Shown here in pieces: positions 1 to 64,000 of a DNA stretch of 64,000 nucleotides (positions are counted from its first letter, which is position 1; every line of letters starts with the position of its first letter). The notes beneath the pieces are model-generated. The model saw nothing but the letters and a program-made list of their open reading frames with translations. It did not search any database and was not told the origin of the DNA. Origin of the DNA: a phage. Location of the stretch: assembly GCA_026066175.1 (NCBI GenBank), contig GCA_026066175.1_4721.1. The stretch is one strand, 5' to 3'. The position numbers were made by a program, and so were the translations under genes.

Positions 1-31
1 TCGCTTCGTCGAGGTAGGGGAGGATAACACT

Positions 32-1786
32 TTATGCCGCTACATACCCAGGCCAACGTTCTCTTGGCCAGTTTGTTGCGCCCTGTCCAACGTTGTCCTT
101 ACCAGAAGTTACATTACTTACGTCCCAACCACTAAGATCCTGGTTAAATGCGGTGTTGTTGCGCATCATGAGGTCGATCCTACGTAACGATTGGGTATTC
201 CAGCCGGAAATGTCTTGGTTGAATGCCGCGTTGTAAGCAAACATGTTAACAACGTCTTGTAATTTTGAAGTGTTCCAGCCGCTTATATCGCTATTGAACT
301 GCATGTTCGAGAACATACTGCTAGCGTTGACAAGACTACCTGTTTTCCAGTTAACCAGCTTGTCCCCATCAAGTGCAACGCAGCTACTGAACATGTAACT
401 CATGTCGTTAACTTTGGATACATCCCATTTATCTAACCCGTTACCAACGAACTCGTAACAAGCTTGGAACATCCAGCTCATATCGGTAACCTGGCTCACA
501 TTCCATTTGCTAAAGTCGAGGTTGAGTTTTGCGCATCCGGAGAAGGTTTTATACATACTGGTGATACGACTAACATCCCATTCTTGAATGTTAGGATCAT
601 TAAGTATAGATAAGAATTTGAACAATTCGTCTAACGACGTCCATTTCTCTGGGATACGGTTTGGTACGGTACGGAGTGATGAAAGGTTACTGATTGACGG
701 AGAGCGGAACATACCGTTATCCCAATTTACGATTTCTGTAATGTTGGACCCACGGATCGTTTGGCGTCCGTTACCATTATACACAGACCCTGTTGCAGTT
801 ATTGTATATTCGTTTGTATCAGCATACGTATATTCAGCCTGTGTAGGCCACTCACCTATTACATCCCTATTCCCGTCGCCCCAATCAATGGAAATATCTA
901 TCCAGCCATCAAGATCTAGGGTAACGGTCCCGCCATTGGTCTTCAGGACGTATTTACCTGCATTGTCGGTATAATAACAAACAATCATCGCACCGTACAG
1001 GTTACCAATTTGCCAATCATCCTTTTGAGTTACCGCGATATGTGCTGTGCCACGTTGTAGGAAAAGAACCGTACGGTTCTCGTCAGTCTGTAATGTGGTT
1101 AATGCTTGAGCCTTATCATCGTCGGTAATTTCACCAGCTTCCACTAAAGCACTTAACATTCTTTCGAAGTAATCGATGGGTAATTGGCGTCCTACAGACA
1201 TATCAACTGATGGAACAGCGAGATCATCCAATGCGGCGGCAGTTGCAAGCACTAATGATCCATTGGTGGTGTCTGTTTCTTGGAGGTAATGCAGTCCCGT
1301 AATCTGGTACGCTTGAATGATTGTAATCAGATCCAGCGTATCGTTAATGACCTGTACTTGTAAATGTCCAGACCAAACATAGCTGCTTTCAGCAATCGGT
1401 AATTCGACCGACTGAATACCCGATGTTTCAAAACTGATCTTCTTATTAAGATCGGCTTCCAGGAAATCAACCGCGAGGTCGAAATTTATACCGTACTTTT
1501 CAGCGATGGAATCTATGATGTTCCTGAAAGCAACATCGGTACTTACGATGAATCGTAAAGGGATTCCTGTGAACGCATTAGCAATATCTCGACGAACATA
1601 CGTAAGTGATTGTTCGAAGAAATAGGGACTGTTATCTCCAGGTTTGATGGTTACCTGACACATTTCAGGATGTTCAACTGGGATGAACGATTCAAATTTA
1701 ACATCGGATTCCTTCAACGAAAGCATGTTCTTCCGGTTTACCAGCGCCAGAAGATCGGCTTTCCATCCAGGATAAACAGTAGACAT
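32..1786 (-). CDS. Fibre / receptor-binding-like protein with C-terminal DUF285-type repeats
   Basis: C-terminal tandem repeats of the form FNQDISGWNTS / WDVSKVNDMSYMF typical of DUF285 repeats; N-terminal ~150 aa paralogous to the N-termini of 45949-47403 and 5434-6300; start moved to MSTVYPGW (GGAGTG 5 nt upstream). Confidence 0.55.
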   Translation of the reverse strand: MSTVYPGWKADLLALVNRKNMLSLKESDVKFESFIPVEHPEMCQVTIKPGDNSPYFFEQSLTYVRRDIANAFTGIPLRFIVSTDVAFRNIIDSIAEKYGINFDLAVDFLEADLNKKISFETSGIQSVELPIAESSYVWSGHLQVQVINDTLDLITIIQAYQITGLHYLQETDTTNGSLVLATAAALDDLAVPSVDMSVGRQLPIDYFERMLSALVEAGEITDDDKAQALTTLQTDENRTVLFLQRGTAHIAVTQKDDWQIGNLYGAMIVCYYTDNAGKYVLKTNGGTVTLDLDGWIDISIDWGDGNRDVIGEWPTQAEYTYADTNEYTITATGSVYNGNGRQTIRGSNITEIVNWDNGMFRSPSISNLSSLRTVPNRIPEKWTSLDELFKFLSILNDPNIQEWDVSRITSMYKTFSGCAKLNLDFSKWNVSQVTDMSWMFQACYEFVGNGLDKWDVSKVNDMSYMFSSCVALDGDKLVNWKTGSLVNASSMFSNMQFNSDISGWNTSKLQDVVNMFAYNAAFNQDISGWNTQSLRRIDLMMRNNTAFNQDLSGWDVSNVTSGKDNVGQGATNWPRERWPGYVAA

Positions 1787-1824
1787 AAGCACTCCAATCA
1801 TGGGGCGGTAACCGCCCCCATCAG

Positions 1825-4800
1825 TTAAATTGTCGGTTTCACGTCGCGTAATAGGGCAATATAATAGCCTAATCCTCGGAGGATCTCCCCACTCCAGAAA
1901 CCAAAATACATTCCGTCTCTGCCGAGATTAGCACTATCTGGTGCAGGACTCCACCCACCATTCATTGCGTCATCAACGGTGTAATGATTGATGTAGTTTT
2001 CAGCGATCTCGTTATAAACGTTAACAGCAACAGGATAGCCTTTATCGTTGGGATGTCCGTACAACATCGCTAACGACGCACCCGCTAGCCATAATCCTGC
2101 CATGTGACCAGTAAAGTCATTCGGGATAAACGCAGGCGGTTTCTCCATTGGAAAATCCGTTGGTGATTGATAAGCATTTTCCTGCTGGAACGTATATAAG
2201 AAATCGATCCAATGACTGATGTAATGGGTTAACTTCTCAGGGACAGTTAATTTACGATCGATCAATCCCGCGTAAAGCCGTACCGCTGAAAAGAAAGCCC
2301 GCGGCTGATAACCAGACCATGCTGTTTGATCGCCGAAGTGGTACATCGTAAAATCATTGACCTTTGATCCGCTTGGCGCATCCCAACGATCCCACACGTA
2401 CGCACTCGCACCCGGCCCTAAAACACCGAACTTCTGATAGTACCATTGCTGTGAGTCATACCAGAAATCCACAACATTCTGAATCATGAGGTCACGACGT
2501 TCAGCCGAAACGTCCATATCCAGGAAGACCCACGGATGCTGGTAACCCGGATAAGGCTGACCGCGCCAGCTGTCGAAAGTCGGTGCGTTAGGGATATAGT
2601 TGTTAGAAAACGGAATAATACCTGGGGTATAAGGTAGTGGATCAAGACGTTGGTTAACGATCGTGCAGTCACCAACACGTAATGTTCCCTCCGCTTCAAA
2701 GGTTGCTTTTAATGTAAACAACATGGTATATCCGTCATCCGTGGCGTAAGTTGATGGCGGATTGTTGATAGCGTAGAGCTTAAATACCCCTTCAGCGATA
2801 TCGCTATCATCTGGCAAGAACAGAATTTCAGTTGAGCCATCACCCCACACAGGTGCAGAAGGTTTAGGGTCAGTATCAGCATGGTTCGGTTGATACCCTG
2901 AGAGCGTCCATCCAGTAGCCGAAAGCGTCAATGTATTTCTTGCTGTGGTGGCCGGTAGCATCTGCCACCATCGCCAACCATTTGCATCTTCTACACGAAC
3001 GTTGTAGTCAATCGACGCGAAATAACTGACCTGCCTTACGATCTGTTTTGCCGTTGGATTGAATTCAAATTGCCCGCCTGCCGCAGTAAGCTGCGCTTTT
3101 AAGAACAGTCCGTCACAGGAATCTTCAACAGCGTCGCTGAACTCCGTGGTGATTGCCACGTCATCCTTCCAACCGACTTTATCCGCCGATATCAATACAG
3201 AACCTGTAACAGCATCACCGGTTGGCGTTGAAGCTTCATCAACCGCATCAGCAGGAATCAACGCGCCTATTTTGAAATCCCATTCTTTCGGTTCAACGCT
3301 GGAAGGTAATACCAGCTTGTACGTTTTGGCTTTCGCTTCGGTTTTGTCCAAAGAAAGCGATAGTGAGATCTCAACCGGAATTGCAACGCCCGCTACATCT
3401 TTACCTCCGCAGGTTACACGAAGAATTGAATCGCGATTGACGCGGAACGGAATGGCCTGCTGTTCAAGGTAAATCTGTGCCGAAGATGCTTGAATCACGA
3501 TCCAACCGTCAACATCACGTGTGATCGTGAACGGTGCTTTCGATGGATAGGTATACGTGTAAGCGATACCGTCGGTGTCGTAACGATCGGTTCCTTTTAC
3601 CTGGCGGAAGAACTTGTCATTCGCATCAATGCGGGTATATTCCTCAATCGTAAACAAAGATGCCTTATACGCTTTCTGATAGCGCTCCTGCTGCGTTAAA
3701 CGGTATAAGGTGTAGGCTGCTTCACAAAACCACTGTTCAGCGTCTGATGCGTTTCCCATGTAGTCTCTGGTGACCGGTACCTGGATTGGTCGGTTATGCT
3801 GACACTCATTCGTTTTAATGAGATATCCACCATATTCAACAGGTACACGGGGTGCCCATGCAACCAAATAAGAACCGGTAACGGATTTATCTTTGAGTAC
3901 GATAGTCCCTACCTCGTCATCCGCACACGCCTCAAGATCTTCACCGTCCGCTGTTACGTAACGTTTTGTTCGCAACGCCAATTTCTCAATGGGGAATACA
4001 GTACCTTTTGTATTCCAGTCAATCGTCCCATTTTCATTCGTCTTGAACACATCCGCATTTAGATTTTGCCATCCAAGCTTACCCTCATAGACCTGAACAA
4101 CAAGATCCATGTATTCCCCGAACGTTGGTGAACCGTGAGGGATCTTACCGATTCCGTTGGTAAACACAACCGCGGTATCATGGAAACCACCATGTGTTGG
4201 GTAATCGTCTTTCGCAAGCGGGTAATGAGCCAACACCGGCTGTTTCCCATTAACAATCCAGTTTGCTATCCAACGTGTTGGGGTATCCGGTGGTTCAAGT
4301 CCTGCATAGAACGCTTTTACGTACGCGTCGAACGATGATTCCGCTAACGTAAGAAAATGGGCTTTAAGCTGGGTATCGTCGGTCGTATGACTGAAAATGC
4401 TTGCACCCAGGATCAACAACGATTGTCCTTCCGTTGTCGCGTCGCCATCCGGTTGTGCTTCCTGACGCGTTGCTGCGATAAAGTGACGGTTATTCACCAA
4501 CACACCGCTTTCATTCAAGACGTAATGATCGGTTTCAGGATCGGTAAACGTTCCTGTATTTCGCGTTAAGAAGCGAGCGTGGCCGTAACCAACGAAATTC
4601 ACCGGAGACGCTGTGATCATCCATTTACCGATAAGTTGTGCGACGTCCTTATAACGTTCCGACGCCGCGATCTGTTTTACGTACCAGTCTTGTCGATTGA
4701 ACGTCCAAAGCAGGAAGTAATACGTCTTATTGATCTCCATTACCGGAAACGTGGGCGTCAACGGTTCCAACGTTAAATAGTTACTCCAGTCAATCTGACC

Positions 4801-5421
4801 ACCAACAACCGACGGGGTGATTTCAAGCAGTTGGCACCATTCGTAACGTTTCGGTTTCGCATCGTAGGTAACTGGCAATGACTGTTTATACGTTCCGACA
4901 CGGTTCAGGTTGTACTTCTTCCTGGCCGATCCTAAATCAACGTAAATGCTAGAACTCGAACTCGCTCCGTATGTACCTAAACCACCCAACGTTGAACGGT
5001 ACAATGAAATAAACAACGTATCTTCCCAGTAGGGATTATCCTCGGTAGGTTCTAACGCAATCTGAGCGGATATCGAGTTCCATGTACCGAGTTGATACGT
5101 TGCGTCGAGAGATTCATCCGTGAAGTACGACTCTGGTAAGCTGAGTTGATACCTTTCGTTAATTAATGCTAACGCGGCACGACCCGTAATATCTTCATTA
5201 CCAGTTTCTTTCTTTACGATCGCGCCGAATGGAAACAACGTTGCAAATGAACGTTTTGGTTTATTTACGGTTACCGTTCCTGTGTAGCTTCCTGTTCCCG
5301 TGAGTTGTTGGCCATCAACTGTTGCGGTAACGTTGATAGTCGCATCTGGAACGTTCGTTTTGTTGAGCGTGTTTAGTTGCTCGATCAATTCGTGTTTATC
5401 GTCGGGTAGAAATGTTGCCAT
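1825..5421 (-). CDS. Large (1198 aa) putative virion structural protein, tail fibre/tailspike-like
   Basis: Very long ORF lying between two fibre-domain paralogs; Trp/Tyr/Gly-rich C-terminal region; no catalytic motif recognised. Confidence 0.35.
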   Translation of the reverse strand: MATFLPDDKHELIEQLNTLNKTNVPDATINVTATVDGQQLTGTGSYTGTVTVNKPKRSFATLFPFGAIVKKETGNEDITGRAALALINERYQLSLPESYFTDESLDATYQLGTWNSISAQIALEPTEDNPYWEDTLFISLYRSTLGGLGTYGASSSSSIYVDLGSARKKYNLNRVGTYKQSLPVTYDAKPKRYEWCQLLEITPSVVGGQIDWSNYLTLEPLTPTFPVMEINKTYYFLLWTFNRQDWYVKQIAASERYKDVAQLIGKWMITASPVNFVGYGHARFLTRNTGTFTDPETDHYVLNESGVLVNNRHFIAATRQEAQPDGDATTEGQSLLILGASIFSHTTDDTQLKAHFLTLAESSFDAYVKAFYAGLEPPDTPTRWIANWIVNGKQPVLAHYPLAKDDYPTHGGFHDTAVVFTNGIGKIPHGSPTFGEYMDLVVQVYEGKLGWQNLNADVFKTNENGTIDWNTKGTVFPIEKLALRTKRYVTADGEDLEACADDEVGTIVLKDKSVTGSYLVAWAPRVPVEYGGYLIKTNECQHNRPIQVPVTRDYMGNASDAEQWFCEAAYTLYRLTQQERYQKAYKASLFTIEEYTRIDANDKFFRQVKGTDRYDTDGIAYTYTYPSKAPFTITRDVDGWIVIQASSAQIYLEQQAIPFRVNRDSILRVTCGGKDVAGVAIPVEISLSLSLDKTEAKAKTYKLVLPSSVEPKEWDFKIGALIPADAVDEASTPTGDAVTGSVLISADKVGWKDDVAITTEFSDAVEDSCDGLFLKAQLTAAGGQFEFNPTAKQIVRQVSYFASIDYNVRVEDANGWRWWQMLPATTARNTLTLSATGWTLSGYQPNHADTDPKPSAPVWGDGSTEILFLPDDSDIAEGVFKLYAINNPPSTYATDDGYTMLFTLKATFEAEGTLRVGDCTIVNQRLDPLPYTPGIIPFSNNYIPNAPTFDSWRGQPYPGYQHPWVFLDMDVSAERRDLMIQNVVDFWYDSQQWYYQKFGVLGPGASAYVWDRWDAPSGSKVNDFTMYHFGDQTAWSGYQPRAFFSAVRLYAGLIDRKLTVPEKLTHYISHWIDFLYTFQQENAYQSPTDFPMEKPPAFIPNDFTGHMAGLWLAGASLAMLYGHPNDKGYPVAVNVYNEIAENYINHYTVDDAMNGGWSPAPDSANLGRDGMYFGFWSGEILRGLGYYIALLRDVKPTI

Positions 5422-5433
5422 TTATACACCCCT

Positions 5434-6300
5434 TTAATCGTAACTAAAATAAAGCTGGCTGCTAATTCCGCTATCTGGATGCGGTTTTAACACGAGTACG
5501 GATTCACCAAACGATGGTTTTACGGGTGCTGAGGGACCGCTCGTGATACCGTTATAAACGACGGTAGCGTTCGTGACAAGTTCCCACGCAAGGGTATAAT
5601 CCATAGACGACAATGCCGTTGCTAAACAGTAAGCTGCACGTCCTGTCGGTGATGTTCCAGCCGCGAGCCGACGTATCGCACCTTGTATAGGCACATCAAG
5701 TAATATCCCGTAGGTACTTAACGCGTGAATACCGGATTGCGCTTGATCTTCAGGGTAGTACGATGTTAACGGTGTTTTCACCATAAACAACTCGGTGAGG
5801 TTATTGCTCTGTGCTTTCTTCGCAACGAATTGGAAAGTCCCATACCACGATTCTGAGGCGTTGGCACGAACAGCAATTGAAACCGTCTTCTCTTGGGTTT
5901 CGAATACGATCGATTGGGTTAACGTATCCTGATCGAATATTGCTAAATCAATCACTAATCCGTATTTTTGAAACAGCTGGCTTAAACAATCCGCGACGGT
6001 GGTTGCGTTAGCGACGATAACATAAGGTTGATGATGAATGAACAGTTTACTGATATCGCGTCGTTGGAGATAAATGGAGACAGGATCGTCGGAATAATAC
6101 CGTGATTGTGGCGCGGGATTAATGGACAAGCGTATACGTCCAGAGTTACCGTACCAGTCAGGCGTTATCGTGATATCCGATAAGGTTAGCGGTTGGTGTA
6201 TATCTTGGTTTAATCGAGAGAGTACATCCTCTTGCCATGTTCGTTCTGGGTACATTTTTTGACCTCGTAACTTATAAATATAACGGAGGACTGAATTCAT
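5434..6300 (-). CDS. Protein carrying the fibre N-terminal-like domain only
   Basis: Segment ITITPDWYGNSGRIRLSINP...YLQRRDISKLF...LFQKYGLVIDLAIFD aligns with TIKPGDNSPYFFEQSLTYVRRDIANAF...IAEKYGINFDLAVDF of 32-1786. Confidence 0.45.
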   Translation of the reverse strand: MNSVLRYIYKLRGQKMYPERTWQEDVLSRLNQDIHQPLTLSDITITPDWYGNSGRIRLSINPAPQSRYYSDDPVSIYLQRRDISKLFIHHQPYVIVANATTVADCLSQLFQKYGLVIDLAIFDQDTLTQSIVFETQEKTVSIAVRANASESWYGTFQFVAKKAQSNNLTELFMVKTPLTSYYPEDQAQSGIHALSTYGILLDVPIQGAIRRLAAGTSPTGRAAYCLATALSSMDYTLAWELVTNATVVYNGITSGPSAPVKPSFGESVLVLKPHPDSGISSQLYFSYD

Positions 6301-6309
6301 ACCATGGGA

Positions 6310-6371
6310 GAGGCGAAAAAAAAACGAAAAAATAGGAAAACGGTGTTCATCCTTTTTAGGGGATGAACACC
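6310..6371 (-). terminator. Intrinsic terminator
   Basis: 11-bp stem GGTGTTCATCC / GGATGAACACC followed on the minus strand by a long U-rich tract. Confidence 0.65.
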
Positions 6372-6382
6372 GGATAACAAAA

Positions 6383-6961
6383 TTAATGAGGAATGAGAGA
6401 ACTTAATTCGCTTTCTTCGATAACGAAGGTTTCGTTTTGGTTATCGAGATTCGTCAGCAAGACTTGTCCGACCGTAAAACAATCACCGCCTTTCTTCGGT
6501 ACCCAAACCGGTTCGTTGGTTACCGAATCAGGATACCATTTAAAGCGGTTGGTGTCCAGGAAGAACGCTGCTTTGTTTTCATTATCGGTAGAACGATAAC
6601 TGATCAATGCAGGCCACTCAATCCATGTCTTGGTGCACGGCACATGCAGGGGATACCACGCACGCCAATACTTACCAGGACGTTTTGGATCCTCCCAGTA
6701 TTCTGCCGTTAGCACGGCATCTTTATACTGTTTCTGCATCAGCATCTCAAGAACAGGTTCGTTGCCGAGCGGTAAACGCACCAATTCTCTTTCGACGTAC
6801 GCGGTATCGTCAAAAACGTCTCGATGTAAGTGGGTGGATACCCCAACAGGGGGTTTCGCGATCGTTGGTTTACGTTTCTGCTCTTTACGACGTGTATACA
6901 GAAACAATCCGATCGCTACTGCCACGAGTAAAACAAACAACACTACATTAATCCAATTCAT
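6383..6961 (-). CDS. Membrane-anchored hypothetical protein
   Basis: N-terminal hydrophobic helix VVLFVLLVAVAIGLFLY followed by basic RRKEQKRK; strong intrinsic terminator immediately downstream. Confidence 0.5.
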   Translation of the reverse strand: MNWINVVLFVLLVAVAIGLFLYTRRKEQKRKPTIAKPPVGVSTHLHRDVFDDTAYVERELVRLPLGNEPVLEMLMQKQYKDAVLTAEYWEDPKRPGKYWRAWYPLHVPCTKTWIEWPALISYRSTDNENKAAFFLDTNRFKWYPDSVTNEPVWVPKKGGDCFTVGQVLLTNLDNQNETFVIEESELSSLIPH

Positions 6962-7653
6962 TCGTCAACGTCTCCTTCTGCAAACAGGGTCAATTTGATT
7001 TCTGGATCATAGAACATGGTGATCACACCATCTTGTTCTGCTGAACGCTGCGCTGTCCATATTAACTGTTCATCCCGAATATCAAATTTATACCGTTCGT
7101 CGGTAACCACCGCTTCTGCATCGACGTAATGATAAATGGCACCTTCAGGATTCTCAATCCAGCCACGTACCATCAAACGGTCTTTCTGCTTACGTGTGAA
7201 GAATCGATACGGATCTTCACATGTTTGCCAAACATCACCGCTTTCGCTTACCAGTTCGTCATACACCTTCGAAAGCTCGTCAGGCACTGGAATCAGAATG
7301 TTATCCTGATAACTTGACCAGAAGCGACGTACGTCTTGTAATAGATCATCGCCCTGAAGTTCGATGGTTTCAGTATCATTGCCCTTTACAATTTCAATGC
7401 GGTCATGATAAACCCGAACCCAACCGTCATGCCAGTTATTACCATCAATCCGAAAAAGCAACGTATGAAAAACAACAACGTCGATATCGTCGAATGAGTC
7501 AAGTAACGCTTTAGCTGCTAACAACGGCGAATAATTCTTCGATTGCGTTGCTTTATGGATCTCTTCTTTGATGTACAGCTTTCCATGGATTGGGTGTTCT
7601 ATAACAAAACCACAGGAAAGCATGATGCTTCCTTGATAACGTGCTTCTTGCAT
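6958..7653 (-). CDS. Hypothetical protein
   Basis: 231-aa ORF in the minus-strand gene array; stop overlaps the start of the next gene. Confidence 0.45.
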   Translation of the reverse strand: MQEARYQGSIMLSCGFVIEHPIHGKLYIKEEIHKATQSKNYSPLLAAKALLDSFDDIDVVVFHTLLFRIDGNNWHDGWVRVYHDRIEIVKGNDTETIELQGDDLLQDVRRFWSSYQDNILIPVPDELSKVYDELVSESGDVWQTCEDPYRFFTRKQKDRLMVRGWIENPEGAIYHYVDAEAVVTDERYKFDIRDEQLIWTAQRSAEQDGVITMFYDPEIKLTLFAEGDVDE

Positions 7654-7738
7654 TTCTATTCCTCAAAATAATGATTGTCTTTTTACGTGACACGATTACA
7701 GTTTTATCAGTTCACAGGTTACTGATTTTCGGTAAGAA

Positions 7739-8269
7739 TTAATTTTGGCCTATCACCTTTTCTACCGCTTCAAGAATAGCGTCGTTTAGTCGTTGCCCAC
7801 GTTCCTCCATTGTTCCACCATCGCGATGTTTGTAGTTAACCGAGCAGATATCCCAAGCCCAGTAAGGCATCTCCGATGACTTGTCATCTCTGGTAGGATC
7901 GTTCAATCTGCTAGCACTAATCTGCCAGATGAAATCGGCGGGTTGTTGCCGTAAGCATTCACCTATAGCGTCTATATAAGACAACCCTTCGGTCGTCATA
8001 GCGACGATGACGTGCGGGTGTTTATTAACAACCTTCGTGATTGGTTTCCCATTAACAACCACTATACGGGTTACGTTATCGTGCCCTTCGCACGACCACA
8101 TCGGTGCGATACCAGGCGCATCCAATAATGCCTGACAGGCGGGTAAAATACGCGGTTCGACTACACCTGCTTCGATAGCAGCCCGTGCGCGCTCTTTAAA
8201 ACGCATCAGTTGTTCTTCAGTGATAACAAAAGAAAACATGGTTACTCCTTTCTGGTTCTTCCCCTCCAC
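7739..8269 (-). CDS. Hypothetical protein
   Basis: 176-aa ORF; no motif recognised. Confidence 0.45.
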   Translation of the reverse strand: MEGKNQKGVTMFSFVITEEQLMRFKERARAAIEAGVVEPRILPACQALLDAPGIAPMWSCEGHDNVTRIVVVNGKPITKVVNKHPHVIVAMTTEGLSYIDAIGECLRQQPADFIWQISASRLNDPTRDDKSSEMPYWAWDICSVNYKHRDGGTMEERGQRLNDAILEAVEKVIGQN

Positions 8270-8311
8270 AGCCTCAGGAAGAGAAGAACCATTTGTTACG
8301 TTGACGGATGA

Positions 8312-8569
8312 TCAAAATCCACTGATTGGATTGTTCAACGCTTTATCGCGGATTTTAATTGCCGCCAACATCGCTTTCTGATACGAATCGTAGGTATCGA
8401 CAGAAACCGTTAAATCGACCAATTTCTCTAACACAGATTCAGTCGCTTTTACGCGAACGCGAAACTTGGTAATGACATTATCTTTGTTACGGTAAACTGT
8501 GATGTGATGCAACGGCTGAACTTTAGTTTTATTAGTTTTAACGGATTTAGTTACTTTGATCGTTTTCAT
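8312..8569 (-). CDS. Hypothetical small protein
   Basis: Start moved to MKTIKVTK (AGGAAACCGCC upstream); the longer ORF-track start would translate through the terminator hairpin at 8624-8641. Confidence 0.4.
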   Translation of the reverse strand: MKTIKVTKSVKTNKTKVQPLHHITVYRNKDNVITKFRVRVKATESVLEKLVDLTVSVDTYDSYQKAMLAAIKIRDKALNNPISGF

Positions 8570-8623
8570 GGCGGTTTCCTTTTTAACTAGGATGATTGCA
8601 TATACAGGGTTTAACGGCATAAA

Positions 8624-8641
8624 CCCTCCCCGGAGGGAGGG
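8624..8641 (-). terminator. GC-rich stem-loop with TTTATGCC tail
   Basis: CCCTCCC / GGGAGGG stem; minus-strand tail TTTATGCCG. Confidence 0.5.
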
Positions 8642-8658
8642 CATACGAACAGTTCGAT

Positions 8659-9153
8659 TTACGTATGTCGGCGTTTGCCAAAGAAAATGTGATTATCTAC
8701 CACGGTGATGTTGGTAGCATGCTTTTTGAAATGTTTGGGGCGAAGGTGTTTCGCGTTGAAGAATACGGCTCCTTTAGTTGGATCAGCTTTTCGATAGGCG
8801 GGCATATCGTTACGTAAGACAGCAACTTTACGCGCGATTGCTCTTGCACGGTCGAAAGCGACTTTATCGGTAATGACGATCCTTTTACGTTTTGTCCAGG
8901 GGAATTGACCTCTTTGCAGAACCACATCTCTGACGTTCGTAGGGAATCGGGAATCCATCGAACGGTTATGTATTAAAAACGCCACGGAGTATTGTCCTTT
9001 CAACGATTCGCCTCTGGCCTCCATATACACGGCACAGGCGACGATCTCTTTCCGACAATCTATTCTAGGCCCTGCGTTCACCGATGCTTGACTGAACGGT
9101 GTGATAAGTAACATAACAAGCCCTAAAACCAACGTGTGTAAAATACCTTGCAT
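8659..9153 (-). CDS. Secreted cell-wall hydrolase, SleB / Hydrolase_2-like
   Basis: Signal-peptide-like N-terminus MQGILHTLVLGLVMLLITPFSQASV; motifs YMEARGES, HNR..RFPT, RGQFPW match the SleB-type hydrolase pattern; GAGGT upstream of the internal Met. Confidence 0.55.
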   Translation of the reverse strand: MQGILHTLVLGLVMLLITPFSQASVNAGPRIDCRKEIVACAVYMEARGESLKGQYSVAFLIHNRSMDSRFPTNVRDVVLQRGQFPWTKRKRIVITDKVAFDRARAIARKVAVLRNDMPAYRKADPTKGAVFFNAKHLRPKHFKKHATNITVVDNHIFFGKRRHT

Positions 9154-9398
9154 CTTAATAACCTCACGATAAGGTGCTGTCCACTGGCGTTTTCTTGTTG
9201 TCAACGCGTGCTGTTAATCAGCGGGCAGCAGGTTAGCGTCAGATGTTTGCCCGACATCCACGACAGAAATAAACGGTACTGAAAATACGGTCTCCTCTGG
9301 TTTGGCAATAAACATAACGTTGGATAACAGAACCCATTTCCCGCATCCAACGCGGTAAAGGTGTACATCGTTTGAATTCATATAGTTTCTCAAAGATG

Positions 9399-9701
9399 TT
9401 AACCTCTACCGTCGAGCCACAGGTTATATTTCTCACGGGTAGTCGGATCACGATAGATACGACGATACCTTAATTCCGGTAATAACCCGGTTCGTACCAA
9501 CTCATCCGTTATCTTCCGACGTCGTTCTACGCCATCATGAATACGACGTAACTCACGGAAGTTAAGCGGTGTTTGTTTCATCAGAATTCCCATTACAACC
9601 GGGCGATGATCGATTTCGTACAGTGACAATACTCCACGTATTTCGTCTAACACGCGTTCTCGATCGATCAATATACGGTCGTGGTATTTTAACTGTTCCA
9701 T
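9399..9701 (-). CDS. Hypothetical protein
   Basis: ORF in array; start tentatively placed at MEQLKYHD. Confidence 0.3.
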   Translation of the reverse strand: MEQLKYHDRILIDRERVLDEIRGVLSLYEIDHRPVVMGILMKQTPLNFRELRRIHDGVERRRKITDELVRTGLLPELRYRRIYRDPTTREKYNLWLDGRG

Positions 9702-10066
9702 AACGACCACTCTTGTTCTACACGTCGACATACCGGTAATAAACACCACCAACATAAGGCGCTAAACGATAACAGCGCGAGAATAGCTGTGATTCCATTC
9801 AGGTGTCCGCTGATTTGCCATGAAGTAAACATGAATAGAACATAACCTAAACCATACCCGATGAACCGTTTGATGTTATATACCGATTGTACACAGATGT
9901 ACAGCAACGGGATTTGCCCAACAATAGAAATAACGGATCGTACCACAAAGTTAATACGCGCTGACGTATCAATGAAATCCATTGTAACCGCATTAATACC
10001 AATCAACGTAAGTGTGATACCGAGAAAGATTTTTATATACGTGCTGAATTTAGTTGCTTTTTGCAT
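9689..10066 (-). CDS. Multi-pass membrane protein
   Basis: Several hydrophobic segments (IFLGITLTLIGINAV, ILALLSFSALCWWCLL). Confidence 0.4.
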   Translation of the reverse strand: MQKATKFSTYIKIFLGITLTLIGINAVTMDFIDTSARINFVVRSVISIVGQIPLLYICVQSVYNIKRFIGYGLGYVLFMFTSWQISGHLNGITAILALLSFSALCWWCLLPVCRRVEQEWSLWNS

Positions 10067-10277
10067 TGTGCTTATTCCTACCTACATTCCTCAACAATGT
10101 AACGATAACGAATACCGCTATCATCAAGAAGATGAACCATAACCCAACGTTGATTCGGGCTGCAGGTTCATCGACGAGAAAGAACATCCATCCGCAGAAC
10201 CCGATGACAATCCATACCAACACCATCCCGGTTAATCCACGTAACAGCAGATGTCCCATAATCCCTCCTGATTTCAT
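10050..10277 (-). CDS. Small membrane protein (holin-like by size and topology only)
   Basis: 75 aa with two hydrophobic stretches (VLVWIVIGFCGWMFFLV, LWFIFLMIAVFVIVTLL) and a basic C-terminus. Confidence 0.4.
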   Translation of the reverse strand: MKSGGIMGHLLLRGLTGMVLVWIVIGFCGWMFFLVDEPAARINVGLWFIFLMIAVFVIVTLLRNVGRNKHNAKSN

Positions 10278-10444
10278 TTATCCTGATACAACGATAACTC
10301 CAGTCGTAGAAATACCGCTAACGCAATAGACAGTAACGCTACGCGTACCCACATCCCACCTTGAACGCTGTTATACAGCATAAAGACCAGAGCGATGCCG
10401 CCCATATGCAGGCGGCACTTATCGAAAAGTGTTGGTTTATACAT
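10274..10444 (-). CDS. Small membrane protein (ORF absent from the supplied track)
   Basis: Hand translation: MYKPTLFDKCRLHMGGIALVFMLYNSVQGGMWVRVALLSIALAVFLRLELSLYQDK; stop overlaps the start of 10050-10277 (ATGA). Confidence 0.3.
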   Translation of the reverse strand: MYKPTLFDKCRLHMGGIALVFMLYNSVQGGMWVRVALLSIALAVFLRLELSLYQDK

Positions 10445-10664
10445 AGGAAATTAATCGTCGTGTGATTTTTACTTTACCTTTACCTGGGCCTTTCTTGCGA
10501 CGATTCAACAGACGGATGCGGTATCCGGTTACGGTATCCCCATCGTAATCAGCGCGTAACGATAACGAGAGAGCACGATGTTCCCGATCAACGCCCGGGT
10601 TGTTATAGAAACGATTGAAACTTAAAAGATGATTACTTGGAATCATTGTGTTATCCTTACTCAA
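10437..10664 (-). CDS. Small basic protein with KKGPGKGK motif
   Basis: C-terminus RLLNRRKKGPGKGKVKI resembles three small ORFs at 30600-31193. Confidence 0.35.
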   Translation of the reverse strand: MSKDNTMIPSNHLLSFNRFYNNPGVDREHRALSLSLRADYDGDTVTGYRIRLLNRRKKGPGKGKVKITRRLISYV

Positions 10665-11024
10665 TTATCGGCCCAGGTCGAGGTATTCAGCACCAACCAC
10701 GGTATTAGTGGTAGGATCAACCAATACGCGAACACGCGCGTAAGTACGATACCCTGGATTGAACACTTCGAAATCCGCAACACGCAGTTTCACTTTAGGG
10801 TCGGTTGGACTTTTCACACCTGGCAGTTCTTTCGGTTCACCGAAGTCTACGCCCATTTCTTCAAGGTCATTTGACGTAAACTCATTCATGGCCATATAGA
10901 CACGTGAGGCTGTATTGAATACATCACGGCTGTAGAGGAAATCGGTTTGGTTAGCATGTACAGAACCAATAAAACCACCGAACAGAATAGCAACAGCAAC
11001 AAACAGTTTTGTTAACGTTTTCAT
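10665..11024 (-). CDS. Secreted hypothetical protein
   Basis: Signal-peptide-like N-terminus MKTLTKLFVAVAILFGGFIGSVHA. Confidence 0.5.
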   Translation of the reverse strand: MKTLTKLFVAVAILFGGFIGSVHANQTDFLYSRDVFNTASRVYMAMNEFTSNDLEEMGVDFGEPKELPGVKSPTDPKVKLRVADFEVFNPGYRTYARVRVLVDPTTNTVVGAEYLDLGR

Positions 11025-11062
11025 GAGCGTTTCCTTAATAACTTAAATAGAACAATATCGTA

Positions 11063-11485
11063 TTAACGTACAGCTGCTACACCGCGTGAGCATGCCTGGA
11101 TACCATCGGTGTTCACGATGATGGTTTCGTTAAACGCGCGAATACGTGCACGACGGGCTTCTTTAAGGCTGGCGATAGCGCTAGCAACTTCGTTAACGTT
11201 AGCGAGACTTACGACCGGAATCAGACGAGCGTCAGGGCTGCAGATGTTCAAGCCTTGATAAATACGTCCGTTAATTCCTAAGGTATCAGACATCGGATAA
11301 TGCGCGCGGCATTGATTTTGGCCCATCACCACAAATGAACGATCGGAGAGACCAATTTGGTAACGACCGTCTTCACTGTAGGTGTAGCAATTGTGTCCAC
11401 GAAGCATCCAGTTTGCTTGTGCTTGAACGCTTACGAAAGCCAGAGATGCAACGATAGCCAGTACGATGTTTTTGATCAGTTTCAT
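11063..11485 (-). CDS. Secreted hypothetical protein
   Basis: Signal-peptide-like N-terminus MKLIKNIVLAIVASLAFVSVQA; AAGGAA upstream of the start. Confidence 0.5.
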   Translation of the reverse strand: MKLIKNIVLAIVASLAFVSVQAQANWMLRGHNCYTYSEDGRYQIGLSDRSFVVMGQNQCRAHYPMSDTLGINGRIYQGLNICSPDARLIPVVSLANVNEVASAIASLKEARRARIRAFNETIIVNTDGIQACSRGVAAVR

Positions 11486-11569
11486 GATAAGATTCCTTAT
11501 TAAAGATTAAAATGAATATTGAGAAATAAGAGATTGATAAGGCCCTCATCACGAGGGCCTCCGTAACCA

Positions 11570-11878
11570 TTAATTTGCCGAGAAGAAATGCATTATAGCA
11601 TCTACCGGCTGCGGGTTGCTTTCAAATTTGTCGTTAGTAAACACGACGCGCTGTCGTAGGACGTGTGCGGCTATGATATCGCTTTTATCTCCGGCAAGCG
11701 AAACGAAACTCATCGTCCCAGCAGGGATCGCGATTTCGAACGTTGATGTACGACCTTTAGCTTTCTTGATGCTCTGTAAGGTGCTGTTGAGCGTTTCCGT
11801 TTTCTGACCGATCAGAAGACCGGTAACAAAACGATTTTCGATTTTACCAGCAACGTTCATCTTGAATGAAGTTGACAT
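11570..11878 (-). CDS. Hypothetical protein
   Basis: 102-aa ORF followed by the stem-loop at 11541-11559. Confidence 0.45.
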   Translation of the reverse strand: MSTSFKMNVAGKIENRFVTGLLIGQKTETLNSTLQSIKKAKGRTSTFEIAIPAGTMSFVSLAGDKSDIIAAHVLRQRVVFTNDKFESNPQPVDAIMHFFSAN

Positions 11879-11928
11879 AATTACATCCTCTTAATACGGA
11901 TTGATTTTAGATTGATAACAACATAACA

Positions 11929-11947
11929 GCCCTCCGAAGTGGAGGGC
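11929..11947 (-). terminator. Stem-loop terminator
   Basis: GCCCTCC GAAGT GGAGGGC with a U-rich minus-strand tail. Confidence 0.45.
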
Positions 11948-11955
11948 CTGGTTAA

Positions 11956-12267
11956 TTACTTGTAGAAATGACGTAAAACCGTTGCGATAGGGAACAACCC
12001 TGTAACGGTGTTATCACCCGCGAACATCATGTTCGAACCGTTAACCGTGATGAAACGGATATCGGTTGCTGAACCATCGATGGCGACAAATCGCATCGAG
12101 TTAGGTGGAAGATCTTCAACAACATCCTCCAGGTATTCACGGTTTTCAAACGCTTCTTTAACACGACGCATGAAACGAATCAAGGTTCCTTCAGCATCAG
12201 CTTCCAAATGGCCTAAGGTTTCACGATTGTTACGAATAGCGAATACAGTCATCTTAAACATATTCAT
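11956..12267 (-). CDS. Hypothetical protein
   Basis: 103-aa ORF; preceded by promoter-like motif copy 1 and AAGAGGA. Confidence 0.5.
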   Translation of the reverse strand: MNMFKMTVFAIRNNRETLGHLEADAEGTLIRFMRRVKEAFENREYLEDVVEDLPPNSMRFVAIDGSATDIRFITVNGSNMMFAGDNTVTGLFPIATVLRHFYK

Positions 12268-12338
12268 CCTAGCATCCTCTTGTGTTGGATTGATTTCTAA
12301 ACATCTAGGTGAAGCATATTACTGCTTTGCTTCACCTT

Positions 12339-12370
12339 GGTAATATAGCCGTGAAAATTATTGTATTAGC
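12339..12370 (-). promoter_or_regulatory. Promoter-like motif, copy 1 (GCTAATACAATAATTTTCACGGCTATATTACC on the minus strand)
   Basis: Shares a near-identical core TTTCACGGCTATATTAC with the copy at 43614-43645; lies ~70 nt upstream of the minus-strand start at 12267. Confidence 0.45.
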
Positions 12371-12373
12371 TTA

Positions 12374-13327
12374 TCACGCCTTCGTTAAATAAGGTCGGAT
12401 CTCATTAATACGTTTAATCACAACGTCAGGGAAAAGTTTAATGATCTCATCTGGCGGTGCCTCGTCTTTCGTCCAACGATAACGTTCAACCTTTTCAATC
12501 CGTGGACTCCCTCCTACGTCAGCGATACGAAAGATGCTGGCAATACCCAAATCAAAACTTACACTGTAGATATCTTCTACGCCTCCTTTATCAGCAAGCA
12601 TTTTCGCAAAATGTTCGGTATCAGGAAGAATCGCCAAATTGCGTATACACCACACATTGTCACCCATCTCCTCAAGTTTCGGGTACGTCAACGTATGTCC
12701 GTGTTGCGTTAACCAGCGGTGGTTTTCAAGATAAAAGTCTTTATCTCCCGGACGATAACCCAATATCACTCTTGTATAGAAAAGATTAGGGGTATCCAGC
12801 AGTTCTCGAATTGTCGGTCCGGTGTGCTCCCAGAGACAAATCCGATTACGGTCTATGTCGTAATCGGCGTCATTGCTCACTTCCCAACTTATCGTAAGTT
12901 CGTCGATAACATTCCAGCCAAATACACAATCACAGCCGAGTAGGTTGACGATGGTTGAAATATCATGCTTGTCGAATATGCCAGGATTACGCGGAGGTTC
13001 CATTATGCGTAGCGGCTCCCACAGCTCGGCATAATCGTAAAGCAAATGACGACATAAGCTTTTTGTTAACGGCGTTTGTTCGCGGAACAGTGGAAGAATC
13101 ACTCTATCCAATAACGGACGCAGTGGGTGATTATCCGGTGGTAGCGGGGCAATTAACCGACCTCCCTCTTTAGAGCCGTCAAGACCGAACCCGTAACGCT
13201 CTGAAAGGAGCGCAATCAACACTTTTGCTATGCGATTACGTACTACGCGGTGGACATCATCGGTGTAGCCGAATGTCGGTTTATTACCGCAAACGAAGGT
13301 GAAGTATCTAGGCGTTAGCTTAACCAT
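12374..13327 (-). CDS. Hypothetical protein
   Basis: 317-aa ORF; no motif recognised. Confidence 0.5.
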   Translation of the reverse strand: MVKLTPRYFTFVCGNKPTFGYTDDVHRVVRNRIAKVLIALLSERYGFGLDGSKEGGRLIAPLPPDNHPLRPLLDRVILPLFREQTPLTKSLCRHLLYDYAELWEPLRIMEPPRNPGIFDKHDISTIVNLLGCDCVFGWNVIDELTISWEVSNDADYDIDRNRICLWEHTGPTIRELLDTPNLFYTRVILGYRPGDKDFYLENHRWLTQHGHTLTYPKLEEMGDNVWCIRNLAILPDTEHFAKMLADKGGVEDIYSVSFDLGIASIFRIADVGGSPRIEKVERYRWTKDEAPPDEIIKLFPDVVIKRINEIRPYLTKA

Positions 13328-13337
13328 CTTCTTTCCT

Positions 13338-13784
13338 TTAATCTAAATAGTAGATGATAGAAAGGTCTTTTCCATCAAATACGATATCCGTACAATCATG
13401 GAGCGTTGGCAAGACCATTTTTGCCGCGATTGGAACATACGCTTGTAATTCCATGAAGTTGTTCATACGGAACGCACGGCGTACCATCAACGGGGTTAAC
13501 GTAAAGGTTACGCTGACATTACCGTTTTGTGTTAAATGCATGATCGCATGACCGTGATCGCACCAGCAATGGTTCTCAATCCATCCAGTATAAACAAGAA
13601 CGTTTTTATTCTCGTCGTAATAAGCAATACCTGGTTGCTTTAGACGACTGGTGAATCGAGAAGCCTGCTCGTAGCCTGCGCGTAACATACGGGCGACCAA
13701 ACGGGTGTTGTTATCCATTCGGTTTTGTTCGTTGGTTTTCGTGGTGTTGAAAAGTTCGATACGTTCTGCTTTTGTAATTTGCAT
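13338..13784 (-). CDS. Hypothetical protein
   Basis: 148-aa ORF. Confidence 0.45.
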   Translation of the reverse strand: MQITKAERIELFNTTKTNEQNRMDNNTRLVARMLRAGYEQASRFTSRLKQPGIAYYDENKNVLVYTGWIENHCWCDHGHAIMHLTQNGNVSVTFTLTPLMVRRAFRMNNFMELQAYVPIAAKMVLPTLHDCTDIVFDGKDLSIIYYLD

Positions 13785-13786
13785 GA

Positions 13787-14203
13787 TTACTGTCCTAAGA
13801 AATTGCGGTTGAATAAAGGAATGCCTGAGCCACTAAAGATACGGGTGGTGGAATGTCCTTGATGTTCGGTTGATTCGTAATACTCGATAGGCCGTGATAC
13901 GGGTTTAGGGAGACGATCTAATGCTCGCAACACACCGAGCTTGATCAAATTGCTTTCGAACGGGTAGGGTTGTATCGTTAGCGAACAGAACACTCTCGTT
14001 CTATGCAGATGAATAAGCCGTTGTTGGAGCTTCGATAACCGTTTGTATTTAATCAGGAAACCGATAACATGGCTCTCTGGATGATCGTGGTGGTAGCGTG
14101 CGTTATCAAAGTAAGCGTGCTCTCCTCTTGCAATGAGATACTTTATTGCTTGCATGAATGAATAGCGCCGCAATTCACCGTCGGCTAACATCACACGAAT
14201 CAT
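13787..14203 (-). CDS. Hypothetical protein
   Basis: 138-aa ORF. Confidence 0.4.
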   Translation of the reverse strand: MIRVMLADGELRRYSFMQAIKYLIARGEHAYFDNARYHHDHPESHVIGFLIKYKRLSKLQQRLIHLHRTRVFCSLTIQPYPFESNLIKLGVLRALDRLPKPVSRPIEYYESTEHQGHSTTRIFSGSGIPLFNRNFLGQ

Positions 14204-14610
14204 GGCTTCGCATCCATGACAGGTCCGAACATCCAGAACGCAAGCTGCTGATACACTTGCTCAACGACAGCGGCTTCGGTTTGTTCGTTCATCACTCTCC
14301 CTTTTGTTTGTCTGATTCCAGGTGGTATATCGCCAGGATGGACATAACTTGTCGGAAATTGCCAGAGCAGACATTTACCTAACGTGGGTAAATAAACTTC
14401 GTCGAACTGGAAGGCTTTTGGATTCCAATGAAGCAACTGGTCCGATTCGACGTTCAGCGCTTTCTTACGTTTGCTTGGTGGGTTACCAAAATACTGAACG
14501 ATTTCCGACGCCAGAATCTGTTCAACAAAACGTTTTGCTTCTGCGTCATCGATGGGTGGTAAACGATGCGACAGATTCATCCTTCGCTGCTCTGTGTCGA
14601 TTCTCCGCAT
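14200..14610 (-). CDS. Hypothetical protein
   Basis: 136-aa ORF; ATGA overlap with the downstream gene. Confidence 0.4.
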   Translation of the reverse strand: MRRIDTEQRRMNLSHRLPPIDDAEAKRFVEQILASEIVQYFGNPPSKRKKALNVESDQLLHWNPKAFQFDEVYLPTLGKCLLWQFPTSYVHPGDIPPGIRQTKGRVMNEQTEAAVVEQVYQQLAFWMFGPVMDAKP

Positions 14611-14803
14611 GTTTTTTTACCAACTCACGAGCATCGAGCTTACCGTTGTGTCCAACCTGTCGATGTAATATCTGTCCCTGGAACAAAACGCAAAGTTCTT
14701 GAGGCGCGGTACTTTCCATACGTCCGTAAGCAACGATCACCGAGCGCCGACGGTCGATAACCTCGCGGATGAACCGCGGCTCAGTAATACTCACCACTAT
14801 CAT
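14546..14803 (-). CDS. Hypothetical small protein (uncertain)
   Basis: 85-aa ORF filling the gap 14611-14847, overlapping the neighbour in a different frame. Confidence 0.25.
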   Translation of the reverse strand: MIVVSITEPRFIREVIDRRRSVIVAYGRMESTAPQELCVLFQGQILHRQVGHNGKLDARELVKKHAENRHRAAKDESVASFTTHR

Positions 14804-14847
14804 TTAAAGCCCTCTTTATCTTTTTCCATTTCTCTTTACATAGCCAC

Positions 14848-15573
14848 TTAAGACGTTGCCATCTTATATTCCAGAGATTTCTTCGATAGACCATGAATAA
14901 TACCTTCTGGGGTTAACAGTAGACAATCTGGATTCTGTGTTTTGGAACGGTCGTCATGGCTGTTCAATGAAAACAGCAACGCAGAAATCCCCTTTGTTCT
15001 ATTTAACGTTGCAGCAATAACGTCGTATTGCCTTAACGCTTCTGACACGGTACGATGCGGAACCACACGCGACTGCTTAAAGCTGGCTAACCGCCACGTC
15101 TCGAACAGGCAACGCAGTTTAAACACATCCGTCGGAACAGCATTGGCCCCCTCTTCGATAACCTTAACACGATCAGCCTCAGGATATCCGACGGCAACAG
15201 CTCCAAAGTGACGCACGCCATCATGGAAAGCATCGACGGACGTTTCCGCATACTTACACACGGTACCAGAAACCACCATGACCTTCGCTAACCCACGGTA
15301 ATTGATGGTTAACGGAATACGGAATACACGGAACGCATGTTCTGGTGTTAATGCGGTATCATTGACCTTTGTTGCAGTCAGTTTACCGCGTTCATAACGC
15401 GCCTCGAACGTAAGCCCATCGTAAACAGGATTGATAACAACGCCCCCAGGGGAGGCGTTAGCGTTGAGATGGGTGTTAAGCCAATCCGATACTTCCTGTT
15501 TGGTGGTCACGATTAACATAAAACGGTCCTCCATTTCTGTTCCTTTATTGTTGAACGGTTTCTTCCAAACCAT
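14848..15573 (-). CDS. Hypothetical protein
   Basis: 241-aa ORF; the true start may be an internal Met. Confidence 0.45.
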   Translation of the reverse strand: MVWKKPFNNKGTEMEDRFMLIVTTKQEVSDWLNTHLNANASPGGVVINPVYDGLTFEARYERGKLTATKVNDTALTPEHAFRVFRIPLTINYRGLAKVMVVSGTVCKYAETSVDAFHDGVRHFGAVAVGYPEADRVKVIEEGANAVPTDVFKLRCLFETWRLASFKQSRVVPHRTVSEALRQYDVIAATLNRTKGISALLFSLNSHDDRSKTQNPDCLLLTPEGIIHGLSKKSLEYKMATS

Positions 15574-16195
15574 CTTTCTGTTTTGTTAATTCTGATTGCT
15601 TGCGATACACCGTCCACGAGTCGTATAACCCGGTAAACGTCAAATGACGGGCATTTAAGTTCACGGTGAATTCCGTCACGTTGACGAAATCCGAACGAAG
15701 CATCCGATGAAAGTTATCATCTCCGGTACAGCCTCCGTTTCCTTCGCCCTGATAAATCAGAAGCTGATGCGGTTGAATCCGCGTTGCAACCAATGTGGCT
15801 TGTGGTTCGTTGTAAGGCGGCCACGACAATAAAATGACATCGTATTGCGAAAGGTCGACGTTCGTGTAGTCAGCCTGCTGAATGTCCTCAATAAACGGAT
15901 GGGGATGTATTGTCGTATCGTAAGCGGTAACGTCCTCAACACCAAGTTTACGCAGTACGTGAGTCAGGTAACCTGTCCCACAACCCAGGTCAGCAACACG
16001 CCGTCCGTAACAGATGTTCGCTAACTGAAGCGCGGTTTCCATGGTTAACAGCGACCATCCAACGTGTTGGGTGTATTCTTCACGTGTGTCCCATTGTTGT
16101 TGAAATGACATCGGTTCGATGATACCGGCAAGCCGTGGATAGGGCAACGGCATCTTGTTTTCACCCTGAGTGAGTAACGCAATAACATCGTTCAT
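15545..16195 (-). CDS. SAM-dependent methyltransferase (class I)
   Basis: Motif I VADLGCGTGYLT; substrate not determinable from sequence. Confidence 0.6.
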   Translation of the reverse strand: MNDVIALLTQGENKMPLPYPRLAGIIEPMSFQQQWDTREEYTQHVGWSLLTMETALQLANICYGRRVADLGCGTGYLTHVLRKLGVEDVTAYDTTIHPHPFIEDIQQADYTNVDLSQYDVILLSWPPYNEPQATLVATRIQPHQLLIYQGEGNGGCTGDDNFHRMLRSDFVNVTEFTVNLNARHLTFTGLYDSWTVYRKQSELTKQKDGLEETVQQ

Positions 16196-16220
16196 TTCTT
16201 TTCCTTCTTATCGGCATAAA

Positions 16221-16239
16221 CCCTCCCATACCGGGAGGG
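16221..16239 (-). terminator. GC-rich stem-loop with TTTATGCC tail
   Basis: CCCTCCC / GGGAGGG; minus-strand tail TTTATGCCG. Confidence 0.5.
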
Positions 16240-16244
16240 TACAA

Positions 16245-16688
16245 TCATTCATTATCAATAACCCTGAGATTCGGTGCACCAAGTTCTCTTTTGGCTATCG
16301 CACTAAGTAACCGTTCTTCAACGAAACAGGTTTCTTTGCTGCCATCGATTGTACGCATATCACCTCGGAAATTGTTAAGAACCATGAACAGTTCGCAACC
16401 TTCGATCGGGATAGCGATATCGTAATTAACCTGGGATGCTGTGAAGCGAATACCTACCACGATACCAGGAACGTAGATGACGGGTGCGGTCGGTATCTGG
16501 GCGGCTTCATTATCTGGATCTGCCTCCATTATAAGCTCAACCCGGTCACCAATATGGAATTGCGAGTACCCGTTCACTTCGCGTAAATAAGCAGATTGCT
16601 GCATATTGACAAACTTCTCTTTGCTTGAGTCGCAAGGTAAATCCAGGACTTCTTCCAACGTTAAGAATTTGCGATCGAACCAACTCAT
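16245..16688 (-). CDS. Hypothetical protein
   Basis: 147-aa ORF. Confidence 0.45.
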   Translation of the reverse strand: MSWFDRKFLTLEEVLDLPCDSSKEKFVNMQQSAYLREVNGYSQFHIGDRVELIMEADPDNEAAQIPTAPVIYVPGIVVGIRFTASQVNYDIAIPIEGCELFMVLNNFRGDMRTIDGSKETCFVEERLLSAIAKRELGAPNLRVIDNE

Positions 16689-16689
16689 C

Positions 16690-17229
16690 TTAAGCTCCTT
16701 TATGTTTTGTTTTGATTGATGATGTTAACCAGGATGATCTTACCGTAAAGCCTTCGGATTCATAGAACGCTTGGGCTTCAGCGTTATCGGCACGAACATC
16801 CAAACCGATGGCGTGCCCACCGCAATGGTACGCGACGTTACGGGCTTCGTTCATCAAGGCATGACCAATTCCGCGTCCGCGATACTCTTGCTTTACGATA
16901 ATCGACGTCACGTCATGAATACCCATATGGCTCTCGGTGCTCACTTCCAGGAGTCCTACCGGTATTGAGGCAATAGCATCGATCATGACAATCAACATCG
17001 CGCCAGCTGGGAGACGGTCTTCCAATTCCAGGGAAGCGTACTCGTCTTTTAAACCAGGGATACGTTCTGGTAGGAAGGTATCTATCCAGGCTTCTGATTC
17101 CGCATCATCGAGAATGCGATACAGTTCACGAATCCGCTGTTTATGTGGATAGAGGTGTGGGTCAGCCGCCGTTGAAGCGATAATGCAATGAAACGGTCGT
17201 TCATTGATCACCAATGATTTAATACTCAC
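16690..17229 (-). CDS. GNAT-family N-acetyltransferase
   Basis: Acetyl-CoA-binding motif A: VKQEYRGRGIGHALMNEA. Confidence 0.6.
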   Translation of the reverse strand: MSIKSLVINERPFHCIIASTAADPHLYPHKQRIRELYRILDDAESEAWIDTFLPERIPGLKDEYASLELEDRLPAGAMLIVMIDAIASIPVGLLEVSTESHMGIHDVTSIIVKQEYRGRGIGHALMNEARNVAYHCGGHAIGLDVRADNAEAQAFYESEGFTVRSSWLTSSIKTKHKGA

Positions 17230-17735
17230 GCTAAGTTTTCCTCGTTTTCTAAGAGTCGATTACGATGACGTTTATACATTTGATGTAACGCTGTGATCTG
17301 ATAAAATTTCTTATAGCGTCTTTCAATCCGCTTCTGCACCTCTTTCCATGGGAGTTTATCGTATTGACGATAACGATGGATTTCATTTAACATGCGGAGT
17401 CGATCAGGGTCTGTGTTCTGTATCGTCCTGAGTTTGATACGCTGGTAACCGCGTTGTAACCCCGATTCAGAATACGTCACACCGAATTCATCTTGAATTA
17501 AGGTGATGATCTCCCGCCAACGTCGTTTCTCACCGTCGCGCAAATGCACGACCCGCGATAAAATATCGTTACGATTACGATGACTCAGCTTGATATTAAG
17601 CATTGAAGCGATCGCGCTTATCCCTCTCTGACTCCGTCCTAACGCTTCACCGATCTCCTTTGATGTCATGACGCCAGCGTTTCGGCGTATGAATGCGATT
17701 TCGGTTGTTGTATATTCACGGTTACCCACGATCAT
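17226..17735 (-). CDS. HTH/Myb-like DNA-binding protein, paralog 1 of 6
   Basis: YTTTEIAFIRRNAGVMTSKEIGEALGRSQRGI plus C-terminal W..I..I..EFG..Y shared with the five neighbours. Confidence 0.5.
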   Translation of the reverse strand: MIVGNREYTTTEIAFIRRNAGVMTSKEIGEALGRSQRGISAIASMLNIKLSHRNRNDILSRVVHLRDGEKRRWREIITLIQDEFGVTYSESGLQRGYQRIKLRTIQNTDPDRLRMLNEIHRYRQYDKLPWKEVQKRIERRYKKFYQITALHQMYKRHRNRLLENEENLA

Positions 17736-18190
17736 ATCACCTGATAATAATGAAGACGTTGACGTAACGTAATCGGTTTATATTGCTTTCCAAATTCCTT
17801 GTTAATAATAGAAACCGTTTCCTTCCACGTGGGTCCTTGTTCACGTAGTGTTTTCGCCCGCGTTAGCAGCCGCGTGCGTTCTGTGGTGTCATAGCGACGC
17901 AGTCCTAAACGTCTTGCTGTTGCCGCTACGCTGTCACGCGAACGGTTGAGTTGTAGAGCGATCTCTTTAAACGACAACGTTCTTATGTTTTCACTGATAA
18001 AAGCGATCTCATCTTTGGTGTACGGTTTGTTCGTACGAACGGAGGGGAATAACGCAAGTTTATTCTTTATAGCGCTTCTTGAACGATTTAGCTGTTTAGC
18101 GATTATCGCGGTTGATGGACGTGGTATCTGTTCAGCAAGACGCTCCAGGCGCTCAAACTCTTCTTTCGTCCAACGGCGCTTCTGTCCCAT
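17732..18190 (-). CDS. HTH/Myb-like DNA-binding protein, paralog 2 of 6
   Basis: WTKEEFERL...IAKQLNRSRSAI; YTKDEIAFI...KEIALQLNRSRDSV; WKETVSIINKEFGKQY. Confidence 0.5.
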   Translation of the reverse strand: MGQKRRWTKEEFERLERLAEQIPRPSTAIIAKQLNRSRSAIKNKLALFPSVRTNKPYTKDEIAFISENIRTLSFKEIALQLNRSRDSVAATARRLGLRRYDTTERTRLLTRAKTLREQGPTWKETVSIINKEFGKQYKPITLRQRLHYYQVI

Positions 18191-18662
18191 TGGCTACACT
18201 CTCCTTCTTCTTGTTAAGAAACCATCGTTGATAAACAGCATGCTTACTGTAATGTGTACCGAACACCGTGTTCACATGGTCCGCGATCACGCTCCAACGA
18301 TAGCCCTGACGGTGTTGTTCGTCAATGTAGTCCAACAATGTCTGACGGAACGTCTCTGATGTTCGATAGATTTTATTCCGCATAGCAAACAATCGAACGG
18401 TGTCGTACGGTCGATTAAGATCAATAGCGATTTCCTTTAACGTTTTGTGTTTGACGTTATCCCTTAAGTAGTTCAGCTCTCGAGTTGTAAACGGTATGCG
18501 TGTTTGTCGTCGCTGTAACGTCAATCGTCGGATACGGCTTTCGACACTATAGCGAGAGCGTTTTAAACGTTCCGCAATCTCTCTTATTGGCGTTGTGGTT
18601 TCTGTATACAGAAAAACTAACAACGTTATTTCATCGGGTTTCCAGGGCCTAATTTCCTTCAT
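18153..18662 (-). CDS. HTH/Myb-like DNA-binding protein, paralog 3 of 6
   Basis: WKPDEITLL...EIAERLKRSRYSV; FTTRELNYL...KEIAIDLNRPYDTV; WSVIADHVNTVFGTHY. Confidence 0.5.
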   Translation of the reverse strand: MKEIRPWKPDEITLLVFLYTETTTPIREIAERLKRSRYSVESRIRRLTLQRRQTRIPFTTRELNYLRDNVKHKTLKEIAIDLNRPYDTVRLFAMRNKIYRTSETFRQTLLDYIDEQHRQGYRWSVIADHVNTVFGTHYSKHAVYQRWFLNKKKESVANGTEAPLDERRV

Positions 18663-19107
18663 TGATTACTTCCCCTTCTTCCTTATTTCTCTTCTCGTGA
18701 TACCACCAACGCTGACGAACCGCTTGTTCACTCCAATCAGAGTTGAAATGTTCGTTCGCTGTGTTGGTAATTTGGTGCCAACTGTCGCCTTCTTTTAACC
18801 TTTTGTTCACAAAAGCTAAGAATGCATGCGTGTATTCTCCACAAGAGCGTCGTATGCCATGTCGGTACGCAATAGCTCTTAAACTGTTTGGATCGCGACC
18901 TAAATCTCTCGCAATCGCTTTATACGTTTTTCGAGCAATGTTTGCTCTGATATACGCTATTTCATGTGATTTGAAATATTGATACGCGCGCCGTCTTGGA
19001 ACACCCAGTCGATGTAGTCGTGCTTGAACGGCCCCGTACGTCGTCTCCATGATTTCCGCGATTTCATGAATCTTTAATCGCGGTTGCCGAAAATACAGTT
19101 TCAACAA
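18649..19107 (-). CDS. HTH/Myb-like DNA-binding protein, paralog 4 of 6
   Basis: IHEIAEIMETTYGAV; FKSHEIAYIRANIARKTYKAIARDLGRDPNSL; WHQITNTANEHF. Confidence 0.45.
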   Translation of the reverse strand: MLKLYFRQPRLKIHEIAEIMETTYGAVQARLHRLGVPRRRAYQYFKSHEIAYIRANIARKTYKAIARDLGRDPNSLRAIAYRHGIRRSCGEYTHAFLAFVNKRLKEGDSWHQITNTANEHFNSDWSEQAVRQRWWYHEKRNKEEGEVINEGN

Positions 19108-19151
19108 CTGCTTATCGGACTTATGATTCCATCGTCATATCGTTGGTCTCA

Positions 19152-19634
19152 TTAATAAATAACCCTGTTCCTACGCGTCTTTAAAACATGTGTGTAATAG
19201 AGGCTATGTACGCCGCTTAAGGTGTAATGTGTGCCAAACTCCTGATTGATGATGTTCTTTATCTTCTCCCATGTTAGTGCGTCCTTTCGAAGATCCTCTA
19301 CGCGATGATAAATCATTTCTCGACGGGATGCTTTGCAGGCTACAATACCGTAACGGTAACATAGTTTGTGGATTGAGTTCACGCTACGATTAAACGCCCG
19401 TGCGGCTTCGGCTAGGCTATGTGTTTTCACGTATTGTGCGATACGTGCCCGTTCGTCGAAGCTGCTGGTATGATGGCGTTGCTTTAGTTTCCACCGTTTT
19501 CGATTACGATTGAGGCGTCCTTGGACCGAACCTTCCGTCCGACCCAAGCGCGACGCAATTTCCAACATCGGGACGCCATCTTGATACAGCGTGATCAACA
19601 CAGCATCCTCTTCAGGTGTCCAGTCCTTGACCAT
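19152..19634 (-). CDS. HTH/Myb-like DNA-binding protein, paralog 5 of 6
   Basis: WTPEEDAVLITLYQDGVPMLEIASRLGRTEGSVQGRLNRNRKRW is a clear Myb/SANT-like repeat; WEKIKNIINQEFGTHY. Confidence 0.55.
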   Translation of the reverse strand: MVKDWTPEEDAVLITLYQDGVPMLEIASRLGRTEGSVQGRLNRNRKRWKLKQRHHTSSFDERARIAQYVKTHSLAEAARAFNRSVNSIHKLCYRYGIVACKASRREMIYHRVEDLRKDALTWEKIKNIINQEFGTHYTLSGVHSLYYTHVLKTRRNRVIY

Positions 19635-19644
19635 CGTACCTACC

Positions 19645-20103
19645 TCATCTTGCGTGATAACTTAAAAGACGCCCAAGCGAGGCGGGCGTATAGCGTGCTT
19701 TGAATTCTTTGTTGATTTGCTTGGTGAGGTCCTTCCACGCGAGCTTATCTCGAAGTTGATTAACCCGATTGCAAACCGCTAATCGTTTTAGTTTGTTAAT
19801 CATGATACCGTTACGATGACAATAACAACGTACCGAATGAACGCTCCGTCCGAGTTCTTCTGCGATCTCCGCTAACGTATGCGTTTCAGCAAGCTGGACT
19901 AGACGTCGTTTCTCCTCTTGACTGTAACTTGGCATTCGTGTAGGCAAAGAACGTTCTTTACGTCGCAAACGTAAGTAACGCGCTCGTACACTCTTCGGTG
20001 AACGGTTCATGCTTTGCGCGACTTCTGCATAACTCGCATTGGGGAGTGTTTTAAGAATCCGCAGCAACGTTGCATCTTCTGCTGGTGTCCAATGTCTACC
20101 CAT
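19645..20103 (-). CDS. HTH/Myb-like DNA-binding protein, paralog 6 of 6
   Basis: WTPAEDATLLRIL...EVAQSMNRSPKSVRARYLRL; LAEIAEELGRSVHSV; WKDLTKQINKEF. Confidence 0.55.
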   Translation of the reverse strand: MGRHWTPAEDATLLRILKTLPNASYAEVAQSMNRSPKSVRARYLRLRRKERSLPTRMPSYSQEEKRRLVQLAETHTLAEIAEELGRSVHSVRCYCHRNGIMINKLKRLAVCNRVNQLRDKLAWKDLTKQINKEFKARYTPASLGRLLSYHAR

Positions 20104-20107
20104 GTTC

Positions 20108-23230
<3,123 letters not shown>

Positions 23231-23256
23231 GTTGGGAGGGACACAGGCGAATCACC

Positions 23257-23889
23257 TTACGATTTCACAACACATTCGACTTCGTCGTTCATGTACGCGT
23301 CGTATAAAGACAAGACTTCTTTCATTTTGATTTCAGGTAACGCAACGGAACGTATCGCTTTCAAGATGTTCCGCGTTTGATGATGTTTTGCTGTGGCCTC
23401 ACGTGCTTTACAGAACCGACGGATACAGGTATTAACTTTACCGCCTTCAGCACGTTCGAGAGCAACATGCAGCTTCAAATCAAGCAATACATCGGTAAGT
23501 TCCTGAGTAGCCGGATCGTTACGAATGAGTCGTACGGTATGTTCATCAGGATTCAGCATCGTGAGGAACTGAAGTTTTATGTGCTCTGGTACCGGTTTCG
23601 TGTTCGCCATGATGGCATCAAGCTGTTCTTTAACGTCCAACTCGTTGAACACATAACGTTCGACGTGTACAACATGTGCTTTTCCTGATTCACCGTAAAT
23701 CGCCATCGCACGATAATCATCAAACAACACGACGTACATCAGATCTTGTTCTGGTCCTAGGGTACCATCGATGAGTTTCGGGGCATGTTTCTTGAAGAAA
23801 CCGTAACGAACAGCTTCATCCGGCTGGAGCGTCCACGCATTAACAGGCTGTTTTACGAGTTCCATGTAACACCTCATCAAGATCATCAC
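23257..23889 (-). CDS. Hypothetical protein
   Basis: 210-aa ORF. Confidence 0.45.
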   Translation of the reverse strand: MMILMRCYMELVKQPVNAWTLQPDEAVRYGFFKKHAPKLIDGTLGPEQDLMYVVLFDDYRAMAIYGESGKAHVVHVERYVFNELDVKEQLDAIMANTKPVPEHIKLQFLTMLNPDEHTVRLIRNDPATQELTDVLLDLKLHVALERAEGGKVNTCIRRFCKAREATAKHHQTRNILKAIRSVALPEIKMKEVLSLYDAYMNDEVECVVKS

Positions 23890-24154
23890 TTACACCAGAC
23901 GGCACAACCACACCGGTACGAATCACTGCCGCGATTTCCTGCATCGCTTTGCCTTTCAACGCAAAGGTTTCGTATACAACAGCACGTCGGGTTGTTAGGC
24001 CCACAAACTTACAGACGACCATGTTGTCTTCTGAAAGATACGCGGTTTCCAACTCACCGTGCAGCAGTTCTTTTTCTCGAGTATCAATGCCGATTAAGGC
24101 AATTTGATAGGCAGATAGTTTCCAATAACGCATATTCATCCTACTTGTAAACAA
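23840..24154 (-). CDS. Hypothetical protein
   Basis: 104-aa ORF. Confidence 0.3.
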   Translation of the reverse strand: MFTSRMNMRYWKLSAYQIALIGIDTREKELLHGELETAYLSEDNMVVCKFVGLTTRRAVVYETFALKGKAMQEIAAVIRTGVVVPSGVSDDLDEVLHGTRKTAC

Positions 24155-24966
24155 TCAAATATTCCGAAACCGAGTTCCTCGTTTCTACTTTAGCCGAGAT
24201 CATTCTCCTTACCGTAATCGGATGAAATTCTGATGCGGTACTATAGATTTCTTCAACCAATGGGCACGTACTATTACTGATTACGGTAGGGATACCCGAC
24301 TTACGAAGTTTGTCGGCCGTTTCTGCAAGGTATCGGTGGTCATCCAACGTGAATCCTTCCTTGGTATAACCTGTAAAAGAGGCTGTGGTCGAAATAGGGA
24401 TATACGGCGGGTCGCAATATACGACATCGCCCGATCTCACGTTTTCGAGGTGTCGTCTAAACCCACCACTTACAATTTCCACCCCCCCCCCCCTCGACGG
24501 TGGTACGAAGATGGTTAGCAGCCGTCCGTAATTCGTATTTCGGACAATAGATCGTCTTGTATCGTCCGTGCGCAACGTTAAATAATCCGTTTTGGTTATA
24601 GCGACACAAACCATTGAATCCGTAACGGTTCAGGTATATGAAACACACCGCACGTTCCCAAGGATCGTTGCTTTGATTAAAACGATCGCGTACCTCGTAA
24701 TAACGTTTAACGTCTTCCGGTGAAATTTGGAATAAACGTTCAACATCCTCAATGAATTGTTTCGGACATGTCACCAACGCTCTCCAAACATTAAGGATAT
24801 CCTCGTTAGCATCCCCAATGGAATAACTAGGATATTTCAGTGAAAGCGTCACCGCGCCAGAGCCGACGAACGGTTCAACCAAGCGTTTTCCATCCGGCAA
24901 CACATTCCTAATTTCAGGGATAAGTTTGGTTTTGTTACCCAACCATTTAAGAAACGTTTTATTCAT
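24141..24966 (-). pseudogene. dam: Dam-family N6-adenine DNA methyltransferase, split by a frameshift in a 12-nt homopolymer
   Basis: N-terminal ORF (24457-24966) has FLKWLGNK...LVEPFVGSGAV; C-terminal ORF (24141-24614) has VVYCDPPY; the two frames meet in the run of 12 C on the plus strand (12 G in coding sense) at 24482-24493; one fewer G gives ...RTTVEGGGVEIVSGGF... in frame. Confidence 0.75.
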
Positions 24967-25387
24967 CGAGAGACCCCTGCGACCCGATGAACTCGATGCT
25001 TATTTCCGTTCGAATCGGGTTGATAAGAATTTCACGTACACGCTCCAACCATTCGGGATTATCCGTCAGAACAACATCGGCGTATTTCAACGGTGTATGT
25101 TCGAACGTATCGGTTGTGCTTACCATCAATACACCGTTAAGTTCTACGTACAGCGGTATACGTCCACGAATACGTTGCCATGTGTCATGGGTCAGATCTT
25201 CGCATTCAAGCGCAATCGCGATGATGGGGCTGATGTTAAGTGGGAAGCTAGGATGCAACGTGCGGCGAAATGTCACCCAGTTCTCAACATGAGAAACCGC
25301 AAGTTCTATCGAACAACATTTTGGTGGTATCTGAATATGAATTTGTTGGACAAGTTTATTGGGGTTTTGTACAGACTTATCGGCCAT
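24959..25387 (-). CDS. Hypothetical protein
   Basis: 142-aa ORF. Confidence 0.45.
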   Translation of the reverse strand: MADKSVQNPNKLVQQIHIQIPPKCCSIELAVSHVENWVTFRRTLHPSFPLNISPIIAIALECEDLTHDTWQRIRGRIPLYVELNGVLMVSTTDTFEHTPLKYADVVLTDNPEWLERVREILINPIRTEISIEFIGSQGSLDE

Positions 25388-26356
25388 TTACTTTTTCCTG
25401 AAAATCAGCGTCGGTAATCCATTTCTTACAGCGTAGTATAACACCAATAAGTTAATCTTACCGGCCGATACCGTCAGGGTCTTCTTACGACGCGGTAAAC
25501 TGATCGGGATCTCGGTGGCGATTTCGCTGACGTTATGGAACGATTGAGCGTATCGACGCAGTGACGCTTCACCGAGGATCGGTAAGAAGAGATCTTCAGT
25601 AAAGGTACTATCGCAAATATACTGGATGTTAATAAGCGGGGGATTAAACTCATCCAGGAAATCGAAGAGTTCATCAACGATTTTCAACAGGTTCGCGGGT
25701 AATGGAACTTCACGAACATATTTCTGATTCCCTTTCTCAAGTAGAATCATCGTCATGCAGTAATCCTGGATGATATCAACAACGTCTTGCTGGGTGGTTG
25801 CCGCATTTAACAACGTGCAGGCTTCCGACCAGGAGAGTTGTCGGCGTGTCTCGTAGTAAGACGGTTGTAATACCGCGTAGAACTCACGGAGTAAACGACC
25901 AACATCACCACGGGTACGTATCGCTAACTCAACAGCATAACCTGTCTTTTCAGCATCGCTCAGAATGTCGTTACGCCACAAAACGTAATCGTCAAGCATG
26001 CTGCGGTATTTCTCGGTCCAATCAGATGAAAGATAATAACCGATTTCTTCAATAAGGACATTTACCTTACCGCCCAATGCCTCGCGACGAGGATCGACCG
26101 AAGGCTCGAATGTAAACGGTAATTTAGGTATGCCGAAACCATCAGCCACGATAACGTCGCTAAGGAAGGTCCCTAATGGCGACCAAGGACCCAGAAGATC
26201 CTGATACAGCATGGGGTGCATGCTATTAATCAAGGTGAATCGATCATCAAAGAAACGAATGCTTGGGTGCTCGGCGAGCGCAAGTTCCGCGTAGACTTTC
26301 TCAAGCTGTATTTTTATTGCGTCCCGTGTTTTATCGATAGGGCCTATAGAAGCCAT
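25388..26356 (-). CDS. Hypothetical protein
   Basis: 322-aa ORF. Confidence 0.5.
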   Translation of the reverse strand: MASIGPIDKTRDAIKIQLEKVYAELALAEHPSIRFFDDRFTLINSMHPMLYQDLLGPWSPLGTFLSDVIVADGFGIPKLPFTFEPSVDPRREALGGKVNVLIEEIGYYLSSDWTEKYRSMLDDYVLWRNDILSDAEKTGYAVELAIRTRGDVGRLLREFYAVLQPSYYETRRQLSWSEACTLLNAATTQQDVVDIIQDYCMTMILLEKGNQKYVREVPLPANLLKIVDELFDFLDEFNPPLINIQYICDSTFTEDLFLPILGEASLRRYAQSFHNVSEIATEIPISLPRRKKTLTVSAGKINLLVLYYAVRNGLPTLIFRKK

Positions 26357-26370
26357 GTCGTATATCCTCG

Positions 26371-26637
26371 TTAAAATGTGCCCATGATAGACAGGGCAAC
26401 GTGATCTTTACTCGCACGTGCTTGTAAGGACATATCCAGATTGCCTTTCTTAACACGCCAACGTGCGATCAGTTCTGGCTGCTCGACGGAATATAACCCT
26501 TCCCGGTGTTTATTCAACCATTTCGCGATCGGATGCAATTTATCGGGATCGACGACACCCAATTCCAATCCGCCTGCCGTCAGTGGTTTAGAATAAAAGT
26601 CAAGCGCGTTCCGTAAAAAGTCATCCTCGATACTCAT
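26371..26637 (-). CDS. Hypothetical protein
   Basis: 88-aa ORF. Confidence 0.4.
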   Translation of the reverse strand: MSIEDDFLRNALDFYSKPLTAGGLELGVVDPDKLHPIAKWLNKHREGLYSVEQPELIARWRVKKGNLDMSLQARASKDHVALSIMGTF

Positions 26638-26750
26638 CGCAGCATACCTACCATGCCGATAACCGCAAACAGTACGCCAACAGCGCTATACGCCAGCAGG
26701 ACTTTTGCAGCCCACGATTTTATTTCTACGTACTCTTCATTATTTACCAT
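26634..26750 (-). CDS. Very small membrane peptide (ORF absent from the supplied track)
   Basis: Hand translation: MVNNEEYVEIKSWAAKVLLAYSAVGVLFAVIGMVGMLR; stop overlaps the start of 26371-26637 (ATGA). Confidence 0.25.
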   Translation of the reverse strand: MVNNEEYVEIKSWAAKVLLAYSAVGVLFAVIGMVGMLR

Positions 26751-26826
26751 ATTTCACCCCGTTAGGTTATTGTCTGATCTCATACCTTTACCGAAGCGCA
26801 TCCCCGCCATTAAGACGGGGTGTTTA

Positions 26827-27201
26827 TTACCAGAGACGATTACCTTCCTCGTCCCACCAAGCAATCGCTTGCGTCGACTCAAATGAGTGAGGACGTAATG
26901 CCATGCCTTTGCGGTCAACGACTAACCGTAATTCGGTACCGAACCATTCAATCGAGATAAACAAACCCTTCCGAATGATGGCCTGGTAACCCGATAACCG
27001 TTCAAAGAGCCGTTGAAAGATCGTATCGTGTTCACACGACGTTAACGCTTCTGAATAACGCTGCAGGGATCTTGCATCAACAGGTAACCGTGTTTTACAG
27101 TTCCACCACAATACCGCGTACATCAATGCCGCATTACGCAAACGTAACGATTGAACCGGTGTGAGTTGTCGTCCTTCAACATCATCAATAATAACATACA
27201 T
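26827..27201 (-). CDS. Hypothetical protein
   Basis: 124-aa ORF. Confidence 0.4.
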   Translation of the reverse strand: MYVIIDDVEGRQLTPVQSLRLRNAALMYAVLWWNCKTRLPVDARSLQRYSEALTSCEHDTIFQRLFERLSGYQAIIRKGLFISIEWFGTELRLVVDRKGMALRPHSFESTQAIAWWDEEGNRLW

Positions 27202-27433
27202 TGCGTTTTATTCCGCGCTTGTTTCCTTAACATGGACACATTCCGCATCGATAATCACGCCGGTAGAACGATTCGTCTCGTTGGAGGAATCAAATCCGCT
27301 ATTAAACAACATCGCGAACGTGTTGTTATCCATACGAGCAAAGGTCTCCGCAATACGATCGGGATGAAAATCGGTGCGGTTGATGGTCGATTTCACAAGA
27401 ACTCCTATAAACAAATTAGTAATGGTGTTGAAA

Positions 27434-27913
27434 TTAAAGCAGGATCTGCGGGCAGCAGCAAGATTCGTAACCGCCTTCATACGGTAGTGTATTGCTGGTG
27501 TCAGGCCAAACAAGTTGAATACCCGCAACCTTCCCATAACGGACAACAGCGGTTGTTGCGTATTCTTGATTGAATGCGTCGATATCTTCGATTTCACGTA
27601 CATCCAAACGAAGGGTTTCACCAGTACCTTTCAGGGTCAGGTTACCATCAAAAGCACCTAATGGAACGGTCTTTGTTTTGACCATGAAATTACCCAGTTT
27701 GTTAATCGCGTTACCTAACGCCGGACAATAACCAGATACGAAGATTTCCGGCATTCCGTGTTCGGTTAACCCAACGGTATACATAAAGCCAGGCTCGTCG
27801 CTTCCTTCATCAGGAGCGACACCGATAATAGCCCAATGCTTTTTCTCGATTTGTTCTTCAACGAGATCATTCAGTTTGGAGAAATTATTATTAAGTTTAG
27901 CAACATTACTCAT
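27434..27913 (-). CDS. Hypothetical protein
   Basis: 159-aa ORF. Confidence 0.45.
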   Translation of the reverse strand: MSNVAKLNNNFSKLNDLVEEQIEKKHWAIIGVAPDEGSDEPGFMYTVGLTEHGMPEIFVSGYCPALGNAINKLGNFMVKTKTVPLGAFDGNLTLKGTGETLRLDVREIEDIDAFNQEYATTAVVRYGKVAGIQLVWPDTSNTLPYEGGYESCCCPQILL

Positions 27914-28193
27914 GTTCTCTTTCCTTTAATGCGTTTTCTAACCAACGGACGTAGCTTTCACGATAGATGTGAATATGTCTTTTCCCGTCCCGGAAGTTAG
28001 GGTCAATGAGGTGAACAGCGGCGGACGTAGACGCCACCGCGTGCTGAAGATGTTTTCGCGTTAATCGTCCAAGTTTTACCCAACGTCTGATGTAACGTGC
28101 ATCTGTTGCTAAGCATGTTCGCTCATCAACGAAAGGCACCAGGACTTGGACGATGCTGCCGTAATACACCATCGAACTATTGAACATCTGCAC
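27906..28193 (-). CDS. Hypothetical protein
   Basis: 95-aa ORF. Confidence 0.35.
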   Translation of the reverse strand: MQMFNSSMVYYGSIVQVLVPFVDERTCLATDARYIRRWVKLGRLTRKHLQHAVASTSAAVHLIDPNFRDGKRHIHIYRESYVRWLENALKEREHE

Positions 28194-28217
28194 CTCCGTG
28201 CAAATGGATGGAGCTGA

Positions 28218-28517
28218 TTAGTGAAGAATTACTGTTTGTGACCCGTTCTCGTATTCGGCCTGCAACTCGTCGTAACGACGATTGACAACTTTGATTGCGT
28301 TATCGATCTCCGACGTATCTGACGCAACCGATCGTCTCGCTTCCAATCGGTCTAACAACGCATCGCGCATACCTTCTGCGGCGGCGAGCTCACAGGTTGC
28401 CTGGTGTCGATCGTCTGAAAAGATGAAGAATGATTTGTTTTCTTCATCGGCCAGGAAGTAGTTACGAATCTCAGCCAATCGTTCCTCTGAGATTGGTCCA
28501 CGGTTATTTTCGCTCAT
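28218..28517 (-). CDS. Small acidic helical protein
   Basis: 99-aa ORF in the AT-richer stretch. Confidence 0.4.
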   Translation of the reverse strand: MSENNRGPISEERLAEIRNYFLADEENKSFFIFSDDRHQATCELAAAEGMRDALLDRLEARRSVASDTSEIDNAIKVVNRRYDELQAEYENGSQTVILH

Positions 28518-28529
28518 CTTGTATCCCTC

Positions 28530-28850
28530 TTAAAGTTTTAATGTATTTACGCCGTTTATAAGGGCATTGATTTCATCATCGATATTACTCACTCGTTCGA
28601 TAATCTTCTCCACTTGAATGATAGATTTCTTGTAAATACTCGCTGTCGCCGCAAGACCTTGTCCGTAAACACTCGAAATGTATATTCGAAGTTCTTTTAG
28701 GCGATCGAGCAACGACTGTGCTAGTTCTAAATATAACAATGTTTCGTTTGTTGGAATCGCTGTATTGAAAACACGTAACTTATGTTCTAACAACGATGTT
28801 GCGGCTTCAAGTTGGTAGGTGTATCTACGGTAAGCTTTAGGGTCAATCAT
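28530..28850 (-). CDS. Small helical protein
   Basis: 106-aa ORF in the AT-richer stretch. Confidence 0.4.
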   Translation of the reverse strand: MIDPKAYRRYTYQLEAATSLLEHKLRVFNTAIPTNETLLYLELAQSLLDRLKELRIYISSVYGQGLAATASIYKKSIIQVEKIIERVSNIDDEINALINGVNTLKL

Positions 28851-28857
28851 AACGACT

Positions 28858-29253
28858 TTATTTGTCAGGGTCTGGAAAATAGTAAAATCGCCAATGTAAC
28901 ATGGTAATTGCGTTTCTTATTCGATGTGCCTGAACACGGCGTCCAAGGAAGGACTTGTAGCATGAATCGCGATCCATAAACAACTCATGATTCGCTTTCA
29001 TCAGAATCACGATGTCCCTTAGATACGAATGGCAACACTCGATAAATGGGTCCGTATCGTACGTATATTTCCTCGCACTACCTATCCCCAACTCTCTATT
29101 TAACTCGCGACTGTTTATCATCAGCTTCGCATAACCGATAAGCCGAACGAAGTCCCGTAAATTGCGACGAAAGCAAAAATGTCGCCAGGTTCTTAGTACG
29201 TTATGTGACGGACCGGCGAGCGTCTGAGCCTCCGTATTAGAGTTAGTCATCAT
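28858..29253 (-). CDS. Hypothetical protein
   Basis: 131-aa ORF. Confidence 0.35.
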   Translation of the reverse strand: MMTNSNTEAQTLAGPSHNVLRTWRHFCFRRNLRDFVRLIGYAKLMINSRELNRELGIGSARKYTYDTDPFIECCHSYLRDIVILMKANHELFMDRDSCYKSFLGRRVQAHRIRNAITMLHWRFYYFPDPDK

Positions 29254-29875
29254 TGATACCTTCTATTAGTTGTACAGCAACTTCTTTTTCGGTGTTATAA
29301 AAGAACTTGCGGTGGAACTGAACAAGAAGCTTTTCAAATTTACATTGGACGATCTTTTTGCGTTCGATATGACCCAGGGAGAGCAAAGCACCCATGCAAC
29401 GTACAGCTTGCTCAAGAACTTGTTTTGCGGTATCGTGATCGTCTGGCAACGGTAAATCATTATCGTCCTGAGCGATAAGCCGTTTAATGATATTATCGAT
29501 ACGTACGCCATCACCATCGATGAACGCCGTTTTCTCCCATTTTTCGATTCGTTGGCGTGCCTCTTCCTGTATGAGTTGACGATATTCGGTTAACTCTTTT
29601 ATCTGGGTTTCTAAATCGTTTACGATTTGTTGGACGGACTGAAATTCACTTTTATTTTTATACCACCAATCGTTATGCGATGAAATCTTTTTAGCTTGTA
29701 ATACCACGCCACGACATACGTTAACCAAATGGTCACCATCCGGTAGCTCGGTACCGAAATGACGTTTGTGTTGATAACGCATCACACGTAGTAAACGTTT
29801 AGCCAGGAAACTTTGTTTATCGAGTTTCTTCTTCAGTTGTGTATATTTCTCTTCTCTTATTTCCATTAATTCCAT
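29243..29875 (-). CDS. Coiled-coil-like hypothetical protein
   Basis: 210-aa Lys/Glu/Gln-rich ORF. Confidence 0.4.
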   Translation of the reverse strand: MELMEIREEKYTQLKKKLDKQSFLAKRLLRVMRYQHKRHFGTELPDGDHLVNVCRGVVLQAKKISSHNDWWYKNKSEFQSVQQIVNDLETQIKELTEYRQLIQEEARQRIEKWEKTAFIDGDGVRIDNIIKRLIAQDDNDLPLPDDHDTAKQVLEQAVRCMGALLSLGHIERKKIVQCKFEKLLVQFHRKFFYNTEKEVAVQLIEGINDD

Positions 29876-30264
29876 GATGTTGTACCTCGTTCAGCGATCA
29901 GGAGAGTCTTGGTTACGCTTTTTGCTAACACACCGCAGTTACGATATATGCGCCTAAGGGACGATTTCAATTCGCAATAACGACTAAAATAAACTTTCAA
30001 GTCGTCTCTTGTTACCTCATCAGTATGTATTTTCGTAGAAACGCCGAGATCGATAAACTCTTTTCTTAATTGAGATAGTTCGTCAAGAAGGCGATGATAA
30101 CTTAGAGAGATAATAGATTTATCGGATAGTGGCTCGCCAGTTATCTGGCTCTGACGCTCATCGAAGTATTGTAAGTGCCATTCGATTCGCTTATGCAATT
30201 TATCGAGTAAACCAATAAAAGTATTATAGTTGGTAACGGCCAGGTTAACTTGGCTAGTTAACAT
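29866..30264 (-). CDS. Hypothetical protein
   Basis: 132-aa ORF. Confidence 0.4.
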   Translation of the reverse strand: MLTSQVNLAVTNYNTFIGLLDKLHKRIEWHLQYFDERQSQITGEPLSDKSIISLSYHRLLDELSQLRKEFIDLGVSTKIHTDEVTRDDLKVYFSRYCELKSSLRRIYRNCGVLAKSVTKTLLIAERGTTSWN

Positions 30265-30596
30265 TTCACATTCTCCGTTATTTGCTTTAAACAGTTACGT
30301 ATACTTTTCAATCGATGGTTAAATTCAGAACGATAGCACTTTCGTACATCCCGTCCTGCTCGCGCTTTGTTTGCCTGATGAAGCTGTTCATTCACCTGGG
30401 ATGCTATACGTAAACGCTGTAATAATGACCTCAGCCGAACAACAACCAACGGCTGTTCTTTCACTTTCTCGAGTTTAAGTAGATAGTCAATATGAAACTT
30501 TATTCCGATGATCTGATTCCTATTTTTGCGGTACTGGCGAATATGCCAACATCGACGGAAATAGGCGATGCTAAACATGGGGTAGATTCTCTTCAA
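30258..30596 (-). CDS. Basic hypothetical protein
   Basis: 112-aa Arg/Lys-rich ORF. Confidence 0.35.
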   Translation of the reverse strand: MKRIYPMFSIAYFRRCWHIRQYRKNRNQIIGIKFHIDYLLKLEKVKEQPLVVVRLRSLLQRLRIASQVNEQLHQANKARAGRDVRKCYRSEFNHRLKSIRNCLKQITENVKC

Positions 30597-30599
30597 ATG

Positions 30600-30797
30600 C
30601 TACCTCCGATAATACTTCGGATTAGGTGCTTTATGGTACTTATAAATACCTATTTTCTTCTGTTTGTCTTTACCAGGTCCTCGCTTAACGCGTTTGTTGA
30701 AAACACGATCCAAATATCGAGTAGCTATAAATCTGGACAAATACACCGGATCGATATAATCCATGGTACCTGCTTCTGTTTCTTCGAGACACTGCAT
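30600..30797 (-). CDS. Small basic protein with KRGPGKDK motif
   Basis: RVFNKRVKRGPGKDKQKK; member of a four-copy small-protein family. Confidence 0.3.
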   Translation of the reverse strand: MQCLEETEAGTMDYIDPVYLSRFIATRYLDRVFNKRVKRGPGKDKQKKIGIYKYHKAPNPKYYRR

Positions 30798-30823
30798 CCG
30801 TAACTCCTCTTTCCTCTAAGAAA

Positions 30824-31027
30824 TCAATCCAACATAAGCCACGACATCGCTTTCACGAGATAATCCAATGCAACGTCCATGATTCTTCGTTCCGACGTTT
30901 GTGTGATGCGTGCCGTAAATCGCTTTCCTTTATTACAACCCTTCTTGTATTTCCCTTTGATATAACGAACACCAATCGTGTCACGAATAACAAGTTCGGC
31001 TACGTCGTAGGGCGATATCTTAGTCAC
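30824..31027 (-). CDS. Small basic protein with KKGCNKGK motif
   Basis: RYIKGKYKKGCNKGKRF. Confidence 0.3.
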   Translation of the reverse strand: MTKISPYDVAELVIRDTIGVRYIKGKYKKGCNKGKRFTARITQTSERRIMDVALDYLVKAMSWLMLD

Positions 31028-31037
31028 CGTGTTTACC

Positions 31038-31193
31038 TCAAGTAGAGAAGGTTATCGGCTTTATTTCTACCTGTCCGTACATCCAGGTGTATCTCGATTT
31101 TCCTTTACGAGGACCTTTCTTAAATTTGGTGCTTATCGAAATACGATAACAGTACGACCAGGTCGCACGATTTATAGTGATCTTGTCCGCCAT
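31038..31193 (-). CDS. Small basic protein with KKGPRKGK motif (ORF absent from the supplied track)
   Basis: Hand translation: MADKITINRATWSYCYRISISTKFKKGPRKGKSRYTWMYGQVEIKPITFST; GAGGG upstream. Confidence 0.25.
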   Translation of the reverse strand: MADKITINRATWSYCYRISISTKFKKGPRKGKSRYTWMYGQVEIKPITFST

Positions 31194-31202
31194 GCCTTAC
31201 CC

Positions 31203-31496
31203 TCAGTGCAATTGTTTCTTAAACCCAGCATTAAGGAGCTGGGTTCTTTCATCGATAGTATCCAACGTGGTCAATAACAACCTGCGTTGTTCTTTCGTCA
31301 ACATCTCTCCTTTAAGACGCTGTTCTATTTCTATCTTCAGTAGCATCGGCATCGTTTGCGATAGCACGCTATCCGCTTCTATCTCGTAATTATCTTCCGG
31401 CGTGGGTAATACATCACTAACACCGACAAGATAATGGCCGATAACGGTTCGTCGTCTTTCCATTGCCTCCAGCAGTTCGCTGCTCACTTCATCCAC
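31203..31496 (-). CDS. Hypothetical protein
   Basis: 97-aa ORF with a GTG start preceded by AAAGGAGGA. Confidence 0.4.
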   Translation of the reverse strand: MDEVSSELLEAMERRRTVIGHYLVGVSDVLPTPEDNYEIEADSVLSQTMPMLLKIEIEQRLKGEMLTKEQRRLLLTTLDTIDERTQLLNAGFKKQLH

Positions 31497-31539
31497 GATT
31501 ATCCTCCTTTAAGGGCGAGGTACCTCGCCCTTAAGATCT

Positions 31540-32559
31540 TTATACCGCTACTTGTGCTTTAATAGCAGGGTGTGATTGATATCCGACGAACACAAAGTCT
31601 TCGTAACGGTAATCCGTGATACTCTCCGGTTTCCGCACAATTTTCAGTTTCGGTAGTGGATACGGCTCACGACTAAGTTGTTCTTTAACCTGTTCGAAGT
31701 GGTTATGGTAGATGTGACAATCTCCACCTGTCCACACAAACTCCCCAACGTCCATGTTCAGCTGTTGCGCAAGCATGTGTGTTAACAACGAATAGGAAGC
31801 AATGTTAAAGGGCGTCCCGAGCAGCGCGTCCTGGCTACGACAAGTCAGCATACACGACAGTGCGCGCGTAGGTACGTTATGCGCATTCAACCAGAGTTCG
31901 GTTTCGCTCTGTTTAACATCGTCGGTAACCCATCGTGCTCTTAGCGCATCGTTGCGGTGGACGTAATAAACACGTTCATCGATAGTGAGTTCATGGGTGT
32001 AGAACTGATAGAAACTGTGGCATGCAGGAAGCGCCATATCGTCTAAATTGCCTACGTTCCATGCGCTAACGATAATCCGTCGAGAATCAGGATCTTCTTT
32101 GAGTTGACGCATCACGTTTGCAATTTGGTCATGGTGTTTAACATACAAGAGATGTTTAACCATACCGTCGTTAACAATACCGCAATACTCATAACCGCGT
32201 TGCATCAAAGTACGGGTACGTTCGGTGTCGTGCGGAACAACAACTTTGTAGTCGATCCATTCACGCCATTGTCTACCGTAAATCGGCCCTAGGTTCCCTT
32301 CTTTATCAGCCCACTCATTCCAAATACGTACGCCGTTATCCTGAAGATACGCGACGTTCGTATCACCGTTAAGGAACCAGAGTAGTTCGTGAACAACGCT
32401 CTTAAGGTGAATCTTCTTGGTGGTGACCAACGGAAACCCTTTCTTTAAGTCAAAATGCATTTGACGTCCGAATACCGAACGTGTGCCGGTACCGGTACGA
32501 TCAGCTTTATCGCGACCGCTATCCATGATGTCTTGTAAGAGATCTAAGTACTGTTTCAT
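31540..32559 (-). CDS. thyA: Thymidylate synthase (ThyA family) with two insertions
   Basis: Collinear with E. coli ThyA from MKQYL..DRTGTGT..FPLVTTK..HELLWFL to [14 protein letters not shown], the catalytic Cys in [21 protein letters not shown] and C-terminal REP.PLPKL; ~40-aa and ~30-aa insertions give 339 aa versus 264. Confidence 0.85.
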
Positions 32560-32768
32560 TTCAATCCTCTAAACGCTTTAGGTAGTTCCTGAAGTTTGTC
32601 ACGATATTTAGAATCGCTTAACGTGTAACAACAACCACGTAACACGTTGTATGCGTAATCAGCTTGTAAACCACGAACCATCGGATCCGACGATAGATTC
32701 AATGGTACATCATCAAAAATCCACACTTCAACGTTCTTCTTGTGTTCCTTCGTTAACATCGTTTTCAC
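32556..32768 (-). CDS. Hypothetical small protein
   Basis: 70-aa ORF, ATGA-coupled to thyA. Confidence 0.35.
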
Positions 32769-32828
32769 CTCACGATAAAGTAAATAGGATTTGTCGAGAC
32801 GCCCTATTCTTTTATCGTTGGTTTTCCA

Positions 32829-33692
32829 TTAGTAATAATATCTGATACGTTCGGGTTTTGCTAAAACACTCTGTTCGAATGGCCTTACATGTACGCAAAC
32901 ATCGACAGAATAATAGATACTACCATCGCCACACCATCGCATTACCACACATCCCTTTCTTGTACGAATATGGTAAAACGTCCACTGTGTTTGCCAGTTA
33001 TCGTCTGTGGATTCTTCCGTTCTTTCTTCCGCATCAAGAATCTTTTCACCGACAATATCGCTTAAATCACCATCGATATCGCTGAGATATACCGTCTCGC
33101 AACACTCACGGCTGTGGTACATTTCTACCACGTTATCGTCTTCGCGATGAAAAAGGATAGCTTTACAGTATTCCAGCTGTTCCTCGGTTATTTCTGACGC
33201 GTTAAGTAATTCGTCGTTATCAGTCACCATCCAGATATTTTTGATTACATGCCCGTCGAGCTCCTCCATTGTAAATACCTCGATATTCGGACGAACGGGT
33301 TCAGGTTGAACAATCGGAATACGAACACAACCAATTAAGGCCATCCGTCCTTTCTTTGGTCTAACCGCAAGGTAAGGTGATTTTCTTGGGTGGTTATGCA
33401 GACGTATTTCTAATTCGTCGAATTTAATCCCGTATATACCTAAGAAACGATCGAACAACCGATGAAACTCATCTGTTGCTTCTTCCAACGTTATGGCGTC
33501 TACCGTGAGTTTATGTCCCCTGAACACTCTGGTTAAATCGATAACGTCCAGTGTCTTGAAATATATTTCCGTAAGGGGATGATTTGTATTTTCCAGGTAC
33601 GTAATGGTTCTTTGAACCCAGATTTTAGGCGCAGCGCCTTTAAAACGTTTCAGGTATTTAAAGCGATAACGGGTATGATCTGATGTTATCAT
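32829..33692 (-). CDS. Hypothetical protein
   Basis: Start moved to MITSDHTRY (GAGAGGAGG upstream); the longer ORF would read through the terminator hairpin. Confidence 0.45.
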   Translation of the reverse strand: MITSDHTRYRFKYLKRFKGAAPKIWVQRTITYLENTNHPLTEIYFKTLDVIDLTRVFRGHKLTVDAITLEEATDEFHRLFDRFLGIYGIKFDELEIRLHNHPRKSPYLAVRPKKGRMALIGCVRIPIVQPEPVRPNIEVFTMEELDGHVIKNIWMVTDNDELLNASEITEEQLEYCKAILFHREDDNVVEMYHSRECCETVYLSDIDGDLSDIVGEKILDAEERTEESTDDNWQTQWTFYHIRTRKGCVVMRWCGDGSIYYSVDVCVHVRPFEQSVLAKPERIRYYY

Positions 33693-33766
33693 TTTAGCCT
33701 CCTCTCTTAGCTTCAGAGAATTCTCAAAATCCGTTAGTTTTGATAGACCGAGTAAGACGGCATAAA

Positions 33767-33787
33767 AGCCTCCCTCCATGGGAGGCT
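33767..33787 (-). terminator. GC-rich stem-loop with TTTTATGCC tail
   Basis: AGCCTCCC / GGGAGGCT; minus-strand tail TTTTATGCCG. Confidence 0.5.
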
Positions 33788-33800
33788 TTATTACGATAAT

Positions 33801-34349
33801 TTACATTACGCGGACAGCGAATTCAAGGACGTATACGTCATCGGCGTCCATTGGGTTTGTGGTCGAATAACCAATGAAACAATACCCCATCGCTGAAACG
33901 AAATCTTCGAGTTTATCAATGCTATTTGCGAGAATGCGATCATCGATGCTCAAACGGCATTTACGCGTTATTTTGTTACCGCGCGGTACGGCGGATAACA
34001 AACACATGAAATGCGTGATGCGGTTGTTATGGATAAACTGCGAATAGACATCAGAAGGATTGAGACTCCCCATAACGTCCTGAATGTGTGCACGACGTCC
34101 AGGTGATACATATTCCGAGTATGCGAATGTCGCTACCGTACGACGATCTTCAGTGAAATACGTATTACCTTCAGGGTGGTAGCTCTCCACGGTTCCATCT
34201 TCGCGGGCGACGGTTACGATAGGTGCACCGTATTCGTCACGGCTGAAATCAACTTTGCATTTATCCGTGAGTGGTAGTATCGTGCACGGCTTCGCGGTGT
34301 TCTCATCCGGGAGATCATAACCACTCATCATTTTCAAGAACATAGACAT
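33801..34349 (-). CDS. Hypothetical protein, paralog A of a local three-gene family
   Basis: N-terminus MSMFLKMMSGYDLPDENTAKP..TVATFAYS resembles 34436-34975; C-terminal KITRKCRLSIDDRI resembles 35051-35362. Confidence 0.45.
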   Translation of the reverse strand: MSMFLKMMSGYDLPDENTAKPCTILPLTDKCKVDFSRDEYGAPIVTVAREDGTVESYHPEGNTYFTEDRRTVATFAYSEYVSPGRRAHIQDVMGSLNPSDVYSQFIHNNRITHFMCLLSAVPRGNKITRKCRLSIDDRILANSIDKLEDFVSAMGYCFIGYSTTNPMDADDVYVLEFAVRVM

Positions 34350-34401
34350 AATAGAACCTCATGGTAATAGAAGATAGAGTTAATAGATACTACAACAGAT
34401 T

Positions 34402-34425
34402 GAGGGGGTATTATCCCACCCCCTC
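34402..34425 (-). terminator. Stem-loop
   Basis: GAGGGGGT / ACCCCCTC. Confidence 0.4.
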
Positions 34426-34435
34426 GCAGGGATTA

Positions 34436-34975
34436 TTACTTCTTATAAGGCGTGACTCTAAAGACACCCTCATTCTGATCATAAACAACCACGAACTGTC
34501 CGGCGAATAGATGACGGAGTAATGAGTCGATATTGTTTATAAATTGACTGTCATTTATCTGTACAAAATCGATTACGCGATCTCGCTTCAAACTACGATC
34601 GATTAAGCGTATTTCAAGCAACGCCATGATAAGTTTATCGTTAAGATATCCGCCTGCCTCCAAGGCTTTTCCATAACTGACGTTTTTGATATCAGCACGC
34701 ATACGCTCGACGTCTACCATGGGGAAACCGCAAGAATACGCATATGTTGCGACAGTGTTACCGTTATCCATCACGTAGACGTTACCGCCGGGATAATCGA
34801 TAAAACGTTGGGTTTTGTCACCATGAACAGCGATTTCTAACGTCGGTTTACCCATCGAATTGCGGTTGAATTCGATGGTCGTCAAGCGATCCGGCACCAC
34901 ATGCAGTGTAAACGGTTTCGAGTTGTTTTGATCGCTGGTATCGCAGTTGCCCATCATTTTTACAATAACACTCAT
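34436..34975 (-). CDS. Hypothetical protein, paralog B
   Basis: MSVIVKMMGNCDTSDQNNSKP..TVATYAYS. Confidence 0.45.
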   Translation of the reverse strand: MSVIVKMMGNCDTSDQNNSKPFTLHVVPDRLTTIEFNRNSMGKPTLEIAVHGDKTQRFIDYPGGNVYVMDNGNTVATYAYSCGFPMVDVERMRADIKNVSYGKALEAGGYLNDKLIMALLEIRLIDRSLKRDRVIDFVQINDSQFINNIDSLLRHLFAGQFVVVYDQNEGVFRVTPYKK

Positions 34976-35050
34976 GTTTAACTCCTTAGTAGTCCTAGTA
35001 GTAGTTAATGAGGGAGTTCACCTCATCAGATAACCTATACTGGTAAGATC

Positions 35051-35362
35051 TTACCGAAACGTTACGTGAAATGAAACAATGTAACCTTCTGGTTTGTCAG
35101 CCTTATATCGAGTACAGAAATAACCAAACTTCGTTAGGAATTCACACAACGCATCGGCCTGATATAACGGTATACGGTCGTCATCGAGTAACGAGCATTG
35201 ATGTGTAATCTTCTCCGAAGGATCGACACGACACAAATAAAGAAGGAATCCTACTATAGCCTGATTACTCGTAAAGTTGTCGAACTCGTCTTTGGCTTTA
35301 AACTCTTTAATGGACGTTAGCGTTTTCGTCAATCGCTCACGATCAAGCATGTTAACCTCCAT
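35051..35362 (-). CDS. Hypothetical protein, paralog C (C-terminal domain only)
   Basis: KITHQCSLLDDDRI...GYFCTRY resembles the C-terminus of 33801-34349. Confidence 0.4.
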   Translation of the reverse strand: MEVNMLDRERLTKTLTSIKEFKAKDEFDNFTSNQAIVGFLLYLCRVDPSEKITHQCSLLDDDRIPLYQADALCEFLTKFGYFCTRYKADKPEGYIVSFHVTFR

Positions 35363-35414
35363 ACAAACATAACCCTCCTCCTTCCCTTACGGGTTGGAGG
35401 AGGGGATTATGCTG

Positions 35415-35729
35415 TTATTCTGTTTTAGGTGACGAACCGTTCTTCTTGAAGTCGGATTCGTATTTCACATTAGAATCGAGAACCTCACGAACGGTTTTAT
35501 CTGTACAACCGCGGGCGATATACGCGTTCAAATCGTCACGCAATTTACGCATCGTTGTTTTATCCACATCAGAAACATCTGACTTGGTAAGACGGAATGC
35601 AATCGCATCACGAATTTTATTCAACGTTGCTGGATTATTACGCTGCTCTGCAAATACCGCTTTGATGAAGGTACCGCTGTCTTTCGAAGCAACGGCAGCA
35701 TCAAGAATCTCAATATGCTTTTCAGACAT
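35415..35729 (-). CDS. Hypothetical protein
   Basis: 104-aa ORF. Confidence 0.4.
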   Translation of the reverse strand: MSEKHIEILDAAVASKDSGTFIKAVFAEQRNNPATLNKIRDAIAFRLTKSDVSDVDKTTMRKLRDDLNAYIARGCTDKTVREVLDSNVKYESDFKKNGSSPKTE

Positions 35730-35780
35730 TTTCTTTCCTTTAATAAACGATCATCGTCATATTCATTGCGCAGGATACCG

Positions 35781-37094
35781 TCACTTAGACACCGCCATGC
35801 TTCGCGCTAACGCAACGTCGTACGCATCCATGATTGCGTCGCCGATAGCAGTATGACGAATCAACGGAATACCTACGTCTGGATACTCTTTGGTACCCAT
35901 GATCGATACCGGTTTGTCCTGATAGGCTGCGATCATCGAACGAATGTCCTGAACCTGGTTGTATCGGCAGATGGGTTTAAAGCCTGCTTTACGGAACCAA
36001 TACTCTAATTGAGGCCAATCGGTTTCACCGCGGGCAAGATAATAGAAGGTATCTTTACCGTAGTATTCTGTCATTTTGTCACGAATATTGTTAACGAACG
36101 CATTGACTTCAGCAATGGCTTCTTTATAGCCCATTACCTTACCATGCTGGAAACAATAATCACGTGCTTCTTTCGGTGCTTTGGTTTGCCACCACTCTAC
36201 CGTTGATTCGCTGATACGACCACCGTCAGCGATTTGACCGTGCACGTCAGGGAAGACATCAATACGCGGACCGTTAACGATGGATTCTGGATTAGCCAGA
36301 TCGAAGAACACGATACCGATTTCTAACAACACCCCGTTCTTTTCCAGACTAAGGTTCTCAACATCCAAACAGAATGCAGGCTTCTCTACCGCTAATGGCT
36401 CGAATGAATGGTTGCTGGTATCCGACTCAGCTTCGAGTTCGGTGGCGTCCAGATCGGTATCCGCAGGTTTCAGTTCTAATACAGCATTATCAAGCCCGGT
36501 TAACGAAAAATAGTCTTCGAAGAAATCGGGTACCGTCATGCCATGCAAATCGATACCACAATCTTCCATCCATTGTTTAAACTGGCACTCATCGACATCG
36601 ATCGCTAAACGGCATGGTCCGTAACGATTATCCAATGACGCATCAATCCAGAAGAAAGTGCGTATAAGTAAGTAAGGATTATGCTCCGCGATGATTTCTT
36701 GGCTAGCGTGAGCATCATACACCATTACCTGTATTATTTCCTTACGTGTGTTATACGGATCAACCATCAATCGCCGCACGACTTCTCCCAGGTATTCCAG
36801 CGCACGTGTGTACACGGTAGATCCAACTTGTCCGTACGCGCTTATACCCGTCAATAGTTCCTTATAAGACGCGTCTGAAAGCGAAGACGATAGCACACGC
36901 GCCAGCTCGGCATTGTATATACTGCATGATTTCTTCGGGGCGATAGCATCATGTAACGCTTTAATAAACGCTGGTCCATCAATATCAAACAACCATCCTT
37001 GGCGTCGGTGGGCGGTATATCGTAATAACGCACCGATAGCTGCCTGGGGTGGTGTATATTCTTTTTCGTTAATTTCAAACAGTAGTTCGCTCAT
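35781..37094 (-). CDS. Two-domain protein with C-terminal DnaQ-like 3'-5' exonuclease (DEDDh)
   Basis: Exo I FCLDVENLS (D.E), Exo III RHTAIGDAIMDAYD (H...D); ~200-aa N-terminal domain of unknown function. Confidence 0.55.
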   Translation of the reverse strand: MSELLFEINEKEYTPPQAAIGALLRYTAHRRQGWLFDIDGPAFIKALHDAIAPKKSCSIYNAELARVLSSSLSDASYKELLTGISAYGQVGSTVYTRALEYLGEVVRRLMVDPYNTRKEIIQVMVYDAHASQEIIAEHNPYLLIRTFFWIDASLDNRYGPCRLAIDVDECQFKQWMEDCGIDLHGMTVPDFFEDYFSLTGLDNAVLELKPADTDLDATELEAESDTSNHSFEPLAVEKPAFCLDVENLSLEKNGVLLEIGIVFFDLANPESIVNGPRIDVFPDVHGQIADGGRISESTVEWWQTKAPKEARDYCFQHGKVMGYKEAIAEVNAFVNNIRDKMTEYYGKDTFYYLARGETDWPQLEYWFRKAGFKPICRYNQVQDIRSMIAAYQDKPVSIMGTKEYPDVGIPLIRHTAIGDAIMDAYDVALARSMAVSK

Positions 37095-37110
37095 TTTAAC
37101 ACCTTTTTTG

Positions 37111-37446
37111 TTATTCTGGTTTATCTGCTGACAGACCGAGACCCGCCAGTATTACGTAGTCGTACCACGCTTTTACTTTTGCTTTCGCGTCATCTAAACT
37201 GAATTCGGTGACGTAAGGAAATTCGCCGTTGACTTGGAAAGGCAGCTCGCAGGTGTAGCCGGTATGATCCTTCCAACCTTTCCATTCGATAATCAGAAGA
37301 CCAAAAACAGTCTCAGCGGTAACATGATTGTAGCGGCACGCTTCGTTTGGCGGATATTCTTCCGACCAGGTAATCTCCTGCTGTGCTAAAAGCTGTTGTA
37401 CGACCGCTAACGGTTGTTCCTCATTAAGTTCGATACTATCGATCAT
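37111..37446 (-). CDS. Hypothetical protein
   Basis: 111-aa ORF. Confidence 0.4.
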   Translation of the reverse strand: MIDSIELNEEQPLAVVQQLLAQQEITWSEEYPPNEACRYNHVTAETVFGLLIIEWKGWKDHTGYTCELPFQVNGEFPYVTEFSLDDAKAKVKAWYDYVILAGLGLSADKPE

Positions 37447-38039
37447 CGGATACCCTCTTTCTCTTTATCGTAATCACTGCAAACATTAACGAATGCCGTA
37501 TTGCTGGATAGCACACTTACCATCTTACGGATTGCATCCAGCGGTTCAAGTTTAGGATCAATTAACGCACCGGTCAACACGCTGATTGCTCGTGCGATCT
37601 CAGCCAAATTAACATTTGGGTCTTTGTCGTCAATAATGAGCAAACTCTTTGCTGACTTCCGGCGACGCTTGACGATCAACAAGAACGTAATCAGGTTCTC
37701 ACGCCACGCATCAGAATCCAGATTACGTATCAGGGTTAATGCCCGACGTTCTTCTGCCCAGGATGGTTTCTCACGGATCACCGGCATGTAAGCTAATTGT
37801 TCGGCAAGTCCTTTCAGACTGACGCGGTTGGTCCCACCAGGATGTTCGCTGATCCTCAACATCTCGGTTAATATACGCACATATGCGGTTGTTGTTGATA
37901 CGCCACGTAGCGGCAAGAACAAATTATGTCCTGGAACACCATCATGGCTCAACGGTGCGATATAAGTCATGAACCAGCGAATATCATCGTCGGTTTGTTC
38001 TCCAACGACGAATGTAAACGCCTCACGTAAAACACTCAC
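37443..38039 (-). CDS. Hypothetical protein
   Basis: 198-aa ORF. Confidence 0.45.
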   Translation of the reverse strand: MSVLREAFTFVVGEQTDDDIRWFMTYIAPLSHDGVPGHNLFLPLRGVSTTTAYVRILTEMLRISEHPGGTNRVSLKGLAEQLAYMPVIREKPSWAEERRALTLIRNLDSDAWRENLITFLLIVKRRRKSAKSLLIIDDKDPNVNLAEIARAISVLTGALIDPKLEPLDAIRKMVSVLSSNTAFVNVCSDYDKEKEGIR

Positions 38040-38325
38040 GATGAAATCTCCTTAACGCTTCTTGTATACGTAATCTCTTCGGTAGGTACAGACGTTTGTA
38101 CAAATCGATTAACAGATAACGCAACACTGACGCGACCACCAGGTACTCACCCTCGGATTCGGAATAGCGGATCATGTTAATCGGGTAATTCAAATAAGAA
38201 TAAGAAAAGAGATCATCGTTAGTAAGGCGATGATCCTCAAGATACTGACGAAATATGTTTGCTAAGGCATCGTACTCCATTCCGTAGTAACGCAACGACA
38301 CCTGTCTTGCAGACAGTCGTTTCAT
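38023..38325 (-). CDS. Hypothetical protein
   Basis: 100-aa ORF. Confidence 0.4.
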   Translation of the reverse strand: MKRLSARQVSLRYYGMEYDALANIFRQYLEDHRLTNDDLFSYSYLNYPINMIRYSESEGEYLVVASVLRYLLIDLYKRLYLPKRLRIQEALRRFHRECFT

Positions 38326-39164
38326 GCTGGGTTACCTTTTAGTTTTTCGCGTATCGCTTCAACAACGCTTGAAGGATCAGTAATAATGGCCGCGATAAGA
38401 TAATCGATAGGTATGTCAAGAATGATTTTCTTCAATTGAAAGGTCGTATCTTTACGACGTACACCGTAAAACACACCATCCTTAAACACGACTTCGTATG
38501 AAATTGGGAGCTGGCTAATGATGGTATTGGCGTAATCCCCTAACCACATCGACCCCGCCATCAAGTGCGCACAAATTGCATGACTGATACGCACATCCTT
38601 GTTCTTCTGGCTGACATCTTTGATTTTAGCCATGGCGACCAGAAGTTCACCAACCTTATTCAGCATGTCGTCGTATACCCCGAAGAACTTAATCAACTGC
38701 CGCGTCCCTAACGACATATACGTCTCTCGAGGTAACACACAACACACCTGTGGTAACGTACCGACACCATAGACGCAACTGTGGGGTGATAACGGAAGCA
38801 GGTCAGCAACCGCATTTTTGATGTTGTTGTAAGCCGTGATATCGTTGAAGGGTGAAAGGCCTTTTGTCATTGGCTTATCGATCGCTACATCGAACTCGGC
38901 AAACGTCCATGCGGCTTTACGAAGTTGCCCCTTTTGGTAGGGCGGGGCCAATACCGCAACAACACGAAGACGGTACTCATGGGTATCACGCAATGTGAGT
39001 TGAATGCCTTCATCATCCCCTTTACGTACAAGCAGATAACGACTTGCGCATCCATCACACACCACCGTGGGTTCATGTTGACCGTACGCGGCGAGGATCG
39101 GTTTACTAAGATCTTTATCGCAGTGTTTACAATGATGATCTTGTTCCTGATAACAGATTTTCAC
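38322..39164 (-). CDS. Hypothetical protein with N-terminal zinc-ribbon-like motif
   Basis: CKHCDK...VVCDGCASRY. Confidence 0.45.
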   Translation of the reverse strand: MKICYQEQDHHCKHCDKDLSKPILAAYGQHEPTVVCDGCASRYLLVRKGDDEGIQLTLRDTHEYRLRVVAVLAPPYQKGQLRKAAWTFAEFDVAIDKPMTKGLSPFNDITAYNNIKNAVADLLPLSPHSCVYGVGTLPQVCCVLPRETYMSLGTRQLIKFFGVYDDMLNKVGELLVAMAKIKDVSQKNKDVRISHAICAHLMAGSMWLGDYANTIISQLPISYEVVFKDGVFYGVRRKDTTFQLKKIILDIPIDYLIAAIITDPSSVVEAIREKLKGNPA

Positions 39165-39178
39165 GATTAACCCCTCTG

Positions 39179-40135
39179 TTAATGTAAAACGCGATTTGCC
39201 GGAGCTACAACGGCGTTATCCATAGACAGATTCGTTGCTTTACGATCAGGACTGAATCGACGCGCATTTTCTTCGTGATGGTTAGCAGGGTTATCTTGTC
39301 CCATCAGTTCCTCTGCCTCACTGAACGAGAGTTCTCGAAAGCCTTTCGGATACAAGAACAACGGCTCATCAACATCCAACCCTTCGACAAATCCATGCGA
39401 TAACCAGACACTACCATCTACACTGTAAAGAATCGGTTCGATATCATAATCCAGAACGTACTGATACCAGTAGTTAAACAACTGGGCAATCCAACGGTTA
39501 CGCAGTAAGTAATCAATGACAATCGCGCTACGTACGCTGTGACACCAGCCGATTTTACCGTCAACTCTCTGCAGCAAGGTGCCGTCATTTGCTTGCCGGA
39601 TAACCGCATTAAACAGCCACACGAGATCGGTTGCGAAACTTGCCGCGTCTCGGATGTCGGGGATGTAACGCATGGGTATCGTCAGATGAGAACGGTATTT
39701 AGCCAATGCTTCTTCACCGTTGTCCCCTTCAACACAGAGAATACCATTCGCCGATAGATGACCTTGATTCAACGACTGGGCGATGTAAAGCTCGCCAATC
39801 TCGTTAACATGTTCGACTGTCCCTAGGGTTAACTCGGACATAAAACGGTCGAGATCAATAGGCATCGTCGTGCTCGCAATAAACGGATTCATAGGTCGGT
39901 TTTTATCCGAGAAAACGATCGACCAAACAGCTGCACATTTCTCATCGGTTGGCACAAACGAAACATGCCATTCCTTACGTTTATTCACCACGGACACTTT
40001 CGATGCTTTCCAGCAATGCGTACAAACATAACCGGTGTCTTGTAATGGCGTATCCGAAAACACATCGTAACGAATCGATGCAATTGCGATATCATGCCCG
40101 CAGTGAGGGCAGGTGGTATCAATAAGCGTTTTCAT
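39179..40135 (-). CDS. Hypothetical protein with N-terminal zinc-ribbon-like motif
   Basis: Start moved to MKTLIDTTCPHCGH...VCTHCWK. Confidence 0.45.
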   Translation of the reverse strand: MKTLIDTTCPHCGHDIAIASIRYDVFSDTPLQDTGYVCTHCWKASKVSVVNKRKEWHVSFVPTDEKCAAVWSIVFSDKNRPMNPFIASTTMPIDLDRFMSELTLGTVEHVNEIGELYIAQSLNQGHLSANGILCVEGDNGEEALAKYRSHLTIPMRYIPDIRDAASFATDLVWLFNAVIRQANDGTLLQRVDGKIGWCHSVRSAIVIDYLLRNRWIAQLFNYWYQYVLDYDIEPILYSVDGSVWLSHGFVEGLDVDEPLFLYPKGFRELSFSEAEELMGQDNPANHHEENARRFSPDRKATNLSMDNAVVAPANRVLH

Positions 40136-40139
40136 TTTG

Positions 40140-40366
40140 TTAAATTCCTTTTGATAAAAATACGTGGATGTCTGTAAGCTGTTCTTCGGGGATATCATCA
40201 GCTGCTGTTAGAACCTTGGGACCATGTTCGTTGAGGTAGGCTTCCCGCTGAAGCTGATGGAATCGATTGGCTTCTTGGAACTCGGTGTCCGTCATGTAAA
40301 CCAACTTGTACTTCGAACGTTTATTCGGATTATATCTCTTATTACGTTTCTTTGGTTTCTTCGCCA
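40140..40366 (-). CDS. Small basic protein
   Basis: Start moved to MAKKPKKRNKRYNP (GAGG upstream); the longer ORF would read through the hairpin at 40380-40407. Confidence 0.4.
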
Positions 40367-40379
40367 TAATAGCCTCGTG

Positions 40380-40407
40380 AAGGTGGATGGCGCGTACCAT
40401 CCACCTT
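40380..40407 (-). terminator. Stem-loop
   Basis: 11-bp stem AAGGTGGATGG / CCATCCACCTT. Confidence 0.4.
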
Positions 40408-40415
40408 CCTCCATG

Positions 40416-40946
40416 TTAAAGTGCGTTCAATTCTTCAGGTGTACGTACGGTACGGGTGTTAGGATCAACCATTGCCGGTGTGCCAGCAGGACATTTGCGA
40501 ACATCGATCCGCATCTCAGGTTCGATCGGACGAATACGGTATGTTTTACCGTCATCGGTTAATACCGAAATCGTCAACGCCTGGTTCAGTTCATTAACGA
40601 AGTTCACCAAACGTTGTTGACCTCCTTTCGCCCAGAAGTTAAGATCGGTTTCTCCATTGAAATAGCTGATCCCTTCAGCGGTGCCAATCGTGATCTTAAC
40701 GATGCCAGGATAATCACGAAGAAGAGGTGCTTGATAACCTTCGTCCTCTGTATCCAGTTTTACCCACGCACCACCTGTGGACAAGCAATTAACTTCTAAC
40801 GCGGTTGGTGCACTAACCTCCGCTGATGACCAGGTATACATGGTACCTAGTTTTGCGTGTCCGGTTTCCAGTTCGCTGTAATCCCAAGCCTGTGCTGACG
40901 CGGTAATAAAGAAAGCAGCAAGAAACAACTTTTTCATTCTTTTCAA
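40416..40946 (-). CDS. Secreted hypothetical protein
   Basis: Signal-peptide-like MKKLFLAAFFITASAQA. Confidence 0.5.
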   Translation of the reverse strand: MKRMKKLFLAAFFITASAQAWDYSELETGHAKLGTMYTWSSAEVSAPTALEVNCLSTGGAWVKLDTEDEGYQAPLLRDYPGIVKITIGTAEGISYFNGETDLNFWAKGGQQRLVNFVNELNQALTISVLTDDGKTYRIRPIEPEMRIDVRKCPAGTPAMVDPNTRTVRTPEELNAL

Positions 40947-40991
40947 TTCCTATTAGAGTGACCGATTATAGTGGTCGAGATTGCTAATAAC

Positions 40992-41426
40992 TTAATTCTG
41001 GTATTGTTTTCGTAATGCGCGATTACGTTTGCGTTCTTGGTTTTTAACGGTACCAAGAAACAGCTTCAATTCTGACGGTTTAAGCGTACCCTCACGTACC
41101 GCACCGTTTTGTTCGATGTGGTACGTCCAATGATCAACTTCCGCGGTTAAGACTAACGTGGTAGGTTGTTCGTCAGGTAGCGCACGCGGCGAGAAAATAA
41201 ACAACAACTCAAAAGGCGTTTCTCGGCTAATAACAGGACGGATGCTCACATCGAGACCCTCCCATCGCTGGGGTTTAAGCATACCGCCAGCAGCACTGAT
41301 CGTTTCCGAACGTTGATCTACAAACTCAGCGAGTTCCCGATCGTCATTAAAGTAGATCTCATGCAAGATATCCGTGTCGATATAAAACCCGCGTTTAAAA
41401 TCGTGACGAACAATTGAATTCTTCAT
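40992..41426 (-). CDS. Hypothetical protein
   Basis: 144-aa ORF. Confidence 0.45.
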   Translation of the reverse strand: MKNSIVRHDFKRGFYIDTDILHEIYFNDDRELAEFVDQRSETISAAGGMLKPQRWEGLDVSIRPVISRETPFELLFIFSPRALPDEQPTTLVLTAEVDHWTYHIEQNGAVREGTLKPSELKLFLGTVKNQERKRNRALRKQYQN

Positions 41427-41478
41427 TTTAACGCCTTTTGTTGTTTGCTATCATGTCCTATACGAACATGAAAAATCG

Positions 41479-41754
41479 TTAATCTTTACCGTTGAACGTA
41501 ACGCCACGGCCGGTTACCGACGAAGGAACCTTGAGATAATAGAAGTAAATGTAATTGTCGCGATGGCTAAAATGGTTTTTGCAAGCATAGTACTCTCCAG
41601 CTCCAATGAATGATTTAATACGTGTAATTTGAGGGTGTCGTGCAAGCAACGCACGTATCACGATTTCCATCTGATGGTCATTCAAACCCGGTCGTGCGTC
41701 GACGTGGAAATGAAGGTCCTTGAGGAACCGTTTCCAGGGATCAGGCTTTGACAT
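41479..41754 (-). CDS. Hypothetical protein
   Basis: Start moved to MSKPDPWK (AAGGAGGTGACG upstream). Confidence 0.4.
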   Translation of the reverse strand: MSKPDPWKRFLKDLHFHVDARPGLNDHQMEIVIRALLARHPQITRIKSFIGAGEYYACKNHFSHRDNYIYFYYLKVPSSVTGRGVTFNGKD

Positions 41755-41794
41755 CGTCACCTCCTTTAATAAGTAGCAGGAATGCGGCATAGAA

Positions 41795-41812
41795 CCCTCC
41801 CCGGAGGGAGGG
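41795..41812 (-). terminator. GC-rich stem-loop with TTCTATGCC tail
   Basis: CCCTCCC / GGGAGGG. Confidence 0.5.
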
Positions 41813-41821
41813 TATGTAATG

Positions 41822-42379
41822 TTATTCCATCCAGACTTCTTCGTCGTAATGGTTCTCTATTGCGTTGCGCCAGAAGCGAACGGTATCCAAACTGATCGGC
41901 GTATAGAAATGTTGATCAACACCGACGTTGAGTCCGTTTGCTTTCGCTAACATACAACGATGGATATGTCCAAACAGATTGAAATACCCTGGGTTTCTTT
42001 CACTGGGTTTATGGCATAACCAATAAGACTCGTCGTTATTGATCGGCAATACCAACGGATGTTCATAAACCGCAGCAAATCCCATATCAAGGAGCTTGTC
42101 GCGGAAAGCATCAAAACTCAACCCGCTCGCCTTGCAGGCGTCCTCGTCCCAATTCCCGAGTACTAACTGAACCTGGATATCAGAACGAATGGCTTCAATG
42201 AACTCGAACTTGCCCCAATCGCCCAGATGCCACAACACGCTGTTCTTAGGGAGATTGTTGATGGCTTTCAGCATGTGTTGGTTCATGTCAGCCACGCTTG
42301 CAAACGGACGACGTGAATACACCCGGGTGCGTTCGCTGTCAAAATGCGTATCTGAAGTAAAGAAGATAGATGGGATCAT
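41822..42379 (-). CDS. Calcineurin-like metallophosphoesterase
   Basis: FFTSDTHFD (D.H), WHLGDWGK (GD), LVLGNWDED (GN.D), LFGHIHR (GH.H). Confidence 0.6.
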   Translation of the reverse strand: MIPSIFFTSDTHFDSERTRVYSRRPFASVADMNQHMLKAINNLPKNSVLWHLGDWGKFEFIEAIRSDIQVQLVLGNWDEDACKASGLSFDAFRDKLLDMGFAAVYEHPLVLPINNDESYWLCHKPSERNPGYFNLFGHIHRCMLAKANGLNVGVDQHFYTPISLDTVRFWRNAIENHYDEEVWME

Positions 42380-42858
42380 CGATCTAATTGCTCCAGAAAT
42401 GCACGCCCTGATTTACTTGCACGCAAATGTTGTTCTGCGGAAGTCAGCAGCACGTCGGTTGGCGTATAGGCTACACTGCCTTTCCACTCCGTCTTCAGCT
42501 TACCCTCTTCGATGCTGAACTGAATCAGTTGTTGGGTGCCAAAATTAAGCGTGTTGGTTGCTGCGCTGAATACACCACCCATCATGCTGTAACCAAAGAC
42601 TTTCGCATCTTCTGCATAGAAGTCGTTGTCGATCAATTTGTTCTGTAGTTCCAGCTGATCGGACGGCAGCAGTCCACCATCAAAGACACTTAGAATACCG
42701 GCTAAGCGATAAATACTCACCTTTCCTGAAACACCCACCACGTAATTGCCGTATGGTGTTTCCTCAAGCTTCGCGACGACGGTGCGATCATCGGAGGTTT
42801 TCATTGAAACCTCAATGCCATCATCGATTTCCGTTAATGTTAAATCAACAATACTCAT
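42376..42858 (-). CDS. Hypothetical protein
   Basis: 160-aa ORF, ATGA-coupled to the phosphoesterase gene. Confidence 0.45.
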   Translation of the reverse strand: MSIVDLTLTEIDDGIEVSMKTSDDRTVVAKLEETPYGNYVVGVSGKVSIYRLAGILSVFDGGLLPSDQLELQNKLIDNDFYAEDAKVFGYSMMGGVFSAATNTLNFGTQQLIQFSIEEGKLKTEWKGSVAYTPTDVLLTSAEQHLRASKSGRAFLEQLDR

Positions 42859-42879
42859 TTGTTTTCTCCGCGTTCATGT

Positions 42880-43566
42880 TTAACACATGATTTCACCATG
42901 TTTCTTTTCAACATACGTATAAACATCATCCAAATAAGCGATGAGTTTATCACGATTCGCACAAAGCGATTTGATCGTTGCAATCTCTTTCGTATAAAGC
43001 TGCTGGCCCAGGGCTGGATAAGTAATCCAAGCATAACCATCAGGTGCGAACTTAGAGATAAGGTAATCGGCGGTTTCCTGTAATGCGAACTCCTTGCTCA
43101 TCTGGCCGTAGCGGTGTTCGATAGCACGAATACCAAAACGTTCACTATCAAGACGACCCATATCCGCCAAACGAAGAACCTGAGAAGCCACAGAACTACG
43201 TGGACCGGAATACGAAGCACGATGTTCAGCAATGAGTACGCGTATCTCCTCGATATCTTCCGGTGTGAAAATATGTTGCTCATTACGAAGTAAGATAATC
43301 GACGCGCGAATACCGCCAATAAGGTGGTGGTATGTTCTGTTCTCATGACAAGCGATATCATGCATGAACGCTGCGGTTAACAGACGACGGCGTTCAACCG
43401 GTCGAATGATACCAACCACATCAGCAAGTTCATTTGCCAGTTCGACAACAGCAAGGACATGTTCTTCTTGATGGGCAAGATCGTTCTTTTTAATGTTATC
43501 AATAACTTCAGTGCGTGTTTCCTGAGATAAGAAATTTAAGCAGTCTAACGAAAATAAAGATTTCAT
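42880..43566 (-). CDS. Putative HD-domain phosphohydrolase
   Basis: AAFMHDIACHE with His residues upstream; weak call. Preceded by promoter-like motif copy 2 and AAGAGG. Confidence 0.4.
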   Translation of the reverse strand: MKSLFSLDCLNFLSQETRTEVIDNIKKNDLAHQEEHVLAVVELANELADVVGIIRPVERRRLLTAAFMHDIACHENRTYHHLIGGIRASIILLRNEQHIFTPEDIEEIRVLIAEHRASYSGPRSSVASQVLRLADMGRLDSERFGIRAIEHRYGQMSKEFALQETADYLISKFAPDGYAWITYPALGQQLYTKEIATIKSLCANRDKLIAYLDDVYTYVEKKHGEIMC

Positions 43567-43613
43567 CGTACGTACCTCTTTGACTGTATTAATAAATCGT
43601 GTTTACTCACGTA

Positions 43614-43645
43614 AGTAATATAGCCGTGAAAGGATTTGTATTGGC
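43614..43645 (-). promoter_or_regulatory. Promoter-like motif, copy 2
   Basis: GCCAATACAAATCCTTTCACGGCTATATTACT on the minus strand, ~48 nt upstream of start 43566. Confidence 0.45.
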
Positions 43646-43709
43646 ACGTTCGACGTTCATCGTATTTTATGGATTGTCGAATGACGTCATTTTAAGGGAC
43701 ATCCCCGGC

Positions 43710-43745
43710 CTCCTCCCCAGGAAAGGTGTGGGGAGGAGTTTTTAC
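43710..43745 (+). terminator. Plus-oriented terminator-like hairpin with T5 tail, ~30 nt before the SNF2 helicase start
   Basis: CTCCTCCCC / GGGGAGGAG followed by TTTTTAC. Confidence 0.5.
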
Positions 43746-43772
43746 CAGACTTTTATTAATTCGAGTGCGAGT

Positions 43773-45854
43773 ATGTTAGATAGAATAAATCGCCTAATGA
43801 ACCGGATAACGGTTAAAAATCAAAGCAACAATACCGTGCATGTTGGGGGTATCGATGCCTGGCGTCTTTCGGACGATATCCAGCGAATCTGGGGTACCTC
43901 TCGGTTTATGAAATATATGTTTCGTAACTTCTCTTCCAGCGGTCTTAGCATTCACAACTTCTATCTGCCTGATTTCGTTTATATTCTTGAAACGATCATT
44001 GATGCAAAGAACACCCGCAGCAACAAGCGGATGCTAAAACGCCTTGTTGAAGTCTTGTTAGAAGAAACCTGGCTGCAAAATACCACCATCGAACAGCCAG
44101 CCATTCTTGATAAAGCGCGCATGAAGAAAATGATGACGCTTTCTTTGTTCGATTATCAAGATGAGTATCTCGACATTTATAACCGCAACGTTCCGAAATA
44201 TCGATTAAAAGGCCATGTGTGTGCGATGGGTGCCGGGGCGGGTAAAACAATTACCGCGTTGGCGTTAAGCGCTGCCTTGGGTGTTGACGTCTTCGTGGCA
44301 TGCTGTCCTAAGAACACCATGCGTTCGGCATGGCAATCAGATTTACATAAAGCGCTTGTGGATCCTGCAACCGAATCCGCATTCTGGTCTGATGTGATGC
44401 CCCCAACCCAGTTACAGAAAAGCGATAAATATTACTTCCTGCATTACGAGCAGATGGGATTGTTAAACGAGATCATGCTCAAGCATAAACGCACAGCAAA
44501 ACGTGTGTTGATCGTTGTCGATGAAAGCCATAACTTCAACGATAAGAACAGTCAACGTTCTCAGCGTTTGGTTGATCTGGTACAGACGATGCGTCAAACC
44601 ATGAATGCGGACATACATGTCTTATTTATGTCGGGTACGCCTGTTAAACAGATGGGTTCTGAAATGATCCCATGTTTAGGTTGCATTGACCCGATGTTCC
44701 AAGGCCAGGTGGTTGATAGCTTCAAGTCGATTTACGGTTTAACCAGCAGTCGTGCTAATGATATCTTAAGGCATCGTCTTGGATTCATGATGCATGTCGT
44801 ACCCAAAGAAGCTTACCGTAAGACACGGCCTGAGGTTCAGGACGTATACGTGAAACTGCCTAACGGTAGTGATTACACCATCTCAAGTATCCGTGACGAT
44901 ATGGCGGTGTTTGTGCGTGACCGTGCAAAATACTACAAAGATAACTGGGGGCATTACCGGAAGATTTTCGATGATGCGCTGGATTTCTATCGTCGGACCA
45001 TACGGACGGAAGGTGAGCGTAAAGAACTGTCTCGTTATGAATCCATCGTCGCCCGCTTTCAGAAAGGTTACGATCCTGTCAGGGATAAAGAAGACGCCAT
45101 GTTCTGCAACGTGTTCGAGAAACGAGCGATCATGCCGATTCTTCCTCCCGATTTACGGATTGCGTTCAAAGACGCCAAAAGCGTCATCAAGTACGTCGGA
45201 TTGAAGATTCAAGGGGAAGCCTTGGCAAGGGTTCTTGGCGCAGCGCGCATTCAATGCCACGTTGATATGGTCGAGTATATCGATTTTGAAGGGTATATCA
45301 ACAATGCTGAAGCCAAAGTGCTGATCTTCACGTCATACGTTCAGGTAGTTGAACGCGTTGATAACCTGCTTCGCGATGCGGGCTTCTTACCAGAACCGAT
45401 CTACGGGAAGACCAACAAGAACATTAACCAGATCCTCGCGCGATTACGCGATGATCCTGACAGCGGTCCCGCTATCGCAACCTTTGATAGTTTAGCGGAA
45501 GGGGTTCCTATGTTAATGTGTAACGTCGGCCTTTTCTTAAATAACCCCTGGCGTTCCTCCGATGAGATCCAAGCCATCAGTCGTCTCGACCGTGTTGGTC
45601 AAACCCAACCTGTTCGTATCTATCGTTTCATGCTGGATACTGGCAGCGAAGGTAACGTTTCAACACGAAGCCAAGAGATCATGGAGTTAAGTCGTCAGCT
45701 GGTTGAAGAAATCACAGGTGTTAAATACAATGTGAATAAACAAGCCGACGTTAACCTACAAGAAACGCTGGCTATGGAAGGGTACGATAGATACTTGACG
45801 ATTAATACCCCTGGGTTTGAAATCAAACCGCGTTCCACGTTCTTAGAATGGTAA
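43773..45854 (+). CDS. SNF2-family (SF2) helicase/ATPase
   Basis: Motif I CAMGAGAGKT, motif II VVDESHNF, motif III MSGTPVKQ; start placed at ATG 43773 (MLDRINRL) because the track ORF begins with GTG at 43599 and would translate through a terminator-like hairpin. Confidence 0.7.
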   Translation: MLDRINRLMNRITVKNQSNNTVHVGGIDAWRLSDDIQRIWGTSRFMKYMFRNFSSSGLSIHNFYLPDFVYILETIIDAKNTRSNKRMLKRLVEVLLEETWLQNTTIEQPAILDKARMKKMMTLSLFDYQDEYLDIYNRNVPKYRLKGHVCAMGAGAGKTITALALSAALGVDVFVACCPKNTMRSAWQSDLHKALVDPATESAFWSDVMPPTQLQKSDKYYFLHYEQMGLLNEIMLKHKRTAKRVLIVVDESHNFNDKNSQRSQRLVDLVQTMRQTMNADIHVLFMSGTPVKQMGSEMIPCLGCIDPMFQGQVVDSFKSIYGLTSSRANDILRHRLGFMMHVVPKEAYRKTRPEVQDVYVKLPNGSDYTISSIRDDMAVFVRDRAKYYKDNWGHYRKIFDDALDFYRRTIRTEGERKELSRYESIVARFQKGYDPVRDKEDAMFCNVFEKRAIMPILPPDLRIAFKDAKSVIKYVGLKIQGEALARVLGAARIQCHVDMVEYIDFEGYINNAEAKVLIFTSYVQVVERVDNLLRDAGFLPEPIYGKTNKNINQILARLRDDPDSGPAIATFDSLAEGVPMLMCNVGLFLNNPWRSSDEIQAISRLDRVGQTQPVRIYRFMLDTGSEGNVSTRSQEIMELSRQLVEEITGVKYNVNKQADVNLQETLAMEGYDRYLTINTPGFEIKPRSTFLEW

Positions 45855-45861
45855 TTAAGAA

Positions 45862-45890
45862 GCTCTGCCCGAAGGCAGAGCTTTATGCCG
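45862..45890 (+). terminator. Terminator after the SNF2 helicase gene
   Basis: GCTCTGCC CGAA GGCAGAGC followed by TTTATGCCGG. Confidence 0.6.
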
Positions 45891-45948
45891 GATTTACCAC
45901 GAAATCGTATGACGCGATATGCGTCTTTAATTAAAGGAAAAGCGCGAA

Positions 45949-47403
45949 ATGAAAATCAAACAAAGCTGGAAAGACGAATTACTTGCATTAGTTAACAGCA
46001 AAAACAGTTTACAACTGACATTAGACGACGTAAAGTTTGAATTAACCGAACCGGTAAGCGAAGTGCCCGGAACGGTCGTTGTTACAATCAAACCGAACGA
46101 TAATAGTCGCTACTTTAACGAGCAGTCTCTGACCTACGTCCGTCGAGACATTGCTAAAAACTTCACCGGGATTCCGTTACGGGTTATCGTTAAGCAAGAT
46201 ACCGCTGTAAGGGATATCATCAATACGATTGCTGAACGTTACGGATTGGTATTTGACACAACCGTCGACTTCCTCGAATCAGAGCTGAATAAACAAATTA
46301 CTTTCGCAGACACCGGTATTAAAGACGTTACTGTTCCGGTTGCAAACACGTCTTATGTTTGGGCTGGTAATCTTCAGTTCAATATTGCGAACGATACGTT
46401 AAGCTTGATTACTATCATCAAGAAAACCAATCTTACGAATCTGGTTTATCTGGATGGTGTTGAAGCTGACACATCGGGGTCGTTACTGTTAGCCACCACA
46501 GCACTTGTTAACGATAGCGTAAATAAGCCGATGGTTGAAAACGAAGATATCGTCGATGAATTCTACAACGTTCTTAATGCTCTAGCCAAATATGGTGACA
46601 TAACTGGCGATGAATTAAATGCCGCCTTACATGCGTACGATGAAGCAGAAAACAGGAATAAAACCACGGTAATAACTCTTGGTGATATCCAGTGTGTTGC
46701 AACAGAAAAAGACGATTGGGAAATTGGACGTTTACGCGGTCAGATGGTTCTCGCGCTCAAATCCGACAAACAACCTGAGCGCGAGAACACGTTAAGGTTG
46801 TTTACGAATGGCGGTGACGTCTCACTAACGTTAAACACAATGAAAGATATCAGTATCGATTGGGGTGATGGGAATAAAGTAACGTTGGATGCTGAAGAAA
46901 GATACGCGCACCACACATACGCCGACAATAACCAGTACCAAATCGAAATTGTGTCTCGTACGGACCCAGATGTGCTGCGACCAAATTATATTTCTGGGAG
47001 TGAGATAACCGAAGTAATTCACTGGGCTACTACTTCAACAATAGCTCTGAATTTTGTTGGATGCGATAATTTAGCGACTGTTCCAGATGAGATCCCAACT
47101 TCGTGGACAACGTTGGACAGCATGTTTGAAAGTTGTACGAATTTGAATGATCCGTCTATCTCTAACTGGAATACAAGTAACATCACATCAATGAATGGTA
47201 TGTTCGGCGGATGCACTAAATTTAACCAACCTTTAGCTGCCTGGGATGTCAGCTCAGTAACTGACATTGGTGGTATGTTTGTCGGATGTGACAGTTTTAA
47301 CCAAGATTTAAGTGGGTGGCGATTACCGTCAGGAGTAAACCACACCAATTACGATGATGGTGCTTTCTCGTGGCAGACGGAACATAAACCGACATTCCAG
47401 TAA
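45949..47403 (+). CDS. Fibre / receptor-binding-like protein with C-terminal DUF285-type repeats (paralog of 32-1786)
   Basis: N-terminal ~150 aa aligns closely with 32-1786; C-terminal ITSMNGMFGGCTKFNQPLAAWDVSSVTDIGGMFVGCDSFNQDLSGW repeats. Confidence 0.6.
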   Translation: MKIKQSWKDELLALVNSKNSLQLTLDDVKFELTEPVSEVPGTVVVTIKPNDNSRYFNEQSLTYVRRDIAKNFTGIPLRVIVKQDTAVRDIINTIAERYGLVFDTTVDFLESELNKQITFADTGIKDVTVPVANTSYVWAGNLQFNIANDTLSLITIIKKTNLTNLVYLDGVEADTSGSLLLATTALVNDSVNKPMVENEDIVDEFYNVLNALAKYGDITGDELNAALHAYDEAENRNKTTVITLGDIQCVATEKDDWEIGRLRGQMVLALKSDKQPERENTLRLFTNGGDVSLTLNTMKDISIDWGDGNKVTLDAEERYAHHTYADNNQYQIEIVSRTDPDVLRPNYISGSEITEVIHWATTSTIALNFVGCDNLATVPDEIPTSWTTLDSMFESCTNLNDPSISNWNTSNITSMNGMFGGCTKFNQPLAAWDVSSVTDIGGMFVGCDSFNQDLSGWRLPSGVNHTNYDDGAFSWQTEHKPTFQ

Positions 47404-47422
47404 AAAAAAATAGTTAGCATAA

Positions 47423-47456
47423 CTTCCTCCCTACCCATAACGGGCGGGGAGGAAGG
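47423..47456. terminator. Probable bidirectional terminator between convergent genes
   Basis: CTTCCTCCC / GGGAGGAAG; GTTTATG on the plus strand and a T9 run on the minus strand. Confidence 0.55.
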
Positions 47457-47472
47457 TTTATGTGGTTATGAC

Positions 47473-47811
47473 TTAGAACCAGAGTTCTTTCATGAAGTAG
47501 GCTTCCATATCGTAAATAAGCCACTCATCTGGGATTTCTAAAGGATCGTCTTCGGTTAAGGTGAGCATGTGCAGGGCGAACGCACGCTTAATATCTTCCA
47601 ACAGCTTATCATCACCGTAACCTTCGGGTAGTTTACGGTCAACCAGCTGGGTTTGTTTATAGACATCGCGGAACGCTTCAGGATTATGTTTATCCATCGG
47701 GAATTGTTCAGCAGCCTGAACCATCGAAAGCGTCCAGCTTACAACATTGTAACGCTCACCGTTAATTTCACTGAACTTATCATCGATTAAACAGATTTGT
47801 TGTATATTCAT
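47473..47811 (-). CDS. Hypothetical protein
   Basis: 112-aa ORF. Confidence 0.4.
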   Translation of the reverse strand: MNIQQICLIDDKFSEINGERYNVVSWTLSMVQAAEQFPMDKHNPEAFRDVYKQTQLVDRKLPEGYGDDKLLEDIKRAFALHMLTLTEDDPLEIPDEWLIYDMEAYFMKELWF

Positions 47812-48701
47812 ACATTTTCTCCATTCTTATCTTGGCCGCAATCACACTCTTCGGTGTCTTTCTTACTTAAACGTAAGACACCGAGTGCGGCATGCTTGAG
47901 TTCTTGCAAAGCGCTTTTCAGCTGACCTTCTTCATCGAAATCAAAATACTTCTCGTTGTAGCTTAATGCTGGAATCATATTTACGAGAGGTTCGATGGCA
48001 GGCATCAGCATCTCAATCACAACCTTAGGATCAACGAAACGTTCGAACCCTTCAGGAAGTTTACTGGTGATAACTTTGTCGTTCTTGATGAAGAATTTAT
48101 TCTTGAACAGATCGTCAAGGATAGCATTCTCTTCATCGGTACGTTCAGCGTAAGGCCGATCGATCATCTGTACGAAAACACCGTTAAGGGCTTCAGGCAT
48201 TGCGGGGTTCTCACGAAGGTTAAACCCTGCTGGGATTTCGATATCGATCTTCGCCCAGTCGATAACCTGATGGTCTCGCGTATAGATGACGTCAACCTCC
48301 CACGCCAAGCCATCGGTACCTTCTACGGTATAACGTGTTTTAGCTTGACCTTCTGGTGCCATACGCTCGATAGCATCGAACATCTCGACCGGAATTTCCA
48401 CTTCGCTTTCCATGGCATCCCCTGGACCGCGATAAACCTTCGTGGTCATGAAGTACTTCGGTTCTTCGTTGTCGATCTGGATTGCTCGAGCACGTACCTG
48501 GCCTTTAACACCACCCACCGACGTGTTATCGTACAACCACTGGTGTTGCACCATGTGTTCAATTTTCGTGGCGTTCTGACGTAGGATATCTACACCGTCT
48601 TCAGCCAGTTTACCAAAGAAGACCAGCTCACGTTCCTGCTGTGTCTCTCCGCTCAACATCATTAAATTGGCGATTTGTCTCACGCCTTTTACTTTCGACA
48701 T
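47808..48701 (-). CDS. Hypothetical protein
   Basis: 297-aa ORF. Confidence 0.5.
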   Translation of the reverse strand: MSKVKGVRQIANLMMLSGETQQERELVFFGKLAEDGVDILRQNATKIEHMVQHQWLYDNTSVGGVKGQVRARAIQIDNEEPKYFMTTKVYRGPGDAMESEVEIPVEMFDAIERMAPEGQAKTRYTVEGTDGLAWEVDVIYTRDHQVIDWAKIDIEIPAGFNLRENPAMPEALNGVFVQMIDRPYAERTDEENAILDDLFKNKFFIKNDKVITSKLPEGFERFVDPKVVIEMLMPAIEPLVNMIPALSYNEKYFDFDEEGQLKSALQELKHAALGVLRLSKKDTEECDCGQDKNGENV

Positions 48702-48749
48702 ACATGCTCCGGTTACAAGGGCTTCATCGGAAGCCCTTCTGCTTTAATA

Positions 48750-51011
48750 TTACAATTCGAAATCTTCATCGATAACGCGTTGGGTTAGCACCTTGTCGCT
48801 GAAGAACTCCACCTTACGTTGATGGTATTTCCGATGTGCTTCAATCGACGTACACACCAGATACCAGAACGTGGGTGTCATACCCTCGAACTTCCCTTTC
48901 AGCTGACGTAGTCGACCTAACACCTGAATGTTACCAGTTCTCGACCCCATCGCTAACGTCATGAACGTCATCACCAAGTCAGGAAGATCGATTCCTGTAC
49001 CAGCCGATTTTACCGTTGTCACACTGATATCATTATCCAGTAACACCATGAAATCTTCTTCAGCGGTATAAGGACCTATCTCCAACTCAGGGATACGTTC
49101 ACTTAAGTAATGCGATAACGACTTGCACATATCAACGGTTGCACAATACACCAACATCTTCATGCCTTCCTGATATTGGTTCATGAAACCTTTGATAATA
49201 ACCGTATAGATAAAGTTGAAATAGGCGAGTTTGAGTTGCTTATTCTTCATGATAGACTGTTCGAATACCGTGTGAGAATAAGAACCTCCAAAGCCTTTGT
49301 ATCGGACTTTATCCGTACTGCGTAGTCGATACGTCACCGCATTTACCGCGATGTATTTCTTGTATTCACATTTCGCATAACGTGCTTCTTTCGGATACAT
49401 CAAATACAGCATCCGCTCGATGAACGGATCGTCAGACACCGCCGTTGCCGACAGATAAATGATTTCCGGAATATTCGCGTAACACTTCACTTTGAACAAG
49501 AAATGCAGAGCTTCGTGACATTCATCGTGGATTAACAATCCAATGCCTGTTTTCTCCCAGAACTCGACTGGATGGAAAACATAAGGTGCGACACAGTTGT
49601 TCTTTTCATAATCGGTTATATAACGCTGAAACATGTTCAGTGAGAATAACGCAATTTTGAAATCCAACTCACCTTGTTCTACCAACGTCTGAAATTCCAA
49701 CATGCTGTAACGAGGAATGTCGGGATGCGGTGGGTCAGACTGGGCTGTACCACGTATCTCGATAACATCACCTGGTTCCATACCGAAGAAACTTAGCAGT
49801 GAGCTACGCCATCCAGGCATGTACCTCGGTGACAGAATGATGCCCGTCCGTACACCACGTCGGAAGGTGATCTCCTGCGACATTGCGGTGTTGTGCGTGA
49901 CGATATGGTCTTTAATAACATAAAGGCTTTCGTCGTTGTCCACCGTGATGCAACGTGCCTTCGCTTTCACCGTCGGCACGATGCCGCCAATCGCTAAACC
50001 AGGAAGCGTGTTAACGGGAAGATCATCTGGAATCTCAATGCCGTCAGGAATAAGCTTAAGCAAATCGGAATGGTAAATTAATGTCTCCATCGTGTAACTA
50101 TTGATGGGGCATTTATACGCGATTCCCCCTAACCGATAAGCCAACTCCCAGACCTCGGTCATTATCTGCGAATCGGTGGTTCTGACCGCAAGGTGAGCCC
50201 ACCCTTCTTCAACACGCAGCACGCAACGATCTTTGATGAGTTCTCTGAAACGATCAAGACCCACGAGTTCTTTCGGTTCGTAAAGTCGGATTCTTACCGG
50301 ACGAGATCGTGACGATCTGTCATTAAGACGTTCCATGATTTCACTCGTGCTGAGCACCTTGTCAGGATCCGTGCATTGCCAGAGATGATCACCACACGCT
50401 TCAACCATTCGTCCATCTTCAAAGAAGACAGCGTAAAGCTGAATATCGTCATGATCAAAGATAGCAGTTACGTTCGTCGGTAAACCATCCGCGCCGATGA
50501 CCTCATCACCCACCTGGAGCTCACCAATCGGCTTCCAACCGCTTGGAACCTTAACGGGTGTATGGAGAGCCAATGCTTTCCCAGACCCCGTGCCTGCGGT
50601 GTTTAGGCTCATTCTGAAAGGGGTATCCTTACCCCCATCCATGTACTCCAACCATTCTTGCTGATCTTCACGCCACGGAAACTTCCAGTTCTTCACAAAC
50701 TCCACTTCCTTACCTGGAACCGGATCGTGGTAAACGATTTCCAACCACTCCTTTCGAATTCCTCGAGAAAAGATAAAATCCAAAAACGACTTCAGCTGTT
50801 CACGAAGTAAGTAGACCTCGCTATAATCGCTTCTTGCTGCGGCGTAGGTGTTGATGGTATCGGTGACCATTCTCCGTGTACGAGGGTCGCGTCGTTTCCG
50901 TAGATGCAAACAACGGTCTCGAAGGTAATGGCCAATCAAATGGGCAAATCGAAGTCCGTATCCGCTCAGCTTCATGCCATGCGAGAAGACGTCGATACGA
51001 GCTAACTTCAT
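48750..51011 (-). CDS. SF2 (DExH) helicase carrying an intein-like insertion in motif I
   Basis: Host motifs NTAGTGSGK | T (AGTGSGKT after excision), LLIHDECHEA, YLSATA, SAGTGIDLPDLV; about 229 aa inserted between K and T. Confidence 0.65.
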   Translation of the reverse strand: MKLARIDVFSHGMKLSGYGLRFAHLIGHYLRDRCLHLRKRRDPRTRRMVTDTINTYAAARSDYSEVYLLREQLKSFLDFIFSRGIRKEWLEIVYHDPVPGKEVEFVKNWKFPWREDQQEWLEYMDGGKDTPFRMSLNTAGTGSGKALALHTPVKVPSGWKPIGELQVGDEVIGADGLPTNVTAIFDHDDIQLYAVFFEDGRMVEACGDHLWQCTDPDKVLSTSEIMERLNDRSSRSRPVRIRLYEPKELVGLDRFRELIKDRCVLRVEEGWAHLAVRTTDSQIMTEVWELAYRLGGIAYKCPINSYTMETLIYHSDLLKLIPDGIEIPDDLPVNTLPGLAIGGIVPTVKAKARCITVDNDESLYVIKDHIVTHNTAMSQEITFRRGVRTGIILSPRYMPGWRSSLLSFFGMEPGDVIEIRGTAQSDPPHPDIPRYSMLEFQTLVEQGELDFKIALFSLNMFQRYITDYEKNNCVAPYVFHPVEFWEKTGIGLLIHDECHEALHFLFKVKCYANIPEIIYLSATAVSDDPFIERMLYLMYPKEARYAKCEYKKYIAVNAVTYRLRSTDKVRYKGFGGSYSHTVFEQSIMKNKQLKLAYFNFIYTVIIKGFMNQYQEGMKMLVYCATVDMCKSLSHYLSERIPELEIGPYTAEEDFMVLLDNDISVTTVKSAGTGIDLPDLVMTFMTLAMGSRTGNIQVLGRLRQLKGKFEGMTPTFWYLVCTSIEAHRKYHQRKVEFFSDKVLTQRVIDEDFEL
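49890..50576 (-). mobile_element. Intein-like element inside helicase motif I (protein residues ~146-374)
   Basis: Begins ALALHTPVKVPSGWKPIGELQVGDEV and ends CITVDNDESLYVIKDHIVTHN followed by Thr; removing it restores AGTGSGKT. Confidence 0.55.
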
Positions 51012-53047
51012 AACGTGATTACATCCTCCGGTTTAGGTTCTTTACGCGGTAGAAGCATGTAGTCGATCGGATGATCTGGCTTCATGGTTGGGATATAACT
51101 GTTCGGGTTTTGGAACGCATCCAGTTGCTCTTGGTGAGCGAACTTCATACTCAAGGAGCGCATGTTCATGTTCTTCTTGAAGGTACTGAAATAACGAGTC
51201 GTTCCCTGTTTCGGCATGCGGTAATCTTTCGTGTGTGGTGAACGAATCATACTCGCGTAGAGAATAACGTCCAGATGCGATAGATTCATTCGTAAACGTT
51301 GCGCACACAGACGATGCCAATAATACAGTACGTTGGCTACTTCTTCTGGTGTCGCTTCATCTTCCGAAAGGAATCCTGCACTGAACGAACCTTTCCCGAA
51401 TTTGAATTCACGTTCGATTTCTTTTGCGTATTCCATCATGTTTTTATGGATGAGTGGCATCTGGAATAGCGTCCGTGAATTGTCCCAATGTTTCAAGTCG
51501 AAGATCACAATCCCGTCTGCTGTTACTTCCCAGCTATGGCGTTTGAGATAACGGATAAACGCTTTGCTTGGTACAACAGGACGTCCACAGAAATCGAAAT
51601 TGACTTTGAGTTTACGATAGCTCTCATCTTTCCTGTCGTAAATCTCCATATCGCAAAGCGTCATGTTGAACAGACGTTGCGGGATAAGCGAACTGATCTC
51701 TTCCGCTTCAGCTACATCGTACAACATGTTCGCCAGACCGAGTTTCATCTTAATCAGCACGTGTTTGCCTTTCAGCTCACGGGCTAATTTGATGTCGTTC
51801 ATGTTCTGGCTGTAACGAAGGATATGTTGATATTCCGGCGGGATTGGTGACGTAGACACGGTGGACGAACCATCGTGATGTTTGGTCGAAAGAATGTTCT
51901 GGGTAACCTGTTGTGAACCTGTACGTGCTGAGCAGTCTCCGATGTTGTCGGTCAATGCAAAGTTATGGCTTAATTCACCATAGCACGTTGCACAGACACC
52001 AGCAGGATCAGAATGATGACAGTAACAAACGGAACGCATGTTCACAATGGTACCGATCAATTCTTTCATGTGAGGCTGTATCGACAACAGCGAACCATCT
52101 TCACGTAAGATGAATCGACCGTGGAAACCTTTAAGATCGGTTTCATCACGTATCGGCATCGGAATGGTTTCTCTGCTTCCACAATCACCAGGATGCAGAC
52201 GTTGTACAACCGCCGTTGCGATTTGCAGCTCACGTCCGAAATATTCTGACTTCTTAATCTGCTCCTTGTTGAACAACAAAGATTTTGCCGCAGAGCGACT
52301 TTCTTTTAAGCTGTCCGGAAGCGAGATCAAGCCTGCTGCATACGAGCGCATCACTGGGTCACGGAAGATCTCCGAGTTGATATCGGTTAAGAAACCACGC
52401 ATCCCAATACACTGCAATACCTGTCCGATTGACACGTGTTCGGTTCTTACCGCACGTGCGATCGGGTTGGCATGCAATGTTTTATCGGTACTTAAAACTT
52501 TTGTTAGTTTCTTGTATGCGCTCTCAATACCTTCGCGGGTGGGTTCCGCTTCAGCGATGATTTTCTTCACTTCGGGATGTACGGTAATCTGATAAAAATC
52601 ATCCGCACAGATGGTCGTTACGTATTCCTCCAACGCATACGTAAAGAAGTTATAAACGTGGTTAAACATATCGAACAACGCTTTCCAGAGAACCTCACGA
52701 TTCTCTTGCGGATACGCATACATGCATTGACGATAGGCTGCGCTTTGTAATGCAACGGAAGAACCTGCCGTAAACTTGCGTTTATCCACCAGGTTCTCTT
52801 TCGTTAACGGTGTCTCAGGATACATGCGATGTAAAGACCAATGCATGTAGCTAAAGAAAATGCGTCGCGCACGCAATTCATGAACACCATCGTCCATCTC
52901 GATATACACACGGTCATTAGGCTGTGCCCACTCGAACACCTCATCAACCGGCCAATGCATAAGCTCTCGCGCCCGTACACGGCGTTTCGTGGTGATCGTC
53001 TGTACTGTATTCATTATTTTTACTTTCCGATTAAGTGGTTTTATCAT
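51008..53047 (-). CDS. Large hypothetical protein with a Cys cluster
   Basis: 679-aa ORF, ATGA-coupled to the helicase gene; CYCHHSDPAGVCATCYG; no family recognised. Confidence 0.5.
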   Translation of the reverse strand: MIKPLNRKVKIMNTVQTITTKRRVRARELMHWPVDEVFEWAQPNDRVYIEMDDGVHELRARRIFFSYMHWSLHRMYPETPLTKENLVDKRKFTAGSSVALQSAAYRQCMYAYPQENREVLWKALFDMFNHVYNFFTYALEEYVTTICADDFYQITVHPEVKKIIAEAEPTREGIESAYKKLTKVLSTDKTLHANPIARAVRTEHVSIGQVLQCIGMRGFLTDINSEIFRDPVMRSYAAGLISLPDSLKESRSAAKSLLFNKEQIKKSEYFGRELQIATAVVQRLHPGDCGSRETIPMPIRDETDLKGFHGRFILREDGSLLSIQPHMKELIGTIVNMRSVCYCHHSDPAGVCATCYGELSHNFALTDNIGDCSARTGSQQVTQNILSTKHHDGSSTVSTSPIPPEYQHILRYSQNMNDIKLARELKGKHVLIKMKLGLANMLYDVAEAEEISSLIPQRLFNMTLCDMEIYDRKDESYRKLKVNFDFCGRPVVPSKAFIRYLKRHSWEVTADGIVIFDLKHWDNSRTLFQMPLIHKNMMEYAKEIEREFKFGKGSFSAGFLSEDEATPEEVANVLYYWHRLCAQRLRMNLSHLDVILYASMIRSPHTKDYRMPKQGTTRYFSTFKKNMNMRSLSMKFAHQEQLDAFQNPNSYIPTMKPDHPIDYMLLPRKEPKPEDVITL

Positions 53048-53122
53048 ACAGTGTATTCATTCCGTTGGAATTTACTCCGGGAGTCCCTTCCCTTAGGTTA
53101 TATAGGTGTTAATATATCTCGG

Positions 53123-53608
53123 TTATCCTGCTTTCTTCTGAAGGCTATAAGGATCCATCGCATCGGAGCGGTCGGCAACGATGGTAAGAATGAAGCCTTT
53201 TATCTGTCTCACTTCGGTAACCCGGAGTCCCCTATCGTTACGATAAACATTTTCTTCGCCGACCAGTTTTGGTCGAATAACATAAACCCCATCAACGAAC
53301 GGAAACGTTGAATACGGATAAATACCAATACGAATAATATTCGGATGATCACCTCGAGGGTCACGTCCAAACACATCAACTCTACCGTAAATCGTGCCGT
53401 CCGCACCTTCCACTTCAATAAGGTCGTTGCGAATATCCTGAAACAGTTGTTCTAAGGTCTCTACGGGATATGTATAAGCGACGCCTAATGCAACATCCTC
53501 AATGGTCTTAACGCTAAATCCGTTAAGCCAAATAATCCGATCATCTGTCCATGTTTCTTCATACGCTGTTAATCCGTCGCCGTATATGTTGGCGTGTGCT
53601 ATCTCCAT
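53123..53608 (-). CDS. Hypothetical protein
   Basis: 161-aa ORF. Confidence 0.45.
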   Translation of the reverse strand: MEIAHANIYGDGLTAYEETWTDDRIIWLNGFSVKTIEDVALGVAYTYPVETLEQLFQDIRNDLIEVEGADGTIYGRVDVFGRDPRGDHPNIIRIGIYPYSTFPFVDGVYVIRPKLVGEENVYRNDRGLRVTEVRQIKGFILTIVADRSDAMDPYSLQKKAG

Positions 53609-53720
53609 AATCTCATTTCCTCTTCTCTGTTAGGATAAATGACATGCTGGATAACGTTGCCTTTGCATATATTGCTTTATTTCCGTCAGAAATAACGGAA
53701 AATAAAAACAACGGCATAAA

Positions 53721-53752
53721 CCCCTCCCACCTCCACATGGGAGAGGGAGGGT
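53721..53752 (-). terminator. GC-rich stem-loop with TTTATGCC tail
   Basis: CCCTCCCACCTCC / GGGAGAGGGAGGG (imperfect); minus-strand tail GTTTATGCCG. Confidence 0.45.
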
Positions 53753-53757
53753 GTATG

Positions 53758-54120
53758 TTATTCTACATTATCTTCTACGGCTTCGGATTCATCCGCTTCT
53801 GCGAAGCTTTCCTGAACCGCAGTGGTATCCCAGTTCGCTGCGTAATCAGCCATGGCTTCGCGCAGCGCTTCTTCACCCGCATCACCAGCCAGGTCAAGTA
53901 CAACCAACCCTTGTGCGACGTTCTGCGCTACGGTATCGATAACCGTTGCATCCTCTTCAAAGCTACGTACCGGTTCAATGGTACCAACATCAACAGCGTA
54001 GTTCGTGGTTGCGGTAAGGACAGCAACCTGTAATGCGTTGCTGTCTTCGTCATGAAGTGCTGCTTCAATACCGATTGGACGGGCCAGTTCTTGCAGTGTC
54101 AATTTACGAATTAAGTTCAT
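53758..54120 (-). CDS. Highly acidic small protein
   Basis: 120 aa, Asp/Glu-rich throughout (e.g. EADESEAVEDNVE at the C-terminus). Confidence 0.45.
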   Translation of the reverse strand: MNLIRKLTLQELARPIGIEAALHDEDSNALQVAVLTATTNYAVDVGTIEPVRSFEEDATVIDTVAQNVAQGLVVLDLAGDAGEEALREAMADYAANWDTTAVQESFAEADESEAVEDNVE

Positions 54121-54143
54121 TATGTCTTTTCCTCAGGTGAATG

Positions 54144-54494
54144 TTAGCAATCGTTTAAAACTTTTTCGATACGATGGTTGACAAGCTCATTGAACGACTC
54201 TTCTGCTTGTTCGATAATTTCATCAACGTCAATATCTAATCGTTGGGGTTGGATGACGTGCTCTTTCATGGTTTCCAGCCAGTATTCGGCTTTAATCATG
54301 ACGTTAACAACATGTTCAACCTGACTGCGTAGGTCGATAATCTGGCAATCAGGATTATTAATATCGATGACGTGTCCGTGGTGGTTGATAAACCCAAGCT
54401 TATTCGATGCTTTTACGGCATCGCGAGTAAGTTCTTGCAGGATTAACGCATTTACGTAATTCACTGCGACGGAACGATTTTCTTTATCACTCAT
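54144..54494 (-). CDS. Hypothetical protein
   Basis: Start moved to MSDKENRS (AAGAGGA upstream). Confidence 0.4.
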   Translation of the reverse strand: MSDKENRSVAVNYVNALILQELTRDAVKASNKLGFINHHGHVIDINNPDCQIIDLRSQVEHVVNVMIKAEYWLETMKEHVIQPQRLDIDVDEIIEQAEESFNELVNHRIEKVLNDC

Positions 54495-54612
54495 ACCAGG
54501 GATCCTCTTTAAGTGTTCACATTCTAGTGTTAAGCAGTTAAAATAAACCGTTCCTTTAATCAGCATAAGCATCCTCCTCCCACCGCACGGGCAGGAGGAG
54601 GCGTAATATGCG

Positions 54613-55023
54613 TCAGAAAGGAAGACGATCTTTATATTCTAACAACGTATCTTCGAAGCAGGCTGCTAGCTCAGACTGCAATTCGATTCGACCTTGTTCA
54701 CCAAACAACTCCAACAGCATCAATCCACGCGCTGTTTTCGTTGCGACCTCTTCACAAATACAAAGGTCGTGTGCAACGTCATCACCAACATCCTTACGTA
54801 ACTGTGCTGCAATGGGCTTAAGATTGCCGTCCTCGTCGTATTCGTCACGAAACGCATCATAAGCCGCATCAATGTTCGCCGTCCGCGTCAATCCTTCGGA
54901 ATCTCGCCAGTCTCGATAGAGTCCAAGCAGACGATTGTGATTCTTCGTCTTGACGTTAGGTGCTGGAAGATTGCGCAATAGATGCGGAGTAATCAATGCA
55001 ATCACGCTGTCTGAATGATCCAT
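54613..55023 (-). CDS. Hypothetical protein
   Basis: Start moved to MDHSDSVIAL (GAGGT upstream). Confidence 0.4.
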   Translation of the reverse strand: MDHSDSVIALITPHLLRNLPAPNVKTKNHNRLLGLYRDWRDSEGLTRTANIDAAYDAFRDEYDEDGNLKPIAAQLRKDVGDDVAHDLCICEEVATKTARGLMLLELFGEQGRIELQSELAACFEDTLLEYKDRLPF

Positions 55024-55033
55024 ATCTACCTCG

Positions 55034-57202
55034 TTAGCTTTCGCAATCATCCGCATCGATGATCTGACCACCAGCAACATTCAACTGGTGATACAATATC
55101 CTCAACGCACGGTTACCCCCAATGGGATACTTCTCGAAGTTGGTCGCAATCGGAATCGCAGAGGGTTTGTCGGTTGCATAGATGCTTTCCGTGATGCTAT
55201 CCACCTGTTTCGGGTTGTTCGCGTAATCCATGAATACGCTTGCGAACCATCCACCGGCGAAGGCGGTGACTTCGCGATGTTCAGATTCACCACAATAACG
55301 TGTTGGTTGCTCTTTACCAGGAGAACTGTACTTATCACTGTTGCTGAGTTTCGACGGCAAACCATGTGCTTGCAGTTTAGGAATACCTACCGCAGACCAA
55401 TCGTTTGCTGTCTTCTCCAACATCATGATGTACGTATCACCAATCGCAATATCGTTCTTGGTGGTTCGCCATTGACCAGAACGACCACGATAGCGTACAG
55501 GGCCTTTCTTCAACGGGAACTCTCGAATCAGGTTCTCCATACGCTCCGAGCCTGCTGCGATACTGTCTGTCGGGATATAGACTTCTGTACCATGGCGTTG
55601 TACGTAACGTAGATGGTCCCATTTATCGTCATCTGTGATACAATGTTTCTCAACAACCTGCTCCACAAACTCAGGACTAACGATATAGTAGTAACGCATC
55701 AATGTGTTCCATGCGGTTTCCAGATCGCCTGCATCCATTACCGGTTTCAGTTCACGCATGATCTGGTCGCCAACACCATTGATATACGGTGCGTTAACAC
55801 GACTTAAACTCATCCTTTTAATTACCGTGCTGTCGTCGAACATAAAGTCCGCAACATTCCCCCATTGGTCTACGGGCATCTCGTCATCTTCCATGATATC
55901 CGTTACGACGAATTTATCACCCGCCATACCGGTAAATTTAAATCCGATACCAGGGACCACATCGTAGGTATACGTGATGGTCACACGCCAGTCATCAAGA
56001 TTCTCCTTACGATAATCACGGGTCGGCAACACATGACGTAGCTGACCGTTCGGATTGCGAATGTCAATACCATGCTCAGCATCAGCGAGGTTCAACCACC
56101 ACATCACCGTCTGATGATGTCTGATGGGTGTACCAGCACGTTCACGTTCGTATTTACGCACCGCATCCTGAATACGGGTATACAGCAGACCGATGGCGTT
56201 TTCATATTTCAGGAATTGACGATACGGAGGACGCATCTTCTCTTCCATCATAATCGCACGCTCGCGGGCTTGACATCCAGAACGACGATGTCGATCGCTG
56301 ACAACATCGATATCCGTTACACGCGCATTCGGCTCAGCGTAAGTGAGATCATCGTAAACATAATCCACACGCTGAAGATTGCACGTCATCATGTCAACGA
56401 CGCTGAGGATAGGATCGATTTCGCGTGTTGCTGCAAGTAACCCATCTTTACGAATACGCTCACCGTTCTCGGGTATTGCTTGATATACCTCGTCATCACC
56501 GTAGAGATTGATTGGGTATCGCGATTTACCTGATGTAATTGTTCGCTTCTCAATACCGGTACTGGTGAAATGCTTCAATACACCACGACGAGCAACACCA
56601 CCATCTTCAATACACTGGTAGAAGCTACCGAAACACACCTTGCAATCGCGACCGTAACCCCACTCGCGTGTTTCTTGATTGATCGCTGGGCTTTCCATCA
56701 AACGAGAATATCGCGGTACAATCTGGCCTCGACGAAGGGAATGGAACAAGTTGGTTGGTCGAAAACGGAAACCGTACTGCTGATGCATGATGTGATGCTC
56801 AGGCACTTCAAGCAAGCGTAGCTCGTGACGGTTACCATCCTCTTGGTTTTCATACAGCACGTAATGCATCGTGTTTGTTTTGATGCTGTTTGCTGTATGT
56901 CCTGGTTGAAACCGCGGAATGATATCTATGATGCGAGATTCAACTGGAAACTCTACTGACCAAGTGTTCTGTCCGTACTGGTATTCAATCCCCGTCGTTA
57001 ATCGGGACGGCTTCGCATCTTTGATAACCAACGCTTGGCTAAGATGTCCACCAAACATCGCAGCGCGCTGTGCTGAGTTATAATGCAATAGCCCGTTAAG
57101 TCCAGTCCCTACACCCGTATACTCCTGTTTAATGGGAATGATTTTACCTTCAGCGATTGCCTGCTTCACAGATTCATAAAGAGGTTTTTCTTTATAATGC
57201 AT
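55034..57202 (-). CDS. Large hypothetical protein
   Basis: Start moved to MHYKEKPLYE (AGGAAG upstream); no family recognised. Confidence 0.5.
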   Translation of the reverse strand: MHYKEKPLYESVKQAIAEGKIIPIKQEYTGVGTGLNGLLHYNSAQRAAMFGGHLSQALVIKDAKPSRLTTGIEYQYGQNTWSVEFPVESRIIDIIPRFQPGHTANSIKTNTMHYVLYENQEDGNRHELRLLEVPEHHIMHQQYGFRFRPTNLFHSLRRGQIVPRYSRLMESPAINQETREWGYGRDCKVCFGSFYQCIEDGGVARRGVLKHFTSTGIEKRTITSGKSRYPINLYGDDEVYQAIPENGERIRKDGLLAATREIDPILSVVDMMTCNLQRVDYVYDDLTYAEPNARVTDIDVVSDRHRRSGCQARERAIMMEEKMRPPYRQFLKYENAIGLLYTRIQDAVRKYERERAGTPIRHHQTVMWWLNLADAEHGIDIRNPNGQLRHVLPTRDYRKENLDDWRVTITYTYDVVPGIGFKFTGMAGDKFVVTDIMEDDEMPVDQWGNVADFMFDDSTVIKRMSLSRVNAPYINGVGDQIMRELKPVMDAGDLETAWNTLMRYYYIVSPEFVEQVVEKHCITDDDKWDHLRYVQRHGTEVYIPTDSIAAGSERMENLIREFPLKKGPVRYRGRSGQWRTTKNDIAIGDTYIMMLEKTANDWSAVGIPKLQAHGLPSKLSNSDKYSSPGKEQPTRYCGESEHREVTAFAGGWFASVFMDYANNPKQVDSITESIYATDKPSAIPIATNFEKYPIGGNRALRILYHQLNVAGGQIIDADDCES

Positions 57203-57233
57203 AGGACTTCCTATTATCGAATTGAGGTACGTC

Positions 57234-57587
57234 ATGTCTAATACGCCCCTGAACGACTTTCTTAAGACAAACCCCGATGACCTCATCCACAACCTTGATT
57301 TCAGGAACGTTGTTGAGATGCATCTGGAATATTTCAAAAATGCCGGTTTGGTTTCTACGATAGACATACCACCCGAACGCGCCTACGAATTCGATGGTAA
57401 CTTTTATGGATTATGTCGGGTTATGCTTGGCGAAGGCAGTGAACCTATGCACTGGGTTACCCTAAGAATCAACGGTTATCGTGATCCTACGGAATACACC
57501 GCCGATGTCCTAACGATGAAGATTGTCGATTCAAGCGCCATCAACACGTTAAAACAGCAATATCGCACAATCCACTACAGCGCTTAA
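57234..57587 (+). CDS. Hypothetical protein
   Basis: Start at MSNTPLNDFL with GAGGT upstream; followed by a plus-oriented terminator hairpin. Confidence 0.45.
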   Translation: MSNTPLNDFLKTNPDDLIHNLDFRNVVEMHLEYFKNAGLVSTIDIPPERAYEFDGNFYGLCRVMLGEGSEPMHWVTLRINGYRDPTEYTADVLTMKIVDSSAINTLKQQYRTIHYSA

Positions 57588-57592
57588 GATAA

Positions 57593-57630
57593 CCCTCCCA
57601 CGGCGTAAAGCGGCGGGAGGGCATTTATGC
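57593..57630 (+). terminator. Terminator after plus-strand gene 57234-57587
   Basis: CCCTCCC...GGGAGGG followed by CATTTATGCCG. Confidence 0.5.
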
Positions 57631-57653
57631 CGTCGTTCGATGCTTTTAGCGCA

Positions 57654-58934
57654 TCAGAAGCGATTTACAGGACGACCTGTCCACGCGTTCAGGATAGTGT
57701 TACGTTCCATCTCAGCGCGACGACGCAGCCCGTTCGGCGTCTGCGGTGCTGGTGGCATCCCCCATCCTGCAGGTTGCGCACCCATGCCTGGCCAAGCCCC
57801 AGTATTGAACATCGTACCGTTACGTTCCGCTACACGGTTCATCAGCATATCGAACGTACTATTACCTCCTGGTTGGTTAGCACCTCCTTCCCACGGATTA
57901 GGTTGAACCGGCGCGGTCTTACCTAACAGGTTATCGATGACATTACCTGATGCAGTAGGACGTGGTTGCATACCTTCATGTGCGGCGGCTGATGGATTTG
58001 GCTTAACCGTAGGTTGCGGTCGACTGTTGAGCGTTACACCCATGTTGTATTTCGCTGGAGGAATCTGTCCGCGATGCTGATTAATCGGTTCAAAGTCCTC
58101 AACCCAGGTAACGTCGCAATACCCATTCTCTTTACCGTCGTACTTATCACCAAACAGTTTGATGAGGTTATTCAACGGTTCCATCAGCTTAGCGAAGCTG
58201 TGGATAAGGCAATCGAAATACGGTGCATGCGGATCGCTTGACCCAGCGTTATACGTTTCACTGACTTCGCTTGCGTGCGGGATAACATACTCAACCAGGT
58301 TTCTCAGCATGTTAAGATCTTTCTTGGAGATCTCAACACCACACCAGTACGTTTTCTTATCTTTCGTGCTGATGTGTTCTTCTTCCATGAACGGGAAAGT
58401 AACAACGGCAACACGGGTCATCTTCTTACCCATGTAGGTTGCACCAGTACGACGAAGATAGATTTTAGACAGCGTATACGGTGTATCACGTTTCAGCCAA
58501 ACGGTAACCAGTTTACCCAGGGTCGTTAACGTCTTATCGCTGGCGTCCGCAAGGATGTTGAAGAACTCTTTCTGCTTCGGACCGAAACGTTTTGCTTCTT
58601 TCGGGTTGATCGCGGTTTCAACCATCCAAATCAGCATGGAGCACAGCGTAGCGTTAAAACGGACAACCATCGCACGACGCAGGAACTGCAGCACTTCCGA
58701 TTCGCCGTTCATCACGTCTTCACTTAACGGATGGAACAGCACACGTTCGGCAAGATGGCTTCCTGTACGCACTTCGGTAACCGGCATCAGCAACGGCATG
58801 CTTTCCACGGTAGCGGCAACTGCAACAACCTTACCATCACCATCTGTAAAGCGGTACTCTAACTCATGAGCATCGTTTTCAAAATAGTTAACGCTTTGTA
58901 GCGCTTTACGATAAGCTTCAATAAGCTTCGACAT
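57654..58934 (-). CDS. Hypothetical protein with Gly/Pro/Asn-rich C-terminal region
   Basis: 426-aa ORF; low-complexity C-terminal third. Confidence 0.5.
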   Translation of the reverse strand: MSKLIEAYRKALQSVNYFENDAHELEYRFTDGDGKVVAVAATVESMPLLMPVTEVRTGSHLAERVLFHPLSEDVMNGESEVLQFLRRAMVVRFNATLCSMLIWMVETAINPKEAKRFGPKQKEFFNILADASDKTLTTLGKLVTVWLKRDTPYTLSKIYLRRTGATYMGKKMTRVAVVTFPFMEEEHISTKDKKTYWCGVEISKKDLNMLRNLVEYVIPHASEVSETYNAGSSDPHAPYFDCLIHSFAKLMEPLNNLIKLFGDKYDGKENGYCDVTWVEDFEPINQHRGQIPPAKYNMGVTLNSRPQPTVKPNPSAAAHEGMQPRPTASGNVIDNLLGKTAPVQPNPWEGGANQPGGNSTFDMLMNRVAERNGTMFNTGAWPGMGAQPAGWGMPPAPQTPNGLRRRAEMERNTILNAWTGRPVNRF

Positions 58935-58962
58935 ATTGTATTTCCTTTTCTTTTACGACAAT

Positions 58963-58983
58963 GGTCCCCCATGACAGGGGACC
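58963..58983 (-). terminator. Stem-loop
   Basis: GGTCCCC CATGACA GGGGACC. Confidence 0.4.
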
Positions 58984-58989
58984 TATGGA

Positions 58990-60576
58990 TTAGAAGTTGC
59001 CTTTGGTGGTTACAGCATCAACCAGGTTGAACAAATCGATGCTCAGCTTATACACTTCCTGCTGGCTACGGTTAAGCAGCGGGCTATAAGCAGAAGGGTT
59101 GATGTTCGGCATGGTGTATGGAATCGGGGCAGAGCCATCAACGCTGATCTTGAACTGGCTATCCAGGAACAGGTTAATTGCGCCACTTACCATAACCGCA
59201 TTCGGGTTGTTCCCTAACATCGACGGTAAGATGTTGATGATCATATCGGAACGCATCTGCTCAGCAGCACGGTTACAGTCGTAGCCTTTAATGAACGGTA
59301 CCGCATCGGTAACCGCAACCGCCCACTGGCCTGGCATGATGCCCAGCTCTGGGTGACCGTGGTTGTCTGCAATGAAACGGAACGATTCCAGCATGCGATA
59401 CGTCATCGCCGCAGGCATCATGGACGCCAGCGAGGAGCAATAGATCGTTGGATAATCGATCACATCCCAGCTTTGGCTATCCGTTGGCATCCAACCGAAT
59501 TCGGTGGTTGCTGATGTACCGCGACGGGCTTCCACATACGGGAACAGCGTCAGGACATCACGGATATGTTCACCGAAATGCCGTTTCATTTCACCCCAGC
59601 TCAGGCTACCGTTAAACGAAAAGCCCTCATCACGCATGATCTCATTGAACATCGTGTGCGCAACCAGCGGTTGTTCACGGACGTATTGAGAAGCCTCAAC
59701 GTAAACATCCTCGTTGTTGGCCTCGCCGGGATGAGAACCTAGCTCGAAGGTCTGACGAACGGTACCCACGCTATCGAACGCTTTCTTCAGATAGATGGTT
59801 GGGATATTTGTATCGATGCTGGCGGGTTTTACCTTCTCTGTTGCAAAACACAGCGCAGCATCCATACCACGAACAACCGGTTCCTGTTGTGGTCGGTATG
59901 TTGAGTGGTTCACGACGTCCGCATACATCGGGTCGAACTGTTGCATCACGTTCTGCATCGAAGGATCCATGAACTGATTGTCCATACCACCATTACCGAG
60001 CCAACGTGCAGTCGATGCGTAGGTCAGCGTATCCTGCACACGGGTACTGAACTGAACGTCGTTGTTCATTGGGTCATACGCCCCGGTAAGCAGATGGATA
60101 GCATCTTGAGGAGCTGCACGTACAACCTGTTTACCGAACATATCAACGGTGGTTGTTTCCAGCACGATAATGACGTTGGTGAAGAAGAACTGCAATTCGT
60201 TCGGTAGATCTTGTACGCGGGTTGTGTATGCATCCAACGGAACAGAATAATCGGTGTATCCAGACACGTAATGAACACGTTTGCTTCCTGGAGCTAACGC
60301 AACCGATTCTTCTGCTGCCATCATGAAATGGAAACGACGGGTACCCCAACCATTAGCAATCTCTGAAACCCCTTCCGGCTGTGCGGTTTGCTCTAACATC
60401 CCGGCAGCCAGTTTATTGATCGCTGATGGTGTTGTCGCGGTGCCGAATCGCGTTGTGTTAATAAACTCTTCCAGGCTATGCATGCTGTCAGCGTGGAACT
60501 GAATTGGACGACGGTGCACATTGTTGTATGGTGCGGTTTCAACCATCAGGATTTCACGAACATTCATCGATACCAT
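58990..60576 (-). CDS. Hypothetical protein
   Basis: 528-aa ORF. Confidence 0.5.
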   Translation of the reverse strand: MVSMNVREILMVETAPYNNVHRRPIQFHADSMHSLEEFINTTRFGTATTPSAINKLAAGMLEQTAQPEGVSEIANGWGTRRFHFMMAAEESVALAPGSKRVHYVSGYTDYSVPLDAYTTRVQDLPNELQFFFTNVIIVLETTTVDMFGKQVVRAAPQDAIHLLTGAYDPMNNDVQFSTRVQDTLTYASTARWLGNGGMDNQFMDPSMQNVMQQFDPMYADVVNHSTYRPQQEPVVRGMDAALCFATEKVKPASIDTNIPTIYLKKAFDSVGTVRQTFELGSHPGEANNEDVYVEASQYVREQPLVAHTMFNEIMRDEGFSFNGSLSWGEMKRHFGEHIRDVLTLFPYVEARRGTSATTEFGWMPTDSQSWDVIDYPTIYCSSLASMMPAAMTYRMLESFRFIADNHGHPELGIMPGQWAVAVTDAVPFIKGYDCNRAAEQMRSDMIINILPSMLGNNPNAVMVSGAINLFLDSQFKISVDGSAPIPYTMPNINPSAYSPLLNRSQQEVYKLSIDLFNLVDAVTTKGNF

Positions 60577-60577
60577 T

Positions 60578-62164
60578 TTATTTTTTTCCTCTTAAATTTA
60601 CTACATGTTCATTTAATCGAACAACTAATTGCACAAGCTGCTGACGGATATCTGCTGGGCAAAGCATCAATCCTTTACGATCAGCGGGGACTTTCTCAAG
60701 GATTTCAGGGCCTGCTGCTGAAACATCCCAATCCCATTCACAAAACGCATCGGCTACCATGTTAATACCGACAACCGGTAAAGTTGTACGTTCATCTTCA
60801 TACATGGCATGCGGATACAATTTATTGACGGTAATAATCTCCTGTGGTTTTAATTGGTGGATAATCTGATAAACATCATCACGTTTAACCTGGATGCCTA
60901 CGGTTAATGCGGCCAGTTGAGGGAAACCCCAATGGTCTAACAAGCATGCCGCAATCGCTAACGCTTTTGCCTGATGCACGGCTTCAATCGGTGCCAGACT
61001 TCTCGCCGGAAGATGGCTGTCCAACAACCATTGCGCCAGTGCTCGGCATCCGCGATTGATCGGTTTTAACTCAACGGTATCATCATGCTTCGCGTAGGTG
61101 TATCCGTCGTAACGTTTTGCGATACGCGCATACATGTCTTCAACCTTACCGTACGGTGCGGTTTCATCAACGTCGTGTAACACCCGTTCCATCTGGGTAA
61201 GATAAGCGATATCAAGAATGAGTACACGTGGTGAACGTTTATCTTTCACCATCAGCGCATCAATCACACCTTGGCTATCTTCATCTTGCGCATTCCCTCG
61301 CGGAGTTTTCTCACGTATGGGTCCGCTGAAACGACGTTCCGTACAGAGGTTATTCACATAACTGAAAATCAGCGTCACCAGATGCGTACAACTGACCAAC
61401 ACCCCATCTTTAACGACGGGCTGCACGGCTTGGTCCAAATCACGTACCGCAAGGCGTCTGACGATGGCTTGCGAACGCAACCAACCCGGCACTTTTTCTG
61501 TTGACATGTAATCCACGGTCATCGACAACGTGATCTTTTTATCGCCTGTCTGTGCACGGATATAGTCTTCCAGTCGGTCATAAGCTGCGATATCATGAAT
61601 GCGTGTTTTATACATCAGCGACATCGCCACTTCTTCTTTACGTACTGTCCCGTACGTTTTCCCCGCATCAATCAGGAACTCAGCCCAGATAGGCACCATC
61701 AAACGAACGTAAATCGCTAACGCGGTTAACTCAACATAATCGTTTCGTAAATAGGTTTTCTCTGGGATATCATCCTCGCCTAATGTCGTTTTCATATCCG
61801 GCGGTAATTTTACCCAACCTGGGGTATTACACAACGCCAGAATCTCTTCGTATACAACAGGTTTGTAGATTTCACCAACAGCGCGGCTCAGCTCCTCCAT
61901 TTGTTGTTGTGGCGCAATGTAATTATCCATCGCTTCACGTGCTTTAACGAACCCTTCAAAGATATCATCGGTTCGACGTGGGTTCTTTTGCTCTATCCAG
62001 GCAAGATACTTGTTAATCTCTCGCATCTGATTGCTGGCCATATCCCCATCGATCTTGATATACCCTTGGCCTGAAAATTCCACGGTACGTCCATCACGAT
62101 GTTTGATAAGATAATGGTCTAGCTTTTCTTTGCCTTGCGTCGTAATGACGGGCACAATGTGCAT
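60578..62164 (-). CDS. Hypothetical protein
   Basis: 528-aa ORF; preceded by promoter-like motif copy 3 and AAGAGG. Confidence 0.5.
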   Translation of the reverse strand: MHIVPVITTQGKEKLDHYLIKHRDGRTVEFSGQGYIKIDGDMASNQMREINKYLAWIEQKNPRRTDDIFEGFVKAREAMDNYIAPQQQMEELSRAVGEIYKPVVYEEILALCNTPGWVKLPPDMKTTLGEDDIPEKTYLRNDYVELTALAIYVRLMVPIWAEFLIDAGKTYGTVRKEEVAMSLMYKTRIHDIAAYDRLEDYIRAQTGDKKITLSMTVDYMSTEKVPGWLRSQAIVRRLAVRDLDQAVQPVVKDGVLVSCTHLVTLIFSYVNNLCTERRFSGPIREKTPRGNAQDEDSQGVIDALMVKDKRSPRVLILDIAYLTQMERVLHDVDETAPYGKVEDMYARIAKRYDGYTYAKHDDTVELKPINRGCRALAQWLLDSHLPARSLAPIEAVHQAKALAIAACLLDHWGFPQLAALTVGIQVKRDDVYQIIHQLKPQEIITVNKLYPHAMYEDERTTLPVVGINMVADAFCEWDWDVSAAGPEILEKVPADRKGLMLCPADIRQQLVQLVVRLNEHVVNLRGKK

Positions 62165-62218
62165 AACAACCTCTTTTCGCGGTTCCCTGTTAAACGTTTT
62201 CTATAACGCCATCAAGGA

Positions 62219-62250
62219 GGTAATATAAGCGTGAATAATTTTGGATTCCT
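62219..62250 (-). promoter_or_regulatory. Promoter-like motif, copy 3 (degenerate)
   Basis: AGGAATCCAAAATTATTCACGCTTATATTACC on the minus strand, ~55 nt upstream of start 62164. Confidence 0.35.
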
Positions 62251-62366
62251 GCTGAGTCATCGCTCAGCATGCAAGGCATCCCGCCGAAGCGAGACACCTT
62301 GCACTAACGGAAAATACTCGCGTTACCTTCTGAATCGAAGACCCAGAATGCGATACTAAAGCATCA

Positions 62367-63155
62367 TTAGAATGCTAAGCCATCAAAGGCGATTGACGGA
62401 TCATCATCGTCATTTGCGCTAGGCGCGTCCCAACGCGTGTCAGGGGCTGCTGGAGCCGAACTTGAGGCATTAGAGTTACCGTTGTACTGGCCGTTACCAG
62501 CATTACGGTTACCGCCACCGTTGTTATTGTTACGATTGTAGCTGTTGTTACCATTACTTACGCTACGGCTTTCACCGTCAAAGTTGGTTGCGAGGATGCT
62601 TGGTAACACCGCACGATGAATACGTACGAATTCCAGCGCACAAAGCGGAGAAACAACACCGATCTGCAAAGGTTGTCCAGACTCATCAACCAAAGCGTGG
62701 AAACGCGGTGGTTTGAACACGAATTGGATGTTCGGTTTTTGGTATGCGGTTACCGCGATGTACACCGAACCATCGTCATTCTTACCGACCCACGTTGTGC
62801 TCTCGGTAATCTGCTTTTTCTTACCTGGGTTATTGCGATCATCGATAACCTTTTCGTTCTTCATCGCAAAGCGTTGACCAGGTTTACCCTTAGCAACCTG
62901 CTCAAGGATCGCCAGTAGGTTATAGAACGCGTATGAACTCATACGTGCCCAAATGCTTTCAGCACGACCCTGTTGGTCTTTACGTCCTGTATAAACCGTA
63001 ATACGTGGTTGATTTTTAGCGACGCTAATTTTCAATGATGGAATTGAATTACCGCCCTCAACCTTCTCGTCCGCCCACAGTTTCCAGTTGTTGTCGTCAT
63101 AAGCCGTAGGAATGATATTTCCTTGTGGTTTACTGCCCGAATTCCAATTGCTCAT
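62367..63155 (-). CDS. SSB-like protein (globular N-domain, Asn/Gly-rich linker, acidic C-terminal tip)
   Basis: Linker NGNNSYNRNNNNGGGNRNAGNGQYNGNSNASSS and C-terminal ANDDDDPSIAFDGLAF; architecture-only inference, no OB-fold motif recognised. Confidence 0.3.
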   Translation of the reverse strand: MSNWNSGSKPQGNIIPTAYDDNNWKLWADEKVEGGNSIPSLKISVAKNQPRITVYTGRKDQQGRAESIWARMSSYAFYNLLAILEQVAKGKPGQRFAMKNEKVIDDRNNPGKKKQITESTTWVGKNDDGSVYIAVTAYQKPNIQFVFKPPRFHALVDESGQPLQIGVVSPLCALEFVRIHRAVLPSILATNFDGESRSVSNGNNSYNRNNNNGGGNRNAGNGQYNGNSNASSSAPAAPDTRWDAPSANDDDDPSIAFDGLAF

Positions 63156-63229
63156 TTTCAGCCTCGTTACGTAGTGTGAATCAATTTCTGACTTCAGATG
63201 ATAGTCAATATTAGTTAAAAATTACAGCC

Positions 63230-63931
63230 TCAACGAAACATGTCCAACAGAAAACGTTTCGCAAACGGGTCTCGTAATTGGTTAACGCCGAAGCGGGTAC
63301 GGTCTTCCGTGGTTAACGGATTCCATTGACTTTGTTTCGCAAGGTCTAATAACATCCTTTTTACTTTCACCGGTCCGCTATTGAACTGTACCGCTTGGTC
63401 ACCGAACGTACCCAGGGTCATTTTCGTAAAGGGGAGGTTCGCAACCTCTGGACGATCACCCCCCGTCAGTTTGGTTGACCATTGATGTTTTCGTTTCAAA
63501 GTTCCGGTATGGCTCTCTACCAAAATAAGTTCACCAAAACCGGTTCTTGCTAACAGGTCAGAAACATAATGGGTGGTGATATACGACGTCTTGGTTATCG
63601 TGGGTAATTTACAATCCATTGATTCGATATTCGGAAACTTCTCTACCGACGATAGCAACCCATGATAAAGTGCTGCAAGCCCTTTTTGTTTTTCGGTATG
63701 CGGCTCCTTGTGTATGGCGTGCGGATAAACACGCTTGATCGATGCGTAGGTTGGCGCATAAATCCGTAAACGAATATGCGGGATAACTTCGTTAGCCAGT
63801 TGCCGTAATTGCGACAATTCGTTTTGGAAATCACCAGCAATCATTGACACCGGTAATCGGTGCTGCTCAACATCCTCGTAGCTTTCAACGAAGTTACGTG
63901 CTAACGTACGCAGGTTAAAAAGCCAATCCAT
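63230..63931 (-). CDS. Hypothetical protein
   Basis: 233-aa ORF. Confidence 0.45.
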   Translation of the reverse strand: MDWLFNLRTLARNFVESYEDVEQHRLPVSMIAGDFQNELSQLRQLANEVIPHIRLRIYAPTYASIKRVYPHAIHKEPHTEKQKGLAALYHGLLSSVEKFPNIESMDCKLPTITKTSYITTHYVSDLLARTGFGELILVESHTGTLKRKHQWSTKLTGGDRPEVANLPFTKMTLGTFGDQAVQFNSGPVKVKRMLLDLAKQSQWNPLTTEDRTRFGVNQLRDPFAKRFLLDMFR

Positions 63932-64000
63932 CGGCGTCTCCGGCTGTTGCTGTATTGCCGTGAGTGTTACCGACGTCCCTACCGATAACGGATAATCACC

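Follow-up and report, generated by a model that had tools for sequence, protein, structure and literature searches.

Ten DUF7941 virion proteins are described in Escherichia phage Goslar, including gp161, gp93, gp92 and gp91; gp161 was found in purified virions at approximately 110 copies per virion, and gp93, gp92 and gp91 at approximately 5, 5 and 1 copies per virion, respectively (bioRxiv 10.64898/2026.04.21.720040). In that preprint, gp92 is described as DUF7941 plus carbohydrate-binding and glycoside hydrolase domains, a disordered linker is described after the DUF7941 N-domain, and baseplate-anchored filaments with host-binding domains, assembled head to tail, are proposed. Filaments were shown for gp22 only; these filaments, of a different paralogue, and AlphaFold multimer predictions form most of the basis of the fibre-cloud model (bioRxiv 10.64898/2026.04.21.720040). 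In phage phiKZ, gp127 lies together with gp126 in the outer peripheral baseplate (PDB 9xqd; Nat Commun 2026, PMC13250141), where it caps the gp139 band, one per star lobe (PMC13250141). It is the sole DUF7941 member that has been both solved and experimentally located. The phiKZ fibre paralogues gp131-gp135 follow the same principle, with similar N-terminal segments that dock at the baseplate periphery and C-terminal domains that differ, but their N-terminal fold, which forms six-helix-bundle hetero-hexamers, is unrelated, and their tip is a beta-propeller; the proteins described here were not detectably related to them in sequence.

Receptor-binding proteins of modular design, in which a conserved N-terminal anchor is combined with an exchangeable C-terminus, are also known from the T-even, P2, Mu and P1 fibres and from the branched tailspikes of Klebsiella phages. 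Like these, the locus described below combines a conserved anchor, a sharp recombination boundary, a divergent tip and several tips per virion, whereas the folds differ, attachment is probably through self-associating filaments and not a fixed socket, and there is no invertase-type switching. Little is understood of how nucleus-forming jumbo phages recognise their hosts, and their evasion of many defences makes these phages therapy candidates.

DUF7941 genes in a Goslar-like jumbo phage

The window (the whole stretch of 64,000 nucleotides that was analysed) was 80-87% identical to Goslar in nucleotide sequence with syntenic gene order, and is thus chimallivirus-encoded; judged by this comparison, it is from a Goslar-like jumbo phage. 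Three genes, designated A (32-1786, minus strand), B (45949-47403, plus strand) and C (5434-6255, minus strand), had the DUF7941 N-terminal domain in common, with scores of 77.1, 90.3 and 45.4 bits, respectively, against Pfam DUF7941 (PF25613), all above the gathering score of 27 bits that served as the cutoff for membership. When the six-frame translation of the window was searched with a DUF7941-domain profile, exactly these three strong copies were found. The original prediction, that the three N-termini are alike, was borne out by pairwise protein alignments, in which A and B were 46% identical over 474 aa (E = 4e-122), A and C 25% over 195 aa (E = 5e-8), and B and C 33% over 147 aa (E = 8e-16). 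The motif string quoted in that prediction was present in the alignment. The likeness of A and B that had been placed in their first ~150 aa is real but not limited to that region, as the two proteins are homologous along their whole length. The PHROG assignment of this family is 1037/2935, 'virion structural protein'. Its PHROG category is 'head and packaging', an observation that counts against a baseplate reading.

The gene between A and C, designated T (1825-5421, minus strand, 1198 aa), is the orthologue of the Goslar 'tail protein' gp92 (PHROG 2871 tail protein, E = 1e-298). It matched DUF7941 with 23.7 bits (E = 3.9e-5), under the 27-bit cutoff, so that it is not a member by score; hhalign gave a probability of 46% in a register that disagrees with the Pfam alignment, and the N-terminus of T was modelled with a pLDDT of 38.7 (AF2). 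It is possible from these matches that the N-terminus of T is a divergent DUF7941 domain. Because of this sub-threshold match, and because the preprint counts gp92 as a member (bioRxiv 10.64898/2026.04.21.720040), the domain is probably present in four genes of the window; the three genes originally proposed are those above the threshold. From the layout in close relatives, a fifth DUF7941 gene probably sits just beyond the left edge of the window.

Gene C encodes 273 aa (its longest open reading frame starts at 6300) and by Pfam is a full-length DUF7941 protein with N-domain, linker and C-domain, covering model positions 54-274 of 276. It is the orthologue of Goslar gp93 (61% identity), and its orthologues in relatives were likewise 273 aa long and 95-98% identical. 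The phiKZ protein gp127 (290 aa) is a DUF7941-only protein like C and has no LRR tip.

In Goslar, the sites of B, C and T are occupied by their orthologues gp161, gp93 and gp92, which share the N-terminal module, and gp161 likewise has an LRR payload. In contrast, Goslar is without A, where a deletion scar is left, and the tip of gp161 is only ~40% identical to that of B. Since a shared anchor with alternative tips has already been published for Goslar, the present findings add detail and not a new principle, and are mostly a rediscovery of the known DUF7941 family. What is new here is the A paralogue and its array, the tip cassette of B, the RRDIA chimeras and the substitutions on the LRR face of A; array rearrangements, RRDIA crossovers and LRR hypervariability were not found in searches of the preprint's text (bioRxiv 10.64898/2026.04.21.720040). 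The LRR tips fused to the DUF7941 domain are fast-evolving.

In the wider family (365 representatives), the DUF7941 domain was N-terminal in nearly all of the best 150 listed. The fusion of DUF7941 to DUF285 recurred in 11 of the 58 long members that were scanned, and LRR_5, TIM-barrel_NCTSP and Gp38 adhesin domains were found behind the N-domain in others. Word-indexed homologue searches were sparse (3, 13 and 2 matches); single-sequence PDB searches with A and with T gave no match, and an exact sequence look-up of A in public contigs returned no record.

Domain structure of A and B

The start of A at position 1786, which gives a protein of 584 aa, was supported by a GGAG 6 nt upstream and by gene calls of 584 aa in two relatives. 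In Pfam searches, A matched DUF7941 with 77 bits and DUF285 with 152 bits (E = 9e-45), and its AF2 model had a mean pLDDT of 75.7. The DUF7941 N-domain, a putative anchor (codons 1-149; 1340-1786, minus strand), was predicted to be globular with a pLDDT of 55-78. In Foldseek the only significant PDB match of the A model was 9xqd, where the N-domain aligned with gp127 at E = 4.8e-4, probability 1.0, over 148 columns with a TM of 0.40 and ~22% identity; the profile match to the gp127 chain gave E = 0.004. The fold of the solved member was thus recovered for A on a model of moderate confidence (pLDDT 55-78). Within the N-domain, the motif TYVRRDIANAFTGIP (codons 65-76; 1559-1594, minus strand) contains R66, D67 and F72, which are invariant in the family alignment, and residues 70-75 form a low-confidence loop in the model. 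A low-confidence linker (codons 150-199; 1190-1339, minus strand; pLDDT < 50) is followed, according to secondary structure and pLDDT, by a helical/beta middle region and a beta-sandwich with a WGDGN motif (codons 200-354; 725-1189, minus strand), and then by a DUF285/BspA-type LRR solenoid with a hypervariable face (codons 355-584; 35-724, minus strand) of approximately seven repeats of 24-26 aa each. Structure prediction of these C-terminal repeats gave a confident tip (pLDDT 81-96) with an LRR solenoid fold.

The DUF7941 N-domain of B (codons 1-185; 45949-46503, plus strand) was near-identical to that of Goslar gp161, with 37 synonymous and 7 nonsynonymous differing codons. The remainder (codons 186-484; 46504-47403, plus strand) consists of the middle region, a beta-sandwich and a short DUF285 LRR tip of approximately three repeats (E = 2.6e-25). 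The repeats of both proteins were counted by eye from the sequences. The original prediction that A and B end in different DUF285-type domains was right in that DUF285 ends both, but the tips are of the same kind and differ in repeat number; the assignment of the tips to DUF285/BspA-type LRRs was given both by Pfam and by the solenoid fold. These tips are members of the BspA-type or DUF285 '26-residue repeat' surface proteins of jumbo phages, giant viruses and Mycoplasma, most of which are without a DUF7941 anchor; with the DUF285-type tip, tblastn matches were found in 116 phage records, and BFVD matches and the LRR fold were found as well.

In comparison with gp161, near-identity of the B protein ended at residue 185 and dropped to ~40% beyond, and nucleotide identity was 85-96% upstream, 33-66% from ~46500 and 86-95% again right past the stop codon. 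By these boundaries the tip of B is a swapped cassette relative to that of gp161. Because B is the conserved gene, with gp161 at the same genomic site in Goslar, the proposed later acquisition of B was not supported, and it is A that was gained or lost between relatives. Nor is B the sole plus-strand gene, as the SNF2-like helicase upstream (43599-45854) lies on the same strand. The bracketing of B by terminators stood up to folding, which placed strong hairpins on both sides. Between the helicase and B, a terminator-like hairpin (45859-45884, plus strand; -19 kcal/mol, z = -4.7) is followed by UUUAU, and a terminator is annotated at the equivalent site in Goslar. A second strong hairpin (47417-47463; -27.7 kcal/mol, z = -5.1) between B and the convergent minus-strand gene at 47473-47811 is likely a bidirectional terminator. 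Both were found by reading and folding the sequence, and an automated terminator scan missed both. A GC-rich hairpin between T and A (1802-1818, minus strand; -14.4 kcal/mol), whose sequence is conserved in Goslar, was graded as weak because of its z of -1.4.

Variation of the tandem array among relatives

In two close relatives, L005 and L007, the array order was C, T, A, a gp91-like gene and a long tail fibre, so that the tail-fibre gene lies two genes downstream of A. In Goslar, A is absent by a clean deletion and the gp92-gp91 spacer is its scar. Judged by this gene order, A is an extra paralogue without a Goslar counterpart and part of a tandem array. Replacement of the Goslar gp91-gp90-gp89 fibre module by A was considered and rejected, as in relative L003 a remnant of gp91 is still found behind A, and in L005 and L007 A is followed by gp91 and the fibre. 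Deletion variants were found in L003, L004 and L009; only the first ~76 codons of A are left in the latter two, and A is truncated in L003. As C/T, A and gp91/fibre are truncated together on the one L003 contig, these genes may be dispensable, or the contig may be a defective variant.

The relatives also encode mosaic A::gp91 proteins (P0002 and P0003) with differing crossover points inside the conserved RRDIA motif of codons 65-76; the blastn boundary of the chimera fell at window position 1560. From these breakpoints, the chimeras arose in at least two independent events, all crossing over in the RRDIA motif. Both events were in frame, and each kept the fibre-proximal half.

Orthologues of A with 584 aa were present in L005 and L007, and the 584-codon frame was intact, without frameshift, in three genomes. 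Compared with L007, a 97.5%-identical relative, codons 1-275 of A were near-identical, codons 276-400 formed a divergent patch with 25 synonymous and 30 nonsynonymous differing codons, and the tip (codons 401-584) had 15 nonsynonymous and 1 synonymous differences. In T the same comparison gave 15 nonsynonymous and 67 synonymous differences (Fisher p = 1.1e-8 for the A tip against T). Fourteen of the 15 replacements in the A tip fell at repeat positions 10-18, and the consensus positions were retained. The nonsynonymous excess in the tip was not significantly above the neutral expectation (p = 0.17), so that relaxed constraint remains compatible with it. Mutagenesis by a diversity-generating retroelement (DGR) was rejected, as the spectrum was not adenine-specific and no second copy of the A tip sequence (template repeat) was found in the window or in L007. 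Gene conversion from B as the source of the patch at codons 276-400 was also rejected, the patch being only 23-46% identical to B.

Proposed display of A and B and alternative explanations

Homology, domains, fold matches, locus variants and substitutions were computed here, whereas the presence of orthologues in virions, the gp22 filaments and the gp127 position are taken from the literature. We consider it likely that A, B and C, and probably T, are chimallivirus DUF7941 virion-protein paralogues built of an anchor and a payload, and that A and B are two adhesins displayed together. The original prediction of one conserved N-terminal anchoring module with alternative distal domains is in agreement with the gp127 position, the B/gp161 cassette, the variety of tips in the family and the occurrence of gp161 in virions. 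The last of these places an orthologue of B in the particle at ~110 copies; A is without a Goslar orthologue, and we infer both its presence in the virion and the manner of its docking.

A classical dual tail-fibre system, in which one baseplate socket would accept A and B as alternative fibres, each a trimer, few and fixed in copy number and possibly alternating, is an unlikely explanation. The common N-domain with divergent tips, the tail-fibre neighbourhood of A and the defined baseplate position of phiKZ gp127, one per star lobe, are all in its favour. However, no Phage_tail_fib domain, fibre repeats or Tfa/S74 chaperone of the P2 gpH or P1 S type was detected by Pfam in A, B or C, and A and B are also without collar domains, whereas Phage_tail_fib, Phage_fiber_2 and Peptidase_S74 are found in the separate, nearby fibre genes of L004, L005 and L007, and such features also occur in Goslar gp90/gp89. 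An LRR solenoid is not a trimeric fibre fold, and ~110 copies of gp161 per virion are ill-suited to a simple six-fold baseplate fibre. The term fibre module in its classical sense is thus not supported for these genes. The proposed switchable specificity was not supported by the DNA either, since A and B share only 213 nt at 68% identity, no exact match between them is longer than 16 nt, and no template repeat is present. No inverted repeats for swapping the C-termini, as in a Mu Gin or P1 Cin-type invertible segment, were found for A and B, which lie 44 kb apart and matched in one HSP; an inversion switch between them was rejected on this scant shared DNA.

It is about equally improbable that the LRRs are not receptor binders but structural decoration or spacers, or proteins brought along by the virion that target host proteins once infection has begun. 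Repeats of the BspA type serve generally in protein-protein interaction, but the N-domain relative is located on the baseplate exterior, other family members have a Gp38 adhesin domain or glycosidase-like barrels at the same position, the tail fibre is encoded in the same gene cluster, and the tip cassette swap and the surface-restricted replacements fit host-range evolution. That A is a decaying duplicate of B without a function of its own is very improbable. The absence of A from Goslar, its shortened forms in L003, L004 and L009 and the nonsynonymous excess of its tip, which is compatible with relaxed constraint, could be read in this way, but against it stand the intact frame in three genomes, the near-identity of codons 1-275 to L007, the restriction of replacements to variable repeat positions with the consensus retained, and the confident predicted fold of the tip. 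The identity of A to B, only 46%, points to an old, maintained paralogue.

Under the preferred explanation, two adhesins on a common kind of anchor, the ~150-aa N-domain would be an anchoring and self-association module on or in filaments that grow from the outer peripheral baseplate. The payload would follow it, in A and B as a flexible linker, a small beta-sandwich and the BspA/DUF285 LRR solenoid; a structure on the host surface is the most likely ligand of this solenoid. An N-domain anchor with a variable payload implies that A and B are differently tipped adhesins shown together, with no switch. The array would evolve by whole-gene deletions, by exchange of cassettes where the N-domain ends (residue ~185), by recombination between adjacent paralogues within the conserved YVRRDIA..F.GIP motif, and by amino-acid replacements that cluster on a single stripe of the LRR surface. 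The locus is a natural variant series, in which A, T, C and the fibre are present or absent, tips are swapped on a constant anchor, half-domain chimeras occur and the LRR face is hypervariable, and it can be used for testing the DUF7941 fibre-cloud model and for mapping host-range determinants.

A more doubtful suggestion is that the invariant RRDIA loop joins two halves of the DUF7941 N-domain that can each be exchanged. Of these, the first (~70 residues) would set the docking place or partner and the second the cargo, which would be either the tip fused to the protein itself or, in the case of gp91, the tail fibre encoded by a separate gene. If so, natural recombinants at the RRDIA joint would re-wire which host-binding device sits where on the virion.

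The DUF7941 domain and its payloads

When the three proteins were compared, gene A (32-1786, minus strand, 584 aa) and gene B (45949-47403, plus strand, 484 aa) were found to be 46% identical over 474 aa (E = 4e-122), and gene C (5434-6255, minus strand, 273 aa) matched A and B with E-values of 5e-8 and 8e-16, respectively, so the predicted similarity of their N-terminal domains is far beyond chance. The longest ORF of A starts at 1801; the ATG at 1786 was taken as the start, with GGAG 6 nt upstream, as chosen by the gene callers in two relatives. All three proteins scored over the gathering threshold of the curated Pfam family DUF7941 (PF25613) and matched PHROGs 1037/2935 "virion structural protein". 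DUF285 repeats were found in A (E = 9e-45) and B (E = 2.6e-25). A profile of seven N-domains also matched the phiKZ gp127 chain (9xqd) at residues 16-167 (E = 0.004).

A search of the window six-frame translation with the domain profile gave exactly three strong copies, in agreement with the three genes of the original prediction. Nevertheless, gene T, located between A and C (1825-5421, minus strand, 1198 aa; orthologue of Goslar gp92 "tail protein"), may encode a fourth member: its N-terminus reached 23.7 bits against Pfam DUF7941, below the cutoff of 27, with an hhalign probability of 46% in a different register and an AlphaFold pLDDT of 38.7, too low for a usable model. The stand-alone 194-aa protein P0015, from a 20.8-kb Logan contig, aligned with the first ~195 residues of T at 76% identity and matched DUF7941 weakly (E = 4e-4); it may be another truncation variant of the array.

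A was modelled with AlphaFold2 (mean pLDDT 75.7), and the model has five regions. Residues 1-149 form a globular N-domain (pLDDT 55-78) and 150-199 a linker of low confidence; a helical/beta region (200-275) and a beta-sandwich (~276-354) follow, and the last region is a solenoid predicted with confidence (355-584, pLDDT 81-96). The similarity of A and B is not confined to the N-terminus: they are full-length paralogues whose tips are of the same domain kind and differ in repeat number (approximately seven in A and three in B, as counted from the sequences). An exhaustive HMMER search (E <= 0.001) returned 365 cluster representatives of 54-1537 aa, and the domain was N-terminal in nearly all of the best 150 of these. 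Among the 58 members that reach 380 aa or more, Pfam found DUF7941 in 57, DUF285 in 11, and LRR_5, TIM-barrel_NCTSP and tail-fibre adhesin GP38 in one each; most tips had no Pfam match. The family-wide search and Pfam scan support a reading of DUF7941 as a single N-terminal module to which many different payloads are attached.

Gain and loss in the tandem array

The window is ~80-87% identical at the nucleotide level to the nucleus-forming jumbo phage Escherichia phage vB_EcoM_Goslar with conserved gene order, and C is 61% identical to Goslar gp93. Goslar DNA homology ends at 1790, directly 5' of the A start codon. In two close relatives, L007 (run SRR14289618; 97.5% identity to the window across 12 kb) and L005 (NCBI GCA_007261085.1, contig AAHLWB010000010.1, 180 kb), the order was C-like (273 aa), T-like (1198 aa), A (584 aa), a gp91-like DUF7941 protein (175 aa) and a long tail fibre with Phage_tail_fib, Phage_fiber_2 and Peptidase_S74 domains. 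A thus adds a member to the array and does not stand in for the fibre.

The Goslar gp92-gp91 spacer is unusually long (205 nt) and consists of three pieces: the 38 nt preceding the ATG of A, ~12 nt resembling the last codons of A (GTAGTAGCATAA vs GTAGCAGCATAA), and the A-gp91 spacer. This is a clean indel, read most simply as loss of A from Goslar, a reading strengthened by locus L009, whose flanks are 97-98% identical to Goslar yet which retains the first ~76 codons of A.

Deletions were also found in other relatives. P0002 and P0003 are 176-aa mosaic proteins from public assemblies that follow A up to residue ~77 (80-96% identity; 12-48% to Goslar gp91) and gp91 over residues 78-176 (mostly 76-100%, 40-60% at the extreme C-terminus; 4-40% to A). 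The A-like and gp91-like DNA matches overlap by 36 nt, at codons 65-76 encoding TYVRRDIAKAFLGIP, the most conserved stretch of the family with invariant R66, D67 and F72. In the model of A, the junction falls in a low-confidence loop (residues 70-75) between the N-domain halves. The chimera of locus L004 switches directly after the RRDI codons and that of L009 ~25 nt later. The gp91-type parents also differ, and these differences in crossover and parent indicate that deletion joined A to its tandem neighbour gp91 independently at least twice. In L004, C and T are entirely absent. One deletion, spanning C codon ~81 to T codon 743, recurs in L003 and L009, which come from different samples. In L003 most A repeats are missing and a gp91 remnant is joined to the fibre-gene end, and L009 lost the fibre gene and kept the assembly gene.

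The shared deletion (L003 8336-9960 and L009 359-1983) was found in two public samples that are independent of each other, ERR5917301 and SRR29027569. It makes an out-of-frame junction of gp93 codon ~81 with gp92 codon 743, leaving ORFs of 85 and 456 aa, and its left end lies directly 3' of the DUF7941 RRDINKLF motif. A very stable hairpin 3' of A (window 1-31, L007 16226-16272; -32 kcal/mol, z = -4.6) is kept in the Goslar gp92-gp91 spacer despite the missing A. The fibre downstream of the array varies from 1009 to 1324 aa, and its maturation differs among close relatives: Goslar (gp89-gp90) uses a separate Caudo_TAP assembly protein, whereas the L004, L005 and L007 fibres carry Peptidase_S74 as an intramolecular chaperone, with no Tfa gene. 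The L005 contig, a near-complete jumbo-phage relative, lies in a Salmonella enterica serovar Panama assembly, pointing to Salmonella as the host, to a carrier state or to contamination.

Divergence of the tips

Up to residue 185, B and its Goslar orthologue gp161 are almost identical, with 37 synonymous and seven nonsynonymous codon differences; beyond it only ~40% identity was found. Nucleotide identity fell from 85-96% to 33-66% at ~46500 and returned to 86-95% directly after the stop codon, a pattern that marks the B tip as a cassette exchange at the domain boundary.

Between A and its L007 counterpart, eight codons differ in codons 1-275. Codons 276-400 (25 synonymous, 30 nonsynonymous differences) look like an imported patch, and B was ruled out as its donor. 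In codons 401-584 there were 15 nonsynonymous and one synonymous differences, compared to 15 and 67, respectively, in the adjacent T (Fisher p = 1.1e-8). All 14 of the in-repeat changes fell at repeat positions 10-18. In this repeat of 24-26 residues they are the non-consensus positions of M-x-x-M-F-x-x-C-x-x-F, and repeat geometry places them in a single stripe along the solenoid surface. The nonsynonymous excess over neutrality in the A tip was not significant (p = 0.17); the pattern is thus described as selection on a defined face, relaxed or diversifying, and not as a proven case of positive selection. A DGR was excluded because there is no template repeat.

Proposed display of A and B on the virion

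A Goslar virion preprint of April 2026 describes DUF7941 as a chimallivirus-specific family to which ten Goslar proteins belong (gp22, 23, 31, 33, 34, 86, 91, 92, 93 and 161), all detected in purified virions at, per virion, ~110 copies of gp161, ~5 of gp92, ~5 of gp93 and ~1 of gp91 in its supplementary table (bioRxiv 10.64898/2026.04.21.720040). Purified gp22 formed filaments, AlphaFold predicted head-to-tail docking of one protomer's linker and C-domain on the next N-domain, and the authors proposed a "DUF7941 fibre cloud" attached to the peripheral baseplate, with host recognition by the carbohydrate-binding, glycoside-hydrolase and LRR domains of gp86, gp92 and gp161 (bioRxiv 10.64898/2026.04.21.720040). 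In phiKZ, the DUF7941 protein gp127 ends the gp139 band in each outer-baseplate star lobe (PMC13250141). At its core the finding thus rediscovers a family already reported in 2026. A itself is a paralogue new to that family, and the details of recombination and tip evolution also seem new.

The best-supported reading is that the DUF7941 N-domain would hold A, B and C (and T) at the peripheral baseplate or on DUF7941 filaments, with A and B displaying LRR adhesins together rather than by switching, and that the array would be a hotspot of modular host-recognition evolution. Orthologue presence in virions, the gp22 filaments and the gp127 location are taken from the literature, and homology, folds, the architectures of the loci, their breakpoints and the substitution patterns were observed directly here; A packaging, receptor binding by the LRRs and the docking geometry are inferred. 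The proposed proteomics check is borne out for the orthologue of B by the detection of gp161. Switchable specificity is unsupported because A and B have no usable inverted repeats in common. The feature is real and was correctly observed, and its interpretation was partly correct. Strong hairpins flank B on both sides, as predicted, making a separate transcription unit plausible; B is not a single plus-strand gene, the adjoining helicase being also on the plus strand, and later acquisition applies, if at all, to A instead.

An SF2 helicase at 48750-51011 (minus strand) has 753 aa compared to 524 aa in its orthologue Goslar gp164; a Pfam scan of the whole protein gave no match at E <= 1e-3. The 229-aa insertion (~49890-50576) lies exactly inside Walker A, where GTGSGK is followed by ALALHTPVKVPSGW...HIVTHN and then T; on either side of it, identity to Goslar is 98-99%. 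It resembles an intein that has Ala at position 1, ends in His-Asn and is followed by Thr at +1.

Follow-up and report, generated by a model that had tools for sequence, protein, structure and literature searches.

At many gene junctions of this phage DNA, a GC-rich hairpin is followed, in the direction of transcription, by a short tail reading TTTATGCC, and the copy at positions 8624–8641 raises the question of what such a hairpin and its tail are for. An earlier note on the whole 64,000 nt stretch (the window) listed eight such junctions and proposed that the tail acts in addition to intrinsic termination, as an RNA-processing or a protein-binding site. Whether the tail has such an extra role is a fair question.

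The window shows 87% DNA identity to Escherichia phage vB_EcoM_Goslar and is collinear with Goslar 103.5–162.5 kb; a third genome of the Goslar-type lineage is L008 (IMG/VR). Of the five subunits that make up the non-virion RNA polymerase (nvRNAP) of phiKZ, three (gp68, gp71-73 and gp74) have a homologue in the window:

51008–53047, minus strand: homologue of phiKZ non-virion RNA polymerase subunit gp74 (PDB 7ogp_D, E = 1e-85)
55034–57367, minus strand: homologue of phiKZ non-virion RNA polymerase subunit gp71-73 (PDB 7ogp_C, E = 7e-86)
60578–62164, minus strand: homologue of phiKZ gp68, the sigma-like fifth subunit of the non-virion RNA polymerase (PDB 7ogp_B and 9rjs_B, E = 5e-28)

Identity between a polymerase subunit of the Goslar lineage and its phiKZ counterpart is only about 30%. 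A 3′-5′ exoribonuclease is encoded at 35781–37094. No tRNA genes were found in the window, and no Rfam family matched it at the curated gathering score. Judged by its sequence, the source is a nucleus-forming jumbo phage of Goslar type (Chimalliviridae) that is transcribed by multisubunit RNA polymerases of its own.

A GC-rich hairpin is present at every coordinate of the earlier list, of terminator type and at the 3′ ends of genes. The common stem CCCTCCC/GGGAGGG, also described in the earlier note, is exact at five sites (8624–8641, 16221–16239, 41795–41812, 53722–53751 and 57593–57621); other GC-rich arms are GCCTCCC/GGGAGGC at 33765–33789 and GCTCTGCC/GGCAGAGC at 45860–45883. The listed hairpins are real, but the list is incomplete, and the family amounts to about 15 oriented copies in the window. 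Members added to it are 23214–23249, 11928–11948 and 54573–54601, all on the minus strand, and the bidirectional palindromes 35373–35404 and 47423–47455. The elements, with their tails, are as follows:

13–39, plus strand: probable partial copy at the window edge, 3′ arm GGTAGGGGAGG, 7 nt, then TTTATGCCG
8615–8642, minus strand: predicted terminator, GCCCTCCC-TCCG-GGGAGGGT then TTATGCCG; dG -15.1; 3′ of the endolysin-homologue ORF 8659–9204
11919–11948, minus strand: predicted terminator with a degenerate tail, GGCCCTCC-ACTTC-GGAGGGCT then GTTATGTTG
16212–16240, minus strand: predicted terminator, ACCCTCCC-GGTAT-GGGAGGGT then TTATGCCG; stem 4 nt past the stop codon of ORF 16245–16688
23206–23249, minus strand: predicted terminator, long stem CGCCTGTGTCC..GGACACAGGCG then TTATGCCG; dG -26.8
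33758–33789, minus strand: predicted terminator, AAAGCCTCCC-ATGGA-GGGAGGCTTT then TATGCCG
35365–35414, both strands: predicted bidirectional palindromic terminator, hairpin 35373–35404; tails TTATGTTTG (minus) and GATTATGCTG (plus); dG -24 and -25
41785–41819, minus strand: predicted terminator, ACCCTCCC-TCCG-GGGAGGGT then TCTATGCCG; TATG also directly past the stem on the opposite strand (41813–41816)
45860–45890, plus strand: predicted terminator, AAGCTCTGCC-CGAA-GGCAGAGCTT then TATGCCG; 3′ of the helicase ORF 43599–45854
47415–47465, both strands: predicted bidirectional terminator, hairpin 47423–47455; TATG tails on both strands; dG -23.5 and -23.1
53712–53760, minus strand: predicted terminator, hairpin 53722–53751 then GTTTATGCCG; TGTATG past the stem on the opposite strand
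54561–54601, minus strand: predicted terminator, CCTCCTCCTGCC-CGTGC-GGTGGGAGGAGG, the 4 nt spacer ATGC, then TTATGCTG
57593–57632, plus strand: predicted terminator, hairpin then CATTTATGCCG; 3′ of the small ORF 57222–57587 (plus)

Folding energies of the family hairpins range from -13 to -27 kcal/mol, and the loops are mostly 4–5 nt. Only part of the copy at the left edge (positions 11–40) is visible: the 5′ arm falls beyond the window edge, and 10 nt separate the 3′ arm from TATG. This edge copy showed no homology in Goslar and no exact match in IMG/VR. Its tail overlaps the convergent ORF 32–1801 (minus), whose stop codon is supplied by the TTA.

Goslar carries a group of 30–32 nt palindromes at about 12 sites, with outer arms CCCTCYYCC/GGRRGAGGG around an inner CCC-tetraloop-GGG hairpin and a few positions varying. 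They occupy most of the convergent junctions of Goslar and have TATG tails on both strands. The window palindrome 47423–47455 has this Goslar-type convergent arrangement, sitting between ORFs 45949–47403 (plus) and 47473–47811 (minus); the palindrome 35373–35404, also a member of this group, lies between two minus-strand ORFs.

The exact tail TTTATGCC occurs seven times in the window versus 2.03 expected, a number reached by one of 100 shuffles, and a hairpin arm adjoins all seven copies; the copy at 41795–41812 carries TTCTATGCCG instead. CCCTCCC occurs 12 times versus 2.59 expected, and no shuffle reached 12. The shorter word TATGCCG is preceded by a hairpin in 9 of its 11 window copies by inspection. 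Under a strict definition (within 0–5 nt of a perfect stem of at least 7 bp) the figure is 6 of 11, compared to 0.25% of positions (binomial P = 1e-13), so that the tail is enriched next to hairpins relative to background, which the earlier note had named as a test of its proposal. The most enriched tetramer 0–4 nt past hairpin 3′ ends is TATG, with observed and expected counts of 17 and 4.4 in the window, 71 and 18.7 in Goslar, and 25 and 3.1 in a 50 kb stretch of phiKZ. TTTT showed no enrichment in the same 0–4 nt interval. There are 19 strong elements, combining a hairpin with TATG, in the window and 68 in Goslar, and the 5′ arm is pyrimidine-rich (at least 75% pyrimidine) in 13 and 42 of them, respectively.

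An alignment of the copies on TATG gives the tail as (T/A)-T-TATG-Y-Y-G-W-T, with a stem-to-TATG gap of 0–4 nt; 12–15 window copies have TTATGCCGT or TTATGYYG. The defining second half of a canonical Rho-independent terminator is a run of U. The window elements resemble such terminators in having a GC-rich hairpin soon after the stop codon and, by analogy with phiKZ, RNA 3′ ends that would fall 5–8 nt past the stem, but differ in that the U run is short (TTTAT) or absent (AACTATG and AATATG), with TATG-Y-Y-G conserved instead. A U-tract, taken as about five or more T in eight nucleotides, does not directly follow the stems; the nearest approach is TTTAT, and orthologues read AACTATG or AATATG. 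A scan of positions 1–20000 with a U-tract terminator consensus returned only the 11928–11948 copy and a weak candidate at 9759–9778. At its core the tail conserves TATG(YYG), and not a U-tract. The earlier note was thus right that a conserved signal extends beyond the U-tract; that signal is TATG-Y-Y-G, and neither the exact TTTATGCC nor the T-run is conserved. Avoidance of TATG on the sense strand of genes gave no specific signal, as TATG and CATA were equally low (observed/expected 0.5–0.8) across seven phage sequences that included ones lacking TATG tails.

Stem conservation was judged by counts of pair types and by comparison of orthologues, with stems spanning 18–36 nt. Many pair types occur (C-G, T-A, G-C, A-T and G.U) within a strongly biased composition, and because stem positions each admit many pair types, it is pairing rather than sequence that is conserved. 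Among 13 orthologous pairs, window versus Goslar, the proportion of positions that differ is 3.8% for TATG (2/52), 7.2% for the stems, 20–22% for the flanks, 26% for Y-Y-G (mainly C/T exchanges), 27% for the spacers and 42% for the loops.

Individual pairs show how this comes about. In the Goslar orthologue of 8615–8642 the whole stem has been swapped for CCCTTCCTGC..GCAGGAAGGG and the tail TTTATGCTGTTAAAC is kept, and that of 11919–11948 has a compensated stem, GGTCCCCC..GGGGGCC, with the tail TTTATACCG. At 23206–23249, two A-to-G changes in Goslar give U.G pairs that can form in the sense-strand RNA only. The central 14 nt of the 35373–35404 palindrome are inverted relative to Goslar. The TATG of 41785–41819 is kept in both Goslar and L008, and the Goslar orthologue of 45860–45890 has a lengthened stem and the tail CATGCTG. 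For 53712–53760, the tail in Goslar and L008 is AACTATGTCG, in which the T-run is lost and TATG kept; the orthologous tails overall read AACTATGTCG, CTTATGCCG and TTTATGCTG. The stem swap, the loss of the T-run and the sense-only U.G pairs indicate selection on an RNA hairpin plus TATG, and not on a U-tract. Stem pairing and TATG are both under purifying selection. Two of the orthologues are already annotated in the Goslar record, that of 33758–33789 as a ‘putative transcriptional terminator’ at 132985–133005 and that of 45860–45890 as a terminator at 145042–145065.

Stems of family members begin 3–30 nt past a co-oriented stop codon (gene context at junctions 11925, 53718 and 57626 was taken from the Goslar annotation). 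Copies in Goslar are found at 25 tandem and 16 convergent junctions; the convergent window junctions with copies are 47423–47455 and 57593–57632, the latter facing ORF 57654–58934 (minus) and having no co-oriented gene downstream. On perfect Goslar hairpins in sense orientation, a TATG tail is found at 12 of 34 tandem and 11 of 24 convergent positions; the corresponding figures are 3 of 36 for antisense and 3 of 48 for intragenic hairpins. U-tract tails occur once or twice in each class.

As the earlier note had suspected, several predicted ORFs start too far upstream. Four of them (8312–8644, 22874–23230, 32829–33779 and 41479–41790) begin in the hairpin or at the ATG of the tail, and three (8312–8644, 22874–23230 and 41479–41790) have Goslar homologues that are annotated shorter; ORF 32829–33779 has no Goslar homologue. 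The ATG within the tail follows the GGAGG of the 3′ arm and was considered as a start codon, but this was rejected, its frame being inconsistent among copies: the ATG at 8620 shares the frame of the downstream ORF and that at 41790 coincides with the mechanical ORF start, whereas the one at 16217 is out of frame and the one at 33763 opens a frame of nine codons.

The same architecture has been mapped experimentally in phiKZ. ONT-cappable-seq located 133 termination sites in that phage (PMC10914365), and the consensus derived from the 3′ ends is BCCYCCCCHWWDGGGRRGGBYTTATKYYGT (Putzeys et al. 2024, Microlife, PMC10914365). ARNold predicted 84 intrinsic terminators across six phages, more than 70% of them from phiKZ and sharing this motif (PMC10914365). 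The motif is directly visible in phiKZ DNA, for example as GCCCTCCC-TTCG-GGGAGGGC-TTTATGTTGT past the major head gene, and the phiKZ consensus is matched almost base for base by window copies, CCCTCCC-TCCG-GGGAGGG-TTTATGCCGT among them. Both have a C-rich 5′ arm, a G-rich 3′ arm, mostly a tetraloop, and in phiKZ the tail is TTAT-G/T-Y-Y-G-T; both stand just past co-oriented genes, are bidirectional between convergent genes, and occur in phages with phiKZ-type polymerases. They differ in lineage and host (Goslar-like and E. coli for the window), in the Y-Y dinucleotide, which is mostly CC in the window and mostly TT, TC or CT in phiKZ, and in the two-tier 30–32 nt palindrome, which is common in the Goslar lineage, unlike phiKZ.

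At six terminators compared by genome coordinates, the offset of the published phiKZ 3′ end from the G of the tail is between -1 and +2 nt. At 18 terminators compared by the sequences in the published table it is between -4 and +3 nt, with a mode of +1, text extraction possibly shifting these offsets by about 1 nt. The resolution of ONT 3′ ends is about 2 nt, and by themselves they cannot tell termination from processing. The earlier note had asked for transcript 3′ ends coinciding with the elements; in phiKZ, whose motif is the same, the mapped ends do coincide with it.

Comparable signals in other jumbo phages vary. For 201phi2-1, the authors describe a terminator ‘motif A’ (n = 59) with a strong likeness to the phiKZ motif (PMC11512511), and its likeness to the window copies is taken from this description; the same account gives 15 bidirectional terminators, with stems lengthened by a second motif (PMC11512511). 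Yersinia phage phiR1-37 (NC_016163) also has its own multisubunit polymerases and re-uses one stem, CCCTATATCCC..GGGATATAGGG, at many gene ends, often bidirectionally, but the stem is a different one and the tail is T-rich (GTTTTATT) and lacks TATG. Not every chimallivirus uses the TATG tail: the terminators of Serratia phage PCH45 and of a Salmonella SPN3US-like phage are of the ordinary U-tract type. Erwinia phage Ea35-70 keeps the TATG tail with the stem polarity reversed. The window elements are members of the terminator family described in 2024, found here in a second host genus and lineage. The finding is to that extent mostly a known one, as the same hairpin-plus-TTATG terminator had already been mapped in phiKZ.

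The elements are best explained as transcription terminators of a Goslar-like phage, a reading to which we assign a probability of about 0.85; termination at the window copies is inferred by homology with phiKZ. A GC-rich RNA hairpin would form a few nucleotides past the stop codon, its 5′ arm in the Goslar lineage usually consisting of pyrimidines only and its 3′ arm of purines only. The polymerase would then let the transcript go within or just past the tail (T/A)T-TATG-Y-Y-G, 5–8 nt past the stem, the TATG core substituting for the U-tract found in ordinary bacterial terminators. This model leaves the Y-Y-G extension and the marked pyrimidine/purine bias of the arms without explanation.

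The tail TATG is exactly the late-promoter consensus of phiKZ, in which transcription starts at the G (+1) and all four bases are required (PMC4666361; PMC7598289). A hairpin that stops the upstream transcript could therefore be joined to an nvRNAP initiator for the next gene. Most window copies lie 20–70 nt upstream of a co-oriented gene, TATG is nearly invariant at all four bases between window and Goslar, as intolerant of change as the phiKZ (-3)TATG(+1) promoter (PMC4666361; PMC7618050; PMC12809450), and late starts in phiKZ often follow soon after terminators (P054, P075 and P078 are 10–43 nt downstream). However, the Goslar tails are at least as frequent at convergent as at tandem junctions, and bidirectional terminators have one on each strand, with no co-oriented gene beyond them to express. 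In phiKZ, none of 12 start sites at 100–150 kb coincides with the G of a tail, P054, P075 and P078 using separate TATGs, and inspection of P008–P126 found no listed upstream sequence that starts at a hairpin-adjacent TATG. P049 and P075 start at a second TATG, 7–10 nt further on, and promoter P119L has no hairpin. Late promoters of phiKZ also show no conservation downstream of TATG (PMC4666361), whereas the terminator tail goes on with Y-Y-G. Hairpin-free TATG showed no clear excess in Goslar intergenic DNA (99 copies versus 34–116 for permutations). Since the tail is kept on both strands at convergent junctions and is unused by the phiKZ starts that were checked, it belongs with the terminator; it probably does not serve the next gene as a promoter, and a combined cassette is unlikely. 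About equally unlikely is recognition of the hairpin plus UAUGYYG, as RNA or DNA, by a dedicated protein, such as a termination or antitermination factor or one handling or exporting mRNA at the phage nucleus. Arm composition and tail conservation across phiKZ, 201phi2-1, Goslar and Ea35-70 do go beyond the needs of folding, and the 201phi2-1 authors raise antitermination as a possibility in their account (PMC11512511), but no candidate binding factor is known, and the reversed stem polarity of Ea35-70, with its tail kept, implies that the stem sequence is not a universal recognition element.

Cleavage by a host or phage endoribonuclease at UAUG/YY beside the hairpin, giving a protected 3′ end and separating cistrons, would be compatible with the phiKZ data in so far as ONT 3′ ends do not separate cleavage from termination. 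A conserved single-stranded tail beside a structure does resemble a nuclease recognition site, and protective 3′ hairpins would be useful in a phage encoding a 3′-5′ exoribonuclease. No evidence was found of a processing enzyme or of matching 5′-monophosphate ends, and the ARNold predictions that share the phiKZ motif count against this idea, as do relatives with U-tract terminators at the same type of junction, which suggest that the elements function as terminators. A conserved tail would be superfluous for trimming by an exonuclease, and the resulting ends would be nearer the stem than the 5–8 nt observed. Processing is accordingly rated a little lower again, and no evidence came to light for either of the tail functions, RNA processing or protein binding, that the earlier note had suggested. 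It is very improbable that the elements are repeats acting at the DNA level (REP-like or mobile palindromes, or recombination or packaging signals) with no part in transcription, even though similar 30–32 nt palindromes recur at about 12 Goslar sites and one orthologous copy has its centre inverted between window and Goslar. Such a role is contradicted by the orientation specificity of the tail (35–46% of sense hairpins versus 6–8% of antisense or intragenic ones), by U.G pairs being tolerated on the sense strand only, and by the RNA 3′ ends that map at the motif in phiKZ; the stems, moreover, vary among copies with compensation.

Within the terminator reading, how TATG might work can be approached through the phiKZ polymerase. 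In a 2026 structure, the single-stranded TATG of the non-template strand (-3 to +1) sits below the beta-lobe, bound in a pocket of the core beta-like subunit GP123 rather than by the sigma-like gp68 (PMC12809450). TATG is suggested, speculatively, to be a pause or arrest signal for the phage polymerase, and we tentatively consider that the tail mimics the promoter initiator, the GP123 pocket capturing TATG and arresting elongation 5–8 nt past the hairpin. Capture in the promoter register would be possible because the core subunit stays on and the non-template strand is single-stranded during elongation. That phiKZ 3′ ends cluster at the G and that TATG is nearly invariant between window and Goslar favour this idea, which is nevertheless doubtful. 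Against it, the motif precedes the phiKZ early promoters P017, P028 and P099, so that the virion polymerase, which uses a different promoter, probably stops there too, and this would not be explained by a mechanism based on the GP123 pocket; nor would mimicry account for the Y-Y-G extension. Mimicry also fits the distribution of TATG tails (phiKZ, Goslar and Ea35-70) and U-tracts (PCH45 and SPN3US-like phages). The proteins Goslar_00078, Ea357_266 and SPFM16_00043 align with one another as possible GP123 homologues; their identity to phiKZ gp123, 11–19%, is unconvincing.

Goslar is a main model of phage-nucleus biology, and known terminators would be helpful when reporters or engineered phages are designed. 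In a lineage that is almost unannotated, the elements mark gene and operon boundaries precisely, and they correct several over-long ORF starts. By their sequence, the grammar of phiKZ terminators extends to the Goslar-type E. coli phages and to Erwinia phage Ea35-70, but not to phages of the PCH45 and SPN3US types. The stop signal of these polymerases would be a hairpin plus a TATG-Y-Y-G word rather than a U-tract, with TATG being the initiator of their own promoter. Should the promoter-mimic idea be true, one four-base word would serve as both a start and a stop signal, and this would account for the U-tracts that are missing in phiKZ, Goslar and Ea35-70 and present in the PCH45 and SPN3US types.

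The palindromes 35373–35404 and 47423–47455 are members of the terminator family, a GC-rich hairpin with a conserved TATG(YYG) tail at gene 3′ ends, and differ in detail between genomes. The central 14 nt of palindrome 35373–35404 are inverted relative to its counterpart in the nucleus-forming jumbo phage vB_EcoM_Goslar (Goslar 134586–134615), reading TTCCCTTACGGGTT in the window and AACCCGTAAGGGAA in Goslar, while the outer arms are identical. On sequence comparison, this points to either an inversion through the palindrome or a swap for an oppositely oriented copy. The minus-strand tail of 47423–47455 is followed by a T-run (TATGCTAACTATTTTTTTTTAC, 47392–47414) with a length of 9 in the window, compared with 11 in Goslar and also in L008, a third genome of this lineage. 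Another bidirectional terminator palindrome, ccttccctgatgggttggaggagggTTATGCCGT, spans both ends of the deposited Goslar genome (L003 1–35; Goslar 237246–237277). Because the record starts and ends inside this palindrome, its first position was placed within the element.

The terminators of two other phages differ from this pattern. In the region 45–86 kb of Yersinia phage phiR1-37, many gene ends share a stem of the phage's own, CCCTATATCCC..GGGATATAGGG, and the tails there are T-rich. Erwinia phage Ea35-70 keeps the TTATGCCG tail but has the purine-rich arm first in several stems. Terminator 'dialects' therefore vary among jumbo-phage lineages.

Further features of the window, including two other hairpins, are as follows.

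32–1801, minus strand, and 45949–47403, plus strand: paralogous protein pair, both with DUF7941 at the N terminus and leucine-rich repeats of the BspA-like DUF285 type
32829–33779, minus strand: ORF for a 316 aa product with a DUF7448 domain, encoded by an 882 nt segment specific to the window relative to Goslar
35781–37094, minus strand: ORF with a 3′–5′ exoribonuclease domain (Rv2179c-like, Pfam E = 3e-16; Goslar gp147)
43710–43738, plus strand: hairpin of ordinary appearance with a TTTTT tail, lying in the gap between divergent genes just 5′ of the likely helicase gene start
53671–53712, minus strand: additional hairpin, AT-rich (GTTGTTTTTATTTTCCGTTATTTCTGACGGAAATAAAGCAAT) and with ATATG after it, directly downstream of terminator 53712–53751

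Hairpin 43710–43738 is among the very few U-tract hairpins of this phage, and its Goslar orthologue is an annotated terminator (142891–142915). It could act as a 5′-UTR attenuator or could end transcripts that run divergently or antisense. The AT-rich hairpin is also kept in Goslar, where a 31-codon ORF (Goslar_00167) is annotated in this region, starting at the ATG of the terminator tail; this annotation looks doubtful.

Gene content also differs from that of Goslar. The 882 nt segment (32828–33709) lies about 50 nt downstream of terminator 33758–33789 and has no counterpart in Goslar, where the sequences that flank it adjoin each other (132925/132928); it is apparently a gene that was inserted directly behind the terminator. 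ORF 32–1801 lacks a collinear counterpart in Goslar: the tail-fibre genes gp090 and gp091 occupy that position there, and among Goslar proteins the ORF best matches the gp161 paralogue, at 47% identity. The helicase-like ORF 48750–51011 (minus strand), adjoining the polymerase subunit gene, carries 690 additional in-frame nt (49884–50573) relative to Goslar_00164, giving proteins of 753 and 524 aa, respectively. The extra stretch may represent either a domain insertion or an intein-like element; a Pfam search of the window protein gave no match.

That the phage encodes a 3′ exonuclease (35781–37094) raises the relevance of hairpin-protected mRNA 3′ ends.

Follow-up and report, generated by a model that had tools for sequence, protein, structure and literature searches.

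Does a gene for a secreted murein hydrolase, lying near a run of small membrane-protein genes, mark the lysis system of a jumbo phage? The question is raised by a locus in a 64,000-nucleotide stretch of phage DNA (GenBank assembly GCA_026066175.1, contig GCA_026066175.1_4721.1; hereafter the window), in which a sequence-only reading had seen a possible holin/antiholin plus endolysin arrangement. The window comes from a Goslar-like chimallivirus and shares 77-88% nucleotide identity with Goslar, an E. coli jumbo phage. All the open reading frames listed in the sequence-only reading were found on the minus strand. The nine ORFs compared with Goslar had dN/dS values of 0.09-0.38 (dS 0.5-1.9), which indicates purifying selection, and they are real genes because of these values.

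A minus-strand operon bracketed by terminator-like hairpins

The locus is a ~3-kb minus-strand operon (about 11560-8621) of a Goslar-type nucleus-forming jumbo phage. It holds eight same-strand genes, overlapping or tightly spaced and bracketed by two strong terminator-like hairpins, and its synteny is kept in at least 12 Goslar-like contigs. In transcription order, the orthologs of Goslar gp104, gp103 and gp102 are followed by a 56-aa ORF (orf56), the orthologs of gp101, gp100 and gp099, a leader and finally the hydrolase gene. Both hairpins were read from the sequence on the minus strand. The upstream one (11540..11560; AGGCCCTC-GTGAT-GAGGGCCT, 8 perfect pairs) sits between the stop codon of the preceding gene (11570) and the first operon gene, as the upstream boundary of the unit; it was missing from a consensus terminator scan because its T-run is interrupted. 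The downstream one (8621..8641; CCCTCCC-TCCG-GGGAGGG, then TTTAT) lies 18 nt past the hydrolase stop codon and forms the downstream boundary. K-mer enumeration of Goslar intergenic regions returned terminator-like hairpin motifs and no promoter motif that could be placed in the operon. A sigma-70 scan was uninformative for this region. The operon sits within a long block of small non-structural genes, and in the Goslar record the operon, its leader, the 56-aa membrane ORF and the signal peptide of the hydrolase are all unannotated.

In the sequence-only reading, the membrane-protein genes stood directly upstream of the hydrolase gene and were joined by ATGA overlaps. The first of these points was not borne out, since the 100-aa gp099 ortholog and a leader of ~270 nt intervene. 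One ATGA overlap was found in the cluster (10274-10277), and it relies on an ATG without a ribosome-binding site; at the remaining junctions the genes share 8 nt (10437-10444), 17 nt (10050-10066) and 13 nt (9689-9701). The two further secreted proteins said to follow the cluster do have signal-peptide-like starts, but they precede it in transcription order.

These two proteins, of 140 aa (11063..11485, minus strand; gp104 ortholog; signal …VSVQAQA|NW) and 119 aa (10665..11024, minus strand; gp103 ortholog; signal …GSVHA|NQ), are best explained as periplasmic, as predicted from their N-termini. The gp104 ortholog has five Cys in its mature part and a dN/dS of 0.12, and its AF2 model (pLDDT 53) was too low-confidence to use; the dN/dS of the gp103 ortholog is 0.23. 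LC-MS/MS of Goslar virion preparations had detected gp104 at ~39 and gp103 at ~29 copy-equivalents. The gp102 ortholog (10437..10646, minus strand; dN/dS 0.38) is a soluble 69-aa protein whose conserved C-terminus, RIRLLNRRKKGPGKGKVKITRRLISYV, is strongly cationic, and its likely start is ATG 10646 behind AAGGA. No family match was found for the orthologs of gp102, gp103 and gp104 in Pfam, PHROGs or NCBIfam. The gp099 ortholog (9399..9701, minus strand) is a basic, all-helical cytoplasmic protein. It occurs as two allelic types, ~58% identical, with a common invariant C-terminus (YRRIYR.P..R.KYNLWLDGRG), and its AF2 model was confident, yet no PDB neighbour was found.

The last gene encodes a SleB-type hydrolase with a predicted Sec signal

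The hydrolase gene (8659..9153, minus strand) encodes 164 aa. Its Goslar ortholog gp098 (YP_009820783), with 88% amino acid identity, the same neighbours and the same leader, is recorded as 'endolysin / putative cell wall hydrolase SleB', annotated by similarity alone. The protein matched Pfam Hydrolase_2 (PF07486) at E=5e-17 and 62.8 bits (cut-off 27) over profile positions 1-100/100, and it also matched PHROG 'endolysin' families. It is a member of the family rather than a SleB equivalog, because it scored 46.7 bits against the NCBIfam SleB equivalog model, far under the cut-off of 236.5. The EARGE, NR..FP and QF motifs named in the sequence-only reading were recovered as EARGE, NRSMDSRFP and GQFPW. 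In alignment with the SleB catalytic-domain structures 4F55/4FET, YMEARGE stands opposite YGESRGE (Y-x-E-x-R-G-E); it is invariant across all Goslar-like copies, and its Glu is the residue that we take, from the SleB literature, to be catalytic. We class the protein as a SleB/Hydrolase_2-type murein hydrolase and putative lytic transglycosylase. Its dN/dS against Goslar was 0.10.

The most likely start is ATG 9153, with a GAGG Shine-Dalgarno sequence (SD); TTG 9204 is disfavoured, as the matching extension in Goslar lacks any start codon. The signal-peptide-like N-terminus reported earlier was confirmed as a hydrophobic segment with a KD19 of 1.95. Read by eye, this N-terminus (MQGILHTLVLGLVMLLITPFSQA|SV) looks like a cleavable Sec-type signal with an SPase I-like site. 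It has an n-region without Lys/Arg and a 17-residue h-region (ILHTLVLGLVMLLITPF; Gly/Ala/Ser/Thr 3/17), then P at -5 and S-Q-A|S, with small residues at -3 and -1. Signal and cleavage motif were invariant in 10/10 sequences. The mature N-terminus also has two conserved Cys, compatible with a disulfide formed in the periplasm, and we infer that the hydrolase is exported to the periplasm. A SAR endolysin identity does not fit the 3/17 composition, the KD19 value and the cleavage-type motif after the transmembrane segment. SAR endolysins have a Gly/Ala-rich releasable anchor, whereas the window hydrolase is strongly hydrophobic there and has a putative A-x-A-type cleavage site.

The nearest homologs outside the Goslar-like phages are gp62c of the Salmonella phage Arash and the hydrolases of Seunavirus KE23 and Sugarlandvirus DevonBitter. 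They are 37-44% identical and likewise have a single Hydrolase_2 domain in 150-167 aa and an N-terminal signal peptide. Their signals are classical (MK…VLA|S in Arash gp62c, …VLA|K in KE23 and …AQA|K in DevonBitter) and carry the n-region Lys that the window hydrolase lacks, and their genes lie away from small membrane-protein clusters. The Arash paper says nothing on gp62c.

It had been suggested that the hydrolase might be virion-associated; it would then act in cell-wall penetration at infection. Phage particles often carry murein hydrolases, and the phiKZ endolysin gp144 is annotated beside structural genes. Against this, the invariant Sec-type signal would remove the hydrolase from the cytoplasm, the site of virion assembly, and the published LC-MS/MS table of Goslar virion proteins, which covers ~100 phage proteins down to ~3 copies as well as cytoplasmic contaminants, lists gp024 and gp204 but not gp098. 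The role of tail lysin falls to gp204 (COG3179 lysozyme domain, ~5 copies), encoded outside the window. A virion role is therefore disfavoured, and we regard it as very improbable.

Three small membrane proteins, one resembling pinholins

The three small membrane proteins of the sequence-only reading were all found. The previously unlisted orf56 (10274..10444, minus strand), whose start overlaps the preceding stop by 8 nt, has 1-2 short hydrophobic segments. It is kept in all Goslar-like lineages, with 82% amino acid identity and a dN/dS of 0.18 against Goslar.

The gp101 ortholog (10050..10259, minus strand) is a 69-aa protein with two transmembrane domains (TMDs; KD peaks 2.37 and 2.93) and a basic C-terminal tail. 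Its likelier start is ATG 10259, behind AGGAGG. The longer form, 10050-10277, uses an in-frame upstream ATG that adds six residues (MKSGGI) and creates the lone ATGA overlap; this Lys-bearing start (MKSGGIM…) is present in this lineage, and the form is not conserved. The orthologs are 63-69 aa long, with two TMDs, a short acidic loop and a basic C-terminus, and a dN/dS of 0.09 is the strongest constraint in the operon. In size, two-TMD topology and basic C-terminus the protein resembles class II holins/pinholins, and by this resemblance only it is the best holin/pinholin-like candidate.

The gp100 ortholog (9689..10066, minus strand) is a 125-aa protein with 3-4 TMDs, accessory and highly variable, with 46-99% amino acid identity among lineages and a dN/dS of 0.30 against Goslar. 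The L003/L033 lineage lacks it, and L016-L018 have a further 118-aa multi-TM gene beside it. It is apparently dispensable. Both gp099 and gp100 are mosaic, their alleles being reshuffled between lineages.

No holin, releasin or other family match was obtained for the membrane proteins in Pfam, PHROGs or NCBIfam, and no operon protein matched DUF2730 (Mu-type releasin) in Pfam. Relatives of the small proteins beyond the Goslar-like phages were found neither in these family collections nor by tblastn against phages nor among 5.8e9 proteins, the gp101 ortholog included. On these searches, the membrane proteins are Goslarvirus ORFans. The best explanation for the operon is that its products are all envelope-bound or envelope-acting.

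An ultraconserved leader precedes the hydrolase gene

The non-coding leader (9154..9421, minus strand) in front of the hydrolase gene is the most conserved DNA in the whole 64-kb window and a candidate structured cis-regulatory RNA. It is composed, on the same strand, of an ultraconserved core (9218-9421; 98.5% identity across nine lineages), a variable apex (9194-9217; two sequence variants) and a conserved 3' arm (9154-9193) that bears the SD. Nowhere else in the 64 kb does an exact match to Goslar reach the 159 nt seen at 9218-9376. Over the nine lineages, mean pairwise identity was 0.985 in the core (7 variable columns/192) versus 0.749 in gp099, and identity at third codon positions was 60% for gp099 and 72% for the 3' part of the hydrolase gene. 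Conservation runs past the leader into the first 23 codons of the hydrolase, where third positions are 92% identical.

The sense strand of the leader folds much better than shuffled sequences (MFE z = -3.7 to -5.6), and leaders with different apices have the same fold architecture. In the consensus fold, the SD and the AUG are both base-paired. Predicted start-site occlusion was 11.7 kcal/mol, which is the 81st percentile of the window genes and was matched by 11% of shuffled leaders; in this quantitative test the effect was not significant, and SD sequestration by the leader is offered as a hypothesis only. Rfam 15 gave no match at E<=1 over 8000-12000 and two chance miRNA matches (E 2.7-4.1) over 9100-9450, and ARAGORN found no tRNA/tmRNA in the leader. 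No paralog exists in Goslar or the window, and the leader was absent from 5,426 E. coli genomes and from 50,697 phage records, Goslar excepted; a host origin or a repeat family was rejected on this basis. Pattern scans across viral and metagenome contigs picked up only Goslar-like leader copies and chance 19-mers, and thus no diverged homologs.

We considered whether the ultraconserved 200-nt segment is a DNA-level feature instead of a functional RNA, such as a promoter, a region bound by protein or a recombination linker that co-infecting Goslar-like phages have homogenised among themselves, or else a small protein gene. Recombination does occur at the leader, because the window and L023, otherwise 99-100% identical, carry different apex variants, and the neighbouring genes are strongly mosaic. 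However, recombination alone does not account for 98.5% identity being confined to this segment in nine lineages that have private substitutions and two apex variants. The helices point the same way as the mosaicism, with compensatory base changes in 0/102 pairs and 3-4 substitutions that break hairpin 3; set against this are the significance of the sense-strand fold, its unchanged architecture and a conservation that crosses the SD into the synonymous sites of the following codons. A 55-aa ORF was predicted in the leader by the gene caller on public contigs, but its frame has 2 synonymous versus 4 non-synonymous substitutions, which is no coding signature, and its ATG lacks an SD. A protein gene was rejected, as no synonymous excess was present in any frame of the leader. 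Taken together, we hold a non-RNA explanation of the segment to be unlikely.

A candidate contribution to host lysis

We propose, with a probability of about 0.42, that this envelope operon, with its Sec-exported and leader-restrained hydrolase, contributes to lysis together with a pinholin-like partner. In this proposal we infer the export, its timing, the role in lysis, the holin-like function and the regulatory role of the leader. The hydrolase would enter the periplasm via Sec rather than through a holin hole, and there, late in infection, it would help to lyse the host through murein degradation independent of a holin. Such an enzyme is dangerous once exported, and for this reason the structured leader ahead of the start codon would keep its output low or delay it. 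The most plausible membrane partner would be the conserved two-TMD gp101 ortholog, possibly with orf56, as a pinholin-like depolarising trigger.

Several observations support a role in lysis. An exported murein hydrolase and small inner-membrane proteins share one terminator-bracketed operon, and this is the sole site in the window or the Goslar genome where a murein hydrolase adjoins small membrane proteins. No membrane-protein cluster lies beside Goslar gp024, and no other lysis module was detected. That an exported endolysin can lyse a host without a holin has a precedent in phage Mu (PMC9239132). No papers on Goslar lysis were found. The arrangement proposed in the sequence-only reading stands insofar as the exported hydrolase shares an operon with small membrane proteins, one of them with holin-like topology; counting against it are the lack of a holin-family match and of spanins, the absence of gp100 from one lineage and a soluble enzyme encoded elsewhere.

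Judged by its gene content, the operon falls short of a complete canonical cassette: spanins are lacking, and the phage encodes a soluble endolysin-type GH108 enzyme elsewhere. Scanning all frames of the window for a lipobox gave no spanin/lipobox ORF and one spurious antisense match, and the sole true lipoprotein of Goslar is gp088, an abundant virion-preparation protein. The soluble enzyme, Goslar gp024, is a canonical GH108+PG_binding_3 protein encoded outside the window in the structural gene region, and it was abundant in the Goslar virion MS, in which gp098 was not detected. It could serve as the main endolysin or as a second one.

The operon could instead be an accessory envelope module and no lysis system. 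The true endolysin would then be the soluble gp024 ortholog, freed by a holin located elsewhere or unrecognised; the hydrolase would remodel or loosen murein during infection, for example as an auxiliary enzyme or to make room for the growing infected cell, and the co-transcribed periplasmic and membrane ORFans would modify the envelope, for instance in superinfection exclusion or host takeover. The abundance of gp024 and its classic Gram-negative endolysin architecture favour this, although its presence in the virion preparation fits a virion or entry role of gp024 as well. Secreted SleB-like enzymes need not be endolysins, because KE23 has, besides its secreted Hydrolase_2 protein, a distinct soluble GH19+PG_binding_1 hydrolase that carries the endolysin annotation, and separate spanins 60 kb away. 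The setting among small non-structural genes, the lack of spanins nearby and the detection of gp103 and gp104, but not gp098, by MS agree with an accessory role, as do the mosaic, fast-evolving gp099 and gp100, the latter lineage-dependent; such a pattern suits conflict or accessory genes better than core lysis genes. On the other side, few genes of the region are as constrained as those of the hydrolase and gp101, and in the literature found a remodelling role has been demonstrated for no phage Hydrolase_2 protein. A holin must also lie somewhere, because gp024 has no adjacent membrane protein, and the operon holds the best holin candidates. We regard an accessory module as a serious possibility, though on balance a doubtful one; for part of the phage's lysis system, the operon is the best candidate, albeit an unproven one.

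Comparison with known lysis systems

Among chimalliviruses, the lysis cassette of phiKZ comprises the spanins gp141/141.1, the class IIIb holin gp142, the cytoplasmic regulator gp143 and the soluble transglycosylase gp144 (Manohar et al. 2026, PMC12894885). No homolog of gp141, gp141.1, gp142, gp143 or gp144 was found at E<=10 by phmmer in the full set of stop-to-stop ORFs from Goslar and the window, while the neighbouring phiKZ proteins gp139 and gp140, used as controls, were matched at 1e-44 and 3e-15. The two loci are alike in having a small cytoplasmic protein between a membrane protein and a murein hydrolase, and both hydrolases belong to lytic-transglycosylase-type families. They differ in that phiKZ has spanins and a soluble endolysin that depends on a holin, whereas the window enzyme is predicted to be Sec-exported and has no spanins that could be found; and the phiKZ cassette lies among structural genes, the window operon among small non-structural ones.

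The predicted Sec export, independent of a large-hole holin, resembles that of the SAR endolysin/pinholin systems (phage 21 S21/R21, P1 Lyz and phiKMV) and of Mu, which pairs a SAR endolysin with a releasin, and the SAR/pinholin systems have a counterpart to the small ~70-aa two-TMD protein as candidate trigger. Unlike S21 and Mu, the window shows no S21 homology, no DUF2730 releasin and no spanins. Lys44 of the Oenococcus phage fOg44 has a cleavable Sec signal, is exported before lysis and is held in check until the membrane is de-energised. The window hydrolase is likewise predicted to have a Sec signal of the cleavable type; the host of fOg44 is Gram-positive and the catalytic domain of Lys44 is unrelated.

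A bolder version of the proposal gives the leader a larger part. The leader would be a new class of cis-acting structured RNA that gates translation, or else perhaps export or localisation, of the mRNA of a Sec-exported endolysin, and so would form part of the lysis clock in place of a holin, with gp099 or the cationic gp102 as a possible trans-acting partner. We consider this version a long shot.

Implications for nucleus-forming jumbo phages

Lysis by nucleus-forming jumbo phages beyond phiKZ is a gap; the cassette of phiKZ itself was not defined until 2026, and no counterpart to it could be detected in Goslar, the E. coli model phage. The operon described here yields concrete lysis candidates, namely gp098, gp101 and orf56, which can be set against gp024. 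It also points to a possible pairing of a soluble with a Sec-exported enzyme, recurring in large phages that are unrelated. Chimalliviruses keep transcription and translation physically apart, and their mRNAs must first exit the phage nucleus. A non-coding leader that is more conserved than the RNA polymerase genes and precedes a potentially lethal exported enzyme offers a good way into post-transcriptional control in these phages.

A minus-strand operon in a Goslar-like chimallivirus

By megablast, Escherichia phage vB_EcoM_Goslar was the only match to positions 8000-12000 (81% identity), and by blastn the whole window was collinear with Goslar ~103.5-162.5 kb at 77-88% identity, so its source is a new Goslar-like chimallivirus, a nucleus-forming jumbo phage. 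The collinearity has gaps of no detectable nucleotide similarity at ~17718-19030, 24137-24992, 32828-33709, 36392-37106 and 46500-47157, presumably replaced or inserted genes. Additional Goslar-like contigs for comparison were taken from IMG/VR, Logan assemblies and metagenomes; the proteins of one, L023, were 98-100% identical to those of the window. Homologs of Goslar gp101 (P0010, P0016) also lie on ~240-kb contigs (243,859 and 239,375 bp) deposited as Salmonella enterica assemblies, which suggests that Salmonella isolates carry, or are contaminated by, Goslar-like phages.

On the minus strand, a perfect 8-bp hairpin after the preceding gene's stop (11560-11540) and a CCCTCCC/GGGAGGG hairpin with a T-run after the hydrolase stop (8641-8621) bracket an operon. 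Its first genes are the two secreted proteins that a sequence-only reading had placed last, of 140 aa (gp104 ortholog, 11063-11485) and 119 aa (gp103 ortholog, 10665-11024). They are followed by a 69-aa protein whose very cationic, conserved C-terminus could putatively bind nucleic acids or act on membranes (gp102 ortholog, 10437-10646), a 56-aa membrane ORF (10274-10444; 1-2 hydrophobic segments), a 69-aa two-TMD protein (gp101 ortholog, 10050-10259; 2 segments), a 125-aa multi-TMD protein (gp100 ortholog, 9689-10066; 3-4 segments), a 100-aa helical protein (gp099 ortholog, 9399-9701), a leader (9154-9421) and, last, the hydrolase (gp098 ortholog, 8659-9153). Except at the leader, neighbouring genes overlap slightly or lie at most 40 nt apart. 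The sequence-only reading had named ORFs that are all present, and its three small membrane proteins were recognised correctly; only one of its several ATGA overlaps was found, and the membrane genes that it set immediately upstream of the hydrolase are separated from it by the 100-aa cytoplasmic gene and ~270 nt of non-coding sequence. The motif CCCTTCCC-TTAC-GGGAAGGG recurred in ~20 Goslar intergenic regions in a genome-wide intergenic survey; it and related GC-rich hairpins, including both that bracket the operon, look like standard phage terminator/processing hairpins.

All nine ORFs within 8312-11485 are genuine genes, because dN/dS against Goslar was 0.09-0.38 at dS of 0.5-1.9. The 56-aa ORF (82% aa identity, dN/dS 0.18; Goslar NC_048170 112140-112310, L001 7216-7386) is annotated for Goslar in neither RefSeq nor GenBank, yet is called by gene callers on Logan contigs. 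An AF2 model of the gp099 ortholog was confident and all-helical (pLDDT 88.9), with no structural neighbour found in the PDB; that of the 140-aa secreted protein was unreliable. Past the hydrolase terminator, the 85-aa gp097 ortholog (8312-8569, minus strand) is preceded by a separate AAAGGA Shine-Dalgarno; the N-terminal half of the protein is basic and beta-rich, and L014 has a divergent allele (58% identity).

Gene order was maintained in every Goslar-like contig, and the operon middle was mosaic. Identity of gp100 ranged from 46 to 99% among lineages; the gene is absent from the L003/L033 lineage and is accompanied in L016-L018 by a second, 118-aa multi-TMD gene, a presence/absence and copy-number polymorphism seen at window 9689-10066 (minus strand), L003 5214-5746 and L016 4635-5375. 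Two gp099 alleles, ~58% identical, assort independently of gp100. This reshuffling among lineages points to a local recombination hot spot beside the ultraconserved leader.

A probably secreted SleB-like hydrolase

The hydrolase covered the complete Pfam Hydrolase_2 profile (62.8 bits) and matched PHROG endolysin families; its match to the NCBIfam SleB model was far below equivalog level. Its YMEARGE aligned to YGESRGE of solved SleB catalytic domains. The start codon assigned in the sequence-only reading was misplaced: the likely start is ATG 9153, preceded by a GAGG Shine-Dalgarno, and in Goslar the upstream extension contains no start codon. The N-terminus, already noted as signal-peptide-like, is MQGILHTLVLGLVMLLITPFSQA (followed by SV). 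Its h-region is strongly hydrophobic, position -5 is Pro and small residues occupy positions -3 and -1; the segment is invariant among ten Goslar-like sequences. A SAR domain is disfavoured because Gly, Ala, Ser or Thr make up only 3/17 core residues of the h-region. The nearest homologs beyond Goslar-like phages (37-44% identity), from Salmonella phage Arash (gp62c), Seunavirus KE23 and Sugarlandvirus DevonBitter, all have a textbook cleavable signal followed by a Hydrolase_2 domain. Together these proteins are a family of SleB-like phage hydrolases with export signals, and the gp098 ortholog is a new member of a kind already known and annotated, probably secreted phage enzymes with a Hydrolase_2 domain.

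Lysis cassette or accessory envelope module

The proposed holin/antiholin plus endolysin cassette stood in one part: a hydrolase with a Sec-type signal shares an operon with small proteins of the inner membrane. In size, two-TMD N-in/C-in topology and basic C-terminus, the gp101 ortholog resembles class II holins/pinholins; constraint on its gene is the strongest in the operon (dN/dS 0.09), and none of the other Goslar murein hydrolases has membrane-protein neighbours. On the other side, no operon protein matched holin, antiholin, releasin or spanin families in Pfam, PHROG or NCBIfam, and an all-frame lipobox scan of the window gave no o-spanin or u-spanin candidate. The operon ORFans had no relatives beyond Goslar-like phages in 50,697 phage records or 5.8 billion proteins. 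We tentatively read the operon as an envelope-directed module (probability about 0.4): the hydrolase, reaching the periplasm via Sec, would most likely add holin-independent murein degradation to lysis, and the gp101 ortholog, the best candidate, would serve as membrane trigger. Mu is an established case of holin-less lysis with an exported endolysin (PMC9239132).

Goslar has three genes with murein-hydrolase domains, gp098 and, outside the window, gp024 (NC_048170 17700-18335; structural region) and gp204 (NC_048170 215417-222175), a 2252-aa tail protein with a lysozyme-type domain. The gp024 gene follows a terminator and is isolated among structural genes; no gene beside it encodes a membrane protein. 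In the published LC-MS/MS table of Goslar virion preparations, gp024 reached ~76 copy-equivalents, gp204 ~5, gp104 ~39 and gp103 ~29, and gp097-gp102 were not listed; since the table also contains PhuZ, chimallin and ChmC, detection there is as much a matter of abundance as of packaging. A virion-borne hydrolase, the alternative offered from sequence, is very improbable with gp098 missing from that table. The main rival, which we consider a real possibility, is an accessory envelope module with gp024 as the endolysin: gp024 is soluble, combines GH108 and PG_binding_3 and is abundant in the preparations, and KE23 carries its secreted Hydrolase_2 together with a separate soluble GH19+PG_binding_1 hydrolase annotated as endolysin. 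That GH19 enzyme is of the same type as PVP-SE1gp146, which has been characterised in this genus. KE23 also has Rz-like spanins at three distant loci. Given this combination of enzymes, being a secreted SleB-like enzyme is not in itself evidence of endolysin identity.

The experimentally defined phiKZ cassette comprises spanins gp141/141.1, class IIIb holin gp142, regulator gp143 and soluble endolysin gp144 (PMC12894885), and the Goslar-type operon differs from it in every component. By phmmer, no cassette homologs were detectable in Goslar or the window, whereas the flanking gp139 and gp140 do have homologs. In the literature searched, we found no description of the operon as a candidate lysis/envelope module of Goslar-type chimalliviruses.

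Other genes for membrane proteins or lipoproteins were also noted. The gp094 ortholog (6383-6961, minus strand), 1.7 kb downstream of the hydrolase and sharing an ATGA overlap with the 231-aa gene before it (6958-7653, minus strand), is a 192-aa type II membrane protein with an N-terminal TMD and a ~165-aa periplasmic domain. In topology it is similar to T4-type class III holins or i-spanins; it had no family match and no embedded lipoprotein ORF. A ~95-aa two-TMD protein (22874-23230, minus strand), adjoining the NAD-dependent DNA ligase gene (Goslar gp122 ortholog), has holin-like features and an extremely charged C-terminal tail, far from any hydrolase. Just outside the window, gp088 (Goslar NC_048170 97923-98426) is the only convincing Goslar lipoprotein (MKKLCAIILGMLMVLSLGG before C); its ~740 copy-equivalents per virion in the published LC-MS/MS are odd for a lipoprotein.

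An ultraconserved leader precedes the hydrolase gene

In a stretch that the sequence-only reading had passed over, from the gp099 stop almost to the hydrolase start, window and Goslar differed by a single mismatch, with surrounding genes 65-85% identical. Nowhere else in the entire 64 kb is there an exact match to Goslar as long as the 159 nt at 9218-9376; even the RNA polymerase and helicase genes have only shorter runs. The 192-nt leader core had seven variable columns across nine distinct lineages, each differing from the window at no more than two positions. Mean pairwise identity was 0.985 in the core, 0.979 in the 3' arm with the Shine-Dalgarno (9154-9193) and 0.79 in the 24-nt apex (9194-9217), which exists in two replaceable variants, compared with 0.749 for the gp099 CDS (0.60 at third codon positions). 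The nucleotide-level constraint reaches into the hydrolase coding region, since third-position identity fell from 0.92 (codons 1-23) to 0.84 (codons 24-70) and 0.72 (codons 71-164). No reading frame of the leader showed a synonymous excess. A 55-aa ORF predicted there by gene callers was rejected (2 synonymous versus 4 non-synonymous changes, no RBS). This single-copy element is missing from E. coli genomes and all other phages searched, and it matched no Rfam family or tRNA.

Relative to shuffled controls, the sense strand folded much more favourably (core z -3.7; for the full leader, -3.8 in the window and -5.6 in Goslar). The predicted fold, a multi-helix junction plus a long hairpin, is kept with both apex variants. 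Among 102 predicted pairs, none showed compensatory changes and five showed one-sided compatible changes; a third hairpin is broken by three or four substitutions. These results show that the leader is a non-coding segment, predicted to fold stably, under extreme nucleotide-level constraint. At the base of the long hairpin, AUCU is predicted to pair with AGGU of the Shine-Dalgarno, and the AUG to lie inside a small hairpin, from which we infer that the leader might act as a translational gate for the hydrolase. The computed cost of opening the start region, 11.7 kcal/mol, is unremarkable: it ranks at the 81st percentile among genes in the window and is matched by 11% of shuffled leaders. A less probable but real alternative is that the stretch acts at the DNA level or has been homogenised by recombination, in a mosaic region where gp099/gp100 alleles are reshuffled between lineages. 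The leader is an undescribed conserved element, and it is the part of the operon finding most likely to repay experiments.

Follow-up and report, generated by a model that had tools for sequence, protein, structure and literature searches.

Small proteins acting at the bacterial envelope are known from several systems that have something in common with the locus described here. Llp of phage T5, Cor and TraT are envelope proteins encoded by mobile elements and act at the outer membrane, and the small proteins Ivy, MliC/PliC and PliG inhibit peptidoglycan hydrolases from the periplasm or from a lipoprotein anchor. For Llp, the blocked receptor is FhuA (PMC9586334). In phage T4, the periplasmic protein Spackle (gp61.3) carries a Sec signal and binds and inhibits the gp5 tail lysozyme of the incoming phage (PMC7677548, PMC7650644). 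The PepSY domains of YpeB, a protein of Bacillus spores, have been proposed to serve as chaperone-inhibitors of the cell-wall hydrolase SleB (bioRxiv 10.64898/2026.06.01.729290), and regulators of the WYL/BrxR type typically adjoin diverse defence cargo (PMC9122601).

The locus analysed here lies in a stretch of 64,000 nucleotides (the window), which derives from a Goslar-like nucleus-forming jumbo phage (Goslarvirus). Its DNA is 77-87% identical to that of Escherichia phage vB_EcoM_Goslar, the only relative found among 50,697 phage records. Because most cytoplasmic defences that target DNA fail against nucleus-forming jumbo phages, a barrier at the envelope is one of the few means of stopping such phages; to our knowledge, almost nothing is known about the exported proteins and the lysis control of these phages. 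The proteins considered are the neighbours A and B, of which relatives were also found in bacterial islands, and C, which is encoded some distance away.

Like Spackle, these are small exported proteins encoded by a phage, and Imm, a membrane partner, is paralleled by the small transmembrane (TM) proteins encoded beside A and B; no sequence or fold similarity was found between A, B or C and the characterised exclusion proteins, T4 Spackle included. Two B paralogues are lipoproteins, which recalls Llp, Cor and TraT, but there is no homology to these proteins, phage A, B and C lack a lipobox and the island lipoproteins carry aspartate at position +2. PliC/MliC exist in soluble and in lipoprotein form, a duality that the B family resembles. 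The difference from these inhibitors is that A, B and C have no Pfam match to them at E ≤ 1 and that the Ivy, MliC/PliC and PliG families are absent from the structural neighbours of A. YpeB differs in being membrane-anchored, with several PepSY domains, and co-operonic with SleB, whereas A and B occur in islands that have no SleB-type gene. The YpjK-YfjS-YfjT genes of Escherichia coli K-12 occupy the same slot of CP4-57, after the WYL-type regulator YfjR, and are likewise small and functionally uncharacterised, comprising membrane proteins, lipoproteins and proteins with a signal peptide; the sequences are nonetheless unrelated, with YfjT scoring E 0.7 against the B profile and YfjS belonging to PF20494.

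Predicted exported proteins of the phage

Signal peptides were identified with a rule set that demands a positive n-region, an uncharged hydrophobic h-region of 8-18 residues, small residues at positions -3 and -1, a total length of 15-32 and no TM segment later in the protein. Among the 88 gene products of the window, exactly A, B and C were positive, with scores of 4.6-6.0 (6.0 for B). The controls were close to zero, with three positives in 202 non-gene ORFs, all of them low-scoring (1.9-2.8), and a mean of 0.27 positives for shuffled N-termini. The original prediction, which placed three classical Sec signal peptides in this DNA, is therefore upheld, and all three ORFs are present on the minus strand where it had located them (Table 1). 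Its grouping of C with the A-B pair is not supported, given that hhalign relates C to B only at E 0.66, that the A and B HMMs and BLASTP give no match and that C lies in a separate, uninformative context.

Table 1. Features of the A/B region and gene C, in window positions
Feature	Position	Strand	Product or sequence	Goslar counterpart and comparison	Remarks
C	40416-40937	minus	173 aa, ATG start	gp154	mechanical ORF 40416-40946
Hairpin	11536-11559	minus	GGCCCTC-GTGAT-GAGGGCC, then TTATC		GC-rich; between upstream gene and B
B	11063-11485	minus	ORF, 140 aa	gp104
A	10665-11024	minus	ORF, 119 aa	gp103
Small basic soluble protein	10437-10646	minus	69 aa	gp102; 70% identity, dN/dS 0.38	directly downstream of A
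Hydrophobic protein	10274-10444	minus	56 aa		one predicted TM segment
2-TM membrane protein	10050-10259	minus		gp101; 84% identity, dN/dS 0.09
3-4-TM membrane protein	9689-10066	minus		gp100; 47% identity, dN/dS 0.30
Soluble protein	9399-9701	minus	100 aa	gp99; 58% identity	last gene of string
SleB-type (Hydrolase_2) cell-wall hydrolase	8659-9156	minus		gp98; dN/dS 0.10	PF07486, 5e-17

Cleavage (marked by a slash) is predicted at VHA/NQ in A, at VQA/QA or AQA/NW in B and at AQA/WD in C. The Goslar homologues would begin, as mature proteins, with GLLDSPEVYDK in gp103, QANWMAR or NWMAR in gp104 and WDYSELETGHAK in gp154. No lipobox, defined as [LVI][ASTVI][GAS]C closing the signal, was found in A, B or C of the window. 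A spanin would be recognised by a lipobox (o-spanin), by an N-terminal TM anchor with a periplasmic coiled coil (i-spanin) or by a lipobox together with a C-terminal TM segment (u-spanin). The three proteins do not have these features, their signals being cleavable and both a lipobox and additional TM segments being absent. Conserved cysteines number four in B and two in C.

The Goslar record calls all three counterparts hypothetical. The dN/dS values against Goslar are 0.23 for A, 0.12 for B and 0.03 for C, and each of the three genes is under purifying selection. Close relatives are few: a search of a 5.8-billion-protein index gave a handful for each protein, on Goslar-like contigs of ~240 kb. 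Against Pfam, PHROGs, NCBIfam, PADLOC and the sequences of the PDB, no significant match was obtained for A, B or C. Literature searches on YfjS/YfjT and on the endolysin, signal peptide and gp104 of Goslar gave nothing that covers these proteins.

Expression of the Goslar homologues can be judged from the LC-MS/MS data of a virion preprint, where Table S4 lists gp104 with 6 peptides and 43% coverage, and gp103 and gp154 with 2 peptides each (10.64898/2026.04.21.720040). For that study, Goslar was propagated on E. coli MC1000. The masses computed from the three Goslar sequences equal those given in that table. In CsCl-purified Goslar, the estimated copies per virion are ~39 for A, ~29 for B and ~11 for C; the same table holds PhuZ (~171) and chimallin (~126), as well as ChmC, thymidylate synthase and an exoribonuclease at levels similar to or above those of A, B and C. 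The homologues of the three proteins are absent from the 28 modelled structural proteins of the virion, and the text is silent on them (10.64898/2026.04.21.720040). Given that PhuZ, chimallin and other non-virion proteins are present in Table S4, we take the detection of gp103, gp104 and gp154 as proving expression and not packaging. More generally, the presence of PhuZ, chimallin and many enzymes means that low-copy entries of Table S4 should be taken as virion components only with further evidence.

Protein C consists of a signal peptide and a 156-aa domain with its two cysteines. Its probable start is the ATG at 40937, which gives a protein beginning MKKLF, has AGGA 11-12 nt upstream and agrees both with the Goslar annotation and with the peptide given in the original prediction; the TTG at 40946 is the start of the mechanical ORF only. 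C is 96% identical to gp154, and no other gene compared with Goslar is as well conserved. A relationship to K-12 YfjT was considered and rejected, BLASTP giving no alignment between the two. C is a Goslar-restricted exported orphan, very strongly conserved and unrelated to A and B, for which a generic role as a putative periplasmic accessory protein is the only assignment possible.

Linkage of A and B in the phage and in bacterial islands

Protein A is composed of a signal peptide and an alpha-alpha-beta4 roll of ~95 aa. In the AlphaFold2 model of the mature protein (pLDDT 92.9, pTM 0.84), two helices are packed on a four-stranded sheet, and the structural neighbours of this model are mostly inhibitor folds of the cystatin, latexin and propeptide type, with no viral structure significantly similar to it. 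Pfam PepSY (PF03413) gives no match for A at E ≤ 1, nor for eight members of the A family at E ≤ 10. The model presents A as a cystatin/PepSY-type roll, a fold common in protein inhibitors, membership of either family not being demonstrable. Compared with Goslar, the mature domain is fast-evolving (dN 0.33) and the signal peptide is not. The sole PADLOC listing of A, GajB at E 0.034 and 10.4 bits, was taken as noise.

Protein B, which is 81% identical to gp104, is made of a signal peptide and a domain of ~118 aa. Across seven sequences of the family, at 13-24% identity, only W4, C11, C37, C60 and C110 are invariant. B is a disulfide-type domain characterised by one tryptophan and four cysteines; its AlphaFold2 model is poor (pLDDT 54). 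Two paralogues are predicted lipoproteins, L008_155 (LLSA/C-D) and L009_443 (LTG/C-D), and with aspartate at +2 they are expected to be retained at the inner membrane. All homologues of A and B that were found have either an SPase-I signal or a lipobox, despite the divergence of the signal sequences.

The relationship between A and B emerges from the searches for their relatives. An exhaustive HMMER search with the profile of mature A gave 12 matches in 1.84 billion representatives, and a search with a subset of more similar family members returned nothing beyond Goslar-type viral contigs and, among ~100,000 species genomes, a single bacterial species. The credible matches are small signal-peptide proteins and P0015, a protein of 336 aa in which the A domain forms the C-terminus. 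The N-terminal domain of P0015 matches B from end to end of B, and the four cysteines of each line up (BLASTP 3e-9, hhalign 8e-6). Among 5,426 complete E. coli genomes, 9 encode a protein 99% identical to this fusion (WP_001348677-like), which also occurs in Entomohabitans teleogrylli.

A profile of B, to which only the phage B proteins and the corresponding domain of P0015 contributed, was then run against 1,773 six-frame ORFs of the window and the retrieved loci. Four further proteins were matched, L009_443 (3e-9), L013_182 (1e-6), L008_155 (7e-6) and L008_139 (6e-5), with the next-best score at 0.86, and all four are encoded upstream of an A homologue within the same gene string. The reciprocal search with the A profile was equally clean. 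It is the profiles that connect the island B-like proteins with B, since pairwise BLASTP between them gives no link. L009_443 was considered as a second B-A fusion and carries the B-like domain only.

A B-like gene upstream of an A-like gene, or fused N-terminally to it, was found in the phage, in L008, L013 and L009 and in the E. coli and Entomohabitans fusions, so that the order B then A is common to phage, islands and the fusion polypeptide; two A homologues, in L003 and L016, have no B partner. The adjacency of the two genes, their natural fusion, the profile results and the constant order are strong comparative evidence for a joint action of A and B in the periplasm. The two form one mobile two-part module, previously undescribed and predicted to be periplasmic. 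What were anonymous hypothetical proteins become a defined and testable unit, with two fusion-linked periplasmic domains and a membrane partner, that would be exchanged between a jumbo phage and WYL-regulated islands of E. coli.

In bacteria, the module is found in enterobacterial integrative islands of the CP4-57 type, directly behind a WYL-domain regulator that matches the PADLOC WYL model at E 6e-20. There it takes the form of adjacent genes, of genes together with inner-membrane-lipoprotein paralogues of B, or of one fused polypeptide. PADLOC gives a significant match for the adjoining regulator only, and none for the A-like, B-like or fusion products of the islands. The backbone is that of CP4-57/CP4-44, with GTPase, DUF932, Antirestrict, RadC, DUF987 and CbeA/CbtA genes; the fusion has genes for TIR, AbiGi and SymE in its vicinity, and CP4-57 of K-12 carries AbpAB and RnlAB. 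None of the island loci contains a Hydrolase_2 gene, which means that the module is independent of the phage endolysin. Beside the A/B genes, DUF4234-type membrane proteins that are homologous to each other (phmmer 2e-32) are encoded at 5835-6158 of L013 and 1559-2143 of L009; they are unrelated to the TM proteins of the phage and may be an island-specific membrane partner.

A different, rare and integrase-associated island is represented by L003, a contig of E. coli assembly GCA_013055565.1; the island is absent from the 5,426 complete E. coli genomes. Its A homologue, P0010, is 51% identical to A and has a signal, MIVKIFLLTALFSCCFSRNVQA/D, unlike that of phage A in sequence. The neighbours of P0010 are an Ape1_N/SGNH lipoprotein, a DUF459 protein and a sulfatase-family transferase, which are envelope-modifying and not defence genes. 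L003 also encodes a homologue of the phage 2-TM protein (22.3 bits, with 0 of 2000 shuffles above 13.4 bits). The region 1-6600 of this contig, in which a multi-TM protein of 407-458 aa is also encoded, looks like a cluster for envelope-glycan modification; an identification of its truncated first gene as MBOAT has no Pfam support.

The phage gene string and the downstream hydrolase

In the phage, B and A head a string in which the genes for the small basic, 56-aa, 2-TM, 3-4-TM and soluble proteins follow in this order, mostly with overlapping starts and stops, the start of the 3-4-TM gene overlapping the end of the 2-TM gene. The hairpin upstream of B likely marks the boundary of the transcription unit. 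No family match was found for the small basic protein in Pfam, PADLOC or NCBIfam, nor for the 100-aa soluble protein in Pfam. The ORF of the 56-aa protein is kept in Goslar, where it is unannotated (L001 about 3878-4051, minus strand; phmmer E 7e-30), and in the Goslar-like contig L018.

The SleB-type hydrolase, encoded 242 nt downstream of the string, is an exported protein that the original prediction had overlooked. It scores 3e-12 against the SleB model TIGR02869, which is under the cut-off of that model, and is 95% conserved with gp98. Its N-terminus, MQGILHTLVLGLVMLLITPFSQA/S, is strongly hydrophobic with no positive charge in the n-region, and is conserved in Goslar gp98. The protein is presumed to be an endolysin exported through Sec or as a SAR protein. 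An enzyme of this type in a nucleus-forming phage raises the question of what restrains its activity before lysis.

Between B and the gp105 homologue (11956-12267), a 102-aa gene at 11570-11878 (minus strand) has no Goslar counterpart. The N-terminus of its product resembles by eye that of the gp105 homologue, which suggests a tandem duplicate. Perfect GC-rich hairpins followed by TTTATG, TTATG or TTATC recur between genes (minus strand 8618-8641, 11922-11947, 11536-11559, 16215-16240 and 33761-33788; plus strand 45861-45887) and may each serve the RNA polymerase of the phage as terminator and promoter in one. Scans of the window for sigma-70 promoters and terminators gave nothing above chance, with 4 promoter-like sites against 12 expected. 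A few genes downstream of the hydrolase, at 6383-6961 (minus strand), a 192-aa protein with no family match carries one TM segment, at its N-terminus, and the basic stretch RRKEQKRK directly after it.

Candidate functions at the envelope

The leading reading, which we hold tentatively, is that A and B form an envelope-level exclusion or defence module, its function being assigned by comparison. The original prediction had proposed superinfection exclusion or receptor masking; for the adjacent pair exclusion is still preferred, here on the grounds that the module follows a WYL regulator in defence-rich islands of the host family, that some versions are inner-membrane lipoproteins and that A has an inhibitor-type fold. 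The module would be located on the periplasmic side of the inner membrane, where the small 2-TM protein encoded downstream would probably cooperate with it. As the inhibitor-type fold of A suggests, it would bind and block a protein target, and the carrier, be it an infected or an island-bearing cell, would be protected from incoming phages at the step of penetration or DNA entry. This would amount to superinfection exclusion of the kind known from Spackle or Imm of T4, carried out by unrelated proteins.

An exclusion or defence function is favoured because the module, in mobile elements of the host family, is cargo of the conflict type, is present in islands that have no phage endolysin, has variants anchored at the inner membrane and includes an inhibitor-type A domain with a quickly evolving mature part, and because Spackle provides a mechanistic precedent. 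Several observations weigh against it. No similarity to a known exclusion protein was found, and Pfam, PHROGs, NCBIfam and PADLOC are empty for the phage and island versions. Non-defence cargo is also abundant near the island modules, and the A homologues of L003 and L016 stand without B, in L003 among envelope-modifying genes. Exclusion genes are usually expressed early, and the small membrane protein genes around A and B, with an exported endolysin 1.5 kb downstream, have the classic look of a lysis region.

A more specific form of the exclusion reading, which we regard as improbable, is that A and B together with the 2-TM protein would be a new, horizontally mobile periplasmic anti-phage module of jumbo phage and islands that blocks envelope penetration or DNA entry. 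What is blocked could be a tail-associated protein that binds or hydrolyses peptidoglycan, or the formation of the membrane vesicle that receives the DNA of a chimallivirus. Goslar virion proteins include one annotated as a putative peptidoglycan domain protein (YP_009820709). For nucleus-forming phages, the penetration stage would be out of reach of cytoplasmic DNA-targeting immunity. If the module does exclude phages, periplasmic defence would gain a new class, and the CP4-57 cargo slot would have a further use.

The lysis-region look leads to the strongest of the other explanations, namely that A, B or both control lysis, keeping the exported SleB-type endolysin inactive, or chaperoning it, until membrane proteins trigger lysis; we consider this unlikely, though worth serious attention. 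With the hydrolase in the periplasm ahead of lysis, such a restraint would be needed, and the strongly hydrophobic signal of the enzyme with its SQA/S site is in line with early export. A and B are on the same strand and in the same neighbourhood as the Hydrolase_2 enzyme, and the overlapping string that they head contains the 2-TM and 3-4-TM proteins, which are holin-like. A variant of this explanation is that A/B would be a periplasmic antiholin like RI of T4. Against lysis control speak at least five island contexts in which A/B occur with no Hydrolase_2 gene, and the occurrence of the 2-TM protein beside A in a non-lytic island as well. The link with the YpeB precedent is weakened by the A family, which gives no Pfam PepSY match even at E ≤ 10, and the link with the enzyme by the 242-nt gap and one more gene that separate it from the string. 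Furthermore, A and B are in the mass-spectrometry table of Goslar and the hydrolase is absent among the rows listed. If restraint of a SleB-type endolysin is true, the module would be the phage counterpart of the YpeB-SleB chaperone-inhibitor pair.

It is decidedly improbable that the module manipulates the host envelope by inhibiting a host periplasmic enzyme, either a protease of the DegP/Prc type or one that remodels peptidoglycan, and thereby stabilises the envelope or exported phage or island proteins through a long jumbo-phage infection. The dominance of cystatin, latexin and propeptide-type inhibitor folds among the structural neighbours of A would fit such a role, as would the Ape1_N/SGNH lipoprotein, DUF459 and sulfatase-family transferase genes beside P0010, and phage and island would benefit equally. 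However, a target is not identifiable, the fold of A is generic, and a family this rare and sporadic (12 in 1.84 billion; one of ~100,000 species genomes) fits conflict cargo better. Packaging of A, B and C into progeny, or their binding to it after lysis, for example to shield receptor-binding proteins from debris, is very improbable: the three proteins were indeed found in Goslar virions purified on CsCl, but with evident carry-over, at estimates below those of PhuZ and chimallin and outside the 28 modelled structural proteins, and cytoplasmic packaging is impossible for a Sec-exported protein, while the island homologues have no virion to join.

Exclusion or defence at the envelope remains the reading under which we would place the module. 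As a further observation on the distribution of the phage, Goslar-like contigs of 247-248 kb with identical or near-identical A and C are filed under assemblies of Escherichia coli O157 and Shigella flexneri, which suggests that jumbo phage, either in a carrier state or as a contaminant, was sequenced along with clinical isolates.
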